From positions 434,001 through 498,000 of the forward strand of contig NW_021832531.1 in NCBI RefSeq assembly GCF_006345805.1: a stretch of 64,000 bases of DNA, in the 5' to 3' direction. Positions 1 through 64,000 of this stretch are shown piece after piece. Below the pieces are notes generated by a model. The model was not told the origin of the DNA. It saw only the letters and a list, made by a program, of their open reading frames with translations, and did no database searches. The stretch's first letter is position 1; each line of letters opens with the position of its first letter. This DNA comes from Octopus sinensis (taxonomy: Eukaryota). Both the position numbers and the translations under genes were made by a program.

Positions 1-99
1 TACTTCATTATCGTGTTTTCTAATGTCTTCTTTATCACAAGTACCAAAATGTATGTTCTTGTCGGGCTTTGAACGGAAATTTTTAATATAGACTTTATA

Positions 100-285
100 A
101 TACGTTGAAACCACCCCGTCTCATGTCAGCACAATTGTAGTAATCCGTAAGTATCTTTAGTTCTCCAGACAGGAGATCGTATTTATGTACTTTTTTTACT
201 TCGGTTTGACTGACTTTCTCCCGCGATGTAATTCCCATTTCAATCATGGTAATCTCACTTTTAAATTTGTCGTCTATACTTCCCT
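100..285 (-). mobile_element. Fragment of RLE-type non-LTR retrotransposon (R4/Dong-like), endonuclease C-terminal region
   Basis: Minus-strand translation IDDKFKSEITMIEMGITSREKVSQTEVKKVHKYDLLSGELK matches the D/E-x-K...E-x-x-K-x-x-K-Y pattern that follows the PD motif in RLE elements. Confidence 0.6.
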
Positions 286-620
286 GTTAATATTTCCGTT
301 TCTATTACTTCAGCCATCAAATTTTTGACAACTAACCTCGTTCCGTTGCATAATTTAGGTGGCGCAAGATTTCGTAATAAAAACACTGAAACGCCTATTT
401 TTAACTTTAAAATATGATTCAGCATTCCAGAGGGATATAGAGAATTTTAAAATTCAAAATAAATTACATGCTTACGAAAAACTTGAATTATACTTCCTTG
501 GAAGGTGTTAATGGACCTTATTATAAAAGTCAAGACATGTTTGTTTCGTTTTAACCAAAATGTAAAAAATATATTTTAATTTTCTTAGCGGGAAGGTTTT
601 AATGACCTCATCATTGTTGA
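283..620 (-). mobile_element. Degraded Helitron remnant: PIF1 helicase piece plus one subterminal repeat unit
   Basis: About 285-458 is highly similar to 6620-6800 (PIF1 region). About 550-620 resembles one unit of the 95-bp repeat at 7612-8128. Confidence 0.75.
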
Positions 621-921
621 CTTCTTTCCCATTATTGGCTAGTTATGAGGGGAAGGATTTTCACAATTTATCTATATTTTGCTGATTTGAAATTGGTTAA
701 GTGTGTACATGTGTGCAAATGCTGTTTGATAATTTGAGTAAAAATAATTTTTCAGAATTAAACATTGAGTAGCTTTACTATTAATATATTTAAAAATTGT
801 AATAATAATAAACAATTATTAATCAACTATATAGTTATTAACGTGTCTGGTGTGGTTATGCTATTTTATTACTTTAATGAATTTAATATATTATACATCT
901 TAACGCATAAAAATAGAAAAT

Positions 922-2821
922 ATGAGTTCCAATAAAAATCTACCTACTGAATCAATCGTCATACAACGCTTGTCCCCTTCAGTCACAGAGAAAGAGATTT
1001 ATGAAAGATTGTCATTGTTTGGCCCAATCTGGTTATATTTTACTCAATTAAATTAACTAGTTGCGTCGAAAATGTTCCCAAGCAATTAAAAGCATTCGTT
1101 ATTTTTGGAGTATTGATATTATTGTACTATTCGTAGGACCAGGAATCGGCCACGAGATGCATCAAAACCTGCCAAGTTGATTCAAAATTTTGAATTTATA
1201 GACGGAATCTCTCAGTTTTGGAGGCCACATTGTTTCTGTCGATTATTCAGACCGTTATGTGTATGAACTGTTACTTAAAAAACTAGTTCTCGCAATTCAA
1301 GAACGTCTGTCATTTCTATGTTAGTAGAAAATGTGAAATATGACATCACAGCTGTTATAATTCCTCTTGTTGACGATTTAGGGTACAATTCTCCAGATTT
1401 GTAAAGACTTTGGTGAAATTGTTAGACTATCAATTCACCCAAAGGAGACTGTTCGAGTTTTTATCGAGTTTTGAGTGTTGTTTATATTTTGTAAAGGTTC
1501 AAGTCTCCACTGATGCAGAAATGGCGTTGAAGAATTTGGACAATGTGGATATATATGAAGGCTGTTGTTCCCTGACAGTAAAAATGTCCAAATCTAAGCA
1601 CGTTTCGGTTTTTAGAGCTGATATGTACAACTACACTAACGTAGAACTAGGTATTTGTTGATTATATTACAAAATGTTTGCATTTTTATGTTAAGTCGAT
1701 AAGATTTAAATTGTTTTATTAAATTTGTAGGAGATCCTATACCAGGTTGGTAATTTGGTGGTGAAATATCAGAAACTGTTTCTTTGCAGGGTCCTCCAGC
1801 TAAAATGTCCCGATTCGACGAAGGGCATAGGAATAACTCTCGATTTAGTTATGGTATGTTAAGTAAATAAATTATTAGCTGATAATGGGTCTTGTTATCC
1901 TCAGTCACATGATGGTTATCCCCCACCTGCCCACAATGTAGTGTGTAGTAATTAATGGGATGTAGCCATATCCCCAGACTAAGAAAATGTCTTGGAGTGG
2001 TCACAGGGGTCCGTCATTTGACTCGGATATAAAAGGAAATGTCTTGATGGTCTATGGCTTTGATACGTCTGTGTGGAATGCACAAAGAGTGTTCAACCTT
2101 GTTTGCTGTTATGGGAATGTAATAAGAGTTTGATTTGATTAACATTCGTGTAGGTTAAATTTTTATTATTTAAAAGTGACTGCACTCTTCTCGAGTTGGC
2201 GGATAACGCTTCCGCGATTAGAGTAGCACATAAACTAAATGGGATTGTAATGTTTGGAAGGACTTTATGTTTTTCGTGAGTCTTCTTCAATATTATTTGT
2301 AGCAACTCCCGAAATTCTTACATTGAGAGTGTTGCAAAACCTTTCAGTTTACCTGACAAATCTCCTGCTTTTGTTGACTTTACTAACGACCGAAATAATC
2401 GTTTTTCAACCACATCATTAGCTAGCAAAAACAGTAGAATATATCATGACCAAATGTAGAAATGACAAATCCTGATAGGTCTCTTCATTTTTTTAGTGCA
2501 CCTCCTCACTTTAGAGAAGAAGATATAAGCAAAGTTCTTTACAATGTTTTTCAATCTTAGATATTTGCTGATTGTGGGGCTGTTACCCCTCGTAGAATTA
2601 AGGTCTTTCCAGCTAAAGGTTATTCTTGTCTCCGTTTTTTAGACAGTAACTCTCATGCAAATGGAATTGCAGAATTCGACGATATTACTCAGGCTGCTGA
2701 GTCACTTGTATTAACCAATCATTATTCAATAAGCCATTCAAGTCCTTAGTTCTTTTTATTTTTAGATTCAAGGTATCACTATATTTTTAAACTCTGCTTT
2801 TCGTCCACTACGATCGTCTAA
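922..2821 (+). CDS. HNRNPL: hnRNP L-like multi-RRM protein, many tiny introns
   Basis: Spliced peptides LDNVDIYEGCCSLTVKMSK (RRM2), MVYGFDTSVWNAQRVFNLVCCYGNV (RRM3), NNRFST, SLHFFSAP and terminal FKLCFSSTTIV* match hnRNP L/smooth. ATG at 922, TAA at 2819-2821. Confidence 0.85.
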
Positions 2822-2987
2822 TTTTCCTTTTAATGTTTGGATTATTTTAATTTTCTGTAATTCATTCGAAATTTAAATAGGACAATTACATATAAATAAA
2901 ATTCGATTAATGGTAGTAAAGTACACTTACGTTTTCACAAGTGAGCTATATTAGTAAGTTTGTTAAAATAACTGACATAAAATAACG

Positions 2988-3950
2988 TTATAAAAATTTG
3001 TCAATTTGGCTATCAACTGGTTGAAAATAACCATTCGGAGTGAAACGTGGTTCGATCTTGGAAGTGTCAGTATACGTAAAGCTCCGAGTTCCACCCATAT
3101 AATGATACTTTTCATATCGAAAGTCGTCAATAATAAACTGATCTTTCATCAGTGCTATATAGTCTAATTCGAGGCGGAAAGGGCCGTCGATTCCGTCCAT
3201 ACATGTAATTCTGAGTGATTCTACGTCCGTTAACGAAATTTTGTCTTGTCGGTTATTAAGCCTACCTTTCGTACTGTACCAAAAAACGCAAAAAGGAATC
3301 TGCAAATAATTATAAAAAACAACCTTGATGATTTGCCAATATGGACCCCCTCGAGTATACAAAACGTAATTGTTTGTGTCAAACGGATTTACACGGAATT
3401 CTCTGTAAATTGGAAGTGTACACATGTAAGCTCGTCCGTCTCCGCGAATTCGTAGAACCAACGTGTTGAAGTTAGACCAATCATAAGTAGACCTTCTATT
3501 AAATGACTTCTATCAAGATCAGTCAGGGTTTTCGTACAGAGGCTCTTGGAGATGCCAGAGTGCAAAAAGGAGTAGATTCATTCCCAAGGTATGACTCAGT
3601 GCTAAAATATCCTGTAAATATAGCCGTCTTGTTCCCAGAATATTTGACTGTTGCGTTACTCTTTCCAAGTCCGTACATTGAATCACACACAGCTTGCCAC
3701 TCGTCAACTTTATCTGGGCTGTCAAAATTCCATAGTTTTTGATAGTCTCCATGACCGATTTGTTTAAAATTAAAAAGTCGTAACTTATTCACTGTTTCAT
3801 TGAAGAGGACGCCAATTTCTCTTTTAAAAAATTTTAATCGCTCTTTGATCTTGTACGGAACAATTCTCTCATTCACCAAATCAAGAGAATTGCGGTATAA
3901 ATTATTAATTTTAGTCTAAATTCATTATCATGGCCAACACTAAAAACCAT
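2988..3950 (-). CDS. NDUFAF1: Complex I assembly factor CIA30
   Basis: Motifs LWNFDSPDKVDEW, LRIRGDGRAY, TRGGPYWQ and DGPFRLELDYI. Inferred ATG at 3950 followed directly by a 32-nt intron; stop at 2988. Confidence 0.9.
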
Positions 3951-4169
3951 TTTAAAAAATTAATTATAAAAAATAATCATTAGAATTAAATTGTCAATTT
4001 TTAAGTAGTTTTATCAACAGTATTTTTGAGTGCTCTAAGAGTGAATATTCAAATACTTCCCACTCCAACGCGTGTCGCTCTTCAAATGTCATAAAAATAC
4101 CGAATTATCATAAATTAAACGAAACGAAAAATTTTTATTTTAAAAAAGGCTGTTAGTAGAGGGTATAAT

Positions 4170-5330
4170 TAAGACCTTCGGCATTTCTGCCTTTTCAGTC
4201 CCGCACACACGCTCGCCTCTCAGCCGCAAACTAAGACTTACCGCCTTACCTGCCACCCAGACATTATCTTCTCTAAGACCTCAGGGAGGCCTTTGAGGGA
4301 CAATTCCTGGGTTTCCGAGAGCTCCTCTCGCCATCCTAAGCCATGGGCTAGCCGGATGGCTCGTCTTCTGACTTTCTTGAGCGCGTCAACGTACTTCTCC
4401 CGGTCCTCGCAGAAGTGCCAGGCATGTACGCCAGAGGTCAACACGGGTAACACCATGGCGTTAAACACACGTAGCCAAGCACCTCTCCGCAGCCGGAAAG
4501 CACGCAACGCGCCTAATCGCTGCATTGCACGCATTTTTGTACGTGCAATGTGATCATCAAACTTACAGGGCGGCTTAAAGATCACGCCCAAATAAGTCAT
4601 CCGATCGACTACAGCAATTGCTGACCCGTTCAGCAATAACCTAGGGACGTAATTAGTGTAACCCCTCGTCCTTTTACAGACTTTGAGAACACTGCACTCG
4701 TCCGCACGCATCTTTAGACCCCTACTCCCACACCAGTTTACAAGTCCATCCACAGCAACCTTTAGCCTACGACACGCACACTCAGGTTTCATCGAGTGAT
4801 CCCAGAGGATGATGTCGTCTGCATAAATTACTATTTCAGTACGAGCATTGACTGGCATGGGCGCAGATGCCATAAAGAAATTAAAAAGCGTGGGACTCAG
4901 CACAGAGCCCTGAGGGACCCCGCGAAGGACTGTTCTGACTTTGGAAAAGACCCCCTGATGCCGCACGACCTGTCCGCGAGATTCAAGGAACCCCGACAGC
5001 CAGCGCCTTAGACACGGAGAAACCCCACACGTGGCGAGGGAGCTCCGGAGGCCGTCGTGCCACACCGAGTCGAAGGCCTTTTCAATGTCAAGACTAACAA
5101 CATACCACATTCTTTGTTCTGGAGGGCGCACTTCATCTCAGAAGACACCTTCCATAAGCAGTCTCCACACGAACGACCCTCCCTGAAGCCCCATTAGAAC
5201 TCGGGGAGGGCATCAGCCACCGTCAGCTCCTCCAGGAGCCTTCGGTGCATGATCCCTTCTAAAATTTTAAATACAGCGGGAAGCAAGAAAATGGGCTGTA
5301 TCCCCCGGGAAATTCTTTGATGAACAGTTA
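4170..5330 (-). mobile_element. 5'-truncated APE-type LINE (Jockey/I/CR1 group), RT C-terminal half
   Basis: ORFs 4238-5131 and 5194-5400 carry LDIEKAFDSVWH, GVPQGSVLSPTLFN and YADD. GC-rich relative to flanks. No TSD found. Confidence 0.9.
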
Positions 5331-6225
5331 AAGGACTTTTCTGAATGGATTTATCTACTCCCACTGACTTATGCACACTCTGTGCTACTAAGAAAATCAT
5401 CAGTTTCAGTAAATAAAACAGTTTTCATTTAGATTACAAAGTTTACGTTTAAAGAGTATTATTTGGTTTTTCTTTCAAACAGACTTTTACTGTTTCAAAT
5501 TATACCAATTTATAAATCTCAAAATTGTCATTTTTTATTAAGAAACGGGAAAAATAAGTTTTATTTCTATATCTTATTTCATTTTAAAGATGTTAAAAGT
5601 CTTGATTGCGACGAGAATTTTAACATGGTTTTTCACTCAAAATCAACGTTTCTAGATTACTACAAGTATAATATTCCCTTCTTAAAAACTGATGTTTTTC
5701 TCTAACTTTGGATGCAATTTTAGATTTACAGTAAAACCTCTGGTGCTCGCCACCTCTGTTACTCGCCACCTCTATTGCTCGCCACATATTTTTCAAAAAA
5801 TTAAAAATTTCTAGTAAATTTTGATAAATATTCTATTGCTCGCCATTTTCTAAATCTCGCCATTAATTTTTAAAAATATTTTTTTTGGTTAAACTATTTT
5901 TTATATAAAAGTTGATCAGAAACAAGAAATTGATGCATTTACTTCTTTGATCTCTGCAAAGATTCAACAATATAATGCTGAAAACATTTATAACGCTGAT
6001 GAAACTGGGATTTTTTACAAATCTATCCCTTCAAAATGTTTTGTCAGAAGGTTCGATATGGACATAAAATCCTTAAAGAACGGTTTAATTTTTATTTATT
6101 TTTTAGATTTTCTTTGTTGCTATGCTCAAATATGACTGGGACAGACAAAAAATTCCACGTATGATTGGAAAGTTCCAGAAACCTCGCTGCTTTAAAAATT
6201 TTAAAGTCGAAACTTTTATCGATTA

Positions 6226-8207
6226 CTAGCTCGGCAGCTCGCTTCGCTCACCGCGACCTAGCTCCTGCGGAGGGCCTGTTTCATCAAACAACTATAAGTT
6301 TATGTAGATGTATAAAACTACCTGGTTTAATGTAACCCTATTCTATCGCCTGTTGATAAACGATGTTTGTCGTCCGTCCTTCCTTGGCATATATGAATAA
6401 ATTTTCTCTTCTGCCTACCCTCGAGCATCCCACATACAGCTGTCCATGTGAAAAGCACTCACTCTCTAAAAATAACCCAACTACCTTTAATGACTGTCCC
6501 TGGGCCTGTTTTATTGTCATTGCAAAACTCATCCTCAAAGGAAATTGCAGCCTTTTAAATCTACATGGTAATTCATCAGAAATTATCGGAATTCGTGGAA
6601 TATAAACATCCTCACCTCTATACTTACCTGTTAATATCGTCGCCTCTATTAAGTTAGCCATCAAATTTTTGATAACTAACCTCGTTCCGTTGCATAATTT
6701 AGGTGGCGCAAGATTTCGTAATAAAACCACTGGAACGCCTATCTTTAACTTTAAAAGATGATTCGGCATTCCAGAGGGATCTAAGGAGTTTAAAATTCAA
6801 TCCGGTTGAATTTTTAGAAAGTAACAAAAAAATAAAGAAAAACAATAAAAATGAATAATTTAAAAACAAAAAAATAAAAAAAAAACAAAAAAAAACTTTA
6901 AAAATTTGTAAAATGGTATAAACAAAAAAATCTCTGCCGCCACGGCAACAACCAGTCTAATTTTTTAACAGCCAATTAAGATAATGCTTAAGAACCTTTA
7001 TAGTCCGGAGATTAGCTTAGTGACCTTGATTAGAGAAACCACTGGCGGAAATGGAGCAGCCAGAGATGCGGCAGGCAGAGTAGCAGCAGCCAAAAAAGCG
7101 ACACACACAAAAAAGATTTAATTAATTACCTTAAGCTGACCGTTTTTTCTTCAGCTTCGTTTTTCCTCCTTCGGTTATCTATTTAAAAAATTATTTTTGA
7201 ATAATAAAAAGTTTAGGAAAGAGGCATACCAAAATAAATTCTATCTTTACGAAAAACTTAACTAAATAGTTAATATTTTTACGCAAATTCTTCTGATTGC
7301 GCTGTCAATTGGTGGTAAATTGTGTTAATGATTGTGCTAATGTGGTTTTAACTATCAAAGTGTTTTTCAAAATCTGTTAATTGCACACTCTATTCAAGGT
7401 CGTGCAATCTGTAATTGCACATTCTGTCAAAGTCAAATATGATAATAGCTTTAATTTTGATTCATGGTCGATAATGATATATGCATTTAATTTTAAAGAG
7501 AAAATCATAGGATGAATTGAATTTCTTTATCGCGAATAATTGGGAGTTCATCTTTGTTAATATTCTCGCTGTCGTTTCATCAAGGATATTCTTAATACGT
7601 GAGATTTTTGCCTCGAGGTTTTAATAGGCCTCATCATGAATGTCGAGGACATTAACGTTGTTCATTTTAATCAAATGCAGAAAATAATTTTTTGATTTTT
7701 TGGCGGGAAGGTTTTAAGGACCTCATCATGTAAGTCGAGGACATCGTAGTTGTTCATTTTAACCAAAATGCAGAAAATTTTTTTTTAATTTTTTTGGGGG
7801 GGAAGGTTTTAAGGACTTCATCATGTAAGTTGAGGACATTGTATTGTTCATTTTAACCAAAATGCAGAAAATTTTTTTTTAATTTTTTTGGGGGGGAAGG
7901 TTTAAAGGACTTCATCATGTAAGTCGAGGACATTGTAGTTGTTCATTTTAACCAAAATGCAGAAAATTTTTTTTTAATTTTTTTGGGGGGGAAGGTTTTA
8001 AGGACTTCATCATGTAAGTCGAGGACATTGTAGTTGTTCATTTTAACCAAATGTGCAGAAATTTTTTTTTAATTTTTTTGGGGGGGAAGGTTTTAAGGAC
8101 CTCATCATGTAAGTCGAGGACATCGTATTGCCAATTTGAAGTTGGTGTGCACACACAGACAGACAGACAGACAGACAGACACACACCATACCATTTTATT
8201 ATTAAGA
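6226..8207 (-). mobile_element. Non-autonomous Helitron with PIF1 helicase 3' fragment
   Basis: Minus-strand 5' end TCTTAATAATAAAATGG at 8207. 3' GC-rich hairpin (GCGAAGC core) followed by CTAG at 6226-6229. PIF1 ORF 6338-6769 ([28 protein letters not shown]). (CAGA)n microsatellite at about 8156-8181. Removing it rejoins pogo codons gat ta|c tgt. Confidence 0.9.
7612..8128. repeat. Tandem array of about 95-bp units (about 5.5 copies) inside the Helitron
   Basis: Unit ggaaggttttaaggacttcatcatgtaagtcgaggacattgtagttgttcattttaaccaaaatgcagaaaattt... recurs about every 95 bp with no spacers. Confidence 0.95.
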
Positions 8208-8575
8208 CTGTCATCCACCAAAAGCATGGATGACAAGTAAAATTTTTAACAAATGGCTTTTAACATGGGATAGGCATCTAAAAAACGAAAAATTCTTTTA
8301 TTGTGGATCGATGCCCATCCCATAAACTTTACGCTGATTTAGAGCCAATTGAAGTTCTTTACCTACCTTCGAAGACTACAACAATTCTACAACCAATGGA
8401 TCAAGAATCATTAGATCCTTCAAAGGACATTTTAATAAACTTAAATTTGAGTTTATGTTAGAAAATTGAAAATGAAGAAAATCCACTGGAAGCGCATAAA
8501 AAATTAACCTTAAAAGACGGTCTTCTTTTTACATATTTTGCCTGGAAAAAAGTAACGACCAAAACAATTACAAAT

Positions 8576-9745
8576 CGGTACGAGCTCTCTTTGCAATCTG
8601 GCTCTCTTTGCAATCGCTCGGTACGAGCTCTCTTTGCAATCTGGCTCTCTTTGCAATCGCTCGGTACGAGCTCTCTTTGCAATCTGGCTTTCGACGATCC
8701 AGGCTGGACTCAGGCATCCCTGCCTGTGCGCTGGGGTGGCCTTGGCTTGAGATCCTATTCCGATCTTGCCCTCCCGGCATTCCTATCCGCTCATCACGCT
8801 TCTCGTACTCTCTCAGACTCGTTCTTAGAAACCTCCCCGAACGGAAATTGTCTGAAGTTTACTCTGCAGCCCGTGGTCGGTGGGAGGCTCGGTTTGGTTC
8901 GAAGCTGCCCAACTCTCAATCTGTACAGCGCCAATGGGACGAAATCTCTTGTCAGGCAATCTTCGAAGGCCTGCTTCCTGTCTCCAATCAACACCGTGTC
9001 GCTTGCCTCCGTGCAGGTCGCTGTGAAAGCAGCGTGTCTGGTTAAAGGCTCTCCCTCTCCCTTCCATCGGAACCTGTTGGACAAGGAATGCCTAAGAATT
9101 GCAATCTCCCTCCGTGTCGGGCTGAAAATCTGCCAGTCGCACAAATGCCGTTGTGGGGGAACTGTTGACGAGTACGGTTTGCATCCCCTCGCTTGCCGGC
9201 GGAGTGCCGGTCGTGGCCCCCCGTCACAGTGAACTCAACTCAGTCGTACAGAGAGCCCTCGCCTCAGCAGGCATCCCGTCTATCCTTGAACCTGTTGGAT
9301 TGGATAGAGGGGATGGCAAACGCCCTGACGGCATGTCCACCTTCCCCTACGAGCAGGGGAAATCCCTTATTTGGGATTCTACCTGCTCGGACACGTTCTC
9401 GCTGGGAAATCTCGCGCTGTCCGCCGCCAATCCTGGGCACGCTTCCAGGCAGGCCGAGGAGCGAAAGATTCTCAAGTACGGCCACCTGTCCAACTCGCTG
9501 CTCTTTACTCCAATTGCCTTGGAGTCCTCCGGATCTTCGGTCCCAAGACACTCCGCTTCCTTCGCTCGCTCGGTCGACGGATTTCAAGGACTAGTCACGA
9601 TCCAAGAGAGTTTTCTTGGCTCCTGGAACGACTGTCGATTGCTGTGATCCGAGGGAACGTCTTCGCCATTCGCGCGGCTGGTCGGGTGTCTCGTGAGGCC
9701 TTTAACTAACTTAGCTATCTGTAATTAAAAAAAAAAAAAAAAAAA
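8576..9745 (+). mobile_element. 5'-truncated CRE-clade (RLE) non-LTR retrotransposon
   Basis: QASLPVRWGGLG, CRCG...HPLAC zinc knuckle, RHSELN, GKRPDG and EERKILKY. Poly(A) at 9727-9749. 15-bp TSD aaaacaattacaaat at 8561-8575 and 9746-9760. Two frameshifts. Confidence 0.92.
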
Positions 9746-10135
9746 AAAACAATTACAAATTGTTTTGGACATTCAAAATGGATCGAATGTGAAAATCAAC
9801 TCGAAAGACAAACTGTTGAAATTGATAATTATGATCAAATGGTAAATATCTTGAAAATATTGGGCCCGGTGGATAAAGATGATTTTATTAATCATGAATT
9901 TACCGAAATAGATGAAATTGAAGATTACCTTAATATTGCTGGAGATTCTTTCCCACAAAAATATGACGATGAAGATACTCATAATGATGAATCTCATGTG
10001 AATTCAGAAGAGGCTTTGAAAATGTTGAAAAGAATAGTCATTCTGTTATCAAAATGAAAATTTTGATATAAATTCGTTGAAACTAATCGACACCGTTATT
10101 AGAAATTCGGCCGCGGTGTGTTTGATACAGACACT

Positions 10136-12220
10136 AGAATAGAATAGAATAGCGTTTATTGAGCGAAAAGAAAAACAAAGAAGAAATCATCGGCGGGGAG
10201 ATAAAAACAAAGCACCGAAGTGTCTCTTTCCATGCGTATCCCCAATACTAGTCATGTTTGACGACAATTCTCCAAGACCATCCGGATCGTGGGCACAGAG
10301 GATTCTTGTGAGTCTTTTAACCTTCCGTCAAGTTGTACTCCGTAAGCCAATTTCATAGCGAAACGTCTTGTCTTTTCAACTGTTCGATCAGGTAGTCACT
10401 CTCCTCCGTACCGTACCAGCCCTCGTAGCCATATGTGAGGACTGGCTGCACACACGTTTTGTATACGTAGATGTACGTTTCCGGATCCAGATGGAACCTG
10501 GTTAAGCTTTTGAGGATCCTCACACTCCTCTTTCTCTGATTTGCTATATGCTCTACGTACGAGCCACGACAGTTGATGGTTGCTCCCAGGTAAGAAAGAT
10601 TTTTGCTTTTCGGAGATCCATCACATAGCTACTCATCGCATATGCACACGACTCCGCATAGCGACTCCCTCTCCGCAACCATGAAATGGTGCTCTTCTCC
10701 GGTGCTAGGGTCAAACCCTTCTCTATAGTCCACATCTTTAGCGTTGCAATGTATGATTTCAGTCGTCTCCAAGACTGCGATATCCTTTTCGAGGTATCCA
10801 TGACCAGGATATCGTCAGCATAGATAACGAGCTTGCCAGTACGTGTCGACGGCAGAGGAATGCCGCAAACGATGTGATAAAGATGACTATGAATGTTACG
10901 GAGGACTTGTTCATTGGTTACAATTTCGTGAACATGAACTGGAGTTTATTCGAATCATATATGCGGGATTCTCTTCGAAATGTCGTGTCCCAGCCTCTGA
11001 GAAGCAGAGATGATATTGACAATCTCGATGATCACCTTAGATCGTCAATCATAAAATTCCTGGATGTTTATGCATTAAAAAATGTATGGAAACCCAAAGT
11101 AACGCAAAAGCGGATGAATTCGAAACTTGTCACTCTGATCAGAACGAAAGGTACCCTGGAAAATCGCAGGAGAAGATGTCGGGTTGAGTCAATCAAATGC
11201 CGCCTGAAATTGGAGATCGACAAGATAAAATCTACTATTGCAAAAATGGCCAAGACTGAGGTCGAAAGTAAATGGAGGTCTGAATGCAGAAAACTGGATA
11301 AGCGAAACCCTAATTTCTGGAAAGCATATCAACGCCTTACCAGAAATGATGCCAAAGGATTTGAAATTTCACTAAAAGAACCAGACGGAAAATATATTCC
11401 TCTGATCGTATCCCGGAAGTACTCAGGAACCAACTTAGTCAGGTTCAAGAGGTCGAATCTACCGTTCCACGAGGGACTTATGACCGAATTGTGAAGAAGC
11501 TTGGCTCTTCGCAATTATCGGAGGGACCATTATGTGGGGCGATAACACAGGAAGAGGTTGAAAGGGCAATTGCTGGGTTGAAGAACAAGGCGCCTGGCTT
11601 CGACTACATCCCTCCGAAGTTGTTAAAGAAGGCCCCTGAAATCTTGATACGAGCATTGACTATGTTGTTTCACGCCAGCTGGACGTTCGGGCACCTTCCA
11701 TCGGCGTGGAAGCATACGATTGTTCGAATGATTCCAAAATCTGGTAAATCGACACTGCTGGCACAGAACTACCGGCCAATTAGCCTCATTTGTGCTTTCT
11801 CTAAGAAAATGGAAAAGATTGTCTTTAACAGACTCTCTGGTCATATAGAGTCACAAAATTTGCTTTTACCCGAACAATGGGGATTTCGTGGAGGAAGATC
11901 CACAGGGGACTGTCTCAGGGAGTTAGAGCACCAATTATCCCGTGCTGACAGAAATGAAGCATGGCTAACTGTGGTTGTGTCTGGATCTGGCCAAAGCCTT
12001 CGATAGCGTGTGGCACCTGGGCCTACTCTCCAGAATCCATGACATCGGAGCCGGGATAAAGACCTATCGATGGCTGGAGAGCTTCTTGTCAGGAAGACAA
12101 TCATTTGTCCGCTGGGAAACCGCCTATCGGGGTGTGTGGAACTTAGAAGGGAGTCCCGCAGGGATCTATCTTGAGTCCACTTCTGTTCAACCTCTTCTTG
12201 GCGGACATTCCTCTGCCGTC
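10136..12220 (-). mobile_element. APE-type LINE with inverted 5' segment
   Basis: The 3' part is on the minus strand (YADD at 10809-10824, (CTATT)n tail at 10136-10151). The 5' part is on the plus strand (10874-12220, RT up to LADIPLPS). 12-bp TSD gatacagacact at 10124-10135 and 12221-12232. Confidence 0.92.
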
Positions 12221-12469
12221 GATACAGACACTTTAAAATTTTAAAGATGTGGGATTTCTAACAAAAATTCTAAAAACAATCCTAACCCTAATTGTTGAAG
12301 ACGTATTTGATACAGTTCCCTATGCGGCCTTCGGCCGCGGTGTGTTTGATACAGACTTTTAGAAAGCTTAAAGATGTGAGATTTCTAGCAAAAATTCTAA
12401 AAACAATCCTAACCAAAAGCCTAATTGTTTTCTAAATTCATCTTTATTTAAAGATAGTTAGTTAACTAG

Positions 12470-13990
12470 TGTTAATCTGTAATATCGTACTTTTCACACA
12501 ATTTAGTCATATAGGAATTAGTAAATTCCTTTCCATTATCAGTATGTAAAATCCGTGGTGGTCCGACATAGTAAAACACGTTCTGAAATAAATCCGATAT
12601 TTCTTTAGCCGATTTTGTCTTGGCTAATTCCACAATTGCATACTTTGAAAAAGAGTCGACGATGACCAGAATCTAAAAGAGCTTGTATTTAAAATTATAA
12701 ATACCCAAGAAAATGAATCATTGATGTCACTATATCTTCGTAAATCTATTAAATCAGCTATATAACGATCTCTTGGTCTTTTATCAATTATTGGCGTAAT
12801 AGGAGGTTTAGTGGCCATCAACTTTAATGACTAGGAATTTGAAACATAAAAAATACCTGACAATAAACACATTTTTTTATAGCATCAGCAATCTCTCGAC
12901 GAGATATGGAATAATAAGATGTTCGCAATTTACTAAACAATCTATCTCGTCCGAAATGATTGTAGTTACGCTCCGCCTAAATTTTTTTAACTTTTTTGAA
13001 TACCTCTAAGGTTTTTTCCCTTAGTTCCACTTCGTCCTCACAAAAAAACGTTACCAAAGACCCTTGTGTAAAATATACACTTTATCTTCATTGAATATCA
13101 TTTTTTTGGCCAAATTTTTGTATAGAAATCTTTTCTTACGGTCGATATTCCCATCCGGCTCATCAATTGACTGGCCGTCGGTAATCTCCAATTTTAGTCA
13201 TGGTATAAATCTCGACGTATAAGCAATAGATTATAATTATTTTTTCATTTTTTATTAATTTAAGTTAATTTTAATGGGATTGTTTAAATTTAAATGGATT
13301 TGTCTATTGTTGATGCGGCTGCAGTCAAGTCTGATGAGCAAATAATGCAGGAATATAACCGGTTTTCGTCTCTAAACAGGCTCTTCGGCGATAATATAGA
13401 AGAGTGTGTAATTTGGTGCGCAGAGAGGCGGTTGATCTCTAACACAATGAAATGCGTTCGCTGTAAAGTAAAACCTATATTCTCAAAAATAGAGACGCTG
13501 TCGTTTATCTAAGTCAAAAAGAAACGTGGACAACGCAATTTGGTTATGCATTCCATGCAATACTTCTCGAAGTATAAGAACGAACAGCTGGTTTTCCAGT
13601 AAGTGATCCTTAAACTAATTTTAGGAAGTCATTTACCGTTAGCGAAAATTTTGATGCTTACGTATATGTGGGCATTAAATTATTTTAGGAACATCGCGAG
13701 CGTTATTTGAATCTTATTTGGACGAATTCACGTGGCGGACCTCGGTAGTTGATAAAGAGAAGATATTCCAAGAATTTCTGCTCCTAATAGTTAGCAATAG
13801 ACAATCCCATTAAAATTAACTTAAATTAATAAAAAATGAAAAAATAATTAAAATCTATTGCTTATACGTCGAGATTTATACCATGACTAAAATTGGAGAT
13901 TACCCTGGCCGTCTTGAATTTCTTTGATTATTTTTAGATCCGAAGCTTTCAGTTTGCACGCTTAAAAAAAATAATTAAAAATATTAACTA
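12470..13990 (-). mobile_element. Ginger/GIN-like DDE integrase remnant, interrupted by a Merlin element
   Basis: NHFGRDRLF...CVYCQ zinc motif, RYIADLIDL and PPRILHTDNGKEFTN. 26-nt intron at 12831-12856. Termini not resolved. Confidence 0.75.
13180..13904 (+). mobile_element. Internally deleted Merlin (IS1595-like) transposon
   Basis: About 104-bp TIRs starting GGTAATCTCC with one mismatch. 9-bp TSD ctggccgtc at 13171-13179 and 13905-13913. N-terminal transposase piece (LISNTMKCVRC, SWFS|RSHLPLAKIL). Confidence 0.9.
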
Positions 13991-14891
13991 TTAATATTTT
14001 AATTAATTAAAAAATGCATTTTCAATCAATTATTTATAGAATTTGCTATTTATTTTGCTTTTTATGCTCTAGTGTCCATTCAACGGCGTGTCCATTCTAT
14101 GGACGGTGACATTGATTATTTCCATTGCTCGCCAAATTCTATTGCTCGCCATTTTTTCTTCGGTCCCGAAAATGGCGAGCACCAGAGGTTTTACTGTATT
14201 TTTAGATCTCCGATCACTTTATTCAAAAATTACAATTTTTTACTTTAGCAAAATTCACGCCAATTCATAATTTTTAATTGGCAGAATATTATTTAATGCT
14301 ACTTTATCATGACTAAGCTAATAAATTTATTTCTTCAATTACAAATAACCGCAATTGACTAATTTTTTTGTAGTTACAAAAAAAATTGACTAATTATTTT
14401 TTAATAGATTTAATTTCACTCTTTATTTAAAATATAGCTGACATAGATAAAACACCAGTTTTTAGGTGAAATAAAGCTTCTAAAAATTTCACGAGTCAAT
14501 ACCAACATCTGCATGTTTTCTTTGACAAGGTAAATATATTTATTGATGTGAATTCCACCTTAATTAATAACTGATTAAAATGAAGAATCTAGCGTTTTAT
14601 TTTAGGATGGATTTCAATTCAGAATTTAGCTTTCATTTTAATTTAGAATTTAGTATTTTAAAAAAATCCATCATAAAATATTTACTTCGAAGGCTAAGAC
14701 TTAGTTAGCTAGTTACTTTTTAATTTAAATTTTATTAAGAAAAGATTTGAAATTCAAACTGTTTCTGATTTTAAAGCGGAATTTTTTTAATCCTTATTTT
14801 TTTACTAATCACTTTGAAATTAAATTTAATGTCCAACCCATAATCTTTAATATAAAATACAAAAATTCTTAATATTTTTGAAGAAATTTTA

Positions 14892-16091
<1,200 letters not shown>

Positions 16092-17104
16092 TATTTCTAA
16101 CAATTCTTTTCTTTTGGTTTTTGATTACTAAAATATACTCTTATTCAATTTTCATAGCACATCCATCTTAAAGTTCATTTGGACCTCTTCCCGCCATGCC
16201 AGTTTCACAAGTTGGTCAATAGCAGAGGCGTACTCTTTAAAGAATGCTCATCCAGTGTTTGATCATTATGCGTTTTAGAGGCCTTTTTGGCACAACTGAT
16301 TGTATCTATGTTGATTCCACAATTAATAATTTATCCATATTTTAGCCAAGAATTTAAAACAGCATAAACTTATCAAAAAAACAACAAAGTTTTTATATAA
16401 ACATGATGGATTCAATTTGGAAATATTAATTAAAATCCGTCACCAATGAAACCCTTATTATTGTCAGATATTCAACTTAATAAAAACTGGGAATTGTGGG
16501 TTAATAGAGTCGGAAATTTACTGTTTGTTCTCATTTTCAAATGTCAACTAGCCACAAATCAAGATAATAAAAATACTAATGAAGGTTATGATAAATTTGA
16601 ACATTTAAAAGACAGATTTGTCATCAACTAATGATGTTAATCTTGAAAGTACGACTCATTTAATAACGTAGTCTAATTTTGTTTACATCCAATAGTTCTC
16701 GAAATTTAAGTCTAGGCCTGAAGTTAGTAATAGTTATAATAATTTTTTAGCTATAGTAGAGTGAGGAAGAAGAATTCAACCATCTGAAGATACAAGTATT
16801 TTTAATAAAAAAAAGACGATTTTTCAATTTTTGAATTACGTCAAATAAGGATAAGTCCAATAAATATCAATAATGAATTTGTCAGTTTAAGAAATTAAAA
16901 ATAGCTTGACTTACTTGCTAAAAAATTTCCTTCCTTATTATTTCCGATTGATAATTTTTGCACTAGAACTAATAATGTTAGAGCTTATGTTATTTTAACC
17001 ATTTATTCAATAAAAATTATTATTAATTTAATATAATTTAAATTGAACTTACAAATAAATAAAGCGTGCTTTAATTCTCGTGACAAATCTTTAACTACTT
17101 AGCA

Positions 17105-20064
17105 ATGACAGGTAAAAAAAGGAAAAGTACAAAATTATTAATCACATGTTCCCAATGCGGCGCACAGACTTTCGACGAAGAAAGACATAACGCATCTTTT
17201 GGGGAAAATTCTAACCACGAAATAATTTCTTCAACTTTCTCTGTTCCATTTATCCTCAATCAACGCCTTTACACGTCTCAGGTAGTCATTCTTCCTATTG
17301 GTAAAAAATTTGACTGATTTTTTTAGAAAAAATGCGAACTTTTAGTGCCTTTTTTACTGATTTTATTCTCTTAAATCCAGAAACCATGAGACAGTGTGGA
17401 CTAATTATTGGCTCACAGTGTCGTATTGTGACATATGAAGGAATGGAGGAAAGGATTGTTTTTGTCTTTGCTGATGTGGATCTTATTTCTCCTTTGGTTG
17501 TTGGCTGTCCTCCTGGTTGTGGATATTCCGGGCCCCTTATGGTGTCTTGTATTGATCAATCGACATTGACATCCACCCATCTCAGACTGACACCAGAAAT
17601 GTATTTTATTATTATTTATTTTAAAGAAATAATAAAATTGACGATGACATTATTTCGCATGTTAAATATAGATTGGGTATCCTCATTTTGTAATACATTT
17701 AGCGGGAACTTACATACTTTCCGGAGTATCAAAGTCTTTTTGGTATTTTGGAAATAATATTAAAATGTTAATATCTGACATGACCAAAACAAAATCTAAT
17801 TTGCCAGATGACGACACTGCTAGTACTATCATGCCAAACTCAGAAATATCAACTGAAGTCACTTCTGAATTTTTTTCGGCAGTTTCTGAATTGGAGTCTT
17901 CATTGGTCGACGATACTCTTCATTTATCGAACAATACTTCTCATCTATCGAACAATTTGGAATGCTTTGAATCGCAACTTGCAGGATTATTTCCAATGGT
18001 GAACAAAATTGTGTTTATTGACGACAACACAATTTTCAATTTTGAAGTTGAAGACGAAGAAGAAGACCATTTGGAGACTAATTTGGACAGTATTGGAGGA
18101 ATGGAAGACTCGGTTGATAAAATCATAAAGATTTTGCAGTATTTTTATTCTGATGCTCCAAGTTTTTGTCGAATAGTTTTGATGTTAAGGTTATGGAAAA
18201 AATGGCGGAATGCTAATATTTGGTCCTCCTGGATGTGGGAAAACGAGTTTAGTATTGTCAGTTGCCGGTCATTTGCACATAAAAGTTTTCATACTACAAG
18301 GGATGCACATATATAAGTAAGTTTCTTTAATTTGTATATATGTAATCATAAAAATGATTTTTAATTATTTCTAGTCGGAACAAATTTGAAGATGAGATGA
18401 ATAATGTCTTTACTAAGGCTTCTTCTGCCAAAATGTCGCTAATTTTGGTCGAAGATGTTGAATATTTAGCGAATAAAAAGTCTGAAACCGATTTTCAAAA
18501 ATTGTTGAAATTGGGATTTTTGTCGCGATTTGAGAATATTTTGAAATTTGTTGTTTTTTAACTCATAAAAATGTTAGAAAAAAATTTTTGTGGTTTGTAC
18601 GACTAATCAAGTGGATTTGGTGGACTTGTTTTTGAGAAGAAAGTTGGAGTGCGAATTGGAAATCCCTACTCCTAATTCTAAAGAAAGATATAAAGTTTTT
18701 AGTCCATTTTTGTTATTTTTAAGATTTTTGATAAATGTTTATCCTATCTACCCTCGCCCTGCATATACGGTAAAGAACAGGTGGAAGCAGTGGCTGATAT
18801 CACCTGTGGTTATGTCGCGGGAGATATTTTGGCTGTTTGTCGTCGAGGTATTTTATTTTTTTAAATTTTAAGCCTTCAGGGATTCTGTTATTTCATTGGA
18901 CGGCTACCATCAATTGGATTTGCTGGAAGCTGTAAAGTCAGTGAAACCAAGTTCGATGAAAGAATTGGCTTTGGACGTTCCGAAAGTATAATTATAGTAC
19001 TACTGTCCTAGATCAAGTGGAGTGATATTGGTGGGTTGGATAAAATTAAAAATGGAGTAAGACAGTTGGTTGAATGGCCAATTCTTCATCCGGAGGTTTT
19101 CTCCAGACTGGGGATTAAACCTCCGAGGGGGATTCTGATGTATGGTCCTCCTGGATGTTCAAAGACGATGATAGCCCAGGCTATAGCAACGGAATCTCAT
19201 TTTAATTTTATAAGCGTTAAAGTAATATATAATGAAGGATAATAATGACAGGGATCGGAATTATTGAGCAAATATGTTGGAGACTCGGAAAAGATGGTCC
19301 GTCAGTTGTTTGCAAAAGCCCGTGCTGTATCTCCTACAGTCGTGTTTTTTGACGAGATTGATGCACTTGTTCCCACTCGAGGAAGTCATTCTGTGACTGA
19401 TCGTGTGCTGGCTCAGTTGTTGACTGAGTTAGATGGAGTTGTTGCCTTAAATCAAGTCGTATTTGTTTCAGCTACCAACAGACCTGATATGATAGACAAT
19501 GTTATGAGTTTTTGAATAATTGTAGGCTTTATTGAGACCAGGGAGAGTTGATAGATTGATTTATGTCCCTTTGCCTGATGAGGCGAGCCGAAGGAGGATT
19601 TTTGACCTACAATTAAGATCAAAGCCATTGGGAAGGGATGTTCTGTTGGGGGATTTGGCTCGATTTACAGAAGGTTATTCTGGTGCAGAGGTATTTTGTG
19701 GGTTTCTAATTTAGGTTGTGGCGGTGTGCCAAGAGGCTGCCATGGAAGCACTAAGTGAGAACATAAATGCCAAATTTACTGAAGAAAGACATTTTTTATC
19801 CGCTTTGAACAAAATAAAACCCCGAACTGATGAAAAGATGCTGGAAATTTATCGAAAGTTTTCTGGTTTGGTTAATTTGTACCTAAAATAGAATCTAACG
19901 TCGGTTCTGAGATTTGCTTAGAAAATGATTCGGAAAATAAGGAATCTGGTCCGGTTGTAATGGATAATTCAACCAGCTCTTTTTCTGGAACAAAATATAT
20001 ACTGACAACTATTTTGGGCATCGGGATAACTGCAACCATATTAATATTTTTTAAATTGAGATAA
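17105..20064 (+). CDS. AFG2A: AFG2/SPATA5-type double AAA+ ATPase; stop at 19891 if the last intron is retained, at 20064 if spliced
   Basis: D1 GPPGCGKT with degenerate Walker B (LVEDVE). D2 [34 protein letters not shown] and [15 protein letters not shown]. Confidence 0.85.
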
Positions 20065-20546
20065 CTCTTCTACTTAAATAATTTTATATTTTTAATCAGT
20101 TTTCTATGTGCCTAATAATACGCGTTTTTAATGTAAAAAAATTTCCTCTTATTGCGCGAGTCAATTAAATGTGAGAGATTGATTAATATAATCATTTCTC
20201 CTAATGACTGTTTTTGTTTTTTCGAAAAAGATGTGTTTTTACAACTTATCATTCTTTTGGATTTACCTTGGTTAATATTCCACAACTTTTAAGCATTAAA
20301 ATTTTTCCAAAATTTTGTAAATAAATTGATTATTGAGGGACTCAAAACTGGAAGTAACACATAAATTGGGAGTCCACAAAAACTCAACCAACTCAGACTT
20401 TTTGGAGAACGGAAAGGGAAAAATTAATGAAAATCAAAAAAACCACAAAAAATTCCTCGACAGCCCTTTTGTCAATATGGGTCACCTTCTTGTGATGGCA
20501 AACAATAAGTTTTCGTCGGATTAACTACTAAGCAGGCTCGGAACCG

Positions 20547-20960
20547 TTGCTCCCAAGAACATTTCTTTTACACGCCGAAGTCGCCTTTTTTTCTGGAGAC
20601 ATTGAACAAAATCATGGACTCACTAGGAAGAACCCACTGTGTATCCTACAAGTAAACATAAATGGGATTGCTTACAAGACTGTTGAACTTTGTTTTTTAA
20701 TAAAAAAGTATGATGTGGACATTTCTTTGGTACAAGAAACGAAGCTCTCATTTAAAAACTGTTTACCCGTTTTCCCTGGTTACTCATACATCCTGCAAGA
20801 CAGACCGGACTTTGTAAATGGCGGCGATCTTTTAACTCTTATTAGAAAACTAATCCTTTCCATTGACTCTACTTCACAAGTCTATTCGCTAATCAATAAT
20901 GACCCAGTGATTGAGCTGACAGTTATAACGGTCTCTACAATGTGTCTTGTAAATATTTAA
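20547..20960 (+). mobile_element. LINE APE endonuclease fragment
   Basis: LQVNINGI...LVQETKL...QDRPD...GG. No RT downstream. Confidence 0.8.
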
Positions 20961-20999
20961 CGTTCTGGACAGCTTTAATAACGCATTTTTTCATTTGCA

Positions 21000-21760
21000 T
21001 TCTTAATGTTTTTCTGAAATTATAATAATCTTTCAAAGCTCCTGGAAATAGATTGAAAATGTTACCTTTCAGGTGTATTCATTGCTGTTAAGGTTTCCAA
21101 ATGAGAATAGGTACATTTTGCTCCGTCTTACATATTCTCGTCAGCATTATCTTTTCATTTTCAGTAATTATATCTTAAATTATGTTATTTAAACTCTACA
21201 ATTCTTTATTCGCGAATGAGAGAGTTTGAAAACGACATTCATCAAATTCCTTCAACAATTAGTAAATAATTCAGAGTGTATCTATTTCCATGTTTTCCAA
21301 ATAATAATGATTATTTGTCTGAAATTTACTTTCTTCAAATTCAACATTGTGAACTTATCATCTTCGAAAGGATAAAATCTATCAAATTATTTCAATAATT
21401 GGATTTGAACGATTTAATAACTCTCATATCTATGAGTTGAATTAATGACCTTGCATTTTGGCAGAAAAATAGCTCAATGTTGAAAAAATGATTATTCTTG
21501 TGACAAAGGTTTTCCACTAAAAAGTTCAGGTAATTTCCAATTCATTGATTTAATGAAGCTAGCATCGTGTATTGAAAACACCATTTTTGACAACGGATTA
21601 TGTCATTTACAATCTTTTAGAATCGATTTTTTAAAGATATCATTACTTGTTTTTCTCAAATATTTTTTGCTAAACACTGATGAACATATCTATTTGCCAG
21701 GTATTGAAAAAATTCAGTATTTTGTTCTTTTTTTATCAAAATATTGTATATACTACTTTT
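21000..21760 (-). mobile_element. Highly decayed pogo-type transposase remnant
   Basis: Minus-strand NIELFFCQNARSLIQLIDMRVIKSFKS resembles the DDE_1 motif NIxLxFLPxNTTSxLQPLDxGII. Confidence 0.55.
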
Positions 21761-21769
21761 CATTATGAT

Positions 21770-22105
21770 TGAACGAATGTGTAACTAATTATCGGCAGAG
21801 GACAAGATGGAATGGCAATTCCCACGCAAGATGGCTATTGATATGCGTTGGAAAAGCCATGTCCGTTCTCGATGATCGTTTTTCCTTCTGCTTGCCAGAT
21901 TCCCCAATTTAATGAGAAATTTTTTAGTCCTGGGACCGAGGACACCCGACGTCTCCACTGCGACCGGGGCGAAGATATAACGGTGCGATAAGGCGCCGTA
22001 TTTTTTGATCTGCAGCGTTTCTGCCAGGTTAGCTGCGGAGCCCAGCTCTGAAGCTGACGTCAAGATGTTCCCGGCGGAGAAGGTATCCGTACAAGTTGCG
22101 GAGAG
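21770..22105 (-). mobile_element. CRE-like retrotransposon 3' fragment (second family)
   Basis: ATCTDTF...KKYGALSHRYIFAPVAVETSGVLG...WLFQRISIAILRGN. Confidence 0.85.
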
Positions 22106-22548
22106 GGTATCGTTTTGTTCTTTTTATGTCAAAATTTCTAATCTTTTATTAAACTCTCTCTATATGAAATTTATAAAAATCACGTGATTGTATTTAATGG
22201 GTTTCTCGATCTATTTGAAATCTGTCGTAACAATTCTGATTTTGATTCCAATATTTGCGATTTTGGTTGCGACAAATTTGAAATAAATCGAATAACCCTA
22301 TATAAAATGGCATATGCTGTAGTTATTATTAATAGCACGTTTACAGAACTGAAAAATGTAAATTAAATAAGTTCCTGTTTGTGGAAGCTACATAATTTTT
22401 CAAGAGAAAGAGAGAGAGCAAGAAAAATAATTTTTTAATTAATTCCGATTTAGGATGTCCCTTAGTTTCTCTTGCCTTATAAACGCAACCTGAATGTATT
22501 GTTGTAGGGCTGATTAAACGCAAGAGTAACATGTATACTATAAAATAA

Positions 22549-22942
22549 TATGTCACATGCACAACGCGCCCTACGCCCTGAGCGCACATTATTGATTCGC
22601 TAATAAATACACCGATTCAAAAGGCTTTAAAATAGTAAAATTATTTACAATAACCCTGACCCTAATCAACCTGGGCTCGTATTCAACCGGTCATATTTCT
22701 TATATAACTTCTTTTGTTTTGGAAAACCAAACGTGAACAATCCATAGTATATAGCGTGCGTAATATTTAAATAAAATTTAATGAAAAAAAGATATTAACA
22801 AATTAATAAATATATCATAATATTTTTAAAGTGCCATTTGTGTCATTATATTCAATAATTTCGAAAAAATTTATAAAAATTACAATTTGACGAATCGATA
22901 ATGTGCGCTCGGGGCGTAGTGCGCGTTGTGCATGCGACATAA
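22549..22942. repeat. About 50-bp imperfect inverted repeat, MITE-like
   Basis: tatgtcacatgcacaacgcgccctacgccctgagcgcacattattgattcg (22549-22599) is the reverse complement of about 22891-22942 with a few mismatches. No TSD found. Confidence 0.65.
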
Positions 22943-23469
22943 TAATAGAATAGCATAGAAATATTAAATTAGCCCAAACAAGGATCTTTTTCAGTACACA
23001 ATGGATGCATATAAACTGTACTTTTCCACGACTGCTGATATAAGTTCCACAAGAATAAAAGACCATTGTCTCCATCAGAATGATCAGATTATATTTGAAC
23101 ACCTCTACTCGCAAAATCACCTGATTATACATTTTGATTATTTTTAACATAAGAAGGTATTTACAATACCTTTTATTCTAAATTTTATACATCGGAATAA
23201 ACACAGCTAATAGTTTATAAGCAAAAAATAAGTCTGGAGTTGTTTTTCTGAAGTTACCAATGAATAATCCAGCGCATTTAATGGGAAGATTTCCCAAATT
23301 CATTATTATACAAAAACTATTTATTGGCTAAATACGTTCTATCACACCTCCTATGCTAAGGTAGGGTATCTTTTGTAAATCTAATGCAATGGCGCCACGA
23401 TCAAATACTGAAATATAAATTTTTCATCCATCCAACCACACAAGAATCAATTTTTAAAAGGTTAGATTA

Positions 23470-23860
23470 GTTTATTCAAATAAGCCGCGTCAAACCCTTA
23501 CAGATCTCATAAGCCAATTTGCTCCATCCCTACCGATCATTTGCAATTTTGAGAAGCCAGAATAATATATGCCGAGATCATCAGATCGAAAAAGCAACTG
23601 TCAATCCAGTGAAGCTCCTCTGCTCCAAGCAAGTCAATATCAAGCCTTCTTATTTTCCTTTTTAAGACTTTTAATTTCTCTTTTCTTAAGCTTTTTTCGT
23701 TCCACGATGCAAACTTTGGGATTCTTTGTGATGAAGACTCGAGATTTGATGTTTGAGAGTTTTTTGTAACCGATTAAGTCGTAGGAGAGTTTGGTTAGAG
23801 ATTTTCTAGGCATTCAGATACGGGGTAGGTTGCCAGGTCTTTCCCCATGCACAATTTTTT
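23470..23860 (-). mobile_element. Decayed RTE/BovB-like LINE 3' end
   Basis: Minus-strand VHGERPGNLPRI resembles GKRPRGRPR; terminal (W)SKLAYEICKGLTRL-like motif. Confidence 0.4.
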
Positions 23861-23865
23861 TTCGT

Positions 23866-23960
23866 CTGTCGATTGCTGTGATCCGAGGGAACGGCTTCGC
23901 CATTCGCGAGGCTGGTCGGGTGTCTCGTGAGGCCTTTAATTAACTTAGCTATCTTTAATT
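23866..23960 (+). mobile_element. About 95-bp 3' terminal copy of the CRE element at 8576-9745
   Basis: Near-identical to 9633-9726. Confidence 0.9.
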
Positions 23961-24589
23961 TCTTTCTTGCTTTCATAACAAAGATTTAATTTTTATACTG
24001 AAATAATTTTCAGAAACTGTAATAATACCAAATACCAAACGTGCACAATTTTTTTAGAAACCTAAAAAAATTAATTTTATCTGCGCATGTTGTTTTTCTA
24101 GCAAGCGACTTTACAAATTTAATGGATTTAGGTTCAACTCCCAGTCGAGGTAATTTACAATAATGTCATCAGGAAGATTTTATTTGCTCGCAAACAATTT
24201 ATGACCAATTCACTATCTTAAAATCCACGTCGTTAATTATGTGATGACGGGTACCAAGTATTTCAAGTTACTTTCGGAGTAGATAAGTGTCTACAGAGAA
24301 TTGGGTTATCAGGTACATTTGTAGTGCTGCCCAATTTGGTAAGTCTTATTTAAATTAGATAATTAATTAGTTCATTTATACCTTAACTCTAACAACATCA
24401 AAGTTCAAGTCAATTTTGTAGTGTAAAATAAAAACAACTATACAAAAAAATTAATAAAAGACACTTACTCCTGATTTACATGGTTTGTCTCATACAATTA
24501 GACGACTTAACTAATTAAACCCATACTTCTCTACAACTCGAAGATATAGGGTTGTAAAAGATACTATCCTCGCACAGTCAATCCAGAAT

Positions 24590-24810
24590 GGTACTAAAAG
24601 GAACCTGCCAATCTCAGGGGAAATCCCGGGGGCAAAATAGAGGCTGTTTGGTCACATCCTCAGGATGGACATGGATGCCCCCACAAACTCGATATAGATT
24701 ACAATTACACCAACACCTTTATTGGGCTGCACTTCACCTACTGCTCCTTTGTCTTACTGACTTGGCCAAGAAAGTGCAGCGCATCCTTCCGACTAAATGT
24801 TAGGAATCGA
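24590..24810 (+). mobile_element. RTE-like LINE 3' fragment
   Basis: RLFGHILRMD motif shared with the element at 25012-26455. Confidence 0.6.
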
Positions 24811-25011
24811 CTGAGAGCATTTCTAGATTACTTTCAAGTACAGTTGGACAAATCCATCCAAGCAATGTTTAATGTTAAATGTTAGATGGAGGGTGTTTGG
24901 TCTTTATTTCATGTTAAGAATAAATTTGAGACATATTTGAAATATTGTCCCATTATAAATTTATAAAATAAGCATGTTCAGTTTTTATTTTTGTTCACTA
25001 TTTCATATCTA

Positions 25012-26455
25012 TATATGTGATTAAGACTTTGTGCAATAGAGTTGCGTCACTAACTCAACCGAAATACCATACCGCCTATTGGGAAAGGAACGCTAATTCC
25101 TCTCCAAAAACCCAACAAGCCGCAAGGTCCTCTTAACAACATTCGCCCAATCATACTCTTGAACACAATAAGGAAAATCTTCTCACTCGTAACACTGGAA
25201 CGTATTAAGGACCCTGTTAATGAATATCTGTCGGCTAGCCAAAGTGGATTCAGGCCTGGGCGATCAACTGCAGATGTAGTATGGGGACATAGATGGATCT
25301 GTGCCATATCTCAGAAATTTAAAATGGCGACCACAATATTGGGCATTGATATGAGCAGGGCATTTGATACAATCCGCAGAGACAAGCTAATGGAGATCCT
25401 CAAAACCATTCTTGACAATGACTCGATCAGAATGGTTCGAGCACTACTTATAGACACCGAGTTAACGGTGAAGATCGGACCCGTAGAATCAAGATCTTTC
25501 AAAACAAGCATTGGAACGCCCCAAGGTGATTCAATATCACCTGTACTATTCATTGTCTATCTTGAAGCGGCACTAAGAGATCTGAGAAAACTAGTGAAGA
25601 CTACTTCAATAACTGAAGTGATATATGCCGACGATGTAGACTTTTTGTCTCATGATAAGTCGACACTCGAAGAACTGCTGAACATTGCTCCTCATGCACT
25701 GGAAAAATGGTTCTTAAAAGTGAACATAGAAAAAACCGAATATGTAACAATCAACCGGGAGGCAAATAGAACAGACGAAAAATGGCGAAACTCAAAAAAG
25801 TTGGAACTCTTTTAGGAGATAGTGAAGACATTATGAGGAGAAAGATGCTATCGACTGTTGCACTTAACAAACTGCGGACCACTTGGCTACGAAACCGCGA
25901 GGTTGGAACGGCCTTACGTGCCAAATTATACAATGCTTTTATTAAACCCATACTTTTGTACAACGGAGGAACATGGGGAATATCTGAGTCTGAATCAAAA
26001 TCTCTTGATGCATTCCATAGAAGACAGTTAAGAATTCTTATTGGCATCAACTGGCCAAAGAAAATCAAGAACTCCACCCTATACAATATCTGCAACAGCA
26101 GACCCGTCAGTGTGGACATTACCGAAGCACGTTGGCGCCTATTGGGCCACATTCTAAGACTCGACCGGGATGTTTATGCTAACTGGGCAATGGAATCATA
26201 TTACGCAAAGGACGAAAGATCTGCGTCCCGAGGACGCCCACGAAATACATTACCTATTGTAATCTCAAAAGAACTACAACGCGTTAAAAGACAACTGAAA
26301 AATGGAGACGACCTAGATACTCTCAGGAGTATAGCATACAACCGCACATCATGGAAAATTATGACCGAAAAGATAGTCTCATATGTGGCACATGTGGGAA
26401 CTTAATTAGTTTAAATTACATTATGTTCCTATGACAGTGCTAATAATAATAATAA
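25012..26455 (+). mobile_element. 5'-truncated RTE-superfamily LINE (the dominant family in the window)
   Basis: SGFRPGRST, DMSRAFDT, PQGDSISP, YADD and RWRLLGHILRL. (TAA)n tail. 13-bp TSD tatttcatatcta at 24999-25011 and 26456-26468. One frameshift near 25790. Confidence 0.93.
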
Positions 26456-26833
26456 TATTTCATATCTAAAAAGAACACCCATTAATGAACTATACCTCTG
26501 CACAAAATAGTTCTCATTCAACTGGAAATTAAACTCCAAAAACTTTTGAAGATAGTAAAAGCCTCAGAGTAGATCTTGTTTCAGTGAACTTTTGTAGATC
26601 ATGGATCCTACCGACATCAACAGACTAATAATCTCAAATGAATTAAACACTAGGCAGATATATCTTTCTCATTTTTCATAAAAATCATTTTTGTAGGTTT
26701 TTCTTTTACAAGGCCATTAAGTTTCATAGTTCCGTCGGACTGTTAAACTGGTGTCGGATTTTGTAACATTAAGACTATAAGTATCGAATAATCAATTGGT
26801 TAATAGATTAATCAAACTAATTAGTGATAAATG

Positions 26834-27905
26834 TTAGTTAGGGTAATCGAGTCCAATTTTAATTTCTGCTTCAAGGAATGGCAATGCCAAGTCTATCATT
26901 GTTTGTTGTTGTTCGGTCAGGTCAGGCAGAGGAAGAACTTGTTCTATTCCCTCTCGACCAAAACGAACAGGCGATGCGAAATATGGCAAATTGGTAATGT
27001 CAGACCGCACATACGCACATTCCACGACGTCGGGCACTCCACTAAGCCCCGAGAGGACTGCTTTTGAAACCCGAAGAGCAGCCACAGCAATGGCGAGAGT
27101 AGCCGAGCCCTAAACAACAAGCATAACAAATGTACTTTTCCTTGCTTAGCGTTCAAAACAACCGTCCCAGCCTCCCTGATCTTCAGGCAGAGGTCCTCGA
27201 TTTGGGTAGGAGAAAGATTTCCGTCATTTATGAGTGCAACGATTGTGGTTTCCGAATGTCCACACACACTCATACTGGTCACTTCAGAGGGCTCAATACC
27301 CTAGAACAAAAATAAAGCAATCAACAATAAACCAAAGTCTCAGAAACAAACGTGACAGTTCTTTGAACATCCAGAGTCGTAACCCCAAATATCCGTTGTG
27401 ATGCATCTATTCCTAAACGATCCATCAATTTGACTGCCAAGGGGACCAGTGAATTGACCTACAGAGGTCACTGAGTGGAGTACTGGATTGGTAATAATTC
27501 CGACTATTGCAAAAGGGCAGTAAAGTGCAATCCCGGTGATCAGAGACTCCATTATTTTAGAATTAGCCACAAATAAATCAGCTCTTGTGGTTCCTGAAAA
27601 TTAATCAACAATAAACCTGGAACTCCCTTTTCCCCCGCACAAATAATAACTAAATCCATTCCTGAGAGAGCTCCTTCTAATTCGTCAGGTCCTTTGAATG
27701 CTTTTACTAAACAATTTGTTGGGATATGAGACAGATCTTCTGCAACTCCAGCAGGATCAATGATATCCAATAAGTTCAGTTGACTTATTACATCACTTTC
27801 AAGTTTAAAGAGAAGACTCAAAGGTTGGCCTATTCCTCCATTTGCACCAAGAATAGCAACTTTATACTACAAATTTATCAAGAAGTGATTATCTACTTTC
27901 GACAT
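26834..27905 (-). CDS. MDH2-type (mitochondrial/bacterial class) 2-hydroxyacid dehydrogenase, atypical
   Basis: Spliced MSKYKVAILGANGGIGQPLSLL, DLSHI, ITNPVNS, GVTTLDVQR, GHS and GSATL. Five tiny introns (23-32 nt). Active-site loop reads AGEKGVPGTTRADLF. Confidence 0.9.
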
Positions 27906-28029
27906 TAAAAAGCTTATTTAATTTGATTTTAAGTTATTTTAGCTCAAATTTAACACAAAATAAAGTCAAAAATACATTTAATTATTTTTGTATAAATAAT
28001 CTATATTGTAACTTTAAAACTAATTAATT

Positions 28030-28230
28030 CATATTCCAACAAATTGCTCCTGAAAATTTTTATACACTCATTACTTATATTCTGAACAAAACTTTGGAGG
28101 AACGCTCTAGAATTGACATTGGAATCGAAAAATTAATCTCCTTACATAAAACAGATAAGGAAAGAAAGAAGCCAAATAGCCTAAAACCAATCATACTGCT
28201 CAAATCACTGTGCAAAATCTTAAAATAGTT
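28030..28230 (+). mobile_element. RTE-like RT N-terminal fragment
   Basis: LISLHKTDKERKKPNSLKPIILLKSLCKIL. Confidence 0.55.
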
Positions 28231-28679
28231 AGGCGATGCGAAAAACGATATAATAAAAATGAAAGCATACCAAGATAATTAGCACTCTTTAAGAGATACA
28301 TGGGACATACTTCAAAAAAATAATCAGAAATTTTCGTTTTTAACCACCTCCTCCTTATGGATGACATAAAGCGGTTGTCGACTAATTAAAAGACGATGTC
28401 TATATGATTGAGGAGGTTGACTCTTTTCTCGATAAACTCGGCCTGGTGAAGAATTTTGATTATCAGCTACGAATTCAGAAAGTGTGGCCGAAAAATGATA
28501 AATATAATAAGACAAATAAAATTGTTAGTAGAGAAGCCAAATAAATTTTTGCTAGAACTCACCAACGAGAAGTCAAATTATTTTTTGCTATTCAAATGCC
28601 TAAGAAAAATGGAGAATTGGTTATCATAGAGTCCTCATGGTGGTTAAAACATAGAAACAATTTATACTTAGTAAAGTAA

Positions 28680-29000
28680 TGCTATATTCGTTGCATGACC
28701 TAAAACTATTTGCAAATTACGGGGACCCACCGTATTATTATTGCAAAAAGGCTAAGTAGACAAAGTGCAAGAGGATGCTAAACGGTCATGCGAAGACACA
28801 ATAAGGTCGTCAGGTATATTTATTTACACCTATGTAAAATCTATAAAATTAAGACTTCAGGGAAGCTTAAGATTCGTTCTGTTTAATTAGACCTCCTGAC
28901 TTTTGAGATGGATTTGATTTAAAATAGTCCGGGTCGTATTAAACTGGGACGTCAAGATTTACAAGGGTAGAATTGCAAGGCTATATTTTTAAGTCTATAA
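28680..29000 (+). mobile_element. Decayed R4/Dong-like RLE retrotransposon fragment
   Basis: RRHNKVVRYIYLHLCKIYKIK, the motif that follows the CCHC knuckle. Confidence 0.55.
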
Positions 29001-29194
29001 GATATACGTGCAAATACAATAAGAATTATTAATGGACTGACATTGTTTATTAAATATTACAGAATGCACTTTATATCAAATCCTCCAAAAGACAGTTGAG
29101 TCTGAATATCAAAATAAAAACTATGATTACAGGTCCTGTAAATAAAAACTCCGGCCTGGAGAACCACTTGAACAAAGAAATTATTACAAAAATA

Positions 29195-31100
29195 TCATTT
29201 AGAAGAAAACCAATTATTCAGATTGGACTCTGTTCTTCGCCGAATACACTTGGGTCCATCATTTCTTACATTATTAACAAACTTATCAACAGGACGATTA
29301 GAAAAACGGCAGGTCCCGTTCAAACAACGCTCAAAAGCCTGTAAACATAATTTCTTCAACATTACAGCACTGTCACTATAAAGAGACACATTCAGCCAGT
29401 CCTCAGCATCCTCTGATGTCAGCAAAGCCTGATTAATGTCAGTCAAAAATACAGGCATTCGATGGTGGATTTTGTCCATGTCTGGACCTGCCTCCATAGT
29501 GATGACTGAAAACACGAATTCGTCGACAGATTGACTTCCATTGAGGACAACTCCAGCCATCAGGAGTAGTGGCCATTCTAAACAAAATAATCTCCTCAGT
29601 AAAAAAACCTTCGATGGTATCGTTTTTAACCGCCTGGTCGTAAAATAAATAAGGCATTCTCCCCTCCGGCGTCGATTTCCATTCGTAAAAACTAACAAAT
29701 GCAAAAAAGTATTCTACCCGTCAGCAACTACCACGCATCGAATTAATCCGTTAAAACTTCCATTTTTTGAACTTATTTTTGACAATAATGTCTCCTTTCT
29801 GAAATTATTCCGTGTATTTGGATACTTTCTGTCCTCACTTGGACGATAGCCCCAACTGAAGTTTAGTTATGTTAGACAAACTGCATCTGAGTGAGTGCAC
29901 AGTCACCTTTCCGGTACTTTTGTCGAAGTGGTCGCAGTTTTTTTAGGCCTTTTAAAAAATCTAATAATTTTGAGGTGGAATATATTATATTTTATTTAAG
30001 TCGCTCTATCAATAATTTAAAATATTATTAAATTTTTACTAATTTATTTTCTAATTTTTTTAATATTATGGCGAGCATGTACCTAATATTGATATAAACT
30101 GGCACTATAGGTCACATGGAAAATTCTGTTGTGGACTTATGCAACATCAAATTCCGACAGCTCCAATAAGTAAGGAGGATGCAGTGCATTTTCTGCAAAA
30201 TGTGGATATCCTTTCAAAATCACGTATATGTCCGAAGGGACATCAGATGGAATTAGTCTTGGGACCGAAGCTCAATTGGAAATGCTCAAGAGTTGGTTGT
30301 AGAGTCCAATGTTCTATTAAAAAAGGTATAATTTCTCTCAAATAATTCTAGATACCTGGTTAGAGAATTGTAGATTGCCATTTGAGGATGTCATCGCCTA
30401 CATATACTTATGGAGTTACGATAGGCATACCTTCAAATGGCTTCATCACGAATACAATTGGGGTGAACATACATATGTCGATGGGCTATGTTTTTACGTG
30501 AAGTCTGTGTGGACGCACTTGTTAAAAGATCTGACGGCAAAATTGGTATTATTAATGTTTATTTCAGGTGGTCCTGGTATGATTGTGGAGGTAGACGAGA
30601 GTATGTTTTCCAAACGGAAAAACAACTCTGGAAGAGTTTTACCAAAACAGTGGGTCTTCGGTGGTATTTGTCGATTAGTTATTTTTTCAGAATTTATGTG
30701 GCGAAAACAAATACAGAACTATAAGGAATCTTTTGCACAGATTGTAAAAGACATAAATTCCTTCTACAGTCCTGGAATTTGGATGCCGCGTACTAAAAAT
30801 GACTAAATTGGTTAAATAAATTTTTAAATAATTTTAATAACCATTTAAATTATTGATAGAGGGTTATAAATTAAATAATCTATTTTTCACTAAAAAAATT
30901 AATTAATTTTAATTATCTTCTAAAAAAACTGCGACCACTTCGACAAAAGTACCGCCTGCCTTTCCTGAAAGATGAAATTTTTTGTGTTTTTAAATTCAGA
31001 TTTTTATTAATTGATTCAAGTTTTTTTATTATTTCTTCGGGTGAAGAAAAACTAAATTCATTAAAAATTTTATTTCGCACCACATAATACGGCCACACAT
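29195..31100 (-). CDS. HMCES: HMCES/SRAP abasic-site protector, interrupted by a Merlin element
   Basis: MCGR start at 31100 (Cys2), MHWG, RCVVVADGFYEW, LLMAG, IHHRMP and VNNVRN. No stops or frameshifts apart from the insertion. Confidence 0.88.
29912..30956 (+). mobile_element. Internally deleted Merlin transposon
   Basis: Perfect 33-bp inverted repeat at 29912-29944 and 30922-30954. Imperfect 9-bp TSD (cacctttcc / tgcctttcc). Transposase pieces CPKGH and VEVDESMFSKRKNNSGR...WVFGG. Introns at 30326-30351 and 30546-30567. Confidence 0.9.
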
Positions 31101-31141
31101 TATTTTATTAAATTTTAATTTATTATGAAATTTTTATTAAC
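31101..31141. promoter_or_regulatory. 41-bp AT-rich divergent intergenic region between the HMCES and DPH5 start codons
   Basis: ATGs at 31100 (minus) and 31142 (plus). Promoter function is inferred. Confidence 0.5.
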
Positions 31142-31984
31142 ATGCTTTATTTTGTGGCGATCGGTTTTGAAACTTGGAAAAGTATATCTCTCGAAGCATT
31201 CGAGATTTTACAGCAAATAAAAATAGTTTTTTGTGAAAACACAATTAAAATAAATTTAAAAGAACTAGTTTATACATATAATTTAACATTTTAGCAAAAA
31301 GAATCTAACTGGCAATACGTGAGAATCCGAGATTCTATTGGTTATACATCAAAATTATTTTTAGAAGAAATATCAAAAAAAGCTCTTCATTACGATGTCG
31401 CAGTAATAGTAACAGGCGACTGGCTTTTATTGTATGATTCGTATTTTTGAAATTAAAAAGTGACAGAACGTATTCTTTACTTTGTCGTGCTTATCTCGAT
31501 TATGTGAGGGACGGAACCATTCGAGTGCTTCACAATTCCTCGATTTTTTCTTCTGTCTGTTGTTCTGGATTGCCTGTACTTGTTTTTTGGCTTATTTTTG
31601 ATTTATTCTTTTGGAGAGTCCATCATTGTGCCCACAAAACCTCACCCTTCTGTCATGGAACGTCTACACTCTTCTATCCTGGCCAATTATAATCTAGGTC
31701 TCCACACTTTGTGCATTCTCGATATTGACTTTAGTCATAAATATGACGATATGACTCATAGTATTAAAGAATTGGCAATTTTCTCCGAGAATTCAGTCAT
31801 TTTTGAAGCAACGTGTTTATTGATGTCTGATATTGGCTGTGAAACTGGTGTGATATTCCGTTCTCCGTTAGGACAGATTATTAATGTGGAATTTAAACAG
31901 AATATTCAGTGTTTTGTGGTTTGCGGGCCGTTGACGGAGGTTGATTTGAGTTTTATTTCCGTCTCAAGTCAGCCATTACAATAA
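31142..31984 (+). CDS. DPH5: Divergent diphthine methyl ester synthase
   Basis: MLYFVAIG, VAVIVTGD, VLHNSSI, GLP|IYSFGES and GLHTLCILDI align with DPH5. One intron lacks a canonical AG. Confidence 0.75.
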
Positions 31985-32080
31985 GTGATGTTATTTTAAT
32001 AATAAAGCTGTCATCTGATTATTTTTATTATTGATTTAGATGATAATTTATTATTAAAAGTATTTTGTTGTGGTGTCTTT

Positions 32081-33100
32081 ATGGACTGGTTTAAGAGAAA
32101 TGAAATTTTAATTGAGATTGACGATAACCACCAGAAAAACACTCAGTTTATACAAAAAATGACTTTTAGAGAATACAACATTACAAATGGGACAGCACTA
32201 GTGGACTATTCTATTCAGGATAAAGCACAAAAGCGGTCGACAACTAAAAGATCTCAACCAAAGCAACGAGATTGGTTTAGAATCCGTCGACCAATTGTTG
32301 ACCAACAGCTTCTTTCAAATTGTTACCAGGAAAACAGTTTTTTGGCATTCCAATTCATCAAGCGCCTTAAAAACTGTTTCAAACAAGAAATCGGAGACTT
32401 TTATAGACTTTTAGGACTTATTTGCGACTTTGGAAACTCCAAAATAACTCTTGAAGATCTAAAAAATCAGTTTTATGCTTTAATCAAACAAAAAGACGAA
32501 GCCGAGGCAATATATAATCATTTTATCCACATTTTCTCGTTAAAAGAATCTTTAGAACATAAACACTTTTATGAATCAATCTTTTTAGAGAAAATTAATG
32601 CCCTCGTTCGTAAAATTTGCCTGTCTAATCCTCAATTTTTACATAAACTGTCCCAAATCGATTCTCAATGTATTTTAAACACGATAAACCTTTTTGATGG
32701 AGTTACTGGAATGGAAGAACAAGTCGATCAACTCAAATTTCTTCTCGGAATGGGAGATTTGCCTACTTCGATGGGGACTGAAATCGGTTTAATGGACCTA
32801 ACAGATCACGAAGATAAATGTCTTGAAAGGAACTCACTCCGTGCCCGGCTCTGGAATGAGCCATTTGACAATTTGAATAATTTTATTCGTCCAGAAAAGC
32901 CTAAAATTGTCCCAAAATCCAGCAAAAAATGCCAGGTGAAAAAATGCACTTCTCATAAAAATCGTCGCAATCCTCACTGTCTTGCATGCAATACTCGTGT
33001 GAGTGCGACTTGCTTATTTTTTATGTAGGTCATCAATAACCAGCTGTTTTGGGCCTGGAACGACAATACGCTGACTCCCATCAAGGCCGTCTATTCCTCT
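32081..33100 (+). CDS. Hypothetical protein with a PAH-like helical segment and a C-terminal Cys/His cluster
   Basis: 315-codon open frame with a probable short intron near 33000. No family recognised with confidence. Confidence 0.6.
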
Positions 33101-33154
33101 GAGTCAACAACTTAATATATTTTTATTTTTAGTTATTAGAATAAGTAGATTAAC

Positions 33155-34328
33155 TTAGTTTTCAACCCAATCGAGGATGTCCTGTGCGAAGTAGGTTATG
33201 ATTAGATCAGCCCCTTTGGCTGAGATATGTACAATGAAACCTGCTCGTCTGTAAGCTGTAAGGAACTCGAATAGGACGTCTCGTTCTTGGAGATTGCTAC
33301 TCTCAGCAAATTTTTTGATCATTGTGTATTCCCCAGATGTCTGATAAGCGGCTAAACAGTACTGAGGGTACTTGGAAATGTTTAAATAGTGATTTACTTT
33401 TGATTTTATACGATAAATATTGTCGAGATTCACCATGGCTGGTTTGATTATTAGCATGTCGGTCCCCTCTTCAATGTCCCTTGCCTATTGGACTAAGACT
33501 ATGAAATACTGCTGCTCTCAGAGCCAGTCCGGCAGACCCGGCAGGATGCTGGTAAGTTGATCTGTCAAAGTAGAGAGGAGTACTGCCAGCGGCGTCCCTA
33601 AAAATATTACAAATTATGTGCCTGAATTGGCTATATAGATTGGAGTGGTGCTTCACTGAATAGCTCATAACAGCCACGGAAGAACGCAGATCCGCCGAAA
33701 TTAAATTTTCAGAAATAACAGCGACTCGTCCATCCCTCATATCCGACGGAGCCACGACATGACAGCCCGCTTGTGCATATGCCAGTGCAATTTCTCCCAG
33801 TCGGCGAATACTCTGAGAGTTATTAATGCTTGAATTGTTCTGTTGGTCAATGATTCCTGACCATAATTTAATAAAGCAATACCACAATGGCCATGTGATG
33901 TGTAACTGCAGACACATACGTCGCAAATCACTGCAAGTTGTGGAAAATGTTTTGTGAGTATTTGAGTCGCACGTACAACAGGGGATTCGGGACTGTCAGC
34001 ATTGCTCGCCAAATTGTCTTTTTTAAGTCTTTTCAAGGCCCCAAACAACAAAACTGATTTTAATCCTTTTTGCACAAGTGGTTCAATGCGGTTTGCAATA
34101 TTTTCGATTGAATAATATGTCAGAGGCGGCATGGATTTGATTGGCCCGTCATCGTGAGGCACGTCGCTGTGAACGTTACATAAAGGAATGCCTTATAAAA
34201 ATGGGATATATTATATTTTCGGGACTTATTCTGGTATTGACTGTCTGCCAATCACGGACGACACGGTTGAAATAGGAAGGAATTATGTATTTTGAGGGAC
34301 TTGAATAACACCGAAAAATATTTATCAT
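33155..34328 (-). CDS. ALAD: Delta-aminolevulinic acid dehydratase (porphobilinogen synthase), zinc-dependent type
   Basis: IIYPIFI, DVCVCSYTSHGHCG, VVAPSDMRDGRV, MSYSVK, IIKPA and AAYQTSGEY. First intron is GC-AG (34167-34191). Confidence 0.93.
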
Positions 34329-34779
34329 TTAGGTACAAAAAATTCAAAAGTTTTATATTTGTTTTAAAATAATAATATTAAATAAGATAAAAGTAAATTT
34401 AACTAAATATAAGTTTAGTTCTGTTTTTTATTAAGACTCAATTACCTTCTCATTGTTGTTCATACAGCAGTAGATATTATTGCTGTTTGAAAAGAACACG
34501 TTTCTGTCCTGGCAGTAAAGTGTTTTCGACCATGGGAAGTTATTTCTGCACTTATTTCATAGAATTCCTCTCAATTTTGTATCAAAAAAATACCCTCAGA
34601 TTCTTCTCATTTATTTTTGTCAGCAAATTCCAATTTGGGTATTTAGACAGTGTTTAGAAATTCAATTGAAGTACTTATGTTTGATAGAAGTACTTAGGAG
34701 TGGTGGAAGGACTCAAGTACTTATGTCTATGTATTTTTCAATAGTGGCTAAGTGGTTGTTCTTTTCTAATTCAGTCTGA

Positions 34780-35790
34780 AGAATTGCGACACTTCTACTG
34801 CAAACACCACTCTTTCTTTTTAAATCAGAAGTCAGTCTCAGAAGCATTTTATTCACTTAAGAAAGAAAGCCGTTGTTTCACTTCACAAACTATCAAAATA
34901 TGTCGAGCAATACCTATTTTTGTGGCAAAGTGGTTTTATTATAGCCGAAAGATCCACTGCCGATGCAGTATGGAGGCATCGTTGGTTTGTTCGTTGTCAA
35001 AAGTATAAAGCTGTTATCCATATTATGGGAATTGACCTCAGCAAAGTGTTGGATTGCATATCAGAATAAACTCCTTAACTTGCTTATAAATATTGTTGAC
35101 GAAGAAAGTGTACAAATAATTTGGCTACTTTATTAGATACTTCTCTCCGTGTAAAACTTGAATGAAACAATACTGGAAACCTCCAAAGAGATTCACTATC
35201 TTTGATTTTATTCATTGTATACTTAGAAGCAGTTTTGAGAGAATTCAAAAACGAAATGAATAATTTTATATCACAAAAACAATTTACGCAGAAAAACGTG
35301 AACTGCTATCTGAAGACACGGGCTACTAAACATAATCTTACATAAAACTAAACAAATTCTTAGAAAATGGTTGTTGAACGTTAAAATCGACAAAACAGAA
35401 TGTACCTCTATTAAAGAAAGACGGACTAAGAAGCTAGGAACATTACTGGAAGATATCAAAGATATCGTTCACAGAAAAATTTTATCTGCAGTCGCCTTTA
35501 AAAGATTGATGAATATCTGGATCGTCCTGAGGATCTATCAAAATCGTCCTACGCCGGTACTTGGAGATCTATCAAAAAATCATTTATGTCGCTGGATTCT
35601 TTCCACAAAAATCAGATAAGAATTGTTGGCATATTGGCCACAAAGAGTATCTAATGATAGTCTTTGCAAGATTTTAAGTTCGCGACCTATAGGTATTGAT
35701 GTGCTGAAAAGCCGATAAAGCCTCTTTGGACACATCTTAAGAAATAAATGAAAAGACATTGTGTAATATCGTCATGGAAGTCTACTTCAA
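34780..35790 (+). mobile_element. Decayed RTE-like LINE
   Basis: KKLGTLLEDIKDIVHRK and LFGHILR-like remnants with many stops. Confidence 0.7.
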
Positions 35791-35799
35791 AGTACAAGT

Positions 35800-37330
35800 T
35801 TAGGTTATCAGTTAAGTCCTGTCCGACCATTGGAGATCTCATAGACCAATTTTCTCCACCCCAATTGCTCATTCGCAATTTCAAGAAGCCTTGATAAAGG
35901 CAATCCCGTGACATATTTTACCGTTGATACCCATCGAGTCCTCGGTCGGGAGGGAATTCTCTTCTTAGCAAAATCGCTCAGCATAATGATTCTTTCCAAT
36001 TAATCTGAAAATGTCCAAGAAACGTTTGTCTGATTTTTACGATTTTTCTTCAAGCAAAATGTCCATCTGTTTGAGTACATCAATATTCGTTATCTTAGAC
36101 GTAAAAGGATCCTCATTCAACTCCTCCAGAATTAAAGTTCAAAAGCATCAATTTTTAGTCCATTATCCATTTCCGCGCCGTATAGAAAAACCGGGAAAAC
36201 AATTGGATTGACCAGTCTGCATTTTCTCATAAAGCAAATATCCCTGCTTTTCCATATATTGTTTATTGTTAGGAAAGTACTCCGTCCCATGGCAATTTGC
36301 TTCTTAATTTCCAAGCCTCCTTCACCATTCCGATTAATTAGGGATCCCAGAAAGACAACATTATCGCAACTCTCTATTTTGTCATTTCAAATTTTTAGTT
36401 CTATTATTCCAATATTAGCAGTCGTCATAATTTTTTCTTATTGACATTTAACAGCAAACCAAAGGCACCGCTTTCTTCTCTGAATTTCAAAATCAACTCC
36501 CTGAGGCCGTCCTCTGCTTCAGCCAGTATCGTCAGAATAGCACAAATTATTGATGTTCCCGCATCCAATTTTCATTCCAACATTCGATACAGTATTCGAA
36601 TTAAAACATGATCATTTCGGCATAAATATTGAATAAGATAGGATATAATAAGCAAACTTGTCTTACCCTGTTACCAGTCGGTGTCTTCATATACTTTTCT
36701 AACAGTTGCTTCTTGGTCCTTATAAAGAGATTTGATAAACAATATCAGATAAGCATCAAAACCAAATTCTTTTAAAGCGGACCACAGCTTGTCGTGTACA
36801 ACAAAAACAAAAGCGTTCCAATGGTCAATAAAGCATTGTATACACTTTTCTGAGATTTATGGGTTTTTTTATAATCCATCGAACATTTGCTTAATGGTCA
36901 CGTGTTCCTCTTCCCTTCCTTAATCCTGCTTGAACATCTAAGTTTAATTCTTAAATAAAATCACTAACTGATTGAACTTTTTTTGACTGTAATGTATCAG
37001 CTTGTTCAGATTATCCTAAAAATTTCATTAGTGCTTCATTTTTAGTATAGCCATAATCAACAAATTCACTATAAGATATTTGACCGTCAATTTGAAAATT
37101 TTTGATTATTTCTTCATAATTATTTTCGTTGTTCTTGGATTTCACTGCTGATTGTGATTGTTTCGCATTTTATCCATTGAGCATGCCGGAAACAATTTTT
37201 GATGGTCGTAGGAATTACTTTATTCCAGACAAAGAATGTTAATGTCGCAATAGTTTAAGAGTTATTGCATTTTGACAATTTTCCCCTGGCTCAATCTTCT
37301 CGGTTATTTCATTTATTTTCAAATTGGGAT
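35800..37330 (-). mobile_element. Decayed RTE/BovB-like LINE
   Basis: EIKKQIAMGRS...VFPVFLYGAE, RPRTRW and WRKLVYEISNGRTGLN. Confidence 0.75.
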
Positions 37331-37727
37331 TAAAACATTTTATAATTCCTTGATCTATTGAGGCAAAAAGAGAATTTCAATAAAGTTTAACCTGACAATA
37401 ATTTGATGAGAATTTCAGATATTTTAGAAAAGTCATCCGGAGGAATGGTCGTCTTTGACTTGATACGTAGTAAACTAAATCTGTCGTAAAGGATTTTCAC
37501 ACATTTGAAACAACTTAACTTCCCTAAATCAAGGCTCGATTCTGTTTGTGTCAGAAACGATCATGCTTCCACAATTTTCTTATAAAGGACTTGATGTACA
37601 CATAATGCTCAGTGATTTTAAACAATCATAAAAAATATAAAAAGAAATAATTTTGCTTAAAATTTTATTAAAAATTGTATTAAATAAAAAAACTAAAAAT
37701 CTTCCATTATATATCACGTTTTTGATA

Positions 37728-38395
37728 ATGGCTCTTGTGGTAGTTATAAGACATCGAGTTATTCATTTATTATAGAAGGAAGAAAACCCAATGAGAGAAG
37801 TCAAGATTGCCAAGCTCTGTCTTAATATTTCTGTTGGTCAGTCTGGGGATAGATTGACGAGAGCGGCCAAAGTAATGGAACAACTGACTGGCCAAAGACC
37901 TCGCTTTTCAAAAGGTCTGTTTCATATTCTCATTATTCCAAACAGCCAAAATAACAATCCGTAAGTTTGGTATTCGCAGAAATGAGACAATCGCCTGTTC
38001 TACCACAGTTCGTGGTCCAAAAGCAGAACAGATCCTCGAATCTGGTCTCAAAGTCAAGGAATATGAATTATACAAAAAGTGTTTTGCTCAAGACGGAAGC
38101 TTCGGATTTGGAATCGAAGAGCATATTGATTTGGGGGTAAAATATGATCCCAACATTGGCATTTACGGAATGGATTTTTGTGTTGTTTTGGAGAGGAAAG
38201 GTAGTTTAAATAATTTACTAATCATTATTTAGGGTATCGAGTGAAGAGGAGGAGGCGTGGTTGTGCCAGAGTTGGTGCTAGTCATCGTGTGTCTAAGGAA
38301 GACGCGATGAAATGGTTTAAACAGAAGGTCCCCCGTTTTGATTATTTTTTCCATAGTTCGACGGTCATGTAATTCCTAAGAAGAGGAAAAATTAA
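37728..38395 (+). CDS. RPL11: 60S ribosomal protein uL5 (not in the ORF track because of four tiny introns)
   Basis: [38 protein letters not shown] and [23 protein letters not shown] ends at 38395. Confidence 0.95.
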
Positions 38396-39279
38396 CTTAT
38401 TTTTCTGTTTTTTGACGGTTCAATCAATATCTTTTTGCGGGCTTTTGCGAAATACCTGGCTTAATTTAATTTTCAACTATTTATCCAGAGTTAGTAAGAC
38501 AGTTCAACCCATATGGTTCCATTTTTTTGCTAAGGAATGTTTCAAAAAAGCTGATGTTATAATTTAGACATTTTTTATTATTTATTGTCACAACATTTCT
38601 AAATCGTTAACTCTGTTTGATTTCACGTCATAATAATTATGACCTAGTTTTCATTATTATAGCAAATCTGCAAAAAATGTATTCTATTCAACTTTCTTAA
38701 TTTCCAATAAAGATAGATAGGATAAAAACTTTTCAATCTTTGGTTTGATAGTGCCGTGTAATCAATGTTAGTCTAAACTGTTCAAAGATGCTTTGAATAT
38801 CTTCTTGTCATATTTAAATAATCCTTTCAATGACTCAGAAAGACTTCTGGTGTAATAGCAATTTTATTGCTATCAAACTCAAATTTTTTTCATACGTCAA
38901 GTCAATGAAAATAGCATGAGAAAATTTTTGTAGCTGTGATAATTTCTCTTTTGTTTGAAATGATAAAGATAATAAATAACCATCTTCTGTCTTTTAAATG
39001 TGATATATATCACCATTGTTTTTGCTGTCATTTGCCTAATCCTTCATTGTTTGAATCTGTATCTTATACTTTCATATAAAAACTCGGTGTTTTTACCGAA
39101 TCCTTGTTCCCTCTTTCGGATGTCAGAACGAATACATTTGTTGTCTTTTGTAATTTCTAATTGGCTAACGAAAAGCTAGAGAATGTATCACTTTGTGCCA
39201 TATTCATTCCCCAAACATGACCATTGTTTTAGCTTTTAATTAACGCGTCCGATCTACTCTTCGAGACAAAGTTAATTTC

Positions 39280-39700
39280 TTTGATGAGCACACGCATTTA
39301 TCTCACAGGATTGATTTCACTTGGAAAAGCTTCCTCAATTATTACATTTAAGTCTTTTGGTATTCTTCCGGCGGGATCATTCCGGACTTATGTTTTCCAC
39401 GCAAATGAAATTATCAAAATAAAGACTGTCATTGGAAAGACAGAACTCTACTCAGTTTATTTTTCTTTTGAATGAATGCTTTACACAATTCAACGGAATC
39501 GTCAAAAATCAACGAATTTTCAACATTGTACACTTGAGCGTTTTGAACAGGAGGACAACCTCCTTGAATTTACTATACTTCTCAACACTCGACATTACAA
39601 TAGAATACAGCCAACACCTAAATCTGTTTCGTTTCTACTGGTTTTTTAATAATCTCAGAATAGTCATGAAACTCACTTCGAAATGAAATTCCAGGAAAAG
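39280..39700 (+). mobile_element. Possible decayed retroviral-type integrase remnant
   Basis: Weak FGI... and TQFNGIV motifs in broken frames. Confidence 0.3.
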
Positions 39701-40429
39701 ATTAATCATGGCTGGTCATTCTATACATATTACTCGTCATGGTAGTCTATCAAAATGTTAATACTCATTTCAAAGAAGACCAATATCTTTCTGGGCCGCC
39801 TTGACTACTTTCTTACGTCGGCATAGTACTTAGATTAGCTCGAATTTTCCTCTTCAATTTGTGTCTGTCTCCGTGTGAAGAAATGGTTACACATTGGCGA
39901 GTTCAAAAGACGAATGAATAAGCCAAAAGGGAAGTAGAGAGTTCATTTTTAGTGATTACTCATAAAGAATATTTTCAGGTTTGTCTATTTCCTCACGTTG
40001 AAAGTCCATCTGCGTAAACAACTCATATATCTCGTTTGTCCTTCTTGATGGCTTCATCGTCGTGGACAGAATCAGGGTTTTGATTCGGAAATTGCTTTCT
40101 TTGTTTCTTTGATTGGAAGTTGACTTTTGGTGAAACATTCCAGCACAAATGACAGAATCAGAATCTACCGAATTGACAGTGACTAGACCATGTACTGTGA
40201 TTTGTTTGAACTGTCTAATTCAATGTACTTGCTTGCAAGTCTTGGTGAGAGTTCCAATCAGAGTGAAATATTATGAGTCTGTCTGCAGTTTGTACGTTTA
40301 GTCATATTCTACCAGCCCAAGTACTCAAAAGTAATATAAACGGATCAAGTTAAGGGTTCGTTGGGGAACTCCCCCTTAAAGCTTTGATTATTAATACTCT
40401 TTTCGAAAAAACAAAAAGTAATTTATTTA

Positions 40430-43230
40430 ATTGAGATTCCGTTTATGCCGTATTTTACTTCAGGTCAATTTTTCTTCCTCAATTCTCTTAACTAGCTGCC
40501 TCCAAGATCCACGGTTCTTTACAACTACTCTGAGCATATCCAAATTATCTTCCATTTCCCCTTTTGTTTCACATTGGTCAGGTCCTTTTGTAGGAGGTTT
40601 AACGGAACGAGTTGTTCACTCCTAGGCAGAAATAGTTTTCCATTGCTATGCTGGCAGATGTCATCTGGTTCATCCGAAATATGTGATCAATAGATGCCAT
40701 TTTGATTCAATGATTTCCAGGCTCAACGCTCTTGCATTACATATTTTGTATAGATTTTTGGTTGTTATTTTCTATGCCCAGTTGATTCCATTCAACAGTC
40801 GGAGTTGTTTACGATGAAAGAAATCTCGTTTGTTAATTATGGCTTTAATATTTTCTTGTCTCTATATATAGTCGATATAATCTCCATAAATCACTTTAGT
40901 TTAAAGTAGATTGTCAATTAGTAGTCTGAAGTCTTTGAGTGCCGCCTCCAGATATGTCACAAAAAGTACCAGTCACAAAGAATCTCCCTGCAGTACCCCG
41001 AACGTTGTATCAAATGGGACAGACTCTTCATTAGCAAGACTCAGCTGCGTAATTTAGAGCAGTGGTTCTCAACGGTGGGCGATTCGCCCCCTAGGGGCGA
41101 TTTTTTTTGGTAGGGGGGCGATTTTTTCTGCCAGGGGGGCGATGGCTGATTGTTAATATTTGAAAAATTAAAATCTTATGTTAGAAGTCGATAATCTTTG
41201 AAAAAATAAAGATATATAATCAAGTCTAATAATATTTATTAATAATATGATATTTTTATTATATTTTATTTAAATTTTTAAGCGTGATTTTTAGTTATCA
41301 TTATGGGTCGTGTTCAAAAAAAAGTCAGAATGTATAAAGATGAATATATTTCTCTTGGAAGAAGAGTTATTATTTGCAAAATCTTTAGTCACGGATACTA
41401 CAGGATTGTCAATATTCAAAATGTTTGAATCTTATTTATTCTTAAATGATATTCCATTTGAACATATTTTATCGTGCGCAACTGATGGCGCAATGGCTAT
41501 GGTTGGAAAATATCGTGGTTTTTTAGCTTTTCTAAAACAAAAATCTCCAATGTCCACTTCAATTCATTGTATTTTACTTTGGCATCATTTAATTGCAAAA
41601 AATTATCTGAAGAATTGAATGCATCAATGCAAACAAACTAAATATAGAAGAAAGAGGCGACATTAGAATTACACTTACGAAAAGAAGTACAAATTTTGAA
41701 AAACTTGTCAATCTTCATCAACCACAAGGATCTCATTAAAACTCTTATTTTCTAAATAAAAATTTTTACTAATGAAATAAGGGGGCGATATAAAAATTGG
41801 AGGGGCGAAAAAAATTCCAAGGGGGCGATACAAAAATAAAGGTTGAGAACCACTGATTTAGAGTAATAAACGGAGCATTCTGACAAAGTCCTCGTTACTT
41901 AAATTCTCCAAGATATTGAGAAGTCTCCCTCTGGGTATAGAGTCAAATGCCTTAGACATATCAATGTCAAAAATGCCAGTACCACCCTTGTTCTTTTGAT
42001 GTATTGCACAAAGCTATCAACGTCCCCATACCACATCAGCTGTAGATGCCCCTGGCCTGCATCCGCTTTGACCGTGAGAGAGGAAGTTCACAATGTCAGG
42101 TCAAATCCTATTCAATACTATATGTGATAGTGTCTTGCAGGGAGTTGTAAATAATCTTAAACTTGTTAAGGTTTTTTAGTGTGCCATTGCCCACGTCTAG
42201 TGTTGAGTTGTGCTTGAATGTTTTGTTGTATATCTCGGTTAATAACTCGGAGATCTCGTATTTGAGAAGTTTTGCATTTATGTTGTCAGGGCCGGCAGCT
42301 CTATGGTTGTTTAATTCGTCAAGACCTTTCTTTGTTTCCAGAATCGTTATCGAAATATTTAATTCTCGTACTTCACCATAGAATTGTTTGTCTTTGTTTT
42401 GTTGAAGGCCAGCTGATAATGGCGGCCGATAAGATTTCGTGTTTGTTTAGCATAGTCTTACAAAAATGATCGTGTATTGTGATTTTTAATGGCTGCGTGC
42501 CTCCATGTAGTAGATGAACAGCTTTGAACATTTGAGTGCCATTTTTGAACCTTTCTACTTCTTTAGCCATTCTTACAAGTTTATTTTCCTTTATTTCCCT
42601 GGTTCTTTTCTTTATTTTATACAGGGTTTGATTCCGCGTGACTCTTAGATTGTGTTCCTTTGCCTGGTACTGAGAAGTTGCAACCTTCAAATGTGGATAG
42701 TTTTTTTAAGCTTGTGGTTATAGTAACGTTGAAATGTTTTAGTTTTACTCTGTGAATGTGCTGCACAGTATTGCATCGATAGTGTCTTGTCAATCATTTC
42801 TCTCAATGTATTTCGATAGCTTTCCGAGTCGTCCGTCAATGGAGAGTTGCTCCAATGCGAATCTCTTTTCCGATACCTTCCTGCTAGTAGCTTTAGAAAC
42901 GCCAAAATATCTTTTGAAAAGAAAACGTGCCACAACCAATCTGTGATCACTGTCCACTAATGTCCCACTGTAGCTTCGAGAATCTGTTATTGGTGCCTTG
43001 TATTTTTGTTTGAAGATAATGTAGTCTATTTAGTTGAATATAGACTTGATATTTCCAGATTTGCCTTTCTACAGCAGCTCCATGTCTTGCTAAGTGTTTA
43101 AAAGTAGTATTGCATAGAAATAGTTTGAAGTGATTTTCCTGATCAATTCCCGATCCCTCTTCCATGACTTCCCATGAATTCTTCGTGGCAACTCTCATGT
43201 TCTGCCTCTGTGTTCCAGTCTCCGGGAATG
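40430..43230 (-). mobile_element. Decayed RTE-like LINE interrupted by a hAT element
   Basis: Linker, RT and 3' motifs of the 25012 family. The frame EDFVRMLRLL...FDTTFGVLQGDSL spans the hAT insertion. Confidence 0.8.
41060..41855 (+). mobile_element. Non-autonomous hAT (Buster/Charlie type)
   Basis: 14-bp perfect TIR CAGTGGTTCTCAAC, 8-bp TSD atttagag, transposase piece CATDGAMAMVGKYRG...IHCI. Confidence 0.93.
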
Positions 43231-43499
43231 TATATCATGAACGATGTTTCAAAGATTAATATACTTGTTCTTTTTATTCTATTTTAAGTGTATGACACAT
43301 ATTCTATCACTCACTCTCCACGTCTTGTGGATTCGATTGTTCAGTTTTTGTATATTGAAAATCCCATGCTGTAGTTTGGACAATTCGAAGGGTTTAGAAT
43401 CAGATTTATAATCCTACACGTGTGAAAAGCAAGGTAATCATCTGAACAATCATATTTTAGCCCCTCTGTGATGGGCAAAAACCCATAGAGAATCCAGAT

Positions 43500-45300
43500 C
43501 ATCTTTGTTTTGTAAGTTCTTACCAACAGAGTTGAGATCCTTCCCAGAACTCCCGGGAAGATAAATTTCGGCCGTCCACGATATTCTTACCATACACTAT
43601 GAAGTATTCGTACATTGCGAGATTAACGGAGGTGGCTGGGCTCAGTGGTCTGCCACAATTTCTGCAGACAGCGGTCTAGCGTTATAGTGTTTGTAGAACG
43701 ACTGATTATTGATTTTAGGTGGCCAGTGAAGTCAGTGAAAGGAATCTATAGTCTTCCGTTCAGTATTCGAGATTCCTCTCCCAATGTCAAAGAATTATAA
43801 AATAGAACAGGTTTCACATAGACGTGGTAAAGCATTGATATGAGTTAGCGATTAGCAGGCCGGGTTTGGAGCCAAGTTTTCCATATTTTGCTCTAACTAT
43901 CTGCGGGTAGTGTTTCCACCGTCTCCTAGCAAAAAGGCGAGTTCATATCCCTTCAAGTTTCACAAACTTTGGCGTCCATGCGTTTTATCTCAGTGAATTC
44001 GATTTTAGAAATGTTGATTATGAGAAACAACTTATTAAGTGTCCTTAAAGAATAGTTTAGAAGATCGATTAGGAAAGTGATCGATTAGATTGTTGTCAGA
44101 AACAAAGTGAACATCGTCAGCATAGACAATTTCGCTGATAGAACCATCGTAGAAAGATCTCAAATATTTCAAACGTGTTTCCAAATAGACGATAAACGTC
44201 AGAGGCAAGAGAAAATTTCTAAAGGCATGCCGACATTCGTTTCAAACCGCCTTGAGAGAGACGATCCAACATTGACAGATAATTCTGTCTTAGTAGGCAG
44301 TAACCGTATCATTCTGACTTCATCCTCAGTCAGGAAACTCTGTAGGACCCCGATAAATAAATCACAGCGTACACAGTCAAAGGCTTTCGACATGTCAATA
44401 TCGAGGATGGTCGTGATTCTTTTAAATTTCTGCTGAATAGCGCATCGCCATCTGTGACTCCAGAAAAAATTCGCAGTAAATCCGCTCTGACTCAAATTCA
44501 TTAACACTCTCGTTTGTGCGACTCAATACAACTGGCAACTCAAAAGTATGAAGAGGCAGAGATTTTTAAACGGGCTGAAGATTTTGTTGGCTTTTTATAT
44601 AGAGATGAGTATGCCTGACCCTAGCAGAGATGGGTCGTGGGTAGTAAACATGCCTCAATTTTGTCCATAATCGACTTTAAACCGTACTTCATCAGCTCTA
44701 ATTTGGTCCAGCAGGCCGACAGTTCTTGAGTTTGCTAGCAGCTCGGGCAACCTCCTCCACTGTGATGGCCCTGTCGAAATGTACGGCTGTGCTAGTAAAA
44801 GGAGGAATATCGTCGGTGGTTAACTTGAATTGATTTTCAAAATAATCAGCTATTAGTTCGGCTAGAATAGTGGGGTCGTGAATAATTGTTCCTGTGTTAT
44901 CAATGATTTTAAGTTTACTGTAGTTTCCTCTTTTAGATAGTCGTATGACCTGAAACATTTGTGCGCCGACCCCGAGTTCTTCAATTTACATTACAAAAGA
45001 CTTCAGGGTGTACAGACCGTGCTTCTTGATGTGTCTTTTTATTCTGGCAAGTTCATTCTCAAGTTGAGATTTGTTGCTATGATCGTTTTTATTTTCAATT
45101 CTGAGTTTGATATTTTTTTGCTTAATGATAAGTGCATACACATCTGGATAACTATCCCAAATGGGTTTTATTTGTCCGCTTTTCAATATGTTTGCCAACA
45201 GCTATATCATTTAGCTGCCTATATGTATTCCTTTCAGAATAAACTCTCATATGTCATTTGGGAAAAAGCCAGTTATCTATAGAGTGCTGGTAAGTTGCCC
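43500..45300 (-). mobile_element. Decayed RTE-like LINE
   Basis: SKLKNCRPAGP, LDIDMSKAFD, SFLTEDEVRMIRLL and FETNVGMP. Confidence 0.8.
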
Positions 45301-45464
45301 GAGACTGAGGTGAATAAAACACATTTTCCGTAAAACATCTTTTCCTAGCAGCGAATGGGATTTGGTAACTTAATGTATAAAAATATTTTTAGTTAAATAA
45401 AATTCTGTGATTTATTACAATTTAAAATATAATTTAAATTGTTGTATAACACGTTTAATTCCTG

Positions 45465-46252
45465 ATGAGGTTGTTTTGTTTTCTTGACATTAAAAAAAAT
45501 TATCTTATTAAATTTTTTAAATTAATTTAGCAAAATAAATTTGAACAACTTGAAATCAAAAGTGAACAAGGTACTTGAAAAGTCCGAGGAAAAAAAGCGA
45601 AACTTCTTGGAGACCATTGAACTTCAAGTCCTGCTCAAAGGATATGACACAACGAGGGATAAGAGATTCTCTGGAGTTGTAAGGTACATACAAGGTATTT
45701 ATTCCTTCAGACTTCGACACGTTCCAAGGCCGAAGCTACGAGTTTGTGTAATCGGGGACGAGGAGCACATTAAACAGGCGAAGGAACTCGGGATTGATGG
45801 CGTGAACATAAACCAAACAAGTCTCCTCGCTCAAAATCCTAGGGAGAAAAAAAAATTTGGTTTAAAATTAAAAATAATTTAAGTCAAAAAATATTCTGGA
45901 TTTATTGTCACTCAAGATTTGATGAGAACAGTGACTCGTCATCTTGGTCCTACTCCTTCGAGGTACGGCAGGTTGGTGTTTGCCATAAACCCGAATGAGA
46001 CGGTTATTTCTCGAGTTAATGATCTGAGGGCCTCGATAAAGTTTCAGTTGAAAAAAGTTTGTTTTTTTTGTTTATTGTAAGGTCAAAGTATTGAATACTG
46101 CAGTTGCCAATATTGGTATGAGTGAGAAAGACATTTGTGAGAATATTATCATGGCCACTAATTTTCTTGTATCACTTACAAAGAAGCAGTGGCAAAATGT
46201 GGGCGCTCTCTATATTAAATCAACTATGGGTCCTTCCCAGAAAATATATTAA
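45465..46252 (+). CDS. RPL10A: 60S ribosomal protein uL1, divergent
   Basis: ATG AG|intron, KKRNFLETIELQV, YDTTRDKRFSG, IKFQLKK, KKQWQNV and KSTMGP. Confidence 0.92.
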
Positions 46253-46674
46253 TTCATTTTGGCTTTACTCTTTTGATTTTTTGACCTAAATTTTTTAATT
46301 GTCTCTTGTAGTAATTTATATTTGCAAGACTTTTCATTTCTAGGTATTTTAACGTTTATTGTTTTAACGTGTCTAAAACCTTACTTATGTATACTCGCAG
46401 GATATGAAAGGATCGTTTTTACTTATGAAATAATGCAATTATTTATCGATGGCTCCAGACAGCATCAGCCGTCGATCTTCTGACCGCAAGGAGTAGACTG
46501 ATTTTTATATACGGGCTTGGATAATAGTTGACATAGTTTTCTCTTAAAGTGGTAATCAATAGTATTGGTCACAAGTTTCCAGACCGGCCTCGTAGTTTTC
46601 TGGTTTTTAAATGGGTATTAATACTCCTTTCCCGATTTTTTTGTTTAATATTTGTACGAGTAGATTCTCTAGGC

Positions 46675-47223
46675 CAGCGGTTCTCAAATGCGGCCCCCGG
46701 GGCCGCATGTGGCCTCCAGGATTTTTTTTGCGGCCCCTCTAGAGTAACTAACTTTTTTAATTTTTTAATAATGTTTAAATTTAATTATTCATTCTTAAGG
46801 TTAAACATATCCATAATTGGTGATTTCATTAATCAATTTGAAGCACGTTTTGGGGTACATTATAAATTTAATTTTTAGAATTTTAAAGAATTCCTTCCTT
46901 TAATGAGAATATTCTCAACTCCATTCAGCGTGGAAATTAAGGATGCGCCTGCAAAGTTTCAACTAGAACTCATTAATTTACAACATGATATAGAACTGGC
47001 GGCATTGTTCAAAAATGCGTCCATTATTAATTTTTACGAATTAATTCCTCAAGACAAATTCAAAAATATAACACACAATGCATATATGAATCTACATATT
47101 TATGCGAATCAATATTTAGTAAAATGGAAAATATAAAAATATATAAAATATTTTTTGTGCGGCCCGCGAAGCTAATCTTAATTATCGATTTGGCCCTTGA
47201 GCTAAAAAGGTTGAGAACCCCTG
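46675..47223 (+). mobile_element. Non-autonomous hAT (Spin/GTF2IRD2-like fragment)
   Basis: TIR CAGCGGTTCTCAAA / CAGGGGTTCTCAAC, 8-bp TSD ctctaggc, FSTPFSVE...QLELINLQ. Confidence 0.9.
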
Positions 47224-47339
47224 CTCTAGGCTATTGGGGGCATATTTGAGTAATCCCGTCGCATCCTGCAGTTCTGTTGTTATTCATTCTTTGAAATTTT
47301 TTTTAAGAAGAGAAGAAAATATGAAAAAGTTAACACGAG

Positions 47340-47530
47340 TTTATAAAGAGCCTGGAGGTCAGCTCAAAGTCGCCGCACTGCGTATCGAGTGGCAGTTTCC
47401 GCGGAGCACCGCGACCGAGATTCGCTGGAAGAGCCAGCTCGTCTCCCTCCGGTCGTTGGTCTTCCTGGCAATGTCGGCAAGAAGGCGAGTCGCAGACCTG
47501 CCGACGATTCTAGATGTTTCGAAGGCGAGG
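47340..47530 (-). mobile_element. CRE-like 3' fragment abutting an RTE linker remnant (about 47530-47900)
   Basis: FETSRIVG...WLFQRISVAVLRGN. Confidence 0.8.
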
Positions 47531-48599
47531 TCCAAAATATCAAAATGTGTTGTTTCATTTAACAGGCTCCATGGATGTCCGATATATGGGGATATATAGA
47601 TGTCATCTGTTTGGAAATGTTTCTGGAAGTGGTCAGCAATTCCCGAGGCTTCATCCCCATCATTGAGTATTAAGTGTTCTGGTTCGTCCATGTCGATATT
47701 TTCGAGTTTTGAAAACCCGGTTAAGCATCTGAACATTTAACTTCCAGGTGAGAGCTTTTTAATTTCTGGGACTTTCTCGTCTAGGTAGTTAGTTCATAAT
47801 AAGGGTCCTGGGCTTTTATTTCATGAGGGATTCTGTCGTCTTGGTTTTTTTTATAGCTAGTCCAAGTCGTCTTATATCTGTCCAGATGTTAGAAAGTTTT
47901 ATTACAGAGATAGAGGTTGAATGCCAGACAGAAGCCAATTAGAGACTCATTGGATGAATTTACCGTGCCTTCTGATGCATAATTTTTGGTTTTTTTTAAT
48001 GCATGCTTTGGCATTTTACTCTCGAGCCAGAAACACGATTGTTGTTTTTTACACTTTGGAAAGGCTCGCATAAAATTCGTCAAACTCATCGGAGGTACCT
48101 AATATTCTACCCGTATAGGGTACATAAATGTTGATAACAGTTAACAATTTACTCTATTATCTATGAATTTGGAATTACAGGGAAAAATCAACTCATAACT
48201 CATTTGTCAGATTATATCAGGTGTTTTATTTTGAAAATAAATTTATGAAAGTTTCAGTTATTAAATATAGATTTCGCTTGTTTTTCTACTTGTAAAAAGC
48301 TGAAGTACTCTTCAACTTGTATACATAGTATAATGAATTTCTGAAGTATGAAAGAAAACTGGATTTGTAGATAAAAGAATTTCAGAAAGAATTCAATGAT
48401 TTTTCGTATTTTGAAAGTGGATTTTTATTATTCACACCACCAATCGCTTCCGATGCTTCCAAAGACTCGCGACTGCTTCTGGGAACTGAGCATGTCAATT
48501 CTAATTTCTCGTAATAAGAAAACACCTACTTGCAGTATGCTTGGACATAAGGGGCCGCGTAGAGTATTAGTTGAATTTTTAAATTAAACATATTTGAAG

Positions 48600-48950
48600 T
48601 AGGAAAGTTTTTCAATGGCCAGTTCTTTAAAGATATGGAATTAATTAAAATATCCGCTCCTGAATCAATCGCCACAACTGCCGAATGTAAAAAAATGCGA
48701 AGTACTCTTCACTTGTGGAGAAGTACCAATTTTTTCCATTCGTAGTTGAGACGTCGGGTTCTTTGTGCGAGAGGCAATCAGTTTCGTTCAGGAGATCGGG
48801 TCCCGGATGTCGACACTCACAAGCGACATCCACGAATCGAGATGGTTTTTTGTGCGGATATCCCTCGCAATAGTACGCTCGAACTCTTTCTAGATCGTTT
48901 AAAGGTGGTGGTTTCAATGTCGTCAAGCTTCTGGGCTCTCCGTTAGATGG
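48600..48950 (+). mobile_element. Possible decayed APE endonuclease
   Basis: THKRHPRIEMVF resembles the PT...IDLVF motif. Weak. Confidence 0.3.
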
Positions 48951-49509
48951 CCAAGCAGCTAATTGGTCGAAATGCAACTATTATCTATTCTAATTTTACT
49001 TCTAGAAGATTTGAAAAACGTGAAGAGATACGACCGATGTAAAACTAACCATAGAAAACCGTAGAGAAGCCAAGTCTTTAATTAGATTTGGTTTTAAGGT
49101 TGGATTCTCAAAAATCACGGCGGAATGGTTTAGAAGGCCAGAGATTCAATACTATTGTTGCCAACTATTCGGACACATTGCGCACTTATGTGGAAATAAA
49201 GAAAGATTTCTATTATGTTCGGGAACCCACCGAAGATCAGAATGTAAATCTGATGGGAAGAACAGAAATAAGTACATTAACAGACAATACAGCAACCAAA
49301 ATTAAAATGGACAGTATTTTGTTCCGAAGTAAAGAACGTAACCAGGATAGTTCGTATGAAAGATCTAAACCCAGAAAGATCGGCATAAATAATAAAGATC
49401 TATTTAAACTAATGAGAATGTATGGAATATCACTCCGGAAAATATAAAAATTGATACTGGAGTACAGACCGAGCGACTCTCATTGTCCTCTGTTGGCGAC
49501 TTTTCCCAG

Positions 49510-50000
49510 ACCTAATCGAGTTCTAAGTTAAATCTAGGAATACCACGATATCTTTGGAATGAATAACGTCTAGAAAATAAAAATTGCAATCTACATATGA
49601 ATGAATGAGTTCTTTGATTGTACAAAACACAGCCTTTCGAATGTGTTTTCATCCACTTTATTGTGTCATCCGAAGCCATCAATTCGTATAAAATCATAGT
49701 AATTGTCTTATTAAATCGTTCAACTATCTTAGGATTTTTCGGTCTTCCACGAATTTGAATTCTGTCCCGTTATCAGACTAGAAATATCTGAAAGGGTCAT
49801 GATCCATGAAAATGCTGTTTAATTTTTCAGCGACGTCAATTACACTTTCATTTCTAAGATTCCTTGTGGTGGCATATTCCGAATAGACGTCAATAACGGT
49901 TAACACCAAAGAAAATTGATCATTGTCATTTACAAACCATGGAAAAACACAATTTTATACCTTTTATGTCAATTGTCTTTGGAATATGCTTAAAAATCTA
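49510..50000 (-). mobile_element. Decayed Ginger/Maverick-like rve integrase
   Basis: VIDVYSEYA, SDNGTEF, IVERFNKTI and VLYNQRTHS, with stops. Confidence 0.65.
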
Positions 50001-50308
50001 TTAGCTGATTGTTATCGTGATTATATTTTCTTGTTTATCATTAAAAATTTGAGTTTTTCCATTAAGAGTAATGCGAGTATAGCGTACACGAGAGGATTTG
50101 AAAGACATAGTTCGACTCTCAAAGTCGAGAATTTGTTCTTGAAGTTTAAAGAGCATCGGGTTTAACACAAACTTGTTCAAGAAAATTTTTTCCTAAATTT
50201 TGTTTAATTAAATTAAAAAATAATTTAATTTTATTTAAGTAATATTTTATTTAAATAATTTAACTAAAAAATAAAATTAACGTGATCAAGTAGCTGTAAC
50301 ATATTCAC

Positions 50309-52015
50309 ATGGAACAACCTCTATATTATGCATACTCCGACAGTAAATTTACAGAATTGATTTTTAGACGAATTCACCGAAACCGACGAGGAAGAATATG
50401 TCCAAGAACAAGTACTCTTATAGAATATAACACTCAAACAGACAAAAAATCAGCCAAACTCTCAATCGAGATCCGCAGTCCATCACTATCAGCCTATTAA
50501 AGGTCTATTAAAAAGTCTCAGTTCAGGTTTTTTATTTTTTTAACCCAAGACACGTTTAACTGCATAAACAAAATAATCGACAAAGATTGTCTTACTGCAG
50601 GGGACATTGACAAAAAGTAAATGAAGTTATCCTACATAGAAATACCCTTCGAGAAAAGTCACAAAGGTCAACGGCCGAACAAGTTCTCGACCAACGAACC
50701 CTCCTTATTCTCTACCGACTTGTAAGGAGAAAAGTCCTTACCAAAATCAACGGATGTGTGAACACAGGAAAAGAGGCAAATGTCTATCACGGAATTAGCG
50801 AAACCGGGGAATTGGCCGTGAAAGTGATTTTTTCTTGAAAATTTTTTTAGGTATTTAAAACGTCGATTTTGGTCTTCAAAGACCGTCAACGATATTTGGA
50901 GGGAGAACACCGATTCAGAAACCGATTTCGGGGAAATTCACGGAAGAGTATCCTCATTTGGGCAGAAAAGGAGTTCGGGAATCTCAACCGGTGATTCTAC
51001 GGAATAACCCCGCAGATTATACAAGGCTGGGATTCCGTGTCCTCAGCCATTTTTTATAAAAGAACATGTGATTGTGATGTCCTTTGTAGGGAGGGAAGGA
51101 TGGTGAATTAATGAGCTTTAATCTCTAGGCCAGCACCTCTTTTGAAGGAAGTTAAGTTGTCCTTGTCCTCGGCATGTCGTCTCTACGTTCAATGTGTGCT
51201 TATGATGAGGAGAATGTACCACGACTGTCACCTCGTCCATGGGGATTTGAGTGAATTCAACCTCATGTTTGTGTCCTTCCTGATTGGTTAGGATGTTGGG
51301 GGATCAGCTTTTTATTATTGACGTGGCACAATCTGTGGAACATGACCACCCCAATGCTCTCCACTTTTTGAGATCAGATTGTAAAAATGTTACTGGTTTG
51401 TTACTTTATTATTTTTTTAGCATTTTTCCGTCGGAATGGGGTGCCGACGATGGGAATAAGGCGGTTGTTTGACTTTGTTGTCGATTTGAGTCTTGGAGTG
51501 GTGGATGAATCATTTGTGGAGGAGATTATGGAGGGATGTGCGGAAGATGAGACTGTTCACGATGAGAGGGAAGAAGTGTTTATGAATTCCTTCATTCCTC
51601 GGACTCTTGATCAACTCAAGGACGCCGAACGTGCATTTGAGTTGAGGCAGAGAGGGGAATTAGATGGGGTAGTATTTTTTGGTATTTTTAGCTTATCAAC
51701 AATAACGTGGTTGGACTCAACCAGGACTTTTGTGGGGCAGATGTGGGCGAGGAATCAGAAAACGGGAGAAGTGGGGATTCTGGGGAGTCGGAAAGTTTGG
51801 AAGAGGGAGAATTCGTAGAAAGGAAGGAAAAAAGAGATGACAATTCTGTGAGGTTACGGGACATGTCTCCCAATAGTCGCAAAGTTGATTGGTTATTATT
51901 TTTTAAGAGTCATAAAAAAGAAATAAAAGAACAGAATCGACTCCGGAGGCAAGAAAAGACCCCCAAGCACATAAAGAAGAGGGAGCATATTTTATCGATG
52001 AGACTTCGTAAATGA
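50309..52015 (+). CDS. RIOK1: RIO1 kinase
   Basis: [46 protein letters not shown] and basic tail [11 protein letters not shown]. Confidence 0.93.
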
Positions 52016-52786
52016 TTTTTACACTTTGTAATCATTTAATAACATTATTCTTTATTGACTGCATTTTTCTTTTCAATTCCAAGTATTTGCGCGGATTACT
52101 CTAGTTGGCTCTATTTTTGTTGGAGTGTCTATCGATGGTAAATTCATGAGCTTTATTGTCACAACTGAGATTTTGTTTGTTGCAACTGACAGTATTTCAG
52201 TGTAAAATTAGCATTTAATTGCAAGGTTATACATGTCAGCATATCGTGCTGCTTTGAAAATTACATTTATTTGATGAGTATATGTTATACTCTTTATTAG
52301 GATGATATATTTATAGGCTCGATCACACGGGGAAAGGAACTTTTTTAGGGAGGGATAGATAGATTTCCTTTTTAAAAATATGAGCTCGGGCTTATAATAT
52401 AGAGAACACGGTAATTTATTTTATTTTCATTACCTTTGCAAATTTAAGAGATATTTCCGACTCAATGTCAGGAAATAAATTTAATAATATCGAAATAAAA
52501 TTATTACTAACTTGCCAATTATTTTTGGAAAATTTCCTAACTGAAAAATCTGAAATTCTTATATTTATTGATTATTCCATAATTTGAAGTATTAATCTAC
52601 GTCAAAACACTCATTATGTTGTGAGATTGAGCTAAGTGTTTTTATTATACAATTCTTTGATCATTCACTGTTGTGAAAATTCATTTAAATTCTACTTTTT
52701 CTGATAAACAGAATATTTCTGTCTGTCTTTATCTTATTTATAGGGCTTGACTTATGTTGGATTTTATCCTTCCAAACAAAAGAACC

Positions 52787-55700
52787 TCTGTGTATAGAAT
52801 CAAACGCCCGAGACATATTAATGCCTAGTATTGCGATAGATTTTTCGTATTTTTGGCATAGAGCGCAGTACCATCTGTGCCTCCAAACTATATTAGCAGT
52901 AGACCTGCCTGTACAAAAACCACTTTGGCCAGGGGATAGGAATTTGTTAGCTTTTTATCCGGTGTAATGGGATGAGGGATAATGTTTTACGTATGGAAGT
53001 TAGTAGAATTATTGGTCTAAAGTTGCAAACGGGGTCTTTAGCTTTCCCGGGTTAATGTAATGGGATTAGCCATCCTTTTCCGAGAGCCAACGGATTATCT
53101 TCCTGAAGAATAAGATTAAAAACATCGGTGATTATTTTAGCTAGCTCCACTGGTGCGTGTTTTAAAAGTTCTGTCGGGATATTGTCTGGTCCTGCGGATC
53201 TTCCGGTGTTCAACTTTTTAATATCTTGCAGAATTTCCGAGAGACTTATCGGGTTTGTTAAGTGGAATTGTCAGGTTTTAAAATTCAGTGTTGATCAGTT
53301 TTAGTATACATATTGAATAGGGAATCAAAGTGCGAAGCTAGAATACAGTCCGACCCCAAAATGGGGCAGACCCCAGGGGTGGGGCACCCTCGGATTTTGG
53401 GGCACCCCCGCAATTTGGGGCACTTTATTCCAAAAGTACATTTTGGCAGAAAAAAAATAAAAATCGATAAAAAATTATGGAATTTTTGGGGCACCATAAA
53501 ATCATTTATAAGGAATTAAAAATAAAATAAAATTATAATAAATTAATTATTTTTTGTTTTATTTTCAATTTATATTTTTATTGTTGTGGTTATGGATTAC
53601 GAAACTAAATTGAAGATTGCTAAAGAAATTTTGAAGAAAAATTTATCTGAGAGGCAACTAATGAAAAAGTACAACACAAGTAAAGGAACAATATCAAGAA
53701 TAAAACGAAATATTGTACCTTTCTTGCAACACGGCAATACTATTTCTGAGGAATATGACACATTTAAAGCCGATAAAGATAAATTTGATGATCAAGTCTT
53801 TGAAATATTTCAAAGACTACGCGTAGATAAAATTCCGATTTCAGGCCCTATTTTGAAAAAAATTGCCTTAGTTACAGCTTCAAAAATTGGATTTACTTCT
53901 TTTAAAGCTTCCAATGGGTGGCTTGATAGATTTAAATTGCGGCATGAACTTCAATTCAAGTCAATATGTGGTGAAAAAGCTTCATGTGATTTATCTTATG
54001 TGAAAAATTATTTTGAAAAATATGACCAGAAAGTATTAAATATGGACCTGAGAATATATTTAATTGTGATGAAACTGCGCTTTTTATAAAAAGAACTCCT
54101 CAAAAATCATTTGTTGAACAAGGCGAACCGTGTTTTGGTTATAAACAAGGGAAAGAAAGACTCACTGTTCTTCTATGCTGCAGTTTAATCGGGGAAAAAC
54201 TTAATCCATTGATTATTGGAAAATATAAAAACCTCGGTGTCTAAAAAATTTTGATGTTCAAGATTTTGGGTTATTGTATTCATCTTCTCAAAATGCATGG
54301 ATGACTGGAAAGACTTTTATGAGTTGGCTTACACTTATAAATGAATCGTTTTGCAAAAACAACAGAAAAATATTATTAATACTTGACAATGCGGGATGCC
54401 ATAAAACTGCCGAATGTTCGAACATCGAATTTTTATTTTTGCCGAAAAATACAACGCCCTATTTACAACCTTTGGATATGGGAATAATCAAGATTTTTAA
54501 AGATTATTATTCCTCTTTCTTAATGGAATTTTTATGTTTTCAAGATTTCGAAAACGATTTTACACATTCTATTGGTAAATTAAATTTGCGTCAGGTTATG
54601 ATGCTAATTTCAAAAGGATGGGAGAAAATAGATGCTAAAAGTATTGTTAATTGTTGGAAGAAAATCGACAGGAACCGTGATTCTTATGCAACAAAAAACT
54701 GTCTAACAGATGAACATTTAGATCAAGTTTAACGAAACAATTGATGGAAGAATGCGAAGACATGAACAATAATGTTTATGATACATATTCAGAAACCGAA
54801 AATAGTGAAAAGTCGTAGCAAAAACAAAAGATCTGCTTAACAATTTAGAAGAAAAAATTTCTAATGTTGCACCAAGTATGCTCCGAGATTTTTTTGATTT
54901 TCGGCTGAAATTGACGAACAATATCAGACAAAACTCTACAAATAAAAAGAAAATAACTGAATATTTTAGTAAAAATGTTTTTGATGTTTATTAATGGTTT
55001 AATTTTTAAAAAAATAACAAACCCCTGTTTTTGGGGCACCCCCGCATTTTGGGGCACTTGGTGCCCCATTTGGGGGTCGGACTGTACTAGCTTTTTCGAC
55101 GTCCTCGGTAACTGTACGATCGAGATTATGAATGATAGGGGCCCTGTTGAGGATGCGAATTGCTTTAAACATCATTGGCCGTGTTTGTATTTCATTATTC
55201 GGAAACTTGTTTTTCTGCTTCACTTTTGGCAAGAAATTTTTGTAATTGTTTCATCTTTGTTAATACTCTACCTCTCTGCGTACAGAGTTCTTTGATTTTC
55301 TCTGTGTTTTCCGATTGTAGTCTGAGTTCTTTTTGTATTAGAGAAAGTCGTCCGATTTCTGGACTACTTTGTTTGTGTCTCGATCCGTGTGTGGAACCCA
55401 AGACGTCAGACGAGGTATTCCGTATTGCGGTAACTGTTTCCTCCCAAATCTTGTTAGCTGGTTGATTTTAGTAGATACAGTCGATGCTGTTTTTCAGGGT
55501 CGTACAATATCGAAGATTGGTGGACTCTTCGTATCCAAGCCTCTCCGTATCGTATCGTGCTGGTGAGGTGCCTTTGAGCTTTTCACGTATTCCATGGATT
55601 CTGTACAGCATTAACTGAGCCACAAGTTTATGATCGCAGCTGGTTAAACCCAGTCCAGGTGATTTTCATTTATAATAAAGAGCACTGAGTTGAGACTTTT

Positions 55701-56875
55701 CCACATTTGATTTGAAGCACTGCGACACGGTCAGATGCCGCCCACACTCTTGACACGTAGTTAATAAGGTCCCGGTGAACTGCGAACCTGAAACCATAAT
55801 GTAGGGATTCCGATCCGAAGGTAATAAGATGGAATTCGTCAATTGGTTCTGCACATTGCAAGAACCGAAGAGTTTTCTTCACCCTGACGACGTTAAAATA
55901 ATACACCTGCTTATGCAGAACACTCATCTTTTTGTCAAACTTGGCAAATGTTTTTCCAACTTTTTTCGGACTTCTCGTGGAGTCCCACAGGGGGTTTCAC
56001 TATCTCCGGTCCTCTTCGTTGTATACCTTGAAGCAGCACTAAGAGAGTTCAGAGCTCTCGTTGGGAACAATTATGAGGAGATGATATATGCAGACGATCT
56101 GGACTTTGTTTCTGAGAAAATTCAAACACTTCAAACACTTCAGCACATTTTCAACAACTTCCATACGTATTCTCGAAATGGTTTTTATCCGTAAATTCCG
56201 ATAAAACGAAATTTACAATGCTCACACGTATTGATCGTAGATCCGACGAATCTTGGAGAAGGCAAATGAAACTGGGCTCGCATCTAGGTGACTCAGAAGA
56301 TGTTACTCGCAGGAAGATTCTTGCTATGGATGCATTAAAAAAATATCGGCTATATGTAATCACAAAAAATAGGATTAAATACCAGGCTCAGGATATATAA
56401 GGCTTTTATCATCCCGGTTCTTACTTATAACTCTGGCACATAAGGAATCTCTAAACACGATATGGACCGTCTTGATTCTTTACACAGAACACAGCTAAAA
56501 TCGTTAATCAAAATCAAATGGCTTTTGAAGATAACTAATGAAAATCTTAATAATAAATGCAAATCCGGTTTCCTGTCAGATGACATCTTCAGATCGAGAT
56601 GGAGCCCTTTTGGCCATGTCCTACGTTTAAACGACCTGGTTTCAGCGAAGAATGCAATGGATTATTTCTTCGCGCAGACGGAGTCTAGATTTCGTGATAG
56701 ACCAAGAACGACGCTTCCATCCTAAATGAGGATCTCTCGACGGTTGGTCTTCGGCTGGACAAACTCAAAGATATCGCGCGGAGCAGAAAATACTGGTCGA
56801 GACTAACGGAGAGAATTTTACAGAACACGGCACAAGCGAGACTTAATTAACTTTATGTTTTCTCGAAATAATAAT
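52787..56875 (+). mobile_element. Near full-length RTE-like LINE with inverted 5' half and nested Tigger
   Basis: Endonuclease, linker and RT N-terminus on the minus strand (about 55865 down to 52787). RT C-half and (ATA)n tail on the plus strand (about 55867-56875). TSD aaac(a/g)aaagaacc at 52774-52786 and 56876-56888. Confidence 0.85.
53346..55084 (+). mobile_element. Near-complete pogo/Tigger transposon with frameshifted transposase
   Basis: 23-bp TIR CAGTCCGACCCC(A/C)AAATGGGGCA, TA TSD, subterminal GGGGCAC repeats. CENP-B HTH (FKASNGWLDRFK) and DDE_1 (NCDET, LDNAGCH, QPLDMGII). Confidence 0.93.
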
Positions 56876-57019
56876 AAACGAAAGAACCGATTTTCTTGCT
56901 GAAATTTTTTTTCCATTAACGTGGAAAGTCATTCTTAAATTCTCTTGGTATAACTTAAACATTTGATAAGTTATTAATGAATTTGAAATTAAGGAAAAAT
57001 CATTATTAATTCAGGTGAC

Positions 57020-57210
57020 AGGTTGACTTTTTCAGCAGAACACTTAGAGACAATTATTAATAAGACCCAATGGGGACTCTTTGGCCACAGACTACGGATG
57101 GTTCCCTCTGTTCCAGCTAATAACATCATGAAAACATTTTCATGCTCTGGGCCTTTTCGAGGTAGGCAACGGAGGAAGCTACCACTGACCATAATAACCC
57201 AAAGCATGCC
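57020..57210 (+). mobile_element. RTE-like LINE 3' fragment
   Basis: WGLFGHRLRM...RGRQRRKLP. Confidence 0.7.
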
Positions 57211-57289
57211 AGATTGTTACTATAACATTCTCCATACTAAATGTTGTGGTGACGACACACTAAATATGGTTAACATAAAATTTTAAACA

Positions 57290-57620
57290 AAGAATTTATT
57301 GGTGTTAATTCCATTTAGTTTCCTATTAATCCCATATTGTTTGGTATTAATCCCACTTAGTTTGATGTTAATCCCACTTAGTTTGATGTTAATCCAACTA
57401 AGTTTTCTCCTAATCCCAGTTAGTTTGACGTTAATCCCAGTTAATTTGACGTTAATCCAATTTAGTTTGACGTTAATCCCAGTTAATTTGACGTTAATCC
57501 AATTTAGTTTGACGTTAATCCCAGTTAATTTGACGTTAATCCCAGTTAGTTTGACGTTAATTCCATTTAGTTTTCTGATAATCCCACTTAGTTTTCTGCT
57601 AATCTCACTTAGTTTTCTGA
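57290..57620. repeat. 21-bp minisatellite (ttaatcccagttagtttgacg-like, about 15 copies): expanded terminal array of the IS630/Tc1 family
   Basis: Clear 21-bp period. The lead-in at 57261-57360 is homologous to 58849-58945. Confidence 0.9.
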
Positions 57621-57659
57621 AAATACATACTATAGAAAATGCATACGATCTATACCATT

Positions 57660-58985
57660 TTCCATACTAAATGGGATTAATGCCAAACTAAGTGGAATCA
57701 ATAACAAGCTAAGTGGGATTAACAGTAAACTAAGTGGGTTTAATAACGAACTAAATGGAATCAATAAAGGATTACGTTTATTATAAATATAATTTTTCGA
57801 TCCAGCGCAAAAAAATGCCACGTAAATCATTGGAAGAGAAAGAACAATTGCATAGAAATAAAATAGATTTAATTTCAGCTGCAGAATCTGGTGGAGATTG
57901 GAAAAAAACAGCAATTGAACTCAATATCTCAAGAACAACAGCATATCGTTGGATAAAGGATGGAGTTAAACCTGACGCGAGAGGTGGAAATTATCGAAAA
58001 AAGTTTAACAAAGAACATGTCGATTTTTATTATCATCATGCATCGAAGACGATAACACAATTACCCTTCATGGAATAAAACAAAAATTTGAATTACATTT
58101 TCCGCAATTATCAATATCAAAAACGAGTATCGCTCGACATCTCGATCTAAGTTTATATACATTAAAGAAATTGAGATTCGACCCTGAAGAAGCTAATTGT
58201 GAAATTAACAAAATCAAAAGGAAGGAATTTGCTGAAAAATATTTAAAATTTCATCGGAAATAGACCAATTTGTTTTATGGATGAATCAAATTTTAATCTT
58301 CATATCAGCAGGACAGAAGAAAGATCGCTAAAAGAACAAGATGTACTACTCTAGCTGCTGCGTCAGAAGGGTCAAATATACATCTAATTGGATGCATCTC
58401 AAATCTAGGACTCATTTACTATGAAATACAAAGGGGAGCTTTTAAAAAAGAGCAAGCTTGTCACTGGATGAAAAATTGTTTGAGGCAAGCACGGATTAAC
58501 ATGAGGGTCCATTATTATGGTGTTGGACAATGCACTAGCTCACAGTGTATCGAAGTTCTTCAATTGGAAGAATTTAATGATTTTCATATTCTTTGTCTCG
58601 GTCCGTACAGTCCGATGCTTAACCCCGTCGAACATGTATGGTCCAAAATAAAAGCTCACGTAAAAAGAGACATCTCTTCTCTAAAAAACCAAATTCTATT
58701 TCAACAAGAAAAGATTTGTCAATTATAGATTATCGAACAGGGATACTTGAAAAAATAACTGTGGATAGAATAAAAACAATTACATCTGATGATTGTGAGC
58801 TTTATTTCTGAAATACAGAAAAATATTGGTGACATGTTAAATATGGTTAACACCAAATTTTAAACAAAGAATTTTTCGAGTTAATTCCATTTAGTTCGCT
58901 TTAATCCTATTTTTTGATATTAATCTTACTTAGTTTTCTATTGATTCCACTTAGTTTGTTATTGATCACACTTATTATTAACACG
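57660..58985 (+). mobile_element. IS630/Tc1-like (DDE_3) transposon, frameshifted
   Basis: ATG at 57815, HTH ISRTTAYRW, FMDESNFNL and PYSPMLNPVEHVWSKIK. Inverted terminal arrays of the 21-bp motif at 57665-57770 and 58880-58980. Confidence 0.85.
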
Positions 58986-58999
58986 TTCACGAGAGCCAT

Positions 59000-59600
59000 A
59001 ATATTTCAAATTCCTCATGTGCCGCAAAAGATATTAGAGAACTAGTTAGGTTGCTCCAAGCTCCTTGTTCTTAGCTAGGTTCCTCGGAGAGTCCAGATCG
59101 TCACCAGATGTCACTGTTTTCTTCAAGCTTTTTAGGTCATTTTGTAAACGATTGGTAGGGTAGTTCTTGGTCTTCTACGAAAGCGTTTGATATTAAAGGA
59201 AGAGTAGTAATCTTCAATTGCGATATTCGGGAAGGATGTCGGGTTTAATTTCAGGAAGTGTCAAAACAGGTCTCTTAAAAGAGATAATAATCTCATGGCT
59301 TAAAGGCGTACAGTCACACTTATTGTACAGTCCACTCCGTGCGATCCTGGATGACCAGGACATTTCAGTTATGTTTCTTAGATAATTCCTGTGGAACGGG
59401 TCTGAAACGGAACGGGCCTTTCGAGGGATAGAGTTGAGTTAGTTGAGAACATTTCATTTAGCAGTGTGGCGATTTTTGCAAAAAAGGGGTCCGGGCTATA
59501 TTTTTGTGATTCTAGGTTTATCATATTTACCATGGCATCTGTTATTTTTTTAGCTTTTGACATGTTGTTTTTACTTCAAGAATTGTAATTGGTCTTTTAG
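59000..59600 (-). mobile_element. Decayed RTE-like RT fragment
   Basis: Linker and RT remnants ending in GHPGSHG, equivalent to the family's VWGHRW region. Confidence 0.55.
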
Positions 59601-60019
59601 GGGTCTAGGCTTTCCATTGAATGGGAGGATTGCTCTAATCACATTGAAAAGTTTTTCAAAATGTGTTGCAATTACCTCCGTATACTATTTATTCATTAGG
59701 TAATGTCTTGAAACGAGCGGCCATATACATCTGTGAATTATCTTTTAGTTTGGATACTTCATTGATTTTGTCAAGCAGGCCTTCTTGGTGGAGTCTCTTG
59801 TTCAGTCTTCTGATTTTTCTACGGATTTATTCCCTCTGCCCCTGAAGAACTTCCCTCTTCCCTCTAAACCGATTCCTCTCGGGACCGACAGAATTTTCCG
59901 GTATAGATGGGAGGTCTGTATATTAAATTTGACAAAAAAAGTAAAACAGCAAAATTAATACAAATCTGCCAATAAGGATTTCCTCGTAGTTAGCTTCAAT
60001 TTAGACATCGGTTTATTGT

Positions 60020-60290
60020 TCAGATGGATCTGTCTGTTGATGGGATCGAGTAATGCAGAGTCTTGACTGCAAAAAAGTAACAAATTTGGTCTAGCATTTG
60101 TTTAACATTTGTGGATGTTAATTTCTCGAGATGTTTTGGCTTTGTTTGCTTATCAGAATCTGAGTCACTGTCATCATATTCACAACTTGAGACTGTTTGA
60201 TATTGCTCATCTAAGGATGATTCCCAATCTTTGAAATTTTCAGTGGATGGTTCCGAATCTAAGTTGACAAATTTTTCTTCTGTCATTTAA
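60020..60290 (-). mobile_element. Probable pogo transposase acidic C-terminal remnant
   Basis: FVNLD...DDSDSDSD...LDQICYFF, the same architecture as 9760-10060. Confidence 0.4.
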
Positions 60291-60354
60291 TTATTGACTA
60301 GTCTATTCATAAGGGGTATGAACAGTATATTGTTTGTAGGATTTTAGTTTATAT

Positions 60355-61150
60355 CAGGATTGTTTGATTTAAATCATTTGATATTAATCAAAAAAATCAA
60401 TGATTTAAATCATTAAAAAATCAAAAAAATCATTTTAAATTGTATAAATTGATTAAACTTCGATAAACATATTATTCCTGAACGTTGATTAAGAATTCGA
60501 GACAAGGAAGAGATAAAAGGAGACGCACTGACACGGGATCACTTAATTAGACGATTACTATTCCTCTTTCCTGTGTTCCCGGGCCGAAAGTTTAAGGTGG
60601 TTTAATCAGCGAATTACCCTTGAAAATGAGGGACCAATCATTAATCAATTTCGTTACTACGATGATGTTATCGAAAAAAATTTGATAGATATGTAATTCT
60701 CTAGACGCGTATATTCCACTAACACTCCTTTTTCTGCTGTTGAACATCCCGAATTTGTTCAAATGCTTCTTTCTGGCTATCGTTTAGTTTATCGTCATCA
60801 AATTGGTGGTCCATTGCTCGATCGAGTGTACGAACAACTACATGAGGACTGTCGACAAAGACTCAAGAACAAAACAGTGTCTATGATGCTAGATGGGTGG
60901 AGTAACATTCATAATGAACCTGTTGTTTGTGTTTCGGTTGCAACATCGGGTGGAGAAAGCTATCTAATTGACACTGTGGACACCTTTGGACACAGACACA
61001 CTGCGTAGTATCTTCAATATGTTGCATTAGATTCTGCCAAATCTGCCGAGGAACGGTTTGGTTGTAAAATTGGTAGTCTTGTGACGGATCTGATTTAAAT
61101 CAAAAAAATCTGATTATTTTAAATAAAAATCATAATTTTTAACAACCCTA
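60355..61150 (+). mobile_element. Internally deleted hAT (DUF659-type)
   Basis: Ends CAGGATTGTT / TAGGGTTGTT with GATTTAAATC subterminal repeats. FSAVEHPEF, MMLDGWSNIHNEP and LVTD. TSD matches 6/8. Confidence 0.75.
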
Positions 61151-61589
61151 GTTAATTTCACGTCCATTCAAGCTGTGCTAATGCACCGGATAGCATCCAA
61201 GAGATAAATTTTTAGATGCTATCGAGTCATTTATTTTTTTAAATAATCGATTATTTAATGAATAAGAGAAATCGTCAAAAAAAATCTAGCTATCATTTAT
61301 TATTTGAATTTTCTTCTTAAGGGCAATTTGCAACGTAATAGTTTTCTTTGCGGAGCTATCATCTTTTAGTTTTTAATTTTTTGTCGAGTTGTTAGCAATT
61401 CAAGGTTAAAGGCGATTAATTAGATTAAAGATTGATGTCAGAAGGCCGGTTTATGATAAATGAAAATTCAAGTCGGGACCAGAAAATATGGCCGGTATTC
61501 GGAATAGAGGAGATCCGGTATATCGAATATGAAATAGCAGTGATGGTCTATGAGGTGAATCGGGACCAGAAGTTTAGTCCGATTTTAAG

Positions 61590-61990
61590 GGAATTGCAGG
61601 ATACCGAGGAGTCGGTTTAGAGGGGTTTTACTGTATTTTCTACGATCCCACGAAATACCTACTGTTAGGTCCTTCAGATGCGAGCAAATGTATTTTTTGT
61701 AATTTTTGACTGTATCTGGATGAGAGATTAGTTTTTCACGTTGCATATCCATTTCTTGTGTTCTCAATAATGTTTTTTGTAATGTTGTTATGTTTCTTAT
61801 GTTTGATACCATGTTTCACCAGGTTCAAAACCAGGCTGAAGGTGACAATAATCATCTCTGGTGTTATATACAGTGTCCCCTCTCCTGACACCCCCCTGGT
61901 ATATCCTCACATATGTCAGTTGTCCGTACCGACCCGCCTGGAGTTAAAAACACGGAAACCTCCAGTTTGAAGCCCATTCCGACAAACAAA
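61590..61990 (-). mobile_element. LINE endonuclease/linker remnant
   Basis: Linker similarity to the RTE-like family. Broken frames. Confidence 0.4.
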
Positions 61991-62049
61991 TTTTCGTTAT
62001 TTCGAGACGAATTTAACAAAAAACTTGTCGCGATGTCTGATTATGATCG

Positions 62050-63590
62050 TATTCGATGATAGCATCGAGGACTTCTTGTACGCCGTTATTCCGAAGAGCA
62101 GTGCCAAATAACACAGGTACCATCTGTCGGGAAATACAACTTGGGAATACTCGCCTGGAATTGCCCTTCTTGTGACCTTGATGCTGTGGAAATGAGCTAT
62201 CAACACAAATACAACCCACACTGTCCTTCAAAATAAACACTCTCTTGCTTCACAAGATCTATGACTCCAACATGAGCATGTTCTACCCCCATTGGAATTT
62301 GCAAAGGAATAACTGGTAATTTTAATTTATTTCTAAATTAATAATATTAATTAATTTATAATTAATTATTATAATAAATACTTTTTTACAAAAAAGAAAA
62401 CAAATTAAGTTATAATAAATCAGCGGTTCTCAACCGTGGTCCCCAGAAAATTTTTAGTGGTCCCCAGGAATTTTCGAAAAATAAAAATATATTAAAGTTA
62501 AAACTAATTGTACAATTAAGTATAAATTAAAAACATTGAAATTAATCAAGCGGTTCTCAATCGTGGTCCCCAGAAAATTTTTAGTGGTCCCCAGGAATTT
62601 TCGAAAAATAACAATATATTAAATTTAAAACTAATTGTACAATTAAGTATAAATCAAAAACATTGAAATTAATCTGATTTGATTAGCGTGGTTTATCATT
62701 CTAGTTATGGTTAACAAGAATCGTCGTCTTTGGTCGGATTCTTACGTACAATTTGGATTCACTAAATTCATTGCCCCAAATAATGAAATAAAGAAAAGGA
62801 ATAACATCAATGTTCCCAATGCTTGAATATCATCTCGGACACAACCCACCGGATAATGTTCTTCTAAGTCTGATAATCAAACATCTGGAAAATCTCAAGA
62901 CAAAATTTGATGATTATTTTCCTGTTGAAGACCCAATTCCAAACTGGATCGTTCAACCTTTCTTGACCTCATTTAAAGAATATCAGGAACTCAATTTTCA
63001 GCAGAGCTTGATTGAACTTCAATGTAATCAGTCTGCTCAGATTATTTTCAAATGTACTTCATTATTAGATTTTTGGTATTCTCATTAATAATTACTTTTT
63101 ATTGTTAGGTGTCAGATGGCGAAAGAATTCCCCATTTTGAGTAAAACTGCATTGGAATCAATACTTGCATTCCCCACTACTTATCACTGTGAAATGGCGA
63201 TGTCGTGTCTGACTTTTCTAAAAACAAAATATAGAAATAGACTACGGGTACAAGATGATATGCGAGTAGCTTTGTCGAACATAGAGCCTGATATAAGTAA
63301 AATTATTCTGAGCAAACAAGATCAGAAATCTCACTAAATTACTATTAAATTTTCTGTTATTTTCATAATGTTCATGTTATTTTTATAATAAATATTCGAA
63401 CATTTCTAACCTGGCCCTGACGAGGCCAAAAATTGTGCGCTAATACCAAAAAATGTTTATTTTATTTAAGGTGGTCCCCACAAAATTTTATAGTGCAAAA
63501 GTGGTCCCCAGTCTAAAAAAGGTTGAGAACCGCTGTAATAAATCTTGTTTAAACCTCAAGTCTTGTATTGTCCTCGTTTTCCATTTTCCA
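62050..63590 (-). pseudogene. GFM1: Isolated fragment of mitochondrial elongation factor G1
   Basis: RTIQDLR|NKLKLPVIPLQIPMG...GVIDLVKQESVYFEG|..IP, then PVLFGTALRNNGVQEVLDAIIEY. Internal deletion, no N- or C-terminus, hAT in the upstream intron. Confidence 0.75.
62421..63535 (+). mobile_element. Non-autonomous hAT (Buster type) with duplicated left end
   Basis: 14-bp TIR CAGCGGTTCTCAAC, 8-bp TSD taataaat, C-terminal transposase (FPTTYHCE...KTKYRNRL), 33-nt intron at 63076-63108. Confidence 0.93.
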
Positions 63591-63674
63591 TTATTTTAAA
63601 TATATTATTATTTAACTTTAAAAAGTTTATATAAATAAATAATTGTTCGTTATATTTTCGATTCATTTTGAATT

Positions 63675-64000
63675 ATGTCTACATTTTCACTTTTTTTCTC
63701 ATTACTTGTACTGAACGAGGTTTTAGGGTACACCGTTTCATCTTAGATTACCAATAATACAATTGTTGGTTATGCTGAACCATTCATTACAGAAATGATC
63801 ATCGTATTCCTAAAATTTAATTTATGTGAATTTAGTTTTTGGGTTATCAGGAACCACAAAAAGGTTATTATGTTGGGATTGTTCAGTCTTGTTTTTATAT
63901 TGGACGAATTTTCGGCTGGTTGGTTGTTTGGGTCTTTAAATACCAAGTCTCGTGATTGGAAGAATTGCCGACAAAATTAGCAAATATACTTTGCTGATTA
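63675..64000 (+). CDS. 5' part of an MFS transporter (ZIFL/MFSD10-like); runs off the window
   Basis: After removing three tiny introns: ...PFITEMIIFLGYQEPQKGYYVGIVQSCFYIGRIFGCLVIGRIADKISKYTLLI (MFS motif A). Confidence 0.7.

What the first reader, a model, noticed from the sequence alone, without database searches (positions are those of the whole stretch)
27560..27905. MDH2-type enzyme lacking the malate-specificity arginine and the presequence: candidate independently evolved LDH-like dehydrogenase
Seen: after removing a 23-nt intron (27594-27616), the active-site loop reads AG-EKGVPGTTRADLF. This aligns without gaps to E. coli MDH AG-VARKPGMDRSDLF, so Arg81 (LDH position 102) is Gly (codon 27624-27626). 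Arg87, Asp150, Arg153 and His177 are retained. The protein starts MSKYKVAILG with an in-frame stop just upstream, so there is no mitochondrial presequence, and it ends YPN with no PTS1. Known: position 102 determines oxaloacetate versus pyruvate preference. MDH-derived enzymes with this residue changed include Trichomonas LDH, apicomplexan LDH and the T. cruzi aromatic hydroxyacid dehydrogenase, none of which came from the mitochondrial MDH2 class. Inference: a cytosolic, neofunctionalised MDH2 paralogue, possibly serving anaerobic NAD+ regeneration in a parasite.
Basis: partly seen in the sequence, partly recalled or inferred. Interest (0 to 1): 0.85.

Follow-up and report, generated by a model that had tools for sequence, protein, structure and literature searches.

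The report
Dicyemid parasite MDH2 lacking specificity arginine
An intact gene of a dicyemid (a tiny kidney parasite of octopus, co-assembled into an octopus genome) descends from animal mitochondrial malate dehydrogenase. It has lost both its mitochondrial targeting exon and the arginine that recognises oxaloacetate, so it probably works on another 2-oxoacid, but this is untested.

Summary
The minus strand 27905-26834 carries a six-exon, 311-aa gene with GT-AG introns of 30, 23, 25, 32 and 26 nt. Removing the 23-nt intron (27616-27594) gives the loop AG-EKGV-PG-TTR-ADLF. Arg102 (E. coli Arg81) is Gly84 (codon 27626-27624). Arg90, Asp153, Arg156, His180 and Asn122 are kept. The protein starts MSKY, with a TAA five codons upstream, and ends YPN.

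New findings:
- The window is contig VCDQ01002911.1 of the Octopus sinensis assembly, but the DNA is from a dicyemid.
- Four of the five tiny introns sit at exactly the positions of Lottia MDH2 introns (three also in bird). The fifth corresponds to the intron behind the presequence exon, here cut to three codons.
- The closest homologue is the public Dicyema japonicum 'malate dehydrogenase' (50% identical). It also lacks Arg102 (Lys), so the loss is older than this gene.
- Dicyemid proteins diverge fast in general: a neighbouring ALAD gene is changed at 17% of conserved columns, against 28% here.
- There is no overall convergence on LDH.

Verdict: real, probably cytosolic, and probably shifted away from oxaloacetate. 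An LDH-like function is plausible (Cryptosporidium LDH also has Gly102) but unproven.

The parts
26834..27905 (-). Whole coding region of the MDH2-derived dehydrogenase gene (6 exons, 936 nt CDS, 311 aa + TAA)
   Evidence: Splice model and translation. Pfam Ldh_1_N + Ldh_1_C. TIGR01772 286 bits.
27897..27905 (-). Exon 1: ATG TCG AAA (MSK). Remnant of the presequence exon.
   Evidence: In Lottia and bird MDH2, exon 1 encodes a 22-24 aa presequence and ends 2 alignment columns away, in the same phase 0. NCBI model P0121 uses the same start and intron.
27918..27920 (-). In-frame TAA five codons upstream of the ATG
27867..27896 (-). Intron 1, 30 nt, GT-AG
27617..27866 (-). Exon 2: Rossmann fold, GANGGIGQ, Asp37, and the start of the active-site loop
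27624..27626 (-). Codon GGA = Gly84, at the position of Arg102 (LDH numbering) / E. coli Arg81
   Evidence: The column is Arg in 75/75 canonical MDH2s.
27571..27638 (-). Active-site mobile loop A80-F94 (AGEKGVPGTTRADLF), interrupted by intron 2
27594..27616 (-). Intron 2, 23 nt, GT-AG, phase 1 in the Gly87 codon
   Evidence: Same alignment column and phase as introns of Lottia (273 nt) and bird (968 nt) MDH2.
27484..27593 (-). Exon 3, including Arg90 (27585-27583) and Asn122 (27489-27487)
27459..27483 (-). Intron 3, 25 nt, phase 0 (P123|V124). Position conserved in Lottia and bird.
27333..27458 (-). Exon 4, including Asp153 (27371-27369) and Arg156 (27362-27360)
27301..27332 (-). Intron 4, 32 nt, phase 0. 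Position conserved in Lottia and bird.
27136..27300 (-). Exon 5, including catalytic His180 (27258-27256) in the motif CGHSE
27110..27135 (-). Intron 5, 26 nt, phase 0 (K220|G221). Same position as in Lottia; bird differs by one base.
26834..27109 (-). Exon 6, including Ala226-Ile227 (27094-27089; Ser-Met in MDHs), C-terminus ...DYPN and TAA

Best explanation
This is an intact gene of a dicyemid mesozoan, a parasite of the octopus kidney whose DNA was co-assembled into the Octopus sinensis genome. It descends from the animal mitochondrial malate dehydrogenase gene (MDH2).

The exon that encodes the mitochondrial presequence in other animals is reduced to three codons, so the enzyme most likely stays in the cytosol.

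The NAD-binding site and the full hydride-transfer machinery are kept: the His180-Asp153 pair, Arg90 on the closing loop, Arg156 for the substrate's C1 carboxylate, and Asn122. The arginine that clamps the second (C4) carboxylate of oxaloacetate is Gly84. Its neighbour Lys is Val85, Met106 (LDH numbering) is Thr88, and the pocket pair Ser-Met is Ala-Ile.

The pocket is therefore less positive and more hydrophobic. The most likely working is an NADH-dependent 2-oxoacid reductase whose preference has moved away from oxaloacetate towards 2-oxo-monocarboxylates (pyruvate or bulkier ones). That is an LDH-like or 2-hydroxyacid dehydrogenase that can reoxidise cytosolic NADH.

The loss of Arg102 predates the split from the D. 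japonicum homologue, which has Lys102.

Shown: gene structure, ancestry, residue states, shared loss. Inferred: localisation, substrate, physiological role.
For: - Gene model and residues.
- MDH2 ancestry: 4/5 introns at Lottia MDH2 positions, 3/5 also in bird, and intron 1 next to the presequence-exon boundary. TIGR01772 hit.
- Dicyemid source: contig of GCA_006345805.1. Eleven introns of 21-32 nt in two genes. Only dicyemids and myxobolids have such introns among animals (PMC13644364). The host of D. japonicum is O. sinensis (PMC6736024). The nearest homologue is D. japonicum MDH BAH29733.1, pairing with it in 200/200 NJ bootstraps.
- Shared loss of Arg102, and 24 shared deviating columns with D. 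japonicum, while both keep the reading frame and catalytic residues at 50% mutual identity. This points to long-term constraint on catalysis but not on the oxaloacetate clamp.
- Arg102 is the specificity residue. Gly102 occurs in Cryptosporidium LDH. In an ancestral MDH, R102K cost more than 100- to 2500-fold in oxaloacetate activity, and the four residues found at position 102 in the convergent LDH families (Gln, Lys, Gly, Leu) each raised pyruvate activity (PMC4109310).
- The three top-ranked MDH/LDH discriminating positions (Ec R81, M85, M227) are all changed, M227 to the LDH residue Ile. V214 (one of five changes that turned E. coli MDH into an LDH) is Leu (PMC12461433).
Against: - No enzyme data, and no transcript found.
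- The lineage is fast-evolving. The neighbouring ALAD deviates at 16/93 conserved columns against 29/105 here (Fisher p = 0.09), so much of the divergence is not specific to this gene.
- There is no general convergence on LDH: 3/28 deviations equal LDHA, against a background of 16/127. G210, T211, A223 and I15 stay MDH-like.
- The loop is not conserved between the two dicyemid sequences (3/12 identical; read off the alignment). This fits relaxed constraint as well as a new specificity.
- A Lys sits in the loop of both (K83 here, K at 102 in D. japonicum) and might partly replace Arg.
- D. japonicum has a 12-aa basic N-terminus, so at least one dicyemid form may still be mitochondrial.
Confidence: 0.45

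Rival explanations
1. It is simply the dicyemid orthologue of MDH2, still working as a (less efficient) malate dehydrogenase. A loop lysine (Lys83 here, Lys at position 102 in D. japonicum) takes over part of Arg102's role. The rest of the divergence is the lineage's general fast evolution.
For: - Both dicyemid sequences keep a Lys in the loop.
- ALAD on the same contig also deviates at 17% of conserved columns.
- It still passes the TIGR01772 equivalog cut-off (286 vs 273).
- Most MDH-type positions (G210, T211, A223, G179, I15) are kept.
- There is no overall LDH convergence.
- The D. japonicum form has a basic 12-aa N-terminus.
- A complex I assembly factor on the contig suggests respiring mitochondria that would need an MDH.
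Against: - R102K alone cost more than 100- to 2500-fold in oxaloacetate activity in an ancestral MDH (PMC4109310).
- Here position 102 is Gly, 103 is Val, and the Lys is at 101, which from my own recollection points to the NADH pyrophosphate in LDHs.
- No presequence in this gene.
- Canonical MDH2s score 420-486 bits on the same model.
- ALAD kept every catalytic residue, whereas this protein lost one.
Confidence: 0.3
2. It is a decaying or non-catalytic relic: a gene under relaxed constraint in a shrinking parasite genome, or a pseudoenzyme kept for a structural or moonlighting role.
For: - 29/105 conserved columns are changed, against at most 6 in any of 75 other MDH2s.
- The loop, normally invariant, differs at 9/12 positions between the two dicyemid sequences.
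- No transcript-derived copy is in the protein collection.
- The family score is borderline.
Against: - A 936-nt frame with five correctly phased tiny introns is intact in a 65% A+T genome.
- Every residue of the hydride-transfer machinery and the NAD site is kept in both dicyemid sequences despite 50% divergence.
- D. japonicum BAH29733.1 is probably one of the 40 genes of Ogino et al. 2010. Both that origin and the idea that those genes were cloned from cDNA come from my own recollection and were not checked. If right, the D. japonicum copy is expressed.
Confidence: 0.13
3. The protein is still mitochondrial. An alternative upstream first exon, or an internal or uncleaved signal, imports it, so the 'cytosolic' part of the reading is wrong whatever the substrate.
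For: - Phase-0 ATG...GT mini-exons exist upstream, e.g. MSSIRRRWLKTKISDYFFE at 28367-28311.
- The D. japonicum homologue starts MRKVLKLLNSSF.
- Dicyemid mean intron size (38 nt) exceeds the median, so longer introns exist (PMC6736024).
Against: - Those exons need introns of 226-444 nt, against 21-32 nt for all 11 introns seen here.
- The conserved intron-1 position is already occupied by the MSK exon.
- NCBI's model also starts at MSK.
Confidence: 0.12

Closest known systems
Dicyema japonicum 'malate dehydrogenase' (BAH29733.1 / UniProt B9ZYX0; P0254)
   Same: Closest relative: 50% identity, sister in 200/200 bootstraps. It has the same 5-residue deletion after the catalytic His. It shares 24 deviating conserved columns, nine of them to the same residue, including Met227->Ile. 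It has no Arg at position 102 and a hydrophobic residue at 103. The catalytic His/Asp/Arg109/Arg171 are kept.
   Different: Position 102 is Lys (loop LE-NGKI-TG-HTR) rather than Gly. It is even more divergent (38% to canonical MDH2, 41/105 conserved columns changed). It has a 12-aa basic N-terminal extension, where the window gene has MSKY. Whether the two are orthologues from distant dicyemid species or old paralogues could not be decided.
Animal mitochondrial malate dehydrogenase MDH2 (e.g. Lottia gigantea P0078, bird P0012; PDB 1MLD, 2DFD, 4WLE)
   Same: Same fold and clade (TIGR01772). Same intron positions (4 of 5 with Lottia). Same NAD site and catalytic residues. 45-49% identity.
   Different: No presequence (exon 1 = 3 codons). 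Arg102->Gly, Lys103->Val, Met106->Thr, Ser-Met->Ala-Ile. 29/105 conserved columns changed. Model score 286 against 420-486 bits.
Cryptosporidium parvum LDH (PDB 2FN7, 4ND1), an LDH that arose from an MDH
   Same: Gly at the specificity position 102, with the catalytic Arg109/Arg171/His195/Asp168 retained (PMC4109310, PMC11461325).
   Different: It arose from an alpha-proteobacterial 'LDH-like' MDH, not from the mitochondrial-like clade. Only about 20% of the score of MDH2 hits (74.5 bits). Its LDH activity is measured; here nothing is measured.
Trichomonad LDH and Trypanosoma cruzi aromatic 2-hydroxyacid dehydrogenase
   Same: MDH-derived enzymes of parasites that lost MDH activity through change at or around position 102 (Leu in trichomonads) and serve in the cytosol (PMC4109310, PMC11461325).
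   Different: Both derive from the cytosolic-like MDH clade. There is no specific sequence similarity to the window protein beyond the superfamily.
Unnamed mitochondrial-like MDH homologues with non-Arg at 102 in sequence collections (P0352 Gly; P0309, P0338, P0366 Gln; P0379 Ile; P0359 Met)
   Same: Same clade, with the specificity arginine replaced. P0352 also has no presequence and shares ICAG...G102...TRADL with the window protein.
   Different: Otherwise canonical active sites. Unknown organisms (metagenome and Logan contigs). Not close relatives of the dicyemid pair. All uncharacterised.

Membership tests
Mitochondrial-like NAD-malate dehydrogenase (TIGR01772 MDH_euk_gproteo; animal MDH2) | Ldh_1_N + Ldh_1_C two-domain fold | tested here: met
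   PF00056 2.3e-31, PF02866 3e-25
Mitochondrial-like NAD-malate dehydrogenase (TIGR01772 MDH_euk_gproteo; animal MDH2) | Score above the curated equivalog cut-off | tested here: met
   286.2 bits against a cut-off of 273.05, which is marginal. Four canonical members score 420-486.
Mitochondrial-like NAD-malate dehydrogenase (TIGR01772 MDH_euk_gproteo; animal MDH2) | Catalytic His-Asp pair, Arg109, Arg171, Asn140; GxGxxG and Asp for NAD | tested here: met
   H180, D153, R90, R156, N122, G10/G13/G14/G16, D37
Mitochondrial-like NAD-malate dehydrogenase (TIGR01772 MDH_euk_gproteo; animal MDH2) | Arg102 (E. coli Arg81) binding the C4 carboxylate of oxaloacetate | tested here: not met
   Gly84. The column is Arg in 75/75 canonical sequences.
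Mitochondrial-like NAD-malate dehydrogenase (TIGR01772 MDH_euk_gproteo; animal MDH2) | N-terminal mitochondrial presequence (animal MDH2) | tested here: not met
   Four residues precede the first beta-strand. TAA five codons upstream. No nearby upstream exon.
Mitochondrial-like NAD-malate dehydrogenase (TIGR01772 MDH_euk_gproteo; animal MDH2) | Descent from the animal MDH2 gene (shared intron positions) | tested here: met
   Columns 166 (phase 1), 202 (0) and 247 (0) are shared with Lottia and bird. Column 307 (0) is shared with Lottia. Intron 1 lies 2 columns from theirs.
Mitochondrial-like NAD-malate dehydrogenase (TIGR01772 MDH_euk_gproteo; animal MDH2) | Malate/oxaloacetate activity | not testable with these tools
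   Needs an enzyme assay.
MDH-derived L-lactate / 2-hydroxyacid dehydrogenases (functional class: Cryptosporidium, apicomplexan and trichomonad LDH, T. cruzi AHADH) | Non-Arg residue at specificity position 102 with the catalytic machinery intact | tested here: met
   Gly84, as in Cryptosporidium LDH
MDH-derived L-lactate / 2-hydroxyacid dehydrogenases (functional class: Cryptosporidium, apicomplexan and trichomonad LDH, T. cruzi AHADH) | LDH-type residues at other discriminating positions | tested here: inconclusive
   I227 and A226 are LDH-like and L214 is near LDH Ile. G210, T211, A223 and I15 are MDH-like. Overall 3/28 deviations equal LDHA, against a background of 16/127.
MDH-derived L-lactate / 2-hydroxyacid dehydrogenases (functional class: Cryptosporidium, apicomplexan and trichomonad LDH, T. 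cruzi AHADH) | A canonical MDH paralogue retained in the same genome (duplication then neofunctionalisation) | not testable with these tools
   Only the 64-kb window and 20 kb of the contig are readable. No second copy in the window.
MDH-derived L-lactate / 2-hydroxyacid dehydrogenases (functional class: Cryptosporidium, apicomplexan and trichomonad LDH, T. cruzi AHADH) | Pyruvate or other 2-oxo-monocarboxylate reductase activity exceeding oxaloacetate activity | not testable with these tools
   Needs an enzyme assay.

The most novel reading that the evidence does not exclude
Dicyemids carry a fifth independent conversion of a malate dehydrogenase into an LDH-like 2-hydroxy-monocarboxylate dehydrogenase. 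It would be the first inside Metazoa and the first from the mitochondrial-like MDH clade. It would date to before the split of the two known dicyemid sequences and be coupled, in this gene, to loss of the presequence exon and relocation to the cytosol. If no canonical MDH2 exists in the genome, dicyemid mitochondria would also run without a classical malate dehydrogenase.
Probability: 0.22. Interest if true: 0.8.

Novelty: new variant of a known kind. Interest (0 to 1): 0.55.

Why it matters
The MDH/LDH superfamily is a textbook case of how one residue controls substrate choice. Four independent MDH-to-LDH conversions are characterised, none in animals and none from the mitochondrial-like clade (PMC4109310). 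A dicyemid enzyme with Gly102, and a sister sequence with Lys102, would give a new natural pair for testing how the switch happens in a different background.

It would also say something concrete about the energy metabolism of one of the most reduced animals known, for which no biochemical data turned up in the papers I searched.

Practically, the result shows that a 500-kb contig in the Octopus sinensis assembly GCA_006345805.1 is dicyemid DNA. Genes on it are annotated as truncated 'Octopus' proteins because gene callers do not splice introns under 30 nt.

Tried and rejected
1. Alternative splicing restoring Arg. The Gly codon lies 8 nt upstream of the donor. Using the GT at 27623 as donor, or leaving the intron in, runs into a stop. 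Rejected.
2. Upstream presequence exon. None is within tiny-intron reach. Candidates need introns of 226-444 nt. Not excluded, but unsupported.
3. Genuine octopus gene. Rejected. All 11 introns are 21-32 nt, and no hit listed for either MDH or ALAD exceeds 51% identity. I did not confirm that cephalopod MDH2 or ALAD sequences are in the database searched.
4. Myxozoan source (the other animals with introns under 30 nt; PMC13644364). Rejected by the host assembly and the D. japonicum sister sequence.
5. Ciliate of the renal sac. Rejected. TAA is used as a stop, the introns are at animal positions, and the best hits are animal.
6. General convergence on LDH. Tested and not found.
7. 'Divergence is unique to this gene'. 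Tested with ALAD from the same contig and only weakly supported (28% vs 17%, p = 0.09).
8. AlphaFold model of the spliced protein.
9. Exact look-ups of the spliced MDH and ALAD proteins and of P0254's gene. Nothing on record.
10. Rfam and tRNA scans of the window. Nothing.
11. The word-indexed homologue searches missed the D. japonicum sequence, which only the full HMMER scan found. Their 'no close relative' result should not be trusted.
12. Literature on dicyemid energy metabolism or MDH. Nothing found.
13. Phytomonas glycosomal 2-hydroxyacid dehydrogenases as possible prior art inside the mitochondrial-like clade. I recalled this from memory only and could not verify it in the library.
Full report
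**What is there.** The finding lies on the minus strand. Reading that strand and splicing five GT-AG introns gives a 936-nt reading frame of 311 codons plus TAA. The introns are 30, 23, 25, 32 and 26 nt, at 27896-27867, 27616-27594, 27483-27459, 27332-27301 and 27135-27110.

The protein has the two lactate/malate dehydrogenase domains. It passes, narrowly, the NCBIfam equivalog model for the mitochondrial/glyoxysomal/gamma-proteobacterial malate dehydrogenases: TIGR01772, 286 bits against a cut-off of 273. Canonical members score 420-486 bits. The best solved structures are glyoxysomal, bacterial and mitochondrial MDHs at about 1e-75 to 1e-71.

**The observation.**
- The loop is A80-G-E-K-G84-V-P-G-T-T-R90-A-D-L-F94. 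It aligns without gaps to E. coli MDH A77-F91 (the E. coli sequence was verified against PDB 2PWZ).
- Gly84 (GGA, 27626-27624) replaces Arg81 of E. coli, which is Arg102 in LDH numbering.
- Arg90, Asp153, Arg156, His180, Asn122, the glycine-rich NAD motif and Asp37 are kept.
- The ATG at 27905 is preceded by an in-frame TAA five codons upstream. The protein ends DYPN.
- The column of Gly84 is Arg in 75 of 75 canonical relatives.
- Without removal of the 23-nt intron the frame stops after 107 residues. That is exactly the truncated protein NCBI annotated (P0121).

**Are the tiny introns real?** I mapped the exons of Lottia gigantea and a bird MDH2 onto their genomic loci and placed all introns on one protein alignment.
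- Three window introns fall in the same column and phase as introns of both species. These are the 23-nt one in the Gly87 codon (phase 1), P123|V124 and L165|G166.
- A fourth (K220|G221) matches Lottia exactly and the bird within one base.
- The first intron, after Met-Ser-Lys, lies two alignment columns from intron 1 of both animals, in the same phase. In them that intron separates a 22-24-residue presequence exon from the mature protein.

So the splice model is right, the gene descends from the animal MDH2 gene, and the presequence exon has shrunk to three codons.

**Where the DNA comes from.** A search with the N-terminal part returned a 100% identical 107-aa protein named 'malate dehydrogenase, glyoxysomal-like [Octopus sinensis]'. 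It is encoded on the 500-kb contig VCDQ01002911.1 of GCA_006345805.1.

The DNA is not octopus.
- All eleven introns I modelled in two genes are 21-32 nt.
- No hit listed for either MDH or ALAD exceeds 51% identity. I did not confirm that cephalopod sequences are in that database.
- Among animals, introns under 30 nt are known only in myxobolid myxozoans and in Dicyema japonicum (PMC13644364).
- D. japonicum lives in the kidney of O. sinensis and has a 36.7% G+C, LINE-rich genome (PMC6736024). The window is about 35% G+C and full of reverse-transcriptase fragments.

**The closest relative changes the picture.** A full HMMER scan of 1.84 billion cluster representatives found one sequence clearly closer than the canonical MDHs: BAH29733.1 / B9ZYX0, 'malate dehydrogenase [Dicyema japonicum]'. 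The two word-indexed searches had missed it.
- It is 50% identical to the window protein and only 38% to canonical MDH2s.
- It groups with the window protein in 200/200 neighbour-joining bootstraps.
- It has the same deletion after the catalytic histidine and the identical stretch IEPSEVTS.
- It shares 24 of the window protein's 29 departures from conserved columns, nine to the same residue.
- Its loop reads LE-NGKI-TG-HTR-SSLF. Position 102 is Lys and 103 is Ile, so again there is no arginine.
- It begins MRKVLKLLNSSF before the first strand, a short basic extension that the window gene lacks.

I could not decide whether the two are orthologues of distant dicyemid species or old paralogues. 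Either way, the loss of Arg102 predates their split. Both have since kept an open frame and every catalytic residue.

**How unusual is the divergence?** The protein departs from 29 of 105 columns that are at least 95% conserved. No other of the 75 MDH2s departs from more than 6. The changes cluster in three places:
- the loop (82-85, 88, 91);
- around the catalytic histidine (PVIGGHAG to MSVCGHSE);
- helix 205-227, including Ser-Met to Ala-Ile.

As a control I modelled the neighbouring porphobilinogen synthase (ALAD) gene (34328-33155, six tiny introns) and made the same count. It departs from 16 of 93 conserved columns, and all catalytic lysines and zinc cysteines are kept. So the lineage evolves fast in general. 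The MDH is only about 1.6-fold worse (Fisher p = 0.09). The special point is the loss of one functionally critical, otherwise invariant residue, not the overall divergence.

**What the residues suggest.** Arg102 clamps the C4 carboxylate of oxaloacetate and is the classical specificity residue (PMC11461317). The four known MDH-derived LDH lineages carry Gln, Lys, Gly (Cryptosporidium) or Leu there. In an ancestral MDH each of these raised pyruvate activity, and R102K cost more than 100- to 2500-fold in oxaloacetate activity (PMC4109310).

The three top-ranked MDH/LDH discriminating positions of a recent classifier (E. coli R81, M85, M227) are all changed here, M227 to the LDH residue Ile. V214, one of five changes that turned E. 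coli MDH into an LDH, is Leu (PMC12461433).

Against this:
- Only 3 of 28 departures equal human LDHA, no more than the background rate of 16/127.
- G210, T211, A223 and I15 stay MDH-like.
- The loop differs at 9 of 12 positions between the two dicyemid sequences. That fits released constraint as well as a new specificity.

**Best reading and rivals.**
- Best reading (0.45): a probably cytosolic, NADH-dependent 2-oxoacid reductase derived from MDH2, whose preference has moved away from oxaloacetate towards 2-oxo-monocarboxylates.
- Main rival (0.30): it is the lineage's ordinary MDH2, working less well, with a loop lysine helping.
- Decaying or non-catalytic relic (0.13): less likely, given the intact frame, splice sites and catalytic set in two sequences 50% apart.
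- A mitochondrial location through an alternative first exon cannot be excluded. It would need an intron of at least 226 nt.
A complex I assembly factor (CIA30) gene lies on the same contig.

**Novelty.** No characterised LDH-like enzyme comes from the mitochondrial-like clade (PMC4109310). The D. japonicum sequence is already in the public protein databases, but I found no paper mentioning its missing arginine. Sequence collections also hold several unnamed mitochondrial-like MDH homologues with Gly, Gln, Ile or Met at position 102. So the phenomenon is wider than one gene and is unstudied. I rate it a new variant of a known kind.

Noticed in passing
whole window (contig VCDQ01002911.1 of GCA_006345805.1; L001): The 500-kb contig filed under Octopus sinensis is dicyemid DNA. 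NCBI's gene models on it are truncated because introns under 30 nt are not spliced. For example, P0121 stops 21 codons into the 23-nt intron read-through.
   Followed up: partly
window 33155-34328 (-): Porphobilinogen synthase (ALAD) gene with six introns of 21-27 nt. Two of them are GC-AG (34191-34167 and 33621-33598). The GC-AG reading is the only one that keeps the alignment to other ALADs free of indels. The best hit is a nemertean at 51%.
   Followed up: partly
window 27616-27594 and 27332-27301 (-): Introns 2 and 4 of the MDH gene start with the same 14 bases (GTTTATTGTTGATT). This could be chance in A+T-rich DNA or a sign of intron copying.
   Followed up: no
window 2988-3879 (-): Two ORF pieces match CIA30 (complex I assembly factor NDUFAF1). 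This implies that complex I, and so a respiring mitochondrion, is retained in this organism.
   Followed up: partly
window 4238-5131 (-), 11491-12006 (+), 25159-26405 (+), 55829-56194 (+): Several reverse-transcriptase (LINE-type) fragments, some in G+C-richer patches (8-12 kb at 44-46% G+C). One ends about 430 nt downstream of the MDH stop codon. The 55829-56194 ORF was identified by eye from its translation, not by Pfam.
   Followed up: partly
window 6338-6769 (-); 53586-54732 (+): A Pif1-type helicase fragment (Helitron-like), and a Tc5/pogo-type transposase (HTH_Tnp_Tc5 + DDE_1) split over two ORFs.
   Followed up: partly
window 37776-38300 (+); 45541-46250 (+); 29195-29704 (-): Ribosomal protein L11 (Ribosomal_L5_C), ribosomal protein L10a (Ribosomal_L1) and an SRAP/HMCES-like gene. 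All are apparently split by tiny introns. The models were not completed.
   Followed up: no
window 7616-8127; 57304-57767; 62414-62674: Tandem repeats: 95-nt unit x5.4, 21-nt unit x15 (read as an LIPVSLT-type repeat ORF), and 127-nt unit x2.
   Followed up: no
window 18001-20000: A strong local G-over-C skew (+0.26), unlike the rest of the window.
   Followed up: no
L002 1-89 and L004 1-51: In both Lottia and bird, MDH2 lies head-to-head with a DSPc/rhodanese (STYXL1-like) gene. That neighbour is absent upstream of the dicyemid gene, where the next gene is SRAP/HMCES.
   Followed up: no
P0352 (L006, ENA ERZ1694383), P0309, P0338, P0366, P0379, P0359: Unnamed mitochondrial-like MDH homologues from metagenome and Logan contigs carry Gly, Gln, Ile or Met at position 102. 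P0352 also lacks a presequence and shares ICAG...G102...TRADL with the window protein.
   Followed up: partly
tool behaviour, vs 70: The word-indexed homologue search missed the 50%-identical D. japonicum sequence, probably because 8000 canonical MDHs share more 5-mers with the query. Absence of close hits in that tool is weak evidence for divergent queries.
   Followed up: yes

Follow-up and report, generated by a model that had tools for sequence, protein, structure and literature searches.

The stretch of the Octopus sinensis assembly that was analysed, 64,000 nt in length and referred to below as the window, carries its host genes (cathepsin L, an AAA ATPase, MDH, HMCES, DPH5, ALAD, RPL11 and RPL10A) in clusters that are small and very compact, with transposon-rich DNA lying between them. 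Reading of the ORF translations by eye suggested reverse-transcriptase fragments (e.g. at 4241-5137, 10356-12257, 24558-26402 and 42111-45000), pogo or Tc1-like sequences (53547-54729 and 57755-58725), a Helitron-type helicase (6341-6796) and a hAT-like sequence (60697-63334). Tandem arrays were located at 7616-8127 (95-bp unit × 5.4, 92% matches), 57304-57767 (21-bp unit × 15) and 62414-62674 (127-bp unit × 2.1), and an Rfam scan returned no RNA gene in the window. The insertion in HMCES was the only transposon noticed inside a host exon of the window. A ciliate germline origin of the DNA was considered and rejected on account of the long ORFs free of TAA/TAG and the ordinary TGA/TAA stops.

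HMCES on the minus strand and DPH5 on the plus strand stand head to head with 41 nt between their start codons (31100-31142), which implies a tiny shared promoter region. In DPH5, the reading frame and the alignment (CCSGLP/IYSFGES) need the removal of a 25-nt GT...TG interval at 31576-31600 with no AG nearby; the acceptor is then non-canonical, unless the assembly has a single-base error within a T run. The features of the interrupted gene, of the inserted element and of its junctions are compiled in Table 1, together with two introns of ALAD.

Table 1. Positions in the window of HMCES, the Merlin element inserted into it, the junctions and two ALAD introns.
Feature	Positions	Strand	Remarks
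HMCES exon 1	31081..31100	-	ATG at 31100, MCGRIM...; alternative donor 3 nt upstream equally possible
HMCES exon 2, part upstream of insertion	30960..31051	-	...SPEEIIKKLESINKNLNLKTQKISSFRKG
Frame-restoring interval	29907..30959	-	1,053 nt (= 3 × 351); candidate GC-AG intron
Upstream (gene-strand) target copy	30958..30965	-	GGAAAGGC; candidate GC donor 30959-30958
Filler, 4 nt	30954..30957	-	AGGC (gene strand); repeats in tandem the 4 nt that end the upstream target copy
Right TIR, 35 nt, perfect	30920..30954		canonical terminus ends 30953
Merlin-superfamily DNA transposon, non-autonomous	29913..30953	+	perfect TIRs, PF12762 homology
Transposase remnant	30139..30806	+	alignment and tblastn blocks 30151-30327, 30354-30674, 30684-30767
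Left TIR, 35 nt, perfect	29912..29946		canonical GG terminus begins 29913
Downstream target copy	29905..29912	-	GGAAAGGT; candidate AG acceptor 29908-29907
HMCES exon 2, part downstream of insertion	29882..29906	-	DCALTQMH
HMCES exon 3	29718..29855	-	WGYRPS...RCVVVADG
HMCES exon 4	29609..29691	-	FYEWKSTPEGRMPYLFY...
HMCES exon 5	29195..29577	-	EWPLLLMAG...IHHRMPVFL...VNNVRNDGPKCI..., TGA stop
ALAD GC-AG intron, 25 nt	34167-34191	-	AAG/GCATTC
ALAD GC-AG intron, 24 nt	33598-33621	-	CAG/GCACAT

The HMCES gene and its interruption

The minus-strand HMCES gene opens with ATG TGT GGC CGT (MCGR) and runs to a TGA at 29195. As the first-pass annotation had proposed, it is interrupted within a coding exon, identified here as exon 2, and removal of the element together with one copy of its target restores the frame. 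Upon joining of 30960 to 29906 and splicing of four GT-AG introns of 29, 26, 26 and 31 nt, an open CDS of 741 nt was obtained. The resulting 246-aa product matched PF02586 with an E-value of 1.1e-28 and 100.6 bits (cut-off 27.1), covering profile positions 1-214 of 214, and it also matched human HMCES and E. coli YedK, whose structures are solved (PDB 5ko9, 6oe7, 6kbs and others). With these proteins it shares the full-length SRAP profile, the N-terminal Met-Cys and the conserved Asn, Glu and His-His-Arg-Met-Pro. It differs from them in being very divergent, with no more than 37-39% identity reached in a comparison with 5.8 billion database proteins, and in its N-terminal region.

In an alignment of 60 sequences, N26, N63, R65, E95 (of FYEW), H157 and R159 were found in invariant columns, and Cys2 (of MCGR) and H158 in nearly invariant ones (at least 90%). 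The earlier statement that Cys2, the FYEW glutamate and HHRMP are intact, with no other lesion in the gene, was confirmed. The rebuilt N-terminus had in addition been described as short and devoid of the YNxAP motif. Its shortness was borne out, if only just, since the Asn-to-Trp spacing amounts to 21 residues versus 23-59 in the homologues, which makes the N-terminal hairpin the shortest of the 60. The motif, however, survives in the degenerate form LNLKT, where Asn26 aligns with the invariant Asn of the 59 homologues. SRAP/HMCES proteins are characterised by crosslinking, through a thiazolidine, to abasic sites of single-stranded DNA. Judged from its sequence, the restored gene is an SRAP/HMCES gene, and its product is predicted to be an abasic-site protection protein.

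The insertion point lies between the codons for Gly38 and Asp39, in a variable hairpin loop preceding the conserved (R/K)WG strand. The residues following it, DCALTQMHWG, align with D-x-x-L-x-x-M-x-W-G of the best homologue. The possibility that the element had entered a tiny intron already present at the site was dismissed, as candidate GT-AG intervals of 20 and 26 nt at the target give stops or the wrong frame; the alignment of DCALTQMHWG with homologues likewise rules it out. With the insert retained, the gene reads FRKG-RRYFCRSGRSFFRR-stop, with the stop 15 codons in, and the product contains nothing of HMCES past residue 38, so that the catalytic Glu and His are missing. A second HMCES copy, for which a search had been recommended, was not present in the window.

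The Merlin element and its junctions

Merlin transposons are defined by TIRs of 24-462 bp with 5'-GG ends and by a flanking TSD of 8 or 9 bp (Feschotte 2004 as summarised in PMC8101967). The element in HMCES measures 1,041 bp between its 5'-GG termini, and its transposase sense is antisense to the host gene. The tips of its TIRs read GGTACTTTTG at 29913 and 30953; with mismatches allowed, the TIRs extend to ~140 nt at 78% identity. A 26-nt probe derived from the TIR arm detected the two arms only and no other site in the 64-kb window (0 expected by chance), and no second copy of the element was found there. The TIR sequence was also absent from the metagenome contigs searched.

A search of 5.8 billion proteins yielded 65 relatives of the transposase remnant, with a best E-value of 2e-38 and identities of 40-45% over ~75% of the query. 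Nearly all of them are ~290 aa in length and contain PF12762 (DDE_Tnp_IS1595; Merlin/ISXO2-type). The remnant keeps the zinc-finger N-terminal part, the block of the first catalytic Asp (VEVDES...WVFGGICR) and the C-terminal EFMWR block, and it is traversed by a 26-nt GT-AG intron (30326-30351) resembling those of the host genes. Near 30675-30683, a deletion of ~98 aa has taken away the second Asp and also the Glu of the DDE triad. No family was returned when the ORFs of the element and the remnant were scanned directly against Pfam, because the core of the domain is deleted. Since two residues of the triad are deleted, the element is non-autonomous and unable to move by itself; an autonomous Merlin copy was not found in the window.

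The homology of the remnant to PF12762, the 35-nt TIRs within the 24-462 bp range, the 5'-GG ends and the presence of a short duplication are features in common with Merlin and with IS1016 of the IS1595 family, and the assignment to Merlin made in the first-pass annotation therefore stands. Different from these systems are the loss of the second Asp and the Glu, the limitation of the duplication to 7 identical nt and the 3-5 extra bases at one junction. In terms of its sequence, the element is a new, internally deleted and defective member of the Merlin superfamily.

A second Merlin of a different family was located at 13180-13904. It is 725 bp long, has 107-nt TIRs that are 98% complementary, ends in 5'-GGTAAT termini and is flanked by a perfect 9-bp TSD, CTGGCCGTC; being fully canonical in form, it served as the local yardstick for Merlin ends. 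Only zinc-finger and C-terminal remnants of its transposase are present (tblastn match 13685-13795). This second copy looks recently inserted.

On the gene strand, the upstream flank of the element in HMCES reads GGAAAGGC-AGGC, followed by the GGTAC... of the terminus, and at the other end ...GTACC is directly followed by GGAAAGGT. The duplicated target had previously been given as GGAAAG/GC upstream and GGAAAG/GT downstream. Both readings are correct; the duplication comprises 7 identical nt, or 7 of 8 if the 8-bp GGAAAGGY is considered (7 of 9 for 9 bp), and the mismatch between the copies falls on the synonymous third base of a Gly codon. One target copy abuts the Merlin end, whereas the other is displaced by 3-5 nt through the AGGC tandem duplication, which lies between the copy and the TIR. 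The junction is thus not a clean Merlin TSD. Of site pairs drawn at random, 0.1-0.7% would be expected to have a 7-nt word common to both flanks; the duplication is therefore regarded as real. Before insertion, the target would have read ...TTTCAGGAAAGG(C/T)GACTGTG....

If a misassembled repeat had placed the element in the gene, the real locus would be uninterrupted. The window is indeed repeat-rich, and the non-canonical interval needed in neighbouring DPH5 may be a base error. However, a 7-nt flanking duplication beside canonical GG termini, with its low chance expectation, is a signature of transposition and not of a collapsed repeat, and we consider such an artefact very improbable.

Restoration of the gene might also occur in the DNA of some cells, through excision of the element by a transposase acting in trans or through programmed elimination. 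Cutting out exactly the 1,041-nt GG...CC element (3 × 347) would leave a 12-nt footprint composed of both target copies and the filler. This footprint is in frame and gives FRKG-RRKG-DCAL, i.e. four extra residues (RRKG) in a loop whose length varies among homologues. The perfect 35-nt TIRs would be in keeping with such an excision, and the near-perfect ends of the second Merlin nearby fit recent Merlin activity. An in-frame footprint, however, would be met by accident in one case out of three, the window offers no autonomous copy as a source of transposase, and DNA elimination in dicyemids was not found in a limited search of the literature. Removal of the element from the DNA is accordingly rated as highly improbable.

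Local introns and the candidate GC-AG splice

Nineteen introns in HMCES, ALAD, MDH, DPH5 and the Merlin transposase were curated by hand against conserved protein sequences. An automatic scan for short frame-restoring introns was too noisy, as GT donors could not be told by their scores from the GA and GG controls. The curated introns are 23-32 nt long, with a median of 26 nt and a mean A+T content of 72%, and in 17 of the 19 the acceptor was whichever AG came first at a distance of 18 nt or more from the donor. Compactness is likewise seen in RPL11 and RPL10A of the window, whose exon segments are not separated by long gaps.

The GC donor that had been suspected in ALAD proved to be a stronger case than claimed, given that two of the six introns of this minus-strand gene are GC-AG and both are needed to match the conserved ALAD sequence. 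The share of GC-AG introns in the curated set (2/19) is well above the animal norm. Such introns usually account for ~1% in animals.

Local acceptors are generally without a pyrimidine tract, as exemplified by CCAAAG/G and TAAAAAG/T. Among animals, introns of less than 30 bp are found only in myxobolid myxozoans and in the dicyemid Dicyema japonicum, and the splice signals in these organisms are GTa and AG alone, without a pyrimidine tract (PMC13644364). The lack of a tract at the candidate acceptor in HMCES, which the first-pass annotation had listed as a caveat, is thus normal for this genome, and the caveat was dropped. For the genome of D. japonicum, 36.7% G+C, 48.9% repeats, a mean intron length of 38 bp and 1.24% heterozygosity have been published, with pooled animals as the source (PMC6736024). 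These published figures fit the window, which has a G+C content of ~35%, and it is from such figures that an attribution to D. japonicum may be drawn. The mean of 38 bp is greater than the local median of 26 nt, implying that some longer introns exist there. Among 5.8 billion database proteins, none is more than 48% identical to MDH (26837-27905), and the divergence of MDH and HMCES, as judged from their sequences, fits a fast-evolving parasite lineage. A 315-aa ORF of the window had no exact counterpart on record.

A GC-AG splice from 30959 to 29907 had been proposed to regenerate the original HMCES mRNA exactly, and on paper it does so: borders of the introner type are present, with GC at 30959-30958 and AG at 29908-29907, and the joined product is in frame. 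If the spliceosome removed this interval, i.e. the insert and one target copy, the locus would hold a nascent intron and a functional gene. In line with this, the AG/GCA context of the donor is that used by two ALAD introns, several local acceptors lack a pyrimidine tract as the candidate does, HMCES is otherwise intact, and splice sites supplied by a TSD are an established route to new introns (PMC12130899).

The properties of the interval argue against it. At 1,053 nt versus 23-32 nt in the 19 local introns, it is ~40 times the local median, in agreement with the earlier remark that a 1-kb intron is atypical here. The first-AG rule (17/19) predicts the use of AGs at +22, +31, +40 and +43 from the GC donor, which are close to or just beyond the range of local intron lengths, yet pairing of the donor with any of these four brings in a stop after only a few codons, and the acceptor that would be required comes after 49 other AGs. 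The 5' end is G+C-rich, the first 30 nt having 43% A+T versus 72% in real introns. The candidate interval therefore departs from an ordinary local intron in length, in acceptor choice and in A+T content, and these three properties together make exact splicing unlikely. Furthermore, the single base distinguishing one target copy from the other is the very one that makes the donor GC instead of GT. The GC...AG border pair itself can be regarded as a by-product, because the duplicated target contains AGGY; 8-mers with this motif make up 2-4% of those in the window.

Introners are multi-copy transposon families that give rise to spliceosomal introns and derive a splice site from the TSD (PMC12130899, PMC9860276). 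The situation in HMCES is alike in that a TIR element resides in a coding exon, GY...AG is found at the edges of the element plus one TSD copy, and exact splicing would restore the mRNA. It is different in that introners are multi-copy, are spliced in many genes and have a length that the host can manage, whereas here one copy was found in 64 kb at ~40 times the host norm. The presence of a single copy in the window gives no sign of an introner-like family. Huff et al., in 2016, reportedly described introners as intron-generating transposons of this kind, in which the TSD provides a splice site.

Exon insertions of maize Ds and dSpm are said to be partly spliced from pre-mRNA, as reported by Wessler and colleagues in the late 1980s. 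These resemble the present case in that a defective DNA transposon sits in an exon, and removal at the RNA level could likewise give a leaky allele. In maize, however, the splice sites lie inside or at the ends of the element, the genome is one with long introns, and the exact mRNA is rarely restored. We conclude that a nascent intron at this locus is very unlikely. That an animal with introns of ~26 nt removes a 1-kb Merlin exactly by a GC-AG splice, with both sites contributed by the duplicated target, is a proposition to which we attach very little credence.

Status of the interrupted HMCES copy

An ordinary disruptive insertion that renders this HMCES copy null, as either a null allele or an early pseudogene, is the explanation we favour, with a probability of roughly 0.7. 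It draws on the intact Merlin ends without a catalytic core, the stop 15 codons into the insert and the local intron lengths of 23-32 nt. The first-pass annotation had left the choice between intron birth in progress and a knockout; the knockout fits the evidence, while intron birth does not, owing to the length of the interval, the proximal AGs and the G+C-rich start.

According to this explanation, an internally deleted, non-autonomous Merlin has inserted in antisense orientation into exon 2 of HMCES, between the codons for Gly38 and Asp39. Retention of the insert in the transcript would expose the stop, the product would end soon after residue 38, and the copy would presumably be null. The intactness of the remaining gene may then mean that the insertion is young, or that it represents one allele in a heterozygous or pooled sample, and would not call for removal at the RNA level. 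The genome type that the window resembles shows high heterozygosity and comes from an assembly of pooled animals (PMC6736024). The null copy could be just such an allele, or gene loss may be beginning here in a reduced genome.

Several points speak against the null reading. HMCES carries no second lesion; GC-AG introns with the same AG/GCA context are used nearby, in two of the six introns of ALAD; splice signals in such genomes are minimal (GTa and AG; PMC13644364), so that sequence alone is a weak basis for excluding the candidate sites; and the mean intron length of 38 bp published for D. japonicum points to some introns longer than the local ones. As to the first of these, an otherwise intact HMCES fits a young, a polymorphic or a spliced insertion alike and does not discriminate between the models.

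If the insertion is a plain one, it carries little weight, since it merely adds to the alleles disrupted by transposons in a genome that is reduced, rich in repeats and prone to gene loss. The locus nevertheless gives a warning for annotation, as automated pipelines will miss or truncate an HMCES gene with a Merlin insert, and the window shows that a genome of this kind can have Merlin elements that look active and, locally, a high proportion of GC-AG introns. If exact removal at the RNA level were true, a DNA transposon would have been caught becoming an intron in an animal, as a snapshot of intron birth. It would then follow that a spliceosome accustomed to ultra-short introns can still handle a kilobase intron, and the locus would provide a test of splice-site pairing in the animal genomes with the shortest introns.
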